Positions 1 through 31,012 of a stretch of 31,012 bases of DNA are shown here, in pieces; position 1 is the stretch's first letter, and every line of letters begins with the position of its first letter. The notes beneath the pieces were generated by a model that saw only the letters and a list, made by a program, of their open reading frames with translations, was not told the origin of the DNA and did no database searches. A program made the translations under genes and the position numbers. The DNA is from a virus (taxonomy: Duplodnaviria; Caudoviricetes), in IMG/VR virus record IMGVR_UViG_3300037465_000112, positions 1 through 31,012 of that record, one strand, 5' to 3'.

Positions 1-14
1 AACACTCCAATCCT

Positions 15-698
15 TTAGAAGTAGATGATCTGGTGCGGAACACTGGCAGAAGCGTTGCCCCGCTTACCATCTTCTTTACCGACGCCGCCGCCGATTTGAA
101 TCGCGCGACCAAATCGCTGGGTATCGTCATTACCAATACCTGGAGACCCCGCGCTAACACTCAAGCTTCGACCTTCCGCATCGAAGGTGGTGGCCGTCAC
201 ACTGCCGGTAAGCTGTAGACCATCATCGCTTACGATGTCGGAACCAATCAACTGATTGCCTTCTGCGAAGCCTTGAATGAACACCTCATTTCCTGTAAAG
301 CCAACTAAAATTGGCTTACTCTGAAGACTCCAGCTCTCTTGCCCATACCCCACGAAATCCTTGGAATACGAGAAGCTGGTGATGAACATAGCTTCAGCCC
401 CAGTTCTATCAATTGGGGTAGTTGATCCGGTGCAGGGCGCGGGAGTAATGATTACTCCCATCTTAGCATCGCTATCCACGCACGCCGTGGACGGTGCTAA
501 GGCTATTGGGGTTGAAGCCCCACCATAGTTGGTAATGCTGATGCTTTCCTGTTCCGTAATGTTCACGTCGAAGGCATCGAAGCTTCCCAACTGAAACAAG
601 CGCTCTACACTCGGAGATAAGCTAAAGCTGACGGAAACTATTCCGCCAGAGATAATGCTGGATGTGACCGCTGTACCGGCTCCGATGATCACAGGCAT
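15..698 (-). CDS. Tail tube-fold minor tail protein (tail tip / distal tube-like)
   Basis: 227 aa. IVSVSFSLSPSVERLFQLGSFD and ITSFSYSKDFVGYGQESWSL resemble the two signature segments of the major tail protein at 23050-24939. Starts 3 nt after the upstream stop and lies in the tail-tip cluster. Confidence 0.55.
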   Translation of the reverse strand: MPVIIGAGTAVTSSIISGGIVSVSFSLSPSVERLFQLGSFDAFDVNITEQESISITNYGGASTPIALAPSTACVDSDAKMGVIITPAPCTGSTTPIDRTGAEAMFITSFSYSKDFVGYGQESWSLQSKPILVGFTGNEVFIQGFAEGNQLIGSDIVSDDGLQLTGSVTATTFDAEGRSLSVSAGSPGIGNDDTQRFGRAIQIGGGVGKEDGKRGNASASVPHQIIYF

Positions 699-701
699 TA
701 C

Positions 702-923
702 TTAGCCCTCCTTGGTAGCCTCCGCCTGAGGCTGAGTTTTCTTGGCTCCGCAAGTACCGCACGGATCCCCCATAGTCAGCGCATCGCAAGACTCGCACTT
801 CGACGCCCCCAATTCTACCTGCTGGGCTCGCTGATGGGAACTTAGGTACGCGTAGCGGGCCAAATACTCTGCGTGCGTACCACTTTTTTGGGCCCGATTA
901 TTGGGCCGTCCGCAACAAGGCAT
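702..923 (-). CDS. Small Cys-rich protein with putative zinc ribbon
   Basis: 73 aa. Begins MPCCG and contains CESC-x7-CGTC. AGGAG Shine-Dalgarno lies upstream; the ORF fits the operon gap exactly. Confidence 0.65.
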   Translation of the reverse strand: MPCCGRPNNRAQKSGTHAEYLARYAYLSSHQRAQQVELGASKCESCDALTMGDPCGTCGAKKTQPQAEATKEG

Positions 924-934
924 AGTCCGTCTCC

Positions 935-1228
935 TTAGACCGGCCGAATACCACCGCGGGGGCAGTCATCGGCACAACCGGTCATAACTAGTGTGTATCT
1001 GTGTTCAAAAACTGGAGGCAAGGATGCGGGGATAATGGAACTCACCAAATTGGTGACGTACCCTTTGAAATTCACCCCGCCAAAGGTCAAATCCGTGTAG
1101 TCGCGGGGTGGATTTACACCCGGCGTCTGTTCTGTCGAAACTACCGTAAACGATACACTGGCCAATCCATTAGACTGGTACGAGATGTTGATGGTAGGAC
1201 AGTCGATAAACTCGAATTGCTCAGCCAT
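935..1228 (-). CDS. Small beta-rich tail tip protein (possible hub-type barrel)
   Basis: 97 aa. TAATG overlap with the upstream gene. The ASVSFTV...FKGYVTNL pattern recalls the N-terminal barrels of tail hub proteins. Confidence 0.5.
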   Translation of the reverse strand: MAEQFEFIDCPTINISYQSNGLASVSFTVVSTEQTPGVNPPRDYTDLTFGGVNFKGYVTNLVSSIIPASLPPVFEHRYTLVMTGCADDCPRGGIRPV

Positions 1229-1563
1229 TAGAGGTTAGCCACTCCCGGAATTTCGTCCTCTTCAATAATCTCCTCCCGGAAAGTCTCGGTAGAGGTAAAG
1301 ATGATCCCATTGGTATCTGGATCCAGAAGTCGTTGTGCTGAATAACTGGCAGAGACATAGTTTCCACCCAGGCCAATCATGTCGTTAGAACACAGCAACT
1401 GGCTTTGATCTTCGCAGGTATCCGTGTTCTGGCGGCTGGCCTTGAAGGTCTGAAGTACAAACGAAATGGTAGCAGGCGCGGGAGCTTCTAGCGTCGCGCA
1501 CCCACCTTTGACTGGCTGAGGGGCTGACGCCCGCAGTGTATAAGAGGTTGATCTGGTTACCAT
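1228..1563 (-). CDS. Hypothetical tail tip protein
   Basis: 111 aa with TAATG overlaps at both ends; beta-strand-like composition. Confidence 0.6.
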   Translation of the reverse strand: MVTRSTSYTLRASAPQPVKGGCATLEAPAPATISFVLQTFKASRQNTDTCEDQSQLLCSNDMIGLGGNYVSASYSAQRLLDPDTNGIIFTSTETFREEIIEEDEIPGVANL

Positions 1564-2201
1564 TAGATTAGGGCTCCTTCACACGACGGGATGGAGAATT
1601 GGAACGTGTATTGGTTCGTCGCGGGGGAAGGCAAAGTAACACTAATGGAAAAATTGGTAAGTTTCACGTCCAGGCCAAGAATGTTGAAATCCAAGGAATC
1701 CGCATTCTGAGTATCGAACGCAAACGGCGGGCCCGTCCAAATCAGATCCGACCCCATAAAGCGGGTGGTATCAACAACTTGGGAAGCTGGTCCGCTAGCG
1801 GCACTGGCATTGATGGTACGAAACGAACAGAACTCTCCCAGTAAGGTGATCCCATTGATTGGATCCCCTTCTCGGAAAGCCTCCCCTGTTTTGGTACGTA
1901 TCAGGCGGGTAACGTTGTTCTCGCAGTCAAAGCGTGACTGGATGGGAAGACTTACCCCCGCTTGGGAGGGACACGAAATACCTAGGTATCGGTCTCCGCC
2001 CCGGGGAAAGGCGTACGCGGTAATGTTCAAATTCCCTGTGGAAGGGCCCTTGAGGCGCTTCCTGACGTCAGAAAACACGTTAGGCGACTGAGAACACTGA
2101 CTTACGATGTCAACGAACTCAGAAGATCCAGTTATACTGGCGGAGATAATGCCCTCAAAACCGACTTCGAAAAGTCCGGCTATGTTGCACTCGCACGCCA
2201 T
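1563..2201 (-). CDS. Minor tail protein, possible tube/distal-tail fold
   Basis: 212 aa with AGGAGG at 2213-2218. C-terminal LTNFSISVTLPSPATNQYTFQF resembles the last strands of tail tube domains. Cys-rich. Confidence 0.55.
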   Translation of the reverse strand: MACECNIAGLFEVGFEGIISASITGSSEFVDIVSQCSQSPNVFSDVRKRLKGPSTGNLNITAYAFPRGGDRYLGISCPSQAGVSLPIQSRFDCENNVTRLIRTKTGEAFREGDPINGITLLGEFCSFRTINASAASGPASQVVDTTRFMGSDLIWTGPPFAFDTQNADSLDFNILGLDVKLTNFSISVTLPSPATNQYTFQFSIPSCEGALI

Positions 2202-2219
2202 TTAGACTTCTACCTCCTA

Positions 2220-2248
2220 ATTATACGTGATCTGTTTGAGTATTTCAA
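2220..2248 (-). promoter_or_regulatory. Sigma70/SigA-type promoter
   Basis: TTGAAA (2248-2243), 17-nt spacer, TATAAT (2225-2220), all inside a 49-nt intergenic gap. Confidence 0.6.
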
Positions 2249-2250
2249 CC

Positions 2251-3150
2251 TTATTCAGAGCCGTAGACTCCGTATGCCGGGCCACCCTGTCCCAGGCTGC
2301 TGTGATCGTGGATCGGGATACCTACCACCGTAGCTCGTCCTGTAAAGGTGGCACCGCCACTCTTGGTGAAAGTAATGGTGGCTTCCCCCAACCCGCGCAT
2401 GGTCACCAGTGCGGTTCCGTCATTATTGTCTTGAATAGTAGCAATTTCCTCATCATCGATGGTCCAAAAATCACCTGTGTCATAAGAGGTACCCTGAAGA
2501 GAGAAGAGCACAGAAACTCCAGGAGATAGTGCCACAGTCTTGGGTTTGATGTCTATGATACTCGTATCGGACTCCGACCCGGACTGATCTGCCGCCTCCG
2601 GATCTTTGGCAGTATAGTAGGGATCCCAGGAAATTCGATCCGTGCGCACCAATTTAGAATTCTCGCGTAGGTTGGTATCCGGACGAGCGATGGTCTGGGA
2701 CCCACCACTTTGCTTACGAACCTCCAAAGAGATACCTCGTTGGGGGGCTTTGGACACCACATTGGTGATGGCGGCAAACGTGGTGGGCCCCCGGGTTCGC
2801 TGGCGTCGGGAAATGGTCTTACCTTCCAATTCGTGGAACCTGTCCTGCCCAGACATGTTGACTACATAGTTGGCAGCATCCTCAAAGGAAGGGTTGACCG
2901 TAATCTGCAAAACCTGGCCGGTAAAGATCTGGCGCATGTTATCTACGGTCCCAGCCTCGATTATGATGTCCTGGTCCACAGGAAAGTCTGTCGTGGCTGG
3001 TACCTCAATAGAGCAATTGAAAGAAGCAGCCAGTTGACCCCGCGACCTATTTACGCTGAACGATTGGATGTCCGGAGTTTCGAACACCAAGTTACCAAAG
3101 CGGATGCGGGCGCGGATCTTTTCCAGAACGATGTTTGCGCAACTGGTCAT
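2251..3150 (-). CDS. Tail tip protein: hub-like N-terminal barrel + Ig-like domain + C-terminal HxH
   Basis: Start re-called at 3150 because of a TAATG overlap with the upstream stop; 299 aa. IQSFSVNRSRGQLAASF...IFTGQVLQI...SGQD is typical of Mu gp44/P2 gpD-like hub N-termini. PKTVAL...WTIDDEEIATI...GEATITF is Big_2-like. Ends IPIHDHSS. Confidence 0.6.
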   Translation of the reverse strand: MTSCANIVLEKIRARIRFGNLVFETPDIQSFSVNRSRGQLAASFNCSIEVPATTDFPVDQDIIIEAGTVDNMRQIFTGQVLQITVNPSFEDAANYVVNMSGQDRFHELEGKTISRRQRTRGPTTFAAITNVVSKAPQRGISLEVRKQSGGSQTIARPDTNLRENSKLVRTDRISWDPYYTAKDPEAADQSGSESDTSIIDIKPKTVALSPGVSVLFSLQGTSYDTGDFWTIDDEEIATIQDNNDGTALVTMRGLGEATITFTKSGGATFTGRATVVGIPIHDHSSLGQGGPAYGVYGSE

Positions 3151-5429
3151 TAGATTCTCTCCACTGGGTTGTTGTAGATCTTTACCCCCACTCGATCGCC
3201 TACTGAAATATCTTCCAAGGTCATAAGCAGGCACGGGAACTCCCCGAGCCCCTCGACACGTACCGTGTATTCTGCTCCGTTACCGGCGTCTTGAATCACC
3301 ATACCTTCCCGCGAAACTTCCTCAGTTTGTAGTTGGTACTTAGGGTCGTTGAAACTACCGGCGGTCAAGTACAACGGCCCCACAGTAATGGTAATCAGAT
3401 ACTGGCTGGAGTCCGAGTAGGAATAATTGATCTCGTTGATGATACCAATTTCCCCATTCGGAAGAGGTACATAATCCCCCAGTCGGGGGGTTGACTCTGG
3501 GCCCAGGACCATAGAGTGCGTAGCAATGGTCCGATTCTGTAAGGACAAGAGGTTGCGAGCAATCTCCAAACACTCGGTTCCCTGCTTCTTTCCCTGGGGG
3601 TATGAGGGATCATCTACTTCTCCAAATGCGAAGGGAAGAGTAATGTCAATTGTGGACCCATTAGTGTTATCTTGCAGGATAGAAAGTTCGCTATCTTCCA
3701 AATCCTGATCTGTAGTTGGATCAGAGTCGATAATACCATCGGCCTGATTGATAATGCCTTCAGACGGAAGCGTTCTGGTGCCGTCAATGCTAGTAAGCGG
3801 AAACCGGGATGCATAGGCAATAGGTGCGGGCAAATCAATGATCACGATAGGTCGGTAGGATACTGAGATCTGTTTGGCCAAAGCCATGGCGTCGCCCTGC
3901 GGAGAAAAAATGTCGATGCTCGGGCGCTTACGCTCGACTACGATACACATCTGTCCTGCATTGGCCCTATAACCTAAGGAGTCCCCGATGTTACAGATGT
4001 GATCTGAAAAGTCGAGACCCGATTCTTCGGGATGCAGCAAGTCGTTGCTGGCATAAGTCACATGGGTAATTGAAGGAGCACTTCCGCCGATAGTACCATC
4101 TGGATCATCATAAAGCGAACAAATGTAGGCCGTGAAGTCGTCTTCGATTACACTAAAGAGATGCACCGTAACGTTTTCGGTGGCGGGATCAACTTCGTAA
4201 GTCCAATTCTTTCCCTGCGGAAGACTGATTAGCTCTTTAGCCGGGCGGACCACGCTCTTCATTAGGCCGGGGATACCAAATCCACTTCCAGCACCAGGGG
4301 AAGTTACTACTTGGATGATTTTTCTACCGGCGAATACTACATCCACTACTCCGATAAAGTCTGATTCCAAAACCCCAAACTTGTTCAATCGCTTGAATCT
4401 ATCCCCGTCGAGAGTAATCTGGGAACCTGCTAAAGCCGTCTCGCTAACGGAGCACTTGTCTCCCCGAGCAGAAATTGTTGTTACAGTAGCAGTAACCGTA
4501 GAGCCTGTTCCCGCCACGGCAGAATCGTAATCACCAGACAGGCCACGACTAGCAATAGTAGTTACACTTCCATCTTCATCCGTAATAGATCCAGCCAAAA
4601 CGCTGGCATTGAGCAGGCTGGAACTTACCTTGATGTATTCCTTGTAAGTATCTCCAAAGGTAATCTTGATCCCTGGCTTGTAATCGGGGTTACGAACAGG
4701 CGGGTTAGTTCCTGGCTTAAATTGTTCAGTCTCAAGTGGCATATCTAAGTCTACCAAATAGCCCATAATAGTCTCAAAGGCCTGTAGTTCGTAGGAATTT
4801 ACGATGTCGTCTAGGTAGGCCTGATCTAACTGAGGATCATCATATGTGATGGTAGCATACTGACCAGTGATAGATTCGTCACAAGAATCTTCGGCGCATT
4901 CCTTGTAGTCCATGAATTCTTTGTTCTTGAGTCCGTCAAAGGGAGGACGAATTACTCTTTGCGGGGGCGGATCATAACCACGCACGATCACCAAATCGGC
5001 AGGGGTGGTAATCTGGCTGGTAGGAATACAGTAACGCACATCCAACCCAGCGGCAGCCGTCTCTCCAGCAATATAGAATCGGGCAATTCCATTCTCGGCG
5101 ATCTCTACTTCTCCAAACCCTGGTCCACCTGTTCGGGTAGATCCAGCAGGCGGGGTATCAAGTAATTCCGCAGCCAAAGACAACTTGAGCATGGTGGTGG
5201 CATCTTGATTACGAATATCCATGCCGGGTAAAGAGCCACCCAATACTTCTCCCAAATTGAATGGAATACCAAAGGTCTCCAGCACCAGCTGGGCAACCGA
5301 ACGATCCGGTTGTGCGTCTAGAAGCTGGTTCTCTGGATTTGGGCTACCAATAACCAAATCTGTATAGCTAGGGTCTCCCCCAACCAGAACGTTTCGCCCT
5401 TCCAATTGAATCAGCGCATCCCTACCCAT
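3150..5429 (-). CDS. Large tail tip / hub protein with C-terminal OB-like fold
   Basis: 759 aa, directly after the tape measure gene, with a GAGGAG SD. PRLGDYV...IINEINYSYS...ITITVG is a hub C-terminal barrel pattern. It is followed by EGMVIQD...YTVRVEG...ISVGDRVGV (OB-like). Confidence 0.6.
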   Translation of the reverse strand: MGRDALIQLEGRNVLVGGDPSYTDLVIGSPNPENQLLDAQPDRSVAQLVLETFGIPFNLGEVLGGSLPGMDIRNQDATTMLKLSLAAELLDTPPAGSTRTGGPGFGEVEIAENGIARFYIAGETAAAGLDVRYCIPTSQITTPADLVIVRGYDPPPQRVIRPPFDGLKNKEFMDYKECAEDSCDESITGQYATITYDDPQLDQAYLDDIVNSYELQAFETIMGYLVDLDMPLETEQFKPGTNPPVRNPDYKPGIKITFGDTYKEYIKVSSSLLNASVLAGSITDEDGSVTTIASRGLSGDYDSAVAGTGSTVTATVTTISARGDKCSVSETALAGSQITLDGDRFKRLNKFGVLESDFIGVVDVVFAGRKIIQVVTSPGAGSGFGIPGLMKSVVRPAKELISLPQGKNWTYEVDPATENVTVHLFSVIEDDFTAYICSLYDDPDGTIGGSAPSITHVTYASNDLLHPEESGLDFSDHICNIGDSLGYRANAGQMCIVVERKRPSIDIFSPQGDAMALAKQISVSYRPIVIIDLPAPIAYASRFPLTSIDGTRTLPSEGIINQADGIIDSDPTTDQDLEDSELSILQDNTNGSTIDITLPFAFGEVDDPSYPQGKKQGTECLEIARNLLSLQNRTIATHSMVLGPESTPRLGDYVPLPNGEIGIINEINYSYSDSSQYLITITVGPLYLTAGSFNDPKYQLQTEEVSREGMVIQDAGNGAEYTVRVEGLGEFPCLLMTLEDISVGDRVGVKIYNNPVERI

Positions 5430-5441
5430 TCCTTACTCCTC

Positions 5442-8400
5442 TTATCGTCCCTGGGACTTGTTGAGAGCCAGTCGTGCATTGGAAATTGCCGGACCAAGAT
5501 CCTTGTTGATCTTCTTGATAGCGTCGTCTTGCTGCTTGTTAGTTTCCTCAATTCTATCGGCTCTAGCAGAGAGGTCCCTATCTGCGTTCTCACGCAGGGT
5601 CTTCTCTTGCTCAACCGCAGTCTTTGCGGCATTGGCGGTATTGGTAGCTTCTGCTGCCGCCTCTGTAGCCAGCTGGGCAGTAGTCTCCAAAGCGTCAACA
5701 CGGCTTTCTGCGGAAGCGGCTTGCTCTTCGGCCGCGGCGACGCGATCATCCAAACCAGCAATCTGATCCTGCGCACCGGCCGCAGCCTCGGTAGCGGAAG
5801 CTGCCGCCTCGGCAGCGGCGGCCAACTCGGCCTGGGCCTTTTCGATGGCGGCGTTGATCTCGGCCAGCAGTCTATCCTGTTCTTCCTTGGCTGCCTGCAA
5901 GTCCGCCTGGAGGCCTTCCAACTCAGTAAGCTTGGTTTCCAATTCTCGGGTGCTTTCCGTGGCCGTAGTAGTAGCCAAATCAGTAACTTCCGTGCGCAAT
6001 TCCTCTTTGGCTGTTTCAAGATCTGTAGCCACTTGCTGAACTGCGGTATCTAGAGTAGTCTGAAATTCGGTGAGGCGCTCATCTATTGGAGTCCCATTAG
6101 GATCGACGACTGTTTCCAAAAGAGCTAGGCGGGTTCTAGCATCGGTAACATCCGCACCGATGGCAGAAATGCCCGTGTTGATTCCCTCTGATACTTCACC
6201 CAGGTTGGATACTTCAATGGTACCACCCGTAACATTGACGTCGAGACCTTCGCCCAGCGCCTCAACAGCTGCGGTGGTGCCATCGATCTTTTCACCCAAA
6301 CCAGTGATACCTTCAAGCGCGGACACCAGCGAAGAGAATTGTTCGTTTAGGGACGCAATTGCAGCGGCTAGGGCTTCCGTATCCGCTCCGCCTGTTCCTA
6401 CTCTATCGGCCGCTGTTTCTCCGCGATCCGAACGCTGTTCGATATCGTCGCGAGTACCTGCCCCGGTACCTCTATCCGTGGAAGTAAGACCGGGGGTTGC
6501 AGTTGCGTTGCCGGTAATAGCCCGCGCTTGACTTTCGGCCTGTAGATTTCGATTAGTAAGGCCTTGGGCCGGCGGCAGCATCTTAGATTCGAGGGCCTGG
6601 AACAAAGCACTTGAATTCTGAATCCTCTCCAGCATTTGTTGAGGAGTCATACCCTGCGCCTTGGGATGGATATCTTCAAAGGCACCCGGGGTAAAGACGC
6701 GAGTGGCGGGAGATCTCTGCTCTAGAGCAGCCAGTGTTCGCAAATTCTCTGCTTCGGTTAGCGGTCCGCCCGTACTCCTGGCTTTGATGGTTTGGGCCTG
6801 CGTAAACATATCTTCCATGCCGCCGGTGTAGGTTCTAGCCTCACCCTTGTAGACGTTGACGGCACCAGGTACGCGCTGTCCCAAATCATAAGCGGGACGA
6901 GGGGCTTCCTGCAACCCACCCTTCGGTAGGAAAGAAATTCCTTCCTGTTGCAATGCCCCCAACCAAGCCCACGGCTCAGGGCGGGCTTGCGATGGAACTG
7001 GAGCAACACCTGCCGCAGCAGGAACCGCCCCCATCACAGGGGCCGCACCGGGAACAGGCGCGACGGGGGGCCGGGCACCAGCTATCATACCCGCAGGCTG
7101 GCCGGCAGCAGTTACTTGTGGAGCACCGGGGCCGCCGAGCCAGGTAGGCACGTTAAGTTCGGATAGCCACTTTCCAATTCCGGTCTGGCCATACTTTTCA
7201 CCTGCCCATGCGCCTGGCCGGCTAATCTGATTACCAAGCCAACCGGCTGCACCCGAAAGAGCACCACCTGTCTTCTCATCATAGTATTGCCCAGCGACAC
7301 GCATAGGTTCGGAAGTTAGAAGTCCAACACCTGCACCAGCGAGACCACCCAACACACCACCGGCGGCTGCACCGATCGGCCCGCCGAGCATACCTCCCAA
7401 GCCGGCCCCGGCCATTGCACCGCCGGTAGTCAATCCCCAGAAACCCGCCTGTTCCCCTAGGTCACCAGCCACAGCAGCCCGCTGTTCAGGGGTTTGAGCC
7501 AACCCTGCGCGGTGGAGAACACCGCCCATTTGGGCACCACCCACGGCACTGCCTGCCATTGCCAATCCCCTGGCACCAGTCCCAAGTACTCTACCTAGGC
7601 GGGCCCTTCTAGCCGCAGCGGCCGCCTTCTGGGCATCTTCCGCCATAAGTTCTTGGGCCCCCGCCTTCGAAATGTTGATGCGCGCGACCGGCTCGTAGCC
7701 GATTCCGCTCGGCCTGCTTATCTCGTTCACGAGGGTATCCGAGCCCTCATAAACCGGTTTTGCGCCGGGCACTAGCTCGAAATTTGTCCCTGTGGCCCGG
7801 GCCGCCTTCTGATATGTCTTAAGCTGGCTAGCCGATGTGGTAAAGGTGCTCTCGATAGCATCCATTCCCTGCTCTCGCGCCCACTCTACCATCTTGCGCA
7901 TTCGAGATGAACCAATGCCTTTGCCCTGTAATTCTGCCGGCAAGGGCCCTTCTGTGATGTGTTGCGCCTTAAGGAGCTTGCGTCCGCCCTCATTCTCAAT
8001 CTCAAATTGCTGAAAGCCCACTACCTTGTCGTTTAGATAAGAAGCCACACGCACAATATGGTCAGCTTCTTTCTCGATGACGTTGGTAACAGTGCCCAAT
8101 GCCGTTTCAATCTCGTCGGACATTATTGAGCCAGTGACGACGCCGGCAGCGGACCCTCTAATACGAGAGCCAGCGGCGGTTAGAGCACCAAGGGCAACCG
8201 GACCACTAATCCCCGCTTGCTGTGCCTCTAGAGGAGATCCTACCGCGGTGCGTAGGGCCGCAGGTGCCACACCCGTAGGGGTGGTTATTGGAGCGACCGC
8301 AGTTCCGGCCGCAGGTGTTCCACCAGTACTCATAACTGCAGCACTGGCCTGTTGCATGGCAGAAACCTGCTGATTCTGTACTTGTTCTATACACTTGATG

Positions 8401-11400
8401 GCGTCAATTATTCCAGCTGTGCCGGCAACCATCTGAGACATCAACGCAGTTTGAGTATCCTGCCTAGAAGTGATTGGGTTGGTGATGTACTGCTGGTAGT
8501 CTTTACCTAGCGCTTCTCTTGCCTTTTGCTTAGCAACTTCTCTGGCCTGCTGCATCACTCGGGTAGCTTCCTCTAGAGCAGGAATTCCTCGGAAAGTCAA
8601 CTCCCCACCTGGCCCCATTTCGGCTTGCTCAGACGTAGCTAACTCCTGGGTCAGAGTGTCAATCATATTTCGAACACCGCTTTCCAAACCAGTATTGTCC
8701 AATTGACCAGAGAACAAAGCATCTGCCATAACCTGGCGGAACTGCTCGGCTTGAGATTGTTGCGCGCGCAGGGCGTTGATCTCAATGTCCTGCTGTTCCT
8801 TGATACGGGCTTCTTTTTCGTCAAACTCGATAGCGGCCATTTCCTCGGCCTCGGCACGGATTTCTGCCATAGATCGAGGACCACCAGTCCTACGCGCCTC
8901 GACAGCCTCCCGTCTCTGCTCGAAGGTAGTCTTGAAGCCCGGCTGTCCAACACGAGCAAACGCACCCTCTAGATCGGAACCGATCTTGTCGTACTGAAGT
9001 GCTTCTGCCTTCTTGAAATCGGCGATCATATTCTCAAGAGAATTGGCAAAATCGGTGGCGGCAATAGCCAGCCTGGCTGGGCCCTTCTTAGCCATCAGAT
9101 CTTTATTCGTTCTCTCCAAATTAGCAATTGCTTCCAATTCTGCTTTGTGGAAATTGAAATATGCCTCTTCTCGTTTCGCCGCAATAGCTTTATCCAAATC
9201 ACCTATCACCTTGAGGTGATCTTGTTCTCGTAGCTTGGCCAGTTCCTCCGGCCCCCTGGCCATAGTTTCTGCGGCAGTACGAGTAACTAGTTTGGCCACT
9301 TCAGGTTTGGACAGCATAGCGTTGTATAGATCTGCTGTCCTTTCCATCTCTTCGGCGGCCGTAGTGCTGGCCGATAGGGCCTCTACTGTTTGGGCAGCGA
9401 TATCGACCGTAGCTCCAATAGCTGCGCCACCTGCTGCGGCGGGAAGCGCCCCAATTCCAGCCAAGGGGGCCCCTACAGCAGCGCCTGCACCAGCCCCCAC
9501 CGTAGTAGCGGTACCGAGTCTCTTGGCCCTTTCTGCCATAGTAATGGTTTGCGGGGCCTCAACTTCTCTAATTCTGTTGATGGCATCTGCAAAAGCTGCC
9601 CGCTGCTCTTCGATGGCTTTTCTTTGCTCTTCCGGCAGCTGCATCAGCTCAGGAGGAAGCGGAGCTAATTCTACAACACGACGTGCCTTTCCAAGCTCGT
9701 CTTCTCGCATCACTTCTCGCATACCCAAAGACTTGAACAGGGTCTGCTGTAGTGCGCCCTGTCCACCCAGTTGTCCCACGGCACCAAGGGCAGACTTGGC
9801 TGTTTCCCGAGCCTGTCGTCCTTCCAAGAATGCCCTAGCGCCTTCCTTATCACCCAAAGCCAGTACCTTTAGAATCTGCTCCAAAAGGCTGGCCTGCTGT
9901 TGCTCAACGTCAAGCTGGGCGTCCATTCTCTTGGCCAATTCAGCATTACCCTTTTCCTGGGCGGCAATAGCTTCAATGGTATCCTTACTCAATCCCGCAC
10001 CAGCCCGTTCCTCTGCCTTCATGCGCTGCTCGGCCGAGAGTTTAGACCATGCTCCTTCGAGCGACTTGATCGTATCCTCAAAATTGGCCCGCTGCTTCAT
10101 AATGTCGGCTAGTAGCTGAGCCTGAGCTTCCCGTTCTCGTTCCTGTTGGGCAATGGCTCGCATACCTCCACCAAATTCAGGTACTTCCAAAGACAACCTT
10201 TCCATGCCCGTCAATTCTCGCATACTCTTACCGAAATCGAGGCTGGGCAGTTCAGCCATTCCCGCCATGGCCCCTGCTGTCTGAATGAGGAATTTGGAAC
10301 GAATCTCTTCCTCAATTCTGGCATCCCGTGTAGCCTGTGCGGCATTTTCCATAGCAACATTCAACTCTTCAATGGCCTTCTGGTAATGCGTTAGTTGAGA
10401 AATCTTGAACCCTTCGGCTTGAAGCTGCATTACTAACGCAGACATGTCCTCAGTCAAAACTTTCAAGGCGCTAGCATTCTGGGCTTGACGAGCATAAGAT
10501 CCCTCTACGTCATCCAGAACAGTTTCGCTGTACTCTTTAGCAAGAATGTTGTACTCTGCTTGAATATCAGCCAATCTTTGAAGCGGTATCTCCAAGCTCT
10601 CCGTGGCCATGACCCTCTGCTCTGCGGTCATTTCTGCCCGCCTGCCCAGACCAATGTCCGGCATGCCGCCTGTAGGCACGCGCACCCCTGCCATAGCCCC
10701 CACAAAAGTCATGTTCATGAGTCGCTTGGTTTCTTCCGCGGCATCCTCCATAGCCTTTCTCTGCCAACGAATGATGCCGTGCTCAAGAATTGTGAATGCT
10801 TCCCCAGCCTGGGCGGTAGTGTTGGTAACCATCTCACTTAGAGAAGATGCAGACACTTCCCGCCAAGTATTATTGGCAGTATCCCACCAACGGTAAATGG
10901 CCTCTCCAACACCTACGCCAGCGATTAGAGTTCTGGCATCTTCCAGGCCGCCACCAAAAGCCTCGGCCAAAGACTTGGCCACTTCCGTGCCAACTATAGC
11001 AACCTCTCCAGTTTGGATTGCTCCCACCGCTTCTTTAGCCAAACCTGTAGTGGGTTTGATTCCACGCTCCGTCAAACTACCAGCCAGCAAGGCAGCGCTG
11101 CCGCCGGTACGGTAATCCACTAGCCCGCCAGCACCGGCCTGTCTAGCCATGGCCCCAAACATAATGGACTTTTCAGTAGCGCCTCTGCCGAAAGCGCCGC
11201 CACCAACCTTTTCTGCCATTTCGGCCGCCTTGGCAAAAGCAGGATTGTTCAGGGCTTCGGCAGCCATCCCAAGATCTTCGAAGCGGGGCAGTCCCTCCAT
11301 AACACTCTTGACCTTGGTGGTGATTTCTAGTACCTGGGAAAGCAACTCGGCGCGCTGGGCGGTCAGCGCCACCAACTCCGCCTCTCCAGAAACCATGATG

Positions 11401-14400
11401 TCGCCCTGGCTGGCCATTTGTTCCCGGGCAGAAACAATCTCCATCATCTTGTCTTGAACTTCCTCTAGCTTGCCCAGAACGCTATATTCTTCTTCTCCGC
11501 CAGCGGTCATGCCACCAACCAGGAACTGCCGGAGCTTATTCCAGGCACCCGAGGCCTTCTTAAGATCATCCACATACGCCGAAATGGTCTTGGCTTGGAA
11601 CATGGCGGTCAGGGCATTTTGCGCATCTAGGGCGGAGGCAGTAACCTTCTTCAGATTCTCATCCAAACCAATCATGAGTTGCCCAGTTTCAGAAATACCC
11701 CTAATCTTGGTCGGATCAACCTGGCCCAAGGCTTCTGAAACTGAGGCAACGGCGTCTCCGTAATTTTGGGCAGCCACGGCGGCACTCTTGTAAGTTCCCT
11801 GATCTACGGCCGTCTTCATGCCCTCCAAATCTTCTAACTTGGCTGCAGCCTGGGACATCTTCTTGAACGCCAGCGACACTCGATCAATGCCTGTGTATTG
11901 ATCACGAAGATGCATGGCGTAATCCTGGCTTCTTCCGATCAAATCCTCATATTCGGCAGCCATATCTGCGCCAGTCTTGTTCGCTTTCTTCCACATGTAG
12001 ATGACGGCAGCTAGCCCAGCAAGTACTAGGCCAATAACTGTGCCGCCCGCAAATACGGTCATGGCGTAGGATGCCTCCCGAATAGCGGTCGTCAGGGAGC
12101 CAAACATAGGAATAACCCTACCTAGTGGACCAGTCAAGGCAGTTATACCCTTGAGGGCCCCGGCCCCTACGGTAGCAATACCTCTGCCTACCGCACCACC
12201 GGCAGCCATCATTTTGGTAGGAGCCGTAACACCTTTTGCGCCAAGGGCTCCGCCTTGCGCAATACCCTTACCAAATTGACCAACTCCCTTTACAGCGGCC
12301 TTGCCCATGCCCAAAAGGCCCGCACTCTTCATCCTATCGGCCATTTCAGTTCCCGCAAAGAGAATCATTAGATCATCCAATGCAGCTGCGGCACGTCCAC
12401 CCACCATACCCAACGCACCCAAAGCGGTAACAGTTGCCAACACCCCATCTGGCAACTTACTAAACACATCCAACATACTTGTAGCCACCTTCACAAGTGT
12501 GGTAGCTGGTCCTAGAACGGATTTTCCTAAAGCCAACCCTAGGCCCTTGAGGGTTTCTTTGAATACTGCGGTTTGCTTGGCTACGCTCTCCATAACCAAA
12601 GCATTCTTCTTGGCAGCAAAACCCTGGGCATTGTGGGCATTAGAGCTGGCCATCAGGGCCTCATCAAAATTCTCCATGAGAACGATGAATTGGTTGTAAT
12701 GCCGAATACCCGAGATAGACTGCGCTACGTTGATTTGTTGCGCTCGCGTCAAATCTCCCCAAACCCCAGCCAACTGCTTCAACACATCCATCGCGGGTCG
12801 GTAATCACCAGTAGCCTCCAAGCTCTGAATTCCCAACCTACCTAGTTGCTTCTGAGCGGCACCGCTTCGCATAGTACGGAACATGAACTTGGTGGCCGTA
12901 GCAACCTCTTTACCGCTTTGTCGAGTAACCGAACCGATGGCTGTTACGATACCCAGGAAGTCCTGGAAGCTAACGCCGGCGACTCCAGCAGCAGCACCGG
13001 ATCTCTTCACGGCGTCGGCAAGATCTTCGGCAGAAATGGCGTGCTTAGCAGCAACGGCCGCCCAAGCATCTACGAACTCGATACTAGTACCAACCTCATC
13101 GCTAAATACCTTGTGGGCTGCGGTCAAGGCTTCCGTAGCTTCTGTAGCATCTAGGGTTGTGGTATTCATTGCCATCATGGTCGCCTTGGTTCTCTCGGTA
13201 ATCTCACTCATCTTCAAACCTTGCTGACCATAAACTACCATACCATCCAACACATCTTCGATGGCCACACCGAAGTTCTTGGCCATACTTACCGCAGTAT
13301 CCTGCATTTTCTCGAAGTCTGTAATGGACGTATCCATAACCTTCTGGAGTTCTACGACCTTGGTCTGAACGGTAACCACCACGCTAACCAAGTTGTGGAA
13401 GGCTCTAACCAAACCATAGATAACACCGGATGCAAAACCCCATTGCACTACGCGGCGAAGAGCATTCTTCATCTGGTTGACCCACAAACTGGTAGCGTTG
13501 GTAGCGTTCTTCATAGAGATCGTTACCGTCTTGCCAACACGCTCGGCCTCAATTCGTACCCGCTGTAAGACCTGCCCAGTTTGGGGATCCACAATATCTT
13601 TGGTGATAGGGGCAAAATGCTTCGGCCTACCGATCTTTGCAAAAGCTTCTTGGTCGTTCACTAGGCTTTGCAATCTTTCTTGGTACGCCTTAGCGGCCGC
13701 TTGCATTTCCTCGTACTGGGCCGTAACTGATTCTGCAAGAGTTCCACCGCCCGTTCCCGCAATTCCAGACAGGCGGGCCTGCTTAGAGGCAGCGGCAAAT
13801 GCCATAGCCCTAGTGCCTTCGTCTGTAAGATCCTTTCCTTGGACAGCCTTAGCGGCGTCCCTGGACAATTTGACAATCTGAGTCAACCAGGCCACTGTTT
13901 CCGAGAACTTACCGTTCTCCATGCCCACGTGCTTGGCTGTGCGGGCAATGATTTCCGCAACCTTAACAAGATTGGCATACATTGCCTCTGGCTTTTGAAC
14001 CAATGCATCCCAAAGTAAAGACCATGCCTTGGTAACATCCCCACCCTCGGCGGCCTTCGCAATAACTTCATCCAAAGCGCCACCCATTTGGGCCTTGAAT
14101 TCCTTACCTTCGTCACCTTGCCCCATGATGTAGGCAAACTGCGCCTTTAGCATTTCCTTGGACGGACGAATACCGGCGTCCACGGCCGCGGGGGCCAATT
14201 CGCCACCAGGGGTTGCAATCGGGCTGGCAATAGTGTAAGCCTTACCCCTAGGTACCAGAGTGGACATGAGGAATTCCTGGAACTGCTCCGATTCTTGTCC
14301 CAGTTGGTTGATGAGATCCGTGTACTTCGTGGGATCTTTGATGTCTTCCCCAGAGGCCTTCATTTGACCAATAGCTTTTTGTAGTTCCCGGGATCGATTT

Positions 14401-17400
14401 AGGAAGTTGACAGAAATGGCCTGGAAGAAGTCTTGCAACAGTCGCATGTAAACCCGCTGACCTTCTCCCTTACCAATTACTTTACCTGTAGCATCGGCCT
14501 GGCCTTCCATTTCATTCACCGCGGCGCGAATATCAGAAGCGACTTGGTACATTTCACGGGTAGACTTTACTCTAGCTTCCGGCCCTTGTATTTCTCCGGC
14601 ACGGGCGGCAGTAATCAAAGACATGGCTTGTTCGGCGCGGCCAGCTATAGGACCAGTCTTGAACGCACCGATAGGAGCATTTTCTGGGGCACCCGGAATT
14701 TCTAGCATGCCGGCTGCGTTTCGGGAAATAGTAGGCAACCCAAGCATCTCAGTTCCCTGGAAAACAGCGGCTTCTTGCATGCCCAACTTTTGAGAAATAC
14801 CCTGTAGGAAACTTGTAACATCCCCACCCCGACCTAGATGCGTGAGGATATCATTGGCCGCCGTGAGTGGCTTCACCGCGCCTTCAGCGGAAGCCGCCAA
14901 TTGATCTATGACACTAGTGAAGTTTCTAACTTCCGAAGCTGCTTCTAGGGAAGTACGCGCAAACTGAAGAACATCCTGCTCGATGTCTACACCACCGGCC
15001 TCGTGAGCGGCGCGTAGAAGGGTATGGAGGTGTTCGGAGAGTTCCTCAATAGCATCATCTGCCACACCGGCCGCTTGCATCAATTTCTTGAATGCCGCCG
15101 GATCTGCTTGATAAGCCAGAAGTTCTTCGGACAAAGTAGACATGGCCTTCTTGTATGCAGCCCGGAGAGCGCCTTCGTCACCCGGAGACGTTGCCTTCAA
15201 TTTATCATACTCGGCGAACGCACTCTTAACATTGAAGGCTCTTTCAGACATAGCTGCCTTGATCTTTTCCAGATTGCGACCGACTGCAGTTCTTTGTTCC
15301 TCTGGCTTACCCGCCTCACCGGTAGAGAGGCTGCGCATCAAGCCAGACTTAGCCTCCTTAAATAACTTGTTGGCCTGATGAATTGCTTCGTGAGATACAG
15401 TTACACCAAAACCCTCTAAACCTCTAGCGATAGTTTCCAAATCTGCAGCAGTGGCGGGGGCCCCTTCTGCTATCTTACGCAATAACTCCATGGCATCTAG
15501 GAATGGCTTGATTCTGAGCTGCTTACTAATGAACATTTCTCCCGACTGGCCCCTACCGCCGCCGTACTTAACGTGCCCAGAGATGCTTTGCAGTTCTTCT
15601 TGGGTCATTCTCTTAGCCACTTCTCTTGGAAGCACGCCTTTCCATGCCTGTTGGGTAGGCACCACTGTCATTCTACTAGAGGCCTTCTCGTACATGACGC
15701 CCATACGATCTGCCAACTCTCGAAGTCGGTTACGAACTGGATTTAGAGTTCCTTCCAACTCAAACTCATTGGCTGCGTCTTCGGCTTCTGTAGCAATATC
15801 CCTTGACAGTAGGCGTACCGCTTCTTGCGCCTGCTCCATTGGGCTTTGCTCTCGGAAAGCCTTGATTTGCTTTTCACGGGTACCAATATACTCGGGAGCC
15901 AATTGTCCCAACAATCTATCCAGATCCAACCCCTTAATCCTACCAGTCTTACCCGGGGTTAGCATCTTCTGCATCTCTTCTTCTACTTCTGCCATATTCA
16001 AACCCTGCGCCTGCAGAGCCGTAATCATGTTCTTCTTCATGTTCTCAAACATGCGTGTGATGATGGCCTTCAAATCCAGGTTATCTACCATCGTTTTGAT
16101 TGCAGACTGGAAGTTCTCGTAGGTAATGTCCTTGGGTAGTAAGTCTTCTATCCCTCCCAGACGAGCTTCTTCACGAAGTCCTTCAGCCCCCTTCATTCTG
16201 AACACATCTGAGAATTGCTGAGTCATCTTATCGCGCATCTTCTGGTTGTAGCGGCCCATTTCCCCATAAATGTCGGCCCCGCCCACATCCATACCTTTGA
16301 AGATCTCACCTAGCCGACCCGTCTTCAGGTTTTCAATTAGGTCTAGCGGACCAGCAACACCACCCCCGCCTCCCTTTTGGGCTAGAGACTTGTTGATATT
16401 GAGCATGATCCAGTCCATACCTGTAGCAAAAGCATCCCCCACCTGTCCTGTGCCGTGGGTAACCGATACCATGATCTTGTTAAATGCGTCTGTCAACAGA
16501 CCAACAGACTTCTTGGGTCCGATAAGCGATTGTGCTTCGAATCGGGCTGTTTCTGCGGTTTGTGGCATCAAAACAGCGCGTTGAAGCTCCCCGGATCTAC
16601 CCTTAGCGACTCCGCCAAACATATCGCTAAACTGTTGGAGGGTTGCGGTTTGTCCGCCGGATACTTCGCCCAAAATCTCAGCCATCATTTGTTGGTAGCT
16701 AACTGCCCCGCGTTCTACCTTTTGCGTAAAGGTCTCTAGCCCGGAACCAGCTTTAGTAGCCGTATCAGACAGCCAGCTAATCTTGTCACCGTCGAAGTCT
16801 AGATTCAGCCCATGCGCCAAGTACAACTGGTTCAACTTCTGAAGCAGTGGAACTAAGTTGGCCAATTCCATCTTGGCAGCTTCGGCGGCCGGGCCCAGCC
16901 CACGAGCCGCATCTATGATTTTTCGCAGTTCCGAGGCCCGTGCCTCTAGTGGGGCCTTCATCTTGGCCAAATCTTCCTTAGAACTAATCGCCATAGGCCC
17001 AGCTACACCAATTCTACCTTCCGGCAATTGACCCGTGGGATCCACCATTGGGCGGGTGGCAAGGAAGCTGGCCGCGCCGGTGGTCGGGTATCTGTGTAGA
17101 AGTCCTGTGCGAGCAACTCGCTCCTCAGCCTCTTCTCTACCAATTCTTCGTTCCCGCATGGTAGCTTCGACCAGATTATCCCAATCTCTCTTGTTTAGAA
17201 GGATAGCGTCGCGAGGAATCTTCTGGATTTCTCCCCCGCCTTGCGCCTCAAGCATTCGATTCCAGGCGGAAAGGGCCTCAGTTGCCCCAGGAACCGAAGT
17301 TCCTAGACGCTGTAATACATCCCCCACTTGCCTCAATTCCTCGTCAATATCTGTCCTGAACTGAACAGCCGTTAGTTCTTTGTGGGATAGGGCAATACCC

Positions 17401-20400
17401 GCCCCCATTTGTGAAGCATATGGGATCTTCATGATAGATGACGGCTTACCACCACTTTCCGTAGCAAATGCTAGGGTGCTGTACATGCCAAGCAGTTCGC
17501 CTTTGAGCTTTTCCAACCGGTCGTGAAGCCTATCTACGGCAGCGGCGTCTTCTTCCATCGTGATGCCCAATTGTTCCATCACTTTCTGTAGAACTTCAGG
17601 GCTTTGTCTCAATGCGCCGGCAGTTGGTACATTCTCGTAGCCTTTTTCGATGCTCTTCGTTGCAGCTCGGCCTCGGAGAACATCTTGCAAACTCAGCATT
17701 CGTCTCTGGGCCGTAGGTTGAGACATTACAAATTCTTCAGCAGAGGTGCCAGCGGCCGCTGTGGTTTCCAAGCGGCCCCTGCCGCCCGCCTTGCTTAGCC
17801 GGTAGAAAGAAATATCCTCAGCTAGCCGCAAACCCTTGATTAGGGGCAAGAATGAGGCTACAAAAGCATCCGCGGCTTCTGCAGAATTGTAAGCAGCATT
17901 AACCTGCAACCTAATTGCTTCGCGTGCTTTATTAGCAGCGTCTTTGAATGTTTCGCTCTCGGTATCTAGCGATGAAACATCGGGGGCAATTTTACCTTCG
18001 GCAGCCCTGATCTGTCTACCCACCTGCATAATCTGGTCTAACTGTCTGGTAATAGGATCAGAACCCTTGGCCCCCAACGGAGTCTCAAAGGCCCCTCTTT
18101 CACCCAGACCCTTACCAATGGCAGGTAGTCGCAGCAAACTCTCGCCGCCACCGCGAGCGGGCAAACGAATAGCCAACGCCTCCTTGAATCTTGGATCCAA
18201 GATGGTGTCGGCGAAATCTTCTATAGCGCCCACTCCAGGAGGTAGTTTCTTGAATTCCTCCGGTAGCATTTCGCGCAGTTTTTCGGATACCACATCTGTT
18301 GCCCCGGCTAGGGACAACAGCGTGTTAACAAATTCCTTCTCCCGCTCTGTAACTTGAGACATTCGAGCCATCATGTCTTGGGCCATCTTGGCCGTGTCGG
18401 CTCTCATTCCCAATGCGCGCATAGCAGGAAGATCGAAGTAACGATCGCCTATCTCGGAAGGTCCTGGTTCCCGTGGCTCCTTATGGCGAAGGAATGACAG
18501 ATTTCCCACCACAGGCATATCTTCAAGCATCGCGGGGCTTACAGAGAAATACTCAGCAGCCTGCTTAGCAGCCTCCACTAGGGTCTTTCCACCATTTACC
18601 ATCGCATCTTCAATAATGTTGGCTACTTCTTGTGCTGTAGGGGCTACGTCCGTCGGAGAAGCTGCTGATTCTGCTATACTGGAGGCTATCATCTTCATTG
18701 GGTCAGACAAAATACCACGCTTAGCCGCCCCGTATCCAGAAAGTGCAGCTTCGGTACCTGCGGGCAACTTAAATGTTCCAGCAAGGTCTTCTACTACCTT
18801 AACTACGCCTTTGAAACCAGCAATTGTACCAATCTTACTACCAGTAAGAAGCGGGTAAAGCTCCTTCAACCTAACGCGGAAGCCCTTCAAACCATTCTCT
18901 ACTACTTCTTCTATACCCTCAACTTCGGCTTCGACACCTTTCATGTCGAATTTGATCTCTTTACCTTCGACGTCATAACCCATGAGCTGCCCATGGATAA
19001 GCTTCTGTCCAACCTTAAAATCTTCAGCCAATGCCTTCATGGGGTCTGTAATCTTAGGTTCCCACATAGACATCTTTTCAGCAGCCTTCTTGTCAATCAG
19101 AATCATGTCCTCATGAACTTCAGGTGTCTTGCGAGGATCTAGATACGCTGTCTTGAGGGTACGTGTCATCTTCTCTTTGAACATACCCGTTTCGTAAGCC
19201 AAGGCCTCACCCTTCCCCATAATCTCAGGGCGGTGACCATAAACCATCTCTCTAGCTTGCTGGGGCTGGAAAGATCGCATTGGGCGCATAGCTCCGCGCC
19301 CACCAAGAATCATGCCTGCTAAATCTCGAAGTTGTACCGGAAGCTCTGCTCCAATAGGTCTTCCGCCTTCACCCTTGATAATTCTAGCTTCAGCAGCACC
19401 GGCTTCTCCCAAGCCTACGGAACCTACAACCTCAGCACCCATCTTACGCAGCTCTTTGAGGGCATCACTCATATCCCAAAGTTCTGCGTTAAGAAGAGCA
19501 ATCTGGGACGACTCGTCCTTCAAAGCCGCTAGGCGATCCTGTAAGGCCTTGTTGTCCGAAAAGTCGATGGAGAGGACGGCCTCTCCTCCCTTTTCAAATG
19601 CCTGGGCCCCTCCCAACTTGGCAACGGGTAGATCCAGAACCCCCTTCATCTCTCGACGAAGCATCGCCAAGGCGCGTTCCTGGCCTCCCGTACCCGCTCT
19701 AGCGGCCCGTTCTGCCTTTACCAAGACCTCACGGAAGTCTGGGGAGCCAGAGAGGGCCTTAAGTCTTTGTGTTAGAACATCACCAAACTCGGTAACTTTT
19801 CCGCCCACAATGGTAAGCGCAGTAGTAACTACCTTAGCTTGACCAGATAGGCCTTTGATCTCAACACTGGCACCCGGGCCAACCCCAACGGCACTTGCTT
19901 CAGGTAGACCTAACCTCTTCAAGAGATCAGGGATCTTGCCCAATGCGCCCAGGCCCAACAACATCTTGTTGAACTTGCCTAGGCTTTCAGATGCACTTTT
20001 AGCCTGCGCCGCAGCGTGCTTTACTAACGGATGCTCCGCAACCGGTTTTTCCGGCTTCGGAGGCGGGGCGGGCGGCGTACGGGACGCAGCTCGCCTCTCA
20101 TCCACCACCTGGGCGGCAGGCCTATCTCTATCTGTACCAGTTCTTCTATCAACGCGACGTTCAGTGGTACCAGAATCCCTACGACCCGCCTCTTGCCGGC
20201 TAATCTGAATATCGCGCGCTCGATTTTTGTTGGATGGTCCAACTTGAGGCTCTACTTGCCCCGGCGGTGGGGGCCCCGCCGCCACTTTCTTCTCCATGGA
20301 CTTAGTGAGCCTCTCCATGGCGGAAACTACGGAAGAAGCAGCATCGTCAAATCTAGATACTAACTGTCGGTTCTCCCTCGCTAGTGCTTCTACAGCTTCG

Positions 20401-20630
20401 GTAAAGTCCGCGGAGGTTACCCTGGTTGCCTCCCGGACACTTCTAGCTGTAGCAGCACCTCCTGCAACTGCAGGAGGAGCAGCGCCGCCGGGCCCACCGC
20501 CTAAAGTGAACCCGGCCGTTGCTCTTTCAAAAGCAAGCTTTACAGCCTGCTCTACTTGTTTGGTAATGCTAGATAGACTCCCAGAGTCAACCTCTAGCTC
20601 TATACCAATTTTGAAGCTCTCTTCTACCAC
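5442..20630 (-). CDS. Giant tape measure polyprotein with embedded two-barrel RNA polymerase, zincin-like and GNAT-like domains
   Basis: 5062 aa, GTG start with a GGAGG SD, at the canonical position after the tail tube and chaperone genes. TP901-type tape measure core at about aa 2390-2700. RNAP motifs ED507-508, K599/K607, R1180, D1278-F-D-G-D1282. HEAIH at aa 1747-1751; QGKGIG at aa 4235-4240. Confidence 0.9.
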   Translation of the reverse strand: MVEESFKIGIELEVDSGSLSSITKQVEQAVKLAFERATAGFTLGGGPGGAAPPAVAGGAATARSVREATRVTSADFTEAVEALARENRQLVSRFDDAASSVVSAMERLTKSMEKKVAAGPPPPGQVEPQVGPSNKNRARDIQISRQEAGRRDSGTTERRVDRRTGTDRDRPAAQVVDERRAASRTPPAPPPKPEKPVAEHPLVKHAAAQAKSASESLGKFNKMLLGLGALGKIPDLLKRLGLPEASAVGVGPGASVEIKGLSGQAKVVTTALTIVGGKVTEFGDVLTQRLKALSGSPDFREVLVKAERAARAGTGGQERALAMLRREMKGVLDLPVAKLGGAQAFEKGGEAVLSIDFSDNKALQDRLAALKDESSQIALLNAELWDMSDALKELRKMGAEVVGSVGLGEAGAAEARIIKGEGGRPIGAELPVQLRDLAGMILGGRGAMRPMRSFQPQQAREMVYGHRPEIMGKGEALAYETGMFKEKMTRTLKTAYLDPRKTPEVHEDMILIDKKAAEKMSMWEPKITDPMKALAEDFKVGQKLIHGQLMGYDVEGKEIKFDMKGVEAEVEGIEEVVENGLKGFRVRLKELYPLLTGSKIGTIAGFKGVVKVVEDLAGTFKLPAGTEAALSGYGAAKRGILSDPMKMIASSIAESAASPTDVAPTAQEVANIIEDAMVNGGKTLVEAAKQAAEYFSVSPAMLEDMPVVGNLSFLRHKEPREPGPSEIGDRYFDLPAMRALGMRADTAKMAQDMMARMSQVTEREKEFVNTLLSLAGATDVVSEKLREMLPEEFKKLPPGVGAIEDFADTILDPRFKEALAIRLPARGGGESLLRLPAIGKGLGERGAFETPLGAKGSDPITRQLDQIMQVGRQIRAAEGKIAPDVSSLDTESETFKDAANKAREAIRLQVNAAYNSAEAADAFVASFLPLIKGLRLAEDISFYRLSKAGGRGRLETTAAAGTSAEEFVMSQPTAQRRMLSLQDVLRGRAATKSIEKGYENVPTAGALRQSPEVLQKVMEQLGITMEEDAAAVDRLHDRLEKLKGELLGMYSTLAFATESGGKPSSIMKIPYASQMGAGIALSHKELTAVQFRTDIDEELRQVGDVLQRLGTSVPGATEALSAWNRMLEAQGGGEIQKIPRDAILLNKRDWDNLVEATMRERRIGREEAEERVARTGLLHRYPTTGAASFLATRPMVDPTGQLPEGRIGVAGPMAISSKEDLAKMKAPLEARASELRKIIDAARGLGPAAEAAKMELANLVPLLQKLNQLYLAHGLNLDFDGDKISWLSDTATKAGSGLETFTQKVERGAVSYQQMMAEILGEVSGGQTATLQQFSDMFGGVAKGRSGELQRAVLMPQTAETARFEAQSLIGPKKSVGLLTDAFNKIMVSVTHGTGQVGDAFATGMDWIMLNINKSLAQKGGGGGVAGPLDLIENLKTGRLGEIFKGMDVGGADIYGEMGRYNQKMRDKMTQQFSDVFRMKGAEGLREEARLGGIEDLLPKDITYENFQSAIKTMVDNLDLKAIITRMFENMKKNMITALQAQGLNMAEVEEEMQKMLTPGKTGRIKGLDLDRLLGQLAPEYIGTREKQIKAFREQSPMEQAQEAVRLLSRDIATEAEDAANEFELEGTLNPVRNRLRELADRMGVMYEKASSRMTVVPTQQAWKGVLPREVAKRMTQEELQSISGHVKYGGGRGQSGEMFISKQLRIKPFLDAMELLRKIAEGAPATAADLETIARGLEGFGVTVSHEAIHQANKLFKEAKSGLMRSLSTGEAGKPEEQRTAVGRNLEKIKAAMSERAFNVKSAFAEYDKLKATSPGDEGALRAAYKKAMSTLSEELLAYQADPAAFKKLMQAAGVADDAIEELSEHLHTLLRAAHEAGGVDIEQDVLQFARTSLEAASEVRNFTSVIDQLAASAEGAVKPLTAANDILTHLGRGGDVTSFLQGISQKLGMQEAAVFQGTEMLGLPTISRNAAGMLEIPGAPENAPIGAFKTGPIAGRAEQAMSLITAARAGEIQGPEARVKSTREMYQVASDIRAAVNEMEGQADATGKVIGKGEGQRVYMRLLQDFFQAISVNFLNRSRELQKAIGQMKASGEDIKDPTKYTDLINQLGQESEQFQEFLMSTLVPRGKAYTIASPIATPGGELAPAAVDAGIRPSKEMLKAQFAYIMGQGDEGKEFKAQMGGALDEVIAKAAEGGDVTKAWSLLWDALVQKPEAMYANLVKVAEIIARTAKHVGMENGKFSETVAWLTQIVKLSRDAAKAVQGKDLTDEGTRAMAFAAASKQARLSGIAGTGGGTLAESVTAQYEEMQAAAKAYQERLQSLVNDQEAFAKIGRPKHFAPITKDIVDPQTGQVLQRVRIEAERVGKTVTISMKNATNATSLWVNQMKNALRRVVQWGFASGVIYGLVRAFHNLVSVVVTVQTKVVELQKVMDTSITDFEKMQDTAVSMAKNFGVAIEDVLDGMVVYGQQGLKMSEITERTKATMMAMNTTTLDATEATEALTAAHKVFSDEVGTSIEFVDAWAAVAAKHAISAEDLADAVKRSGAAAGVAGVSFQDFLGIVTAIGSVTRQSGKEVATATKFMFRTMRSGAAQKQLGRLGIQSLEATGDYRPAMDVLKQLAGVWGDLTRAQQINVAQSISGIRHYNQFIVLMENFDEALMASSNAHNAQGFAAKKNALVMESVAKQTAVFKETLKGLGLALGKSVLGPATTLVKVATSMLDVFSKLPDGVLATVTALGALGMVGGRAAAALDDLMILFAGTEMADRMKSAGLLGMGKAAVKGVGQFGKGIAQGGALGAKGVTAPTKMMAAGGAVGRGIATVGAGALKGITALTGPLGRVIPMFGSLTTAIREASYAMTVFAGGTVIGLVLAGLAAVIYMWKKANKTGADMAAEYEDLIGRSQDYAMHLRDQYTGIDRVSLAFKKMSQAAAKLEDLEGMKTAVDQGTYKSAAVAAQNYGDAVASVSEALGQVDPTKIRGISETGQLMIGLDENLKKVTASALDAQNALTAMFQAKTISAYVDDLKKASGAWNKLRQFLVGGMTAGGEEEYSVLGKLEEVQDKMMEIVSAREQMASQGDIMVSGEAELVALTAQRAELLSQVLEITTKVKSVMEGLPRFEDLGMAAEALNNPAFAKAAEMAEKVGGGAFGRGATEKSIMFGAMARQAGAGGLVDYRTGGSAALLAGSLTERGIKPTTGLAKEAVGAIQTGEVAIVGTEVAKSLAEAFGGGLEDARTLIAGVGVGEAIYRWWDTANNTWREVSASSLSEMVTNTTAQAGEAFTILEHGIIRWQRKAMEDAAEETKRLMNMTFVGAMAGVRVPTGGMPDIGLGRRAEMTAEQRVMATESLEIPLQRLADIQAEYNILAKEYSETVLDDVEGSYARQAQNASALKVLTEDMSALVMQLQAEGFKISQLTHYQKAIEELNVAMENAAQATRDARIEEEIRSKFLIQTAGAMAGMAELPSLDFGKSMRELTGMERLSLEVPEFGGGMRAIAQQEREREAQAQLLADIMKQRANFEDTIKSLEGAWSKLSAEQRMKAEERAGAGLSKDTIEAIAAQEKGNAELAKRMDAQLDVEQQQASLLEQILKVLALGDKEGARAFLEGRQARETAKSALGAVGQLGGQGALQQTLFKSLGMREVMREDELGKARRVVELAPLPPELMQLPEEQRKAIEEQRAAFADAINRIREVEAPQTITMAERAKRLGTATTVGAGAGAAVGAPLAGIGALPAAAGGAAIGATVDIAAQTVEALSASTTAAEEMERTADLYNAMLSKPEVAKLVTRTAAETMARGPEELAKLREQDHLKVIGDLDKAIAAKREEAYFNFHKAELEAIANLERTNKDLMAKKGPARLAIAATDFANSLENMIADFKKAEALQYDKIGSDLEGAFARVGQPGFKTTFEQRREAVEARRTGGPRSMAEIRAEAEEMAAIEFDEKEARIKEQQDIEINALRAQQSQAEQFRQVMADALFSGQLDNTGLESGVRNMIDTLTQELATSEQAEMGPGGELTFRGIPALEEATRVMQQAREVAKQKAREALGKDYQQYITNPITSRQDTQTALMSQMVAGTAGIIDAIKCIEQVQNQQVSAMQQASAAVMSTGGTPAAGTAVAPITTPTGVAPAALRTAVGSPLEAQQAGISGPVALGALTAAGSRIRGSAAGVVTGSIMSDEIETALGTVTNVIEKEADHIVRVASYLNDKVVGFQQFEIENEGGRKLLKAQHITEGPLPAELQGKGIGSSRMRKMVEWAREQGMDAIESTFTTSASQLKTYQKAARATGTNFELVPGAKPVYEGSDTLVNEISRPSGIGYEPVARINISKAGAQELMAEDAQKAAAAARRARLGRVLGTGARGLAMAGSAVGGAQMGGVLHRAGLAQTPEQRAAVAGDLGEQAGFWGLTTGGAMAGAGLGGMLGGPIGAAAGGVLGGLAGAGVGLLTSEPMRVAGQYYDEKTGGALSGAAGWLGNQISRPGAWAGEKYGQTGIGKWLSELNVPTWLGGPGAPQVTAAGQPAGMIAGARPPVAPVPGAAPVMGAVPAAAGVAPVPSQARPEPWAWLGALQQEGISFLPKGGLQEAPRPAYDLGQRVPGAVNVYKGEARTYTGGMEDMFTQAQTIKARSTGGPLTEAENLRTLAALEQRSPATRVFTPGAFEDIHPKAQGMTPQQMLERIQNSSALFQALESKMLPPAQGLTNRNLQAESQARAITGNATATPGLTSTDRGTGAGTRDDIEQRSDRGETAADRVGTGGADTEALAAAIASLNEQFSSLVSALEGITGLGEKIDGTTAAVEALGEGLDVNVTGGTIEVSNLGEVSEGINTGISAIGADVTDARTRLALLETVVDPNGTPIDERLTEFQTTLDTAVQQVATDLETAKEELRTEVTDLATTTATESTRELETKLTELEGLQADLQAAKEEQDRLLAEINAAIEKAQAELAAAAEAAASATEAAAGAQDQIAGLDDRVAAAEEQAASAESRVDALETTAQLATEAAAEATNTANAAKTAVEQEKTLRENADRDLSARADRIEETNKQQDDAIKKINKDLGPAISNARLALNKSQGR
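7790..8070 (-). other. GNAT-like acetyltransferase domain (boundaries approximate)
   Basis: VASYLNDKVVGF...LPAELQGKGIGSSRMRKMVEWAREQGMDAI matches GNAT motif A (Q/RxxGxG) with the following helix and strand. Confidence 0.72.
12500..13470 (-). other. Phage tail tape measure core (TP901/PhageMin_Tail-like)
   Basis: ELQKVMD...MAKNFG...VVYGQQG...TLDATEATEALTA...VDAWAAVAAKHAISAEDLADAVKRSGAAAGVAGVSFQDFLGIVTAIGSVTRQSGKEVATATKFMF is the classic repeat pattern of this family. Confidence 0.9.
15050..15710 (-). other. Zincin-like metallopeptidase domain (boundaries approximate)
   Basis: TVSHEAIHQ (HExxH at 15378-15392) with a downstream LSEELLAY (EE at 15123-15128) as the candidate third ligand helix. 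Confidence 0.6.
16000..19350 (-). other. Two-barrel (DPBB) RNA polymerase domain inside the tape measure protein (boundaries approximate)
   Basis: Beta-like motifs: LKTAYLD..PEVHEDMILID and LLTGSKIGTIAGFKGVV. Beta-prime-like motifs: GLLHRYPTT and GLNLDFDGDKI (DFDGD at 16785-16799). Confidence 0.88.
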
Positions 20631-20649
20631 CTAGCCTTTTCCTCCACCG

Positions 20650-21714
20650 TTATCGTCCTCTCCTAGCGGCCCTCATGTTGCGTGCCCTTCTGCTGTTGGG
20701 AGCGACGACTTGAACGTCTGAAGCTGTACCAGCCTTCACACGTTCTTCGCTGTAAGACATCTTTAGGTAATCCGGATGGTTGGGTGTAATGATCACTTCA
20801 TCGGCTTCAGAAGCCCCTAACTTACCTTTGGCACCCGAACCTCGCTTTAGCCTTCCCTGGTTCCTATCCTTTTCCCTTTGCTTGAAGTAGGACTCCATGT
20901 AGGCGTCCAGTGCGTCATCGTCCTTAATGATGTCATCATCCGGTTGGTCATCCGGAAGCATTTCGTAAATCGACTGATAGTAGTTGCTCCAGTACAAAAG
21001 GGACTGCTGATCTGGAGTAAGATCATGGAGCCCTTGAGGAAACACAGGGCCTCCCAATTTCAACCCGGCGGTATAGCGAATTCTCCACAACACATGCCGA
21101 GCCAAATAGCGAATCTTGCTTACCGGAAACCCTCGGTTGAAGTAGGCAAATTTCTCCACCAACCCGTGTCGTAAAACCAAGTCAGTTTCGTTCTCGAAAT
21201 CCTGAAACGTAGGCCAGTACCTATCGCCATCTATCTTGTAAGAAGCCGCCCAAGATAAGAACAACAGGGACTCTTCATCTGCCTTGAACTCCCGGGTCAT
21301 GGCGTACAAATGTTCATTTTTAGCCTTCAACTTGGCTACTTCCAAAGACAAGCCGGCGATCGTCTCTTCTATGGGTTTTCGACGGCCTTCTATCTTAGTA
21401 AGACTGAGGAGACGCCGCTGGGCGTTAATCTTACCTTCTAGATCGGCAATTCGCTGTGTGTCCTCTTGTCCAAAGCCACGGGCCTTAATGATAGCATCGA
21501 TATCTTCGCGAGAAGGAAGTTCCTCTTTGGCCGCTTCTATCAATGCTTTTTCCCGAAAATACCTGCTGGCCAGAATATCGTTGGAGGAAGGATGAGAAAA
21601 TACCAAGAACGTAACTTCGCCGTGTCTATTTGGAATTTTAACCAGTTGCTTGTTGTTGATGACGCTTTCTAGAAGTTCTTCAACTTCCTGAAAAGAAAGC
21701 TCTTCAACTGGCAT
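20650..21714 (-). CDS. Tail assembly chaperone, long form (GT-like)
   Basis: 354 aa immediately upstream of the tape measure gene. The N-terminal half is paralogous to 21714-22523. The extra C-terminal region contains LHDLTPDQQSLLYW and ends in a basic tail. Confidence 0.6.
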   Translation of the reverse strand: MPVEELSFQEVEELLESVINNKQLVKIPNRHGEVTFLVFSHPSSNDILASRYFREKALIEAAKEELPSREDIDAIIKARGFGQEDTQRIADLEGKINAQRRLLSLTKIEGRRKPIEETIAGLSLEVAKLKAKNEHLYAMTREFKADEESLLFLSWAASYKIDGDRYWPTFQDFENETDLVLRHGLVEKFAYFNRGFPVSKIRYLARHVLWRIRYTAGLKLGGPVFPQGLHDLTPDQQSLLYWSNYYQSIYEMLPDDQPDDDIIKDDDALDAYMESYFKQREKDRNQGRLKRGSGAKGKLGASEADEVIITPNHPDYLKMSYSEERVKAGTASDVQVVAPNSRRARNMRAARRGR

Positions 21715-22523
21715 TACTTATCCTTTCGAGGTCGTCCTCGCTTCTTCGGGGGCGCGGGCGGAGGCGTAAGCTCGTCGGGCAATACCACATTCTCCACCAC
21801 CGGAGCTTCTTCTGCTGCGGGCGGGGTCGCGTCGGCAATAACCTCTCGGGCCGCTGCGGTCGCCTTCTCAATACGCGACTGCTGAATCTGGCGAAGCACG
21901 GCCTGTTCCGGGGTATTCTCCAGGAAATTGCTTTCCAACCCTTGCATCCATAGCATGACCTCAAACCGAGCCTTGATAGCTAGCGCAGTATTCTCCTCAT
22001 TACGATAGGCATCGTAATCCTTCCAAAACTTGGTACGATCCTTCTTTTCCACAAGCCGGCTGGTCAGAAAATCAGTCCTAGCATCTTCCGCCAAATTCTC
22101 ACAGGTGTTGGCCATGGGGCCATTGATGCGCTGATTGAGCTGAAAAAGCTCGTCTCGTAGACGCGCTACTTCCAAAGCACAAACTTCCTTCTCTTCCTCG
22201 GTAGCTTTTTCCAGAAGGTTTTCCAGTCTGAAAAGTTCGGCCCCCAGGGTAATGCGTACGCCTTCTAGCTTCTGGCTATACTCTGTAGACAAAATACCTT
22301 TGGTCCGAAGCAGCTCTAGCATTTGCGATTGAGTAAGCAATCCATCCACAATAGCTTGATTGTAGACCTTGGAATACTGCCAGTCTGCCTTACGAATATC
22401 CTCTCCGGTGGGGTTGGCAATAAAGAAGTGTAGAATTTCGTGATCGGGGGTTTCGATAGTGAATTCTCGTCGACTATCCAAAATGTCCTTAACAGCGCCC
22501 TTTGCGCTTTCGGCGTCAGCCAT
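21714..22523 (-). CDS. Tail assembly chaperone, short form (G-like)
   Basis: 269 aa, helical, between the tail tube and tape measure genes. AGGAG SD; C-terminal KKRGRPRK. Confidence 0.6.
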   Translation of the reverse strand: MADAESAKGAVKDILDSRREFTIETPDHEILHFFIANPTGEDIRKADWQYSKVYNQAIVDGLLTQSQMLELLRTKGILSTEYSQKLEGVRITLGAELFRLENLLEKATEEEKEVCALEVARLRDELFQLNQRINGPMANTCENLAEDARTDFLTSRLVEKKDRTKFWKDYDAYRNEENTALAIKARFEVMLWMQGLESNFLENTPEQAVLRQIQQSRIEKATAAAREVIADATPPAAEEAPVVENVVLPDELTPPPAPPKKRGRPRKDK

Positions 22524-22546
22524 GTTTGTTCTCCTTTTCCTATTCC

Positions 22547-22834
22547 CTAATTCGCTTTCCGAACGGAAGCGGTCTGAACTTCGATAACGTCCTCAGAGGT
22601 CGGTACAAAGAGTACTTTGTAGTGCCGATCCATCTCCAATTTCAGATCTCTGATAGCGTTGTTACCTGCGCGCAGAACCTTGGATCGGAACGGCTTGTAC
22701 CGCTGAGAATCTCCAATAGCAACTTCCGCCATGTCCAGGATCTCATCGATCCCCTTCATAACTCTCTTCTCAAGATCACGCTTGAGTTTTTCCTTGGAAC
22801 GTTCCAAGGCCTTATCTTCCCTTGAATCATTCAT
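22547..22834 (-). CDS. Hypothetical helical protein
   Basis: 95 aa with a purine-rich SD (AGGAAAGGG) upstream; same strand as the operon. Confidence 0.7.
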   Translation of the reverse strand: MNDSREDKALERSKEKLKRDLEKRVMKGIDEILDMAEVAIGDSQRYKPFRSKVLRAGNNAIRDLKLEMDRHYKVLFVPTSEDVIEVQTASVRKAN

Positions 22835-22849
22835 ATTGTACCCTTTCCT

Positions 22850-22987
22850 TTAACTCTTTACTAGGTATCTACAGGCGGCCTTCAAATTTGGGAGATTATC
22901 TCCCAAAAGGCCAAGGCCTGTATTACAAAGAGAGCACAGAAGACCACGCACTTTACCGGAGCTATGACTATGGTCTATTACAAGTCG
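22850..22987 (-). pseudogene. Endonuclease VII-type (HNH) fragment, N-terminally truncated
   Basis: Not in the ORF track. Translates as RLVIDHSHSSGKVRGLLCSLCNTGLGLLGDNLPNLKAACRYLVKS-stop, the DHxH..G.VRGLLCxxCN.GLG signature. The first CxxC and a convincing start are missing. Confidence 0.85.
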
Positions 22988-22992
22988 CTGGT

Positions 22993-23026
22993 GGTGGAAG
23001 CCACCGGTTTCCCGATGGCTGCCACC
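22993..23026 (-). terminator. Stable GAAA-tetraloop hairpin after the tail tube gene (terminator or mRNA stabiliser)
   Basis: GGTGG-C-AGCCATCGG-GAAA-CCGGTGGCT-T-CCACC. There is no U-tract, so termination is uncertain. Confidence 0.45.
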
Positions 23027-23049
23027 CAAACAAGTAAAACGGGATGGTC

Positions 23050-24939
23050 TTAGAACAATCGGCGTGCGTCAGGATTGACCTGGAGACCAGGGCTTGCCAC
23101 CATGTCGGCGACATCCACTTCACCGAGTACGGCAAAGAGGTTGTTAGAGCCTCGGAATCCGAAGGTCTGGGTTGCGTTCTCACCCATAGCGAGGTTGTAC
23201 GCCTCGTCGGTGATTCGCAGATCCTTAGCAATGATCGTCTTCAACGGTCGCTCTCGATGCGTGTTAGACTTCGTTGGAACAGCCGGAATGGTAGAACCAA
23301 AGTTGGTTGCCGGGAAGTCCGGATCCGAGCCAAGAACGCCATCGTAGTAGATGGAGCGCTGGCCTCTCTGGTAGTACTCATCACCAACCATTTCGCGAGT
23401 AACAACGCGTCGGTTAGAACCGGTTCCACCTGCTTCCTCATCGGTCTGCTGATAAATCTGAACAACGAGGTCGAGGCGCGTATTGGCAGTCATGAAATCG
23501 TAAATCGAGATTTCATCAGTGGTGCCGTCAATGACAACACCCTGCTTCTTGGACGCCAAGGTAGCGTACTCAACAAGGTCGTTCGCTGTAGACTCGACGG
23601 TAACAGTGAACGGAATCGGGAAGGTAAGCGATCGGTCGTACGGTCGTAGATGCGATAGTTCGAACAGCGGCTCGCGGGTGAGGTCTGCGGCAATTGTCAC
23701 AGAAGTCAAGCGTAGAGCTAGCTGATCATCCAAATCGAAGGTTGGGTCAAGAACATCCTTGTCAATAAGGTAGATCTCAATCTGACCCTGTCGGACAGCA
23801 CCAAGATCCTCTGGCTTATGGACAGTATCGACCTCAATCGGGGCAAAGTACTCTGCGTCTCGGCGGGTTGCCATACGAGAAGTATTGGCAGCACCAGATC
23901 GAGCGGCCTGAGTTGCACCGGCAAGGCCTGCGAAGGAGTTGGCGAATGCGTTGGCGGCGTAAACCACCATCAGAATATCACCAGCAGCCTTTGCCTCACC
24001 TAGAAGATCGGCATTGGTGGTCAAATCGGTAGGATCGAAGAGTTCGTTGGTAGCGCTGTTGTAAACATACGCACCCGCGGTGGCTGCGGAACCGGCCTGA
24101 ACCGGAATTTCCGTAGTTGCACCTGCAGACGCATTGTAGTAACGTACAGCGGGGTTACCGAAGTTGTCGAAGCGTAGGAAGGCAAGCTGTCCCGTAGAGC
24201 GGGTAGAAACCAACTCAGGGGTTGCAGCGTTTTGATCGAGACCAAGGAATACCGAGGTCGCGGACGTATTGATCTTCCAACCCGTTCCGCCGGTGGTACC
24301 GTCGTTAGGATCAGGATCAACGCCTGTTGCTGCGGCAGTGTAAACAAACTCCTCACTTGATACAAACCTACCGTCGTTTACGAACCAGAACTTAGCATCC
24401 GTTTCACCACCGTAATTCTCGGTAGCGTTCGCACCTGCGGAATAGGTCCACTCAATAGAGTTGACGAATACGCGAGGCAGGAACATGGTCTGTTCAATGA
24501 GATCATTGTCAGTACCAATGGAGCATTCATCCTGGATGGGGGCCCAGATCTCGACCGAAGAGTTACCGCATACTGCGGATAGACCAAAGTCAGTAAGGGC
24601 GACACCGTGATAGTACGCAATGTTGACTGCATCGTCTCCCAGACCACTTACTACAGTAAGGTGTCCGCTTACGCTGGTTGCGTCATGAACAAGAACGTTG
24701 TCCTGCTCAAGGTTAGCAAGTGCGTAGAGGTTGGAGAGAGAGCCAAATTCATTGGTCTCAATGGTCACGGCTACGGTCGGGGAGTCATCGACTACGTCGA
24801 TAATGTTGAGCTGACCAAGCTCGAACACGTCCTCAGTGTTGAACGTTGTGGTAGAACCAAACGTCTGCACACGATAGAGAACGTTACCATTAGCCCAAAC
24901 CGCATTGCTTGGGTAAATGATTCGGTTACGTCGTGCCAT
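23050..24939 (-). CDS. Major tail tube protein with tandem tube domains
   Basis: 629 aa with a strong AAGGAGG SD, located after the tail terminator. It has an internal repeat (FELGQL / FELSHL; NATENYG / NATQTFG). Confidence 0.8.
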   Translation of the reverse strand: MARRNRIIYPSNAVWANGNVLYRVQTFGSTTTFNTEDVFELGQLNIIDVVDDSPTVAVTIETNEFGSLSNLYALANLEQDNVLVHDATSVSGHLTVVSGLGDDAVNIAYYHGVALTDFGLSAVCGNSSVEIWAPIQDECSIGTDNDLIEQTMFLPRVFVNSIEWTYSAGANATENYGGETDAKFWFVNDGRFVSSEEFVYTAAATGVDPDPNDGTTGGTGWKINTSATSVFLGLDQNAATPELVSTRSTGQLAFLRFDNFGNPAVRYYNASAGATTEIPVQAGSAATAGAYVYNSATNELFDPTDLTTNADLLGEAKAAGDILMVVYAANAFANSFAGLAGATQAARSGAANTSRMATRRDAEYFAPIEVDTVHKPEDLGAVRQGQIEIYLIDKDVLDPTFDLDDQLALRLTSVTIAADLTREPLFELSHLRPYDRSLTFPIPFTVTVESTANDLVEYATLASKKQGVVIDGTTDEISIYDFMTANTRLDLVVQIYQQTDEEAGGTGSNRRVVTREMVGDEYYQRGQRSIYYDGVLGSDPDFPATNFGSTIPAVPTKSNTHRERPLKTIIAKDLRITDEAYNLAMGENATQTFGFRGSNNLFAVLGEVDVADMVASPGLQVNPDARRLF

Positions 24940-24946
24940 TAGGTCT

Positions 24947-25063
24947 TTCCTCCTTTACGAGATTTGTTTTGCTACATTAGACGGGGGATTCTATGTAACA
25001 CCCCAAAGTTGAGGCGACTTTGGAGGAATGGCCTGTACCATGCCTGGAGCGCGTCAGCGCTCC
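24947..25063 (-). promoter_or_regulatory. Structured 5' leader of the tail tube gene
   Basis: Back-to-back inverted repeats at 25046-25063, 25028-25041, 25001-25025 and 24970-25000, followed by the SD. Confidence 0.45.
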
Positions 25064-25066
25064 GCC

Positions 25067-25915
25067 TTAAGACAGGGCGTTAAAGTCTAGCCCGTCTCTA
25101 AAGGACTCCATCTCGAATGTTATTCTGGAGCGCCATCTATTGAGATCACTCCAGTCTTGTCTTCCGGTAATGTGTTCAACCTTTACATTTCGGAAGTAGA
25201 AAATCGCATCATCATTGTTATCGAGTTGTAGTAGGGTACCACTCCAAGTGGGATTGTAGGTGCCATCATAAGCCAACGGCTCTCCGTCCCGAAAATCAAA
25301 AACTGGGATGTGACGGTTGTAAATAGCATCATGTAGAAACTCAGTTAAGTCATCTCGTTCGGCACTGGATGTGGCAAAGACATCTATTGTACACATCCGT
25401 ACAGACTTACGTCCCCCTCCAAGCTGGAAGGGGCGTTTGTCATAGCCCTTCATTTCAACAGCCACAATGGGCGGTTCCGGTGGTTCAGTTCCCGGCCAAC
25501 CATCCACCACCGACACATAGTATTGGTAGAAATCCACGGTAGTAGGTGTGCCTTGGATCGTGGTAGTAGCTCCGCCCGGTAAAGCAATAGTACCATCCAG
25601 ATAGTTGATCGTATACAAAGAAGAGGAGATCGTCGCCCCTACTTCATTCTTCACAGTTACCCTAGTAGACTGTTCCGCTGCGGGAATGTCTGATACAACG
25701 CAGGTGCCGCTTCCAGCAGGATCAAAGAAAACCCACCCACGCCCCTCATCAAGAAAGCTAGGAAGCCACTGTACCTCAGCTTCGTAAACGGCCTTCTCGG
25801 GATTGAAGGTAAGAGAGGCATTGACTACCTTCTCTACCCACTTCATAGGAATGACTACATCCTTAATCCAATGCTGGAGAGACATATCTTCACATCGCGC
25901 TAATGTGATGGTCAT
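25067..25915 (-). CDS. Tail terminator / tail completion protein
   Basis: 282 aa. PPIVAVE...PFQLGGG...CTIDVFATSSAERDDLTEFL is typical of SPP1 gp17/lambda gpU-like proteins. Lies just before the tube gene. Confidence 0.7.
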   Translation of the reverse strand: MTITLARCEDMSLQHWIKDVVIPMKWVEKVVNASLTFNPEKAVYEAEVQWLPSFLDEGRGWVFFDPAGSGTCVVSDIPAAEQSTRVTVKNEVGATISSSLYTINYLDGTIALPGGATTTIQGTPTTVDFYQYYVSVVDGWPGTEPPEPPIVAVEMKGYDKRPFQLGGGRKSVRMCTIDVFATSSAERDDLTEFLHDAIYNRHIPVFDFRDGEPLAYDGTYNPTWSGTLLQLDNNDDAIFYFRNVKVEHITGRQDWSDLNRWRSRITFEMESFRDGLDFNALS

Positions 25916-26577
25916 TATAGTCGCCTCCCCTGGATTGCGGCATCGATGGCCTTTTGTACAAAAGGACGAAGCTTGAACTCCCTCAGGGCTTCCGCAAAAA
26001 TGTCGACGGGCGAATAGCCCGAAAAGGGGTGCCTTACCTCTGAAAACGGAATGACCTTATCCCATCCCTGCTCCTCGTACTCACTTTTGCTCACCATGAA
26101 GCCTTGCTCAAATCGACCCCACCCCACTTGATACGGACGTTTGGTAATCCTGGTGAATTGTTCGGGAGTAATGAATGCCCAGTCCCCAATAAGACCTTCT
26201 AGATAGAATACCAACCAATGCAAAGGCTGTACGTCGTCCGGATCTATTTCGCCGGAATCGGTGTAACCTAAGAACTCCTTCTCACCCAATCTCACAGAAA
26301 TTCTGTTACCTGTTACGATGAATGTTTGTTCAAGCTCGGTCTGCAGCTTTGTCAGAAACTCTACGCGCCAATTAGCAGGGTTGGTAGGGTCTTCTGGACG
26401 TAGTTCTGCCCTTTCTGACAAACCATCGTACCCCAGCATGATCTTATCGATAAGAAAAGGAATGGCCTCATGTTTGATTACTGATGCAACATTGTGCTGA
26501 ATGAGAGCCTGCTTCTTCTGAAGAATAGCTTTCAACTTTGGGATGTCCACCTTTACCTTCATCTTAAACCCGGACAT
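25915..26577 (-). CDS. Putative neck / tail completion protein
   Basis: 220 aa between the head closure and terminator genes with TAATG coupling. C-terminal LRPFVQKAI recalls HK97 gp10-like proteins. Confidence 0.45.
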   Translation of the reverse strand: MSGFKMKVKVDIPKLKAILQKKQALIQHNVASVIKHEAIPFLIDKIMLGYDGLSERAELRPEDPTNPANWRVEFLTKLQTELEQTFIVTGNRISVRLGEKEFLGYTDSGEIDPDDVQPLHWLVFYLEGLIGDWAFITPEQFTRITKRPYQVGWGRFEQGFMVSKSEYEEQGWDKVIPFSEVRHPFSGYSPVDIFAEALREFKLRPFVQKAIDAAIQGRRL

Positions 26578-27257
26578 TATCTACCTCGGAGTCGACCAGT
26601 CAGGGTCGTAGAGTCCGTAGTGCCCTTTATCTTGCGACGGGCTTCCGCTTCGCGTCGAAGCTTGTCGTTGCTACCAAATTTAGCGGTGGAGCGCTGTCCT
26701 GCCTCTACTGTTTGCATGAGCACCTCACAGACTGCTTCCTCGCCGCCTAAACCGCGCACAAAAGGGGGTTGGTACTTTTCTACCTTAACGCCGTTGTGAA
26801 GCAGAAAAACCTCATTGTTCAGCAGCAGCTCGTAGTTACAAGCCAAAGTCTTCACTGTCATAAAGTTCGTGCCTTCTTTGCCAGCCGGTAGATCCACAAA
26901 CCTACCGCCTCTATCCTTGGCCGAAATGAAGTTAACCATGGCGGGAATACAAATTTCTTTGGCTGTGAAGAGCTGTCCTTCTCCTATACATACGGGGCAA
27001 CGACCTTCGGTAAAAGGAATAGGGGTAAGGGTACGGGACTGGTCCGTGCCAACGAAGATATTCACATTGGCTACAAACGAGGCATCGAATACGTTGGAGG
27101 ACTTCTTGTTGATAGAATCCCAGATGCAGTTAGGGCAATCCACAAACATAGGGCTCTCTTGAACCACGCACAGAGGTTGAGATAAATCCAGCACCAGTTG
27201 ATGAATGAGGCCCTTGAATTCCTTCTTGATGGAGGAAGGTACCAGCTTGCGAGGCAT
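26577..27257 (-). CDS. Putative head closure protein with Zn-finger insertion
   Basis: 226 aa with CPNC and CPVCIGEG; lies directly after the adaptor gene. Confidence 0.5.
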   Translation of the reverse strand: MPRKLVPSSIKKEFKGLIHQLVLDLSQPLCVVQESPMFVDCPNCIWDSINKKSSNVFDASFVANVNIFVGTDQSRTLTPIPFTEGRCPVCIGEGQLFTAKEICIPAMVNFISAKDRGGRFVDLPAGKEGTNFMTVKTLACNYELLLNNEVFLLHNGVKVEKYQPPFVRGLGGEEAVCEVLMQTVEAGQRSTAKFGSNDKLRREAEARRKIKGTTDSTTLTGRLRGR

Positions 27258-28222
27258 TAGTCTAACCTAATCCCTTCCAGATTGTAAGCTGCATTGTAGC
27301 GAGCACACTCAATCATGTCCCGAATCTTTTGCTTGAGGTCCGCCAAATCTTCGGTGCGTGAACGAATGTTCTGGGTATTGTCGTATGAGGTATCTCCATC
27401 CCGGATGGAAACGGCCTTTTCTTGTGACTGACGCAATTCTCCTTCCAAGAGAAGAATGGCAGCCTGCATAATCAACATCTCGGTGGTAATCTGGCTGGCG
27501 TCCAATCCACAAGACACCAAAAGGTTCTTGGCGCGGTCGTAGGCCAAAAGAATCTCTCTATCCGAGAAACGGAAATGCTGGTAGAAAACATCCAATGTAC
27601 CAGTAATACAAGCACCGGTGCCGGTAAAAGTCAAGAAACGATACCCCAAAACTTGAGGATCGCTAATGCTGGTCTTCTCCGTTCCATTCAGGACAACGCG
27701 CTGAGGCCAACCCTTCCACTCGAACAACTCCCAAGTCTTCTTATCCGCTGAAATTTGGCTACCACAAGAATGCTGGGATTGTGGATCAGTGGAGGAATAG
27801 TAGTCTCTTTCTATGACTCCAAAGTCACCAAGGGTAACGCGGATAGACTCTACGATCTCTCGGTCCTGTTCAGAAAGGGCAATCTCGGGCGGATAAGTGG
27901 CCGTAGTGGTAGGAACGGTATACTCGGAAAAGATTCCGGTTTCCTGTCCCACCTCAGAAAAGACACTACTTACCAATGTGCCGCTGTTGTAGAACTGCGC
28001 CTTGTAGTATTTAGCAGGGCTAGTTACTGTATCTAGATAGCTGTAAGAACCAGCGCCAGTTAGAGCAATTGTAGAGATCGTAGAATAAGGACCACTAGCC
28101 GCATCCGCCCGCATAACCAAGAGCTGATTGAATACGGCCCCCACCTCATCAGCATCTCTGACTGTAATGGTGATCAGGCCGTTGATGATCGAGGTTATCT
28201 CGGGCTTCAGGACTGAAGTCAT
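27257..28222 (-). CDS. Head-tail adaptor (connector) with N-terminal FN3-like domain
   Basis: 321 aa. C-terminal FSDREI...LIMQAAILLL...SIRDGDTSYD is adaptor-like. N-terminal VMRADAASGPYSTI...YSYLD...YYKAQFYN is FN3-like. Confidence 0.6.
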   Translation of the reverse strand: MTSVLKPEITSIINGLITITVRDADEVGAVFNQLLVMRADAASGPYSTISTIALTGAGSYSYLDTVTSPAKYYKAQFYNSGTLVSSVFSEVGQETGIFSEYTVPTTTATYPPEIALSEQDREIVESIRVTLGDFGVIERDYYSSTDPQSQHSCGSQISADKKTWELFEWKGWPQRVVLNGTEKTSISDPQVLGYRFLTFTGTGACITGTLDVFYQHFRFSDREILLAYDRAKNLLVSCGLDASQITTEMLIMQAAILLLEGELRQSQEKAVSIRDGDTSYDNTQNIRSRTEDLADLKQKIRDMIECARYNAAYNLEGIRLD

Positions 28223-28237
28223 CTACTGGCTCCCCCT

Positions 28238-28762
28238 TTACGCGGTTTGTTCTAGCTTCTTGAGAATGTGCCTCATGTGCTGTTCTTTTCCAGCAAAGTG
28301 TTTGGTAAGGGTCAAAGCTTTCTTCAGTACCACTCTGTCCTTGGTCTTCTCGATCAACGTCCGGGCATCGTCGTAGGATGCCTCGATAATGGACGCGGGG
28401 GTGATTTCTACGCCCCGGCCTGTGTCATCAGCATCGGCGCGTCGAAGATTTCTACCCGCGCCTTTAGCATCATCCTGCTTCTTGGTGGAGATCTTTTCGT
28501 TTACAACCTTCTTGGCCTTAGGTCCCTTGACTACCGGAGCATCCAACGAAACCCCGCTGTCATCAAAGTAGCCCCAAGTCCCGCGAAGAAGAACTGTCTC
28601 CTTCAAGAACTGCACAAACTCAGACGTCTGATCTTCGGTCAAACCACTCTTCTTACCTACTACTTTGAATGCATCTTCCAGCTTTACCTTTCCACCAGGC
28701 GGAACTTGTCGCTGAAGCACAAAGTAAGCAGCGTTACCTAGATTCTGTGCATATCCCTTCAT
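28238..28762 (-). CDS. Hypothetical protein (head module)
   Basis: 174 aa with a GGGAG SD; two small domains joined by a basic linker. Confidence 0.7.
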   Translation of the reverse strand: MKGYAQNLGNAAYFVLQRQVPPGGKVKLEDAFKVVGKKSGLTEDQTSEFVQFLKETVLLRGTWGYFDDSGVSLDAPVVKGPKAKKVVNEKISTKKQDDAKGAGRNLRRADADDTGRGVEITPASIIEASYDDARTLIEKTKDRVVLKKALTLTKHFAGKEQHMRHILKKLEQTA

Positions 28763-28778
28763 AAAAGCTCCCTTCCTA

Positions 28779-29123
28779 CTACTTGTCGGTATTCACATAC
28801 CGAGTATCGTAATACTTGTCCGTCCACTTGTCGATAACATTGTGTAGGATATTGGACAGACGATGGATCACCAGGGCCATAAGGCCCAGATCCAAAAAAT
28901 TGTTCCCACTTAAAGGATAACTCGTTTGAGTCAAAAACACAACCCCGAAAGACGCCCAAACGGAAAAGCAGTATCCGCAAGTAAACAATTCTTGAAACCA
29001 CTTCCCCAGTAGGAAAAGCTGCTCACGTATGGGCTTGAAAATCTGGGACTTGATAACCAACTCGGTAAGTAGTTCAGTAAGAACTACACAAAGTACTACC
29101 TGAATAAGCAAGTAAGACAACAT
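28779..29123 (-). CDS. Small membrane protein, DUF1360-like
   Basis: 114 aa with 2-3 hydrophobic helices and an LFTCGYCFSVW motif; AGGAG SD. Confidence 0.6.
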   Translation of the reverse strand: MLSYLLIQVVLCVVLTELLTELVIKSQIFKPIREQLFLLGKWFQELFTCGYCFSVWASFGVVFLTQTSYPLSGNNFLDLGLMALVIHRLSNILHNVIDKWTDKYYDTRYVNTDK

Positions 29124-29133
29124 GAAATCTCCT

Positions 29134-29415
29134 TTACTGATAGACTACCGTAAGATCTGCTGTACCGGCTAGGACCACAGTAAGGCCGCCAGTAAGATTC
29201 AGACCATATTCATAAGTTCCAGCATTGTTACAATCTAAGACCGCAATTACCGTTCCCGACGCTGTCCCATTATCGTAAACGGTCAGGGTTGTTACGCCTG
29301 GATCGTTGACAATAATCCTGTGAAGCTTCGCCGGGCCGCTCCTGCTAATAGCCGTAGATGCACCGGTAAGGTGAGCATACCTACTTACGTTCTCGTATAG
29401 ATTTGCGTCAGGCAT
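29134..29415 (-). CDS. Small beta-sandwich virion-associated protein
   Basis: Start re-called to the ATG at 29415, which has an AAGGAG SD. The longer start lies inside a terminator hairpin. 93 aa, MPDANL...LHRIIVN...LTVYDN...LTVVYQ. Confidence 0.65.
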   Translation of the reverse strand: MPDANLYENVSRYAHLTGASTAISRSGPAKLHRIIVNDPGVTTLTVYDNGTASGTVIAVLDCNNAGTYEYGLNLTGGLTVVLAGTADLTVVYQ

Positions 29416-29509
29416 CAGCTGTATCTCCTTATGCCAGACCCTGGTAACGGGGCGGGGAGACCTCGTTTTACCTAGGACAAACCAGGGCCTGGCGTATTGT
29501 GCCCCATAC

Positions 29510-29546
29510 AAAAAACCGATAGGGGTCATTGCGAATCCCTATCGGT
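29510..29546 (-). terminator. Rho-independent terminator downstream of the major capsid gene
   Basis: ACCGATAGGG, 12-nt loop, CCCTATCGGT, followed by TTTTT on the minus strand. Confidence 0.7.
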
Positions 29547-29570
29547 AAATGAGTGACCCCATACACTTGC

Positions 29571-29607
29571 TCCCAAGAGGGAGGGGCCGAAACCCCTCCC
29601 TCAGGGA
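29571..29607 (-). terminator. GC-rich UUCG hairpin just after the capsid stop
   Basis: GAGGGAGGGG-TTTCGG-CCCCTCCCTC (29577-29602), extendable by TCCC/GGGA; poor U-tract. Confidence 0.55.
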
Positions 29608-29618
29608 TTTCAAAGCTA

Positions 29619-30686
29619 TTACGATCGGTCGATGACACCCATCGATACCATTCGGGAATCGAGAAGAGCGAAACCAACTTCCTCCCAACCGAAGAAGCCT
29701 TGCTTCTGCTGTCGTAGAAGAGTCGGATCGTCGTGAGCCTCGTACTCCTTTCGAATAGGCATGACGAGAGAGTCATTAACAGAGAGATCGAAGCCCCAGA
29801 TCTGAGTCTCACCAGCGGTAGTAACGTTACCATTCGCATCAACGGTGTTAACGTTGGTTGGCGTATAGTCGTTGAAATCGCCAGCACCATCGACCTGGAA
29901 GATACCGAACGAAGCACCGTTCTGGTTGATATTGAATCGACCAGTGGCACCAAGCTGGAAGACCTCGTGGAGATTGACGTTCCAAACCGTACCCATACCA
30001 GCAGCCTGGAAAATCTCTCGGCGGGTGATAGGATCGACCTGGGTATCAGTCCACTCGCGAATGTCAGCGGCATCCTCAGGGGAGATGTAGAGATCAGTTA
30101 GGGATCGGCGAACTCGCTTCATACCGACCATCATCAGGTTGATCAATTCCTTGGAAAGGAACTTCTCACCGGTTGCACCGGCAGGAACCTGATAAATCGG
30201 AGCATTGCGGGGGCCTAGAAGGCCCTGACCTGCGAAGTTAGTAGTACCGCCCGGCACGATTACGCGCCAGCCAGACTCTTCCTCGAAGTCTGCAATTGCA
30301 CGAGCAGTATTACGGGCTGCTCTCTCCGGAATATCAATACGGGAATCTCGGGCGTAGGTAACCTTCCAGTCTGCGGATGCAGAGATGGAGAAGGTAGGAA
30401 CGTATACTTCCTCACCAACACCTTCGACGAAGTTCTGTGCGATGTATCCGAGGCCAGGTAGAACGAATACCGGTATCTCGAAGTCGTCAGCAACTGGATA
30501 GACGGCCTGAGCACCAGGGGCGAGTCGCTCAACAGCGAAAAGCTGTCGCATGATGGACGCATCGCGAATCTCCTGGAGAATGGGCACAGTTAGTGCCTGT
30601 GCGAAGGCCTTGTATGCTTCGACACCCTCAGGAGTGTCAAATGCAGCAGTTGCCTTAAAAAGTTCAGCAAGCTTTTGCTTGTCCAT
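29619..30686 (-). CDS. Major capsid protein (HK97 fold)
   Basis: 355 aa with AGGAGG at 30695-30700. PILQEIRDASIMRQLF, VPTFSIS, ARAIADFEE, LYISPE and GFFGWEEVGFALLD follow HK97-type capsid patterns. Followed by terminators. Confidence 0.85.
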   Translation of the reverse strand: MDKQKLAELFKATAAFDTPEGVEAYKAFAQALTVPILQEIRDASIMRQLFAVERLAPGAQAVYPVADDFEIPVFVLPGLGYIAQNFVEGVGEEVYVPTFSISASADWKVTYARDSRIDIPERAARNTARAIADFEEESGWRVIVPGGTTNFAGQGLLGPRNAPIYQVPAGATGEKFLSKELINLMMVGMKRVRRSLTDLYISPEDAADIREWTDTQVDPITRREIFQAAGMGTVWNVNLHEVFQLGATGRFNINQNGASFGIFQVDGAGDFNDYTPTNVNTVDANGNVTTAGETQIWGFDLSVNDSLVMPIRKEYEAHDDPTLLRQQKQGFFGWEEVGFALLDSRMVSMGVIDRS

Positions 30687-30706
30687 GACAATTTCCTCCT
30701 ATAGGG

Positions 30707-31012
30707 TTAGATTAGAAGCTTAATCCGGAGTTTTTCACCTGCTGCCGCTTGAGCGGTAGTCAGGGAGTTTTGAGCAATAGCAACAACCGTCGAATTGACC
30801 TGGCTGGCATGCCCAGAGGGGCATACGCGACCATTAGGTCCAACGGTCAAATTACCACCAGCAGTGTAAGCGCTGGAAACATAGAAAGTGGTGTCATAAA
30901 CACCAAGGTGAGCAACCGCAACAGGATCGCCACTAAAGGCGTCAGAGCTGCCCAGATCGCCTGGGAGTCGGAAACCCGTCGGATGTGCGGAGGACTCTGC
31001 CTTGACGTTCTG
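30707..31012 (-). CDS. Capsid decoration/cement protein (5' end outside window)
   Basis: Not in the ORF track. Open frame QNVKAESS...GDPVAVAHLGVYDTTFY...YTAGGNLTVGPNGRV...KLRIKLLI-stop, immediately upstream of the capsid gene. Confidence 0.6.
   Translation of the reverse strand, partial: QNVKAESSAHPTGFRLPGDLGSSDAFSGDPVAVAHLGVYDTTFYVSSAYTAGGNLTVGPNGRVCPSGHASQVNSTVVAIAQNSLTTAQAAAGEKLRIKLLI

What the first reader, a model, noticed from the sequence alone, without database searches (positions are those of the whole stretch)
16000..19350. A single-chain two-barrel RNA polymerase is embedded in the tail tape measure protein
Seen: four catalytic-core motifs in the cellular order within one frame. 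(1) LKTAYLD..PEVHEDMILID, ED at aa 507-508 (nt 19107-19112). (2) LLTGSKIGTIAGFKGVV, K599 and K607. (3) GLLHRYPTT, R1180 (nt 17091-17093). (4) GLNLDFDGDKI, D1278/1280/1282 (nt 16785-16799). Known: these match E. coli beta VAFM..GYNFEDSILVS (E813/D814) and GDKMAGRHGNKGV (K1065/K1073, the same 8-residue spacing), and beta-prime VLLNRAPTL (R425) and NADFDGD (D460/462/464). Inference: a virion RNAP is stored unfolded in the tail lumen, is injected ahead of the DNA and refolds to transcribe early genes. As I recall, a tape-measure-fused RNAP has been described for Thermus phage P23-45 (gp96, about 5000 aa). The concept therefore has precedent, but this would be another, possibly independent, lineage with a different domain cargo.
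Basis: partly seen in the sequence, partly recalled or inferred. Interest (0 to 1): 0.95.

Follow-up and report, generated by a model that had tools for sequence, protein, structure and literature searches.

The report
Jumbo-phage tail ruler carries RNA polymerase
The 5,062-residue tail-ruler protein of an uncultured, probably giant phage carries near its start a diverged cell-type RNA polymerase domain, related to a second free-standing polymerase in its complete relatives, so the phage likely injects its own transcription enzyme through its tail, an arrangement I found in print only for Thermus phages.

Summary
Confirmed. ORF 5442-20630 (-) is a tape measure protein (PF10145, TIGR01760) with all four motifs at the stated positions. 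They are invariant in every relative that covers them (29-33 of 36 rows).

Complete 296-298-kb relatives encode a second, stand-alone ~1,055-residue protein. It matches bacterial RNA polymerase beta (profile E 4.5e-9) and aligns colinearly with the tape-measure domain (HHalign 99.6%), which ties all four motifs to a real polymerase.

The fused form is not detectably like Thermus P23-45 gp96 (1%). It has no cysteine (0 in 29,440 residues; paralogs 13 per 1,000), a ~60-residue insert before the catalytic loop, and a following HExxH metalloprotease motif. Related phages carry fused rulers of 4,000-12,315 residues.

Best reading: a virion polymerase that is injected and refolds to transcribe the first genes, including the free paralog. 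A separate origin from gp96 is favoured but not proven (AU p 0.146).

The concept is published (gp96), and this scan noted such fusions before on other DNA with no sequence look-alike. New variant of a known kind.

The parts
5442..20630 (-). Giant tape measure protein gene, 5,062 aa, one cysteine
16293..19448 (-). Single-chain two-barrel RNA polymerase core, aa about 395-1446 (family conservation continues to about aa 1600)
   Evidence: colinear HHalign to the stand-alone paralog family, 99.6%, 724 columns
19107..19112 (-). E507-D508, counterpart of beta E813/D814
   Evidence: invariant 32/32 and 33/33; aligned to paralog FED; E. coli numbers
18810..18836 (-). K599 and K607, counterparts of beta K1065/K1073
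   Evidence: invariant 32/32 and 33/33; ED-to-K spacing 91 here, 92 in the paralog
18717..18719 (-).
   Evidence: at least 95% conserved; aligned to the paralog's invariant R416, which aligns to the beta SRMN stretch
17085..17093 (-). R1180-x-P1182, counterpart of beta' R425-x-P427
   Evidence: 31/31 each; aligned to paralog ERFP
16815..16988 (-). About 60-residue insert just before the catalytic loop, predicted by eye to be a helix-turn-helix hairpin; hallmark of the fused forms
   Evidence: R-to-D spacing 95-108 in 25 of 25 fused proteins, 35-39 in 6 of 6 others (two paralogs, E. coli beta', gp96, TSP4 gp96 homolog, gp64)
16785..16799 (-). D1278-F-D1280-G-D1282 magnesium-binding loop
16473..16526 (-). 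Bridge-helix candidate, aa 1369-1386 (K1373 invariant)
   Evidence: 30/30; assignment inferred from position and my hand anchoring to the paralog
16365..16406 (-). Trigger-loop candidate, aa 1409-1422 (N1413, L1416, K1419 invariant)
   Evidence: paralog K930 invariant 54/54; assignment inferred
15123..15392 (-). Zincin-like metalloprotease signature: HExxH at aa 1747-1751 and downstream E1836
   Evidence: exactly one HExxH in 23 of 23 full-length proteins, 433-509 aa after the catalytic loop; downstream E in 23 of 23; no Pfam family
12420..13421 (-). TP901-type tape measure core (TIGR01760 aa 2404-2737; PF10145 aa 2443-2641)
11982..12074 (-). Hydrophobic, predicted membrane-spanning segment, aa 2853-2883
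   Evidence: hydropathy scan
7818..8042 (-). GNAT acetyltransferase-like cargo, aa 4197-4271, patchy in the family
   Evidence: PF00583 E 6.2e-5, above cut-off; found in 2 of 22 full-length homologs
20650..22523 (-). Two genes (269 and 354 aa) in the position of tail assembly chaperones
   Evidence: position only; conserved order in relatives; no informative family hit
23050..24939 (-). Likely tail tube protein, 629 aa, with a weak internal duplication
   Evidence: half-versus-half HHalign E 7.5e-4, probability 25%; Atlas neighbour with Phage_tube_2 on 21% of members, a lead only
29619..30686 (-). HK97-fold major capsid protein
   Evidence: PHROG 2522 E 3e-13; NF042927 E 4.6e-12, below cut-off

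Best explanation
Residues about 395-1450 of this tape measure protein are homologous to two-barrel RNA polymerases and keep every catalytic residue, so they likely form an active virion polymerase that would be held extended in the tail tube, be ejected with the ruler ahead of the DNA, and refold in the host to transcribe the first phage genes. SHOWN: the fusion; invariant catalytic residues; homology to a stand-alone single-chain polymerase encoded by complete relatives; cysteine loss; the shared insert; the HExxH motif; 230-300 kb genomes with bacterial-type genes and no sheath hit. INFERRED: (1) an ancestral jumbo phage duplicated its single-chain polymerase and one copy fused to the ruler's N-terminus; (2) the copy lost its cysteines and gained helical inserts under selection for storage and passage in a tube about 45 A wide; (3) after ejection the hydrophobic segment anchors the ruler in the membrane and the polymerase faces the cytoplasm, where it transcribes the entering DNA, including the gene for the free paralog, which takes over; (4) the HExxH domain may cut the polymerase free or activate it, the weakest step.
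For: Invariance of ED, K599/K607, R1180 and DxDxD. Profile of the fused region finds, among 352 proteins of complete relative G002, only itself and a stand-alone 1,118-codon frame (E 2.3e-24). That protein hits bacterial beta in the PDB (E 3.2e-6; family profile 4.5e-9) and Pfam Rpb2_6 and Rpb1_2 (above cut-off in homologs P0091, P0139). Fused versus free profiles: 99.5% and 99.6% with all four motifs in register. The free-paralog profile picks only the tape-measure frame among 356 six-frame segments of the window (E 1.4e-9). The fused profile's third-best PDB hit of 177,635 is a phage AR9 polymerase subunit, aligned at ED and the two lysines, though E is only 0.49 (the entry's identity as AR9 is recalled). 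Cysteines: 0 in 29,440 residues of 23 fused domains, 13.4 per 1,000 in 115 paralogs; gp96 also 0; G020, G021, G017 fused proteins 0. Both polymerases occur together in G001, G002, G017, G020, G021. Precedent: gp96 is active, present full-length in virions, and binds the region holding the non-virion polymerase gene (PMC10770324). Tube lumen about 45 A in P74-26 (PMC10034513).
Against: No structure model could be made, so the two barrels are not seen. No activity, virion or expression data. The fused domain has no significant direct hit to Pfam, PHROG, NCBIfam or the PDB. Its beta'-side similarity to cellular enzymes is weak (34%); the link there rests on colinearity with the paralog. G003 (97% complete) has the fused form but no match to the free paralog. 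The window's own record is a 31-kb fragment, so its own paralog is not seen. No repeated promoter-like word was found in G002. HExxH is absent from the complete G020 and G021 proteins, so step 4 is not general. Tape measure proteins may be cysteine-poor anyway; I ran no control on unrelated rulers.
Confidence: 0.8

Rival explanations
1. The protein is a polyprotein. The HExxH domain cuts the polymerase off during assembly, and the enzyme travels in the head or works only in the producing cell, not in the tail lumen.
For: HExxH with a downstream E sits between polymerase and ruler core in 23 of 23 proteins. crAss-like phages are proposed to use a zincin-like protease to process or activate their virion polymerase (10.1101/2020.03.07.982082, passages). 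A 12,315-aa ruler is hard to fit wholly in a tail.
Against: gp96 stays full length in virions. G020 and G021 keep the fusion with no HExxH. The N-terminal residues upstream of the polymerase are conserved in the family.
Confidence: 0.1
2. The domain is injected and catalytic, but its main job is not early gene transcription: for example pulling DNA in, making primers, or making short RNAs.
For: Large inserts reshape the connector and the catalytic barrel (K607-to-R1180 573 residues, 383 in the paralog). No repeated promoter word in G002. G003 pairs the domain with RNA ligase, LigD phosphoesterase and RNase H domains.
Against: All residues for NTP and metal binding are kept as in the paralog. 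A virion plus non-virion pair matches the P23-45 cascade. DNA pulling and transcription are not exclusive.
Confidence: 0.07
3. On origin only: this fusion and gp96 descend from one ancient ruler-polymerase fusion, and the free paralogs arose later in each lineage.
For: AU test does not reject fused forms plus gp96 as one clade (p 0.146). Both are N-terminal, cysteine-free, about 5,000 aa and paired with a free polymerase. The free paralog shows some similarity to gp96 in the catalytic barrel (87%).
Against: Fused profile versus gp96 1.0%, versus own paralog 99.6%; gp96 pairs with gp64 (63.6%). Tree: fused plus paralogs 95/100, Thermus pair 96/94. gp96 lacks the insert, PF10145 and HExxH. Whole proteins share no BLAST hit better than E 0.034.
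Confidence: 0.2
4. The domain is a dead relic kept as spacer in the ruler, or the motifs are chance or a misassembly.
For: No significant direct library hit.
Against: Catalytic residues are among only 53 near-invariant positions at 25-65% identity. The fusion recurs in many separately assembled records.
Confidence: 0.03

Closest known systems
Thermus phage P23-45 gp96, tape-measure-fused virion RNA polymerase (also P74-26, G20c, TSP4), with non-virion gp64 (PMC10770324)
   Same: Single-chain two-barrel polymerase in the N-terminal part of a ~5,000-aa ruler; DFDGD; cysteine-free; a free paralogous polymerase elsewhere in the genome.
   Different: No detectable sequence similarity. Here ED and K-x7-K are kept as in cells; I found no clear counterpart in gp96 (by eye). 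The stretch between the barrels is hundreds of residues, not the 67-residue disordered connector of the clamp-less gp96. A 60-residue insert precedes the catalytic loop. Cargo is HExxH, PF10145 and GNAT, not M23. Genomes are 230-300 kb, not 84 kb.
crAss-like virion polymerase, phi14:2 gp66 (10.1101/2020.03.07.982082)
   Same: Single-chain two-barrel virion enzyme; a zincin-like protease next to it or fused in a polyprotein.
   Different: No PDB sequence hit. The passages read describe no fusion to a ruler. Its loop is DFDID, here DFDGD.
Bacterial RNA polymerase beta/beta' and mReC phage polymerases (PMC7481178)
   Same: Same motif order and residues; the free paralog hits beta at E 4.5e-9.
   Different: Two subunits there, one chain here, much shorter; the fused copy itself is beyond direct detection.
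phiKZ/AR9 jumbo-phage virion and non-virion polymerases (PMC13282480)
   Same: Jumbo phages with a virion and a non-virion enzyme.
   Different: Multi-subunit there; single chains here, one inside the ruler.

Membership tests
Two-barrel RNA polymerases | DxDxD catalytic loop preceded by R-x-P within 20-100 residues | tested here: met
   R1180-Y-P1182, 95 residues, D1278; invariant; filter from Supplementary Data 4
Two-barrel RNA polymerases | Second barrel with two basic residues and the ED pair, upstream in the chain | tested here: met
Two-barrel RNA polymerases | Profile homology to established members | tested here: met
   two steps: fused to paralog 99.6%; paralog to beta E 4.5e-9 and Pfam Rpb2_6/Rpb1_2. 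Direct hits not significant
Two-barrel RNA polymerases | Two double-psi beta-barrel folds forming one active site | not testable with these tools
Two-barrel RNA polymerases | Template-dependent RNA synthesis | not testable with these tools
   needs purified protein
Tail tape measure proteins (TP901 type) | PF10145/TIGR01760 core, membrane segment, position after tube and chaperone-sized genes | tested here: met
Tail tape measure proteins (TP901 type) | Length sets tail length; present in the tail lumen | not testable with these tools
   no cultured relative found
P23-45 gp96 family | Sequence similarity to gp96 | tested here: not met
   HHalign 1.0-1.3%; gp96's polymerase region matches only 10 Thermus phage records of 50,697
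P23-45 gp96 family | Short connector between the barrels (clamp-less) | tested here: not met
   573 residues from K607 to R1180; gp96 connector 613-679. Whether the extra residues form a clamp is not shown
P23-45 gp96 family | M23 peptidase cargo | tested here: not met
   gp96 PF01551 at 3161-3251; none here or in 8 of 8 close homologs scanned
P23-45 gp96 family | Paired with a paralogous non-virion polymerase | tested here: met
   G001, G002, G017, G020, G021 yes; G003 no; own record too short to tell
P23-45 gp96 family | Repeated promoter motif before pre-early genes | tested here: inconclusive
   exact-word count in 146 intergenic gaps of G002 returned mostly tRNA words
crAss-like gp66 / YonO-type polymerases | Sequence or Pfam match | tested here: not met
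   no PDB or Pfam match for the fused form; paralog hits Rpb families only
Zincin-like metalloproteases | HExxH plus downstream glutamate | tested here: met
   23 of 23
Zincin-like metalloproteases | Family match or fold | tested here: inconclusive
   no metalloprotease family up to E 10; no model

The most novel reading that the evidence does not exclude
An undescribed clade of long-tailed jumbo phages invented the ruler-polymerase fusion separately from Thermus phages, by duplicating its own single-chain polymerase and rebuilding one copy for life in a tube (no cysteines, helical inserts, a hairpin wired into the catalytic loop, an adjacent protease that frees it). The ruler then became a conveyor for further enzymes, up to 12,315 residues, which at the P23-45 ratio would mean tails of 0.8 to 2 micrometres.
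Probability: 0.35. Interest if true: 0.87.

Novelty: new variant of a known kind. Interest (0 to 1): 0.72.

Why it matters
It would show that packing a transcription enzyme inside the tail ruler is not a Thermus oddity but a strategy of a widespread jumbo-phage group with no cultured member. Unlike gp96 and gp64, the fused and free copies here can still be aligned residue by residue. That gives a natural before-and-after pair for a standing question: what must change in a large polymerase for it to pass through a narrow tail and refold. Cysteine loss and the insert before the catalytic loop are specific, testable answers. The fused domain is invisible to Pfam, PHROG and NCBIfam, so such phages are currently annotated as lacking a virion polymerase.

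Tried and rejected
Direct library searches of the fused domain: none significant in Pfam, PHROG, NCBIfam, PDB, phage records; ESM Atlas gave only unnamed or tape-measure clusters with low recognition.
Single-sequence locus search found nothing.
Pattern scan for distant relatives: of 48 loci only the two already known scored strongly; the rest were other polymerases or unrelated.
Archaeal host: the only genome-collection hit is a contig in an Altiarchaeales bin. I set this aside because complete relative G002 carries bacterial-type sigma70, PolA, Pol III clamp and loader, RecA, SSB and primase, and fragments also sit in Nitrospira and Epsilonproteobacteria bins. The host remains unknown.
Stand-alone short forms of the fused domain: the 10 short hits checked lie mostly on small contigs, 4 are labelled partial, and they end mid-domain; I treat them as fragments.
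Contractile tail: PF04984 0 of 5 genomes; PF17482 1 of 5, below cut-off and in a chaperone-position gene.
Promoter word search inconclusive; sigma70 scan near the gene no more than shuffles.
No RNA holder listed. X2 does not cover about nt 14600-16130. No tRNA in the window.
Tree caveats: 146 hand-anchored columns, 39 rows chosen from the sets, Thermus rows lack the first three blocks, outgroup not one clade, bootstrap not settled.


Full report
THE OBSERVATION. The minus strand carries one open frame, 5442-20630, of 5,062 residues. The middle of the protein is a TP901-type tape measure core (PF10145 E 2.4e-25; TIGR01760 E 2.2e-39). It follows a capsid gene, a likely tail tube gene and two chaperone-sized genes. 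The N-terminal 2,000 residues match nothing in Pfam, PHROG or NCBIfam; aa 301-1600 match nothing significant in the PDB, and aa 301-1800 nothing in 50,697 phage records.

THE FAMILY. A search limited to proteins of 2,784-8,859 aa found 11 relatives among 1,262 candidates scored, all 4,007-4,644 aa and all with PF10145. An all-length search gave 31 hits; the 10 short ones I checked look like fragments. Locus searches gave 9 viral, 14 metagenome and 1 genome-collection locus, with the same gene order where flanks were read. In a 36-row alignment E507, D508, K599, K607, R1180, P1182, N1276 and the three aspartates are invariant in every row that has a residue there, while only 53 of about 1,150 positions reach 95%. 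R638, K1373, N1413, L1416 and K1419 are also on that list.

THE KEY LINK. Two complete relatives, G001 (298 kb) and G002 (296 kb), hold a second DFDGD gene. In G002 the profile of the fused region picks out, besides the ruler, only this stand-alone protein among 352 (E 2.3e-24). It hits bacterial beta subunits in the PDB (best E 3.2e-6) and both Pfam barrel families. It has 244 homolog clusters among 8,000 candidates scored, 120 of them listed. A profile of 54 of those 120 hits beta at E 4.5e-9, aligns to the fused family at 99.5-99.6% with all four motifs in register, and finds only the ruler frame among 356 six-frame segments of the window. So the fused domain is a paralog of a recognisable single-chain polymerase. 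This is homology by sequence in two steps; no structure model could be made.

HOW THE FUSED COPY DIFFERS FROM ITS PARALOG. It has no cysteine in 29,440 residues of 23 proteins, against 13.4 per 1,000 in 115 full-length paralogs. The stretch between the barrels is longer (573 against 383). About 60 residues are inserted just before the catalytic loop in 25 of 25 fused proteins and in none of 6 other polymerases. After the polymerase comes one HExxH motif with a downstream glutamate in 23 of 23 proteins. The window's protein also has a GNAT-like domain near its C-terminus, shared with only 2 of 22 homologs.

THE WIDER CLADE. I searched 19 of the 33 loci returned for the paralog; many of the 19 are fragments or distant polymerases. 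Three large records with a 36-39% paralog also have a giant frame with the fused domain: G020 (7,667 aa) and G021 (7,473 aa), both with PF10145 in the same frame, and G017 (at least 3,307 aa, cut by the contig end). They are cysteine-free and lack HExxH. G003 has a 12,315-aa version with RNA ligase, LigD phosphoesterase and RNase H domains but no match to the paralog. G002 carries bacterial-type replication and transcription genes and 33 tRNAs (80 of its 352 proteins were scanned). No sheath family passed its cut-off in 5 genomes, so a long non-contractile tail is likely. No cultured relative was found; the capsid protein is only about 23-24% like two jumbo phages. Two freshwater runs hold this DNA, one of which may be its source.

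MECHANISM. In P23-45 the ruler-fused polymerase is active, present full length in virions, and occupies the region with the non-virion polymerase gene (PMC10770324). A siphophage tube is about 45 A wide inside and is filled by the ruler (PMC10034513). A folded 1,000-residue polymerase should not fit, so I infer storage in extended form, ejection ahead of the DNA, membrane anchoring through aa 2853-2883 and refolding, as proposed for N4's virion polymerase (PMC13434306). That the ruler's N-terminus lies at the head end of the tail is recalled from lambda and T5 and comes from no call. The polymerase would then transcribe the first genes, among them the free paralog. The HExxH domain may release or activate it, as proposed for crAss-like phages, but it is missing from G020 and G021. 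At 800 nm per 5,002 residues (bioRxiv 2022.12.01.518664, abstract start) this ruler would give about 810 nm.

RELATION TO gp96. The fused profile scores 1.0% against gp96, 99.6% against its own paralog and 97-99% against the other fused forms; gp96 pairs with gp64 at 63.6%. A tree on 146 hand-anchored columns puts the 20 fused rows in one clade (95/100), fused plus paralog rows in another (95/100), and the Thermus four apart (96/94). Against this, the AU test did not reject fused forms plus gp96 as one clade (p 0.146), and the Thermus rows fill only about half the columns. It works like gp96; it is not a member of the gp96 family; a separate fusion is likely (about 0.8) but not proven.

NOVELTY. 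Eight literature searches returned no ruler-fused polymerase other than the Thermus work; the library lacks most subscription journals. Papers seen: PMC10770324, main text parts 1-3 of 7, passages, part 1 of 10 of Supplementary Data 4 and word searches of 10 supplementary files; its 7z file, probably the family alignments, could not be read and might hold a related family. Passages only: PMC7824862, 10.1101/2020.03.07.982082, PMC7481178, PMC13282480, PMC10034513, PMC13434306. This scan has three unchecked notes of ruler-polymerase fusions on other DNA; look-ups by sequence found no look-alike for the fused domain or the paralog. I did not compare those proteins.

VERDICT. The principle is published, so this is a new variant of a known kind: a separate jumbo-phage lineage with an alignable fused and free polymerase pair. 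Interest 0.72.

Noticed in passing
G003:C1:102050-138994 (L009, L101-L102): A 12,315-aa tape measure protein with only 2 cysteines, carrying the polymerase domain, RNA ligase, LigD phosphoesterase, RNase H and several HExxH motifs before and after the ruler core.
   Followed up: partly
G002:C1:122936-126289 (P0048): Stand-alone single-chain two-barrel polymerase family of about 1,050-1,200 aa, 244 clusters, no full-length match in 50,697 phage records; my searches found no description of it.
   Followed up: yes
G022:C1:104451-107634 (L157): A relative of that polymerase apparently split into two adjacent genes (508 and 556 aa), the beta'-like part upstream, with a DSDGD loop.
   Followed up: no
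L084:284-1624 (G002): Actin-like protein matching Pfam Volactin at E 1.1e-65 in a jumbo phage.
   Followed up: no
L089:9855-16541 (G002): Cluster of two phiEco32-like COOH-NH2 ligases and two glutamine amidotransferases just downstream of the free polymerase.
   Followed up: no
window 7818-8042: The GNAT cargo is shared with P0034 and P0035 (E about 1e-26), which are only about 31% alike in the polymerase region, and is missing from much closer relatives: a swapped or repeatedly lost module.
   Followed up: partly
window 23050-24939: The likely tube protein has a weak internal repeat, as in trimeric two-domain tubes such as that of P74-26.
   Followed up: partly
L020 (WJJK01000045.1): Both the fused ruler and the free polymerase lie on contigs of an Altiarchaeales bin; probably a mis-binned phage, not tested.
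   Followed up: no
L044, L048, L049, L051, L053, L059, L063, L070, L074, L077, L082: Another set of giant frames (2,000 to over 3,900 aa as fetched) with a shared NLDFDGDTL motif and no similarity to this family.
   Followed up: no
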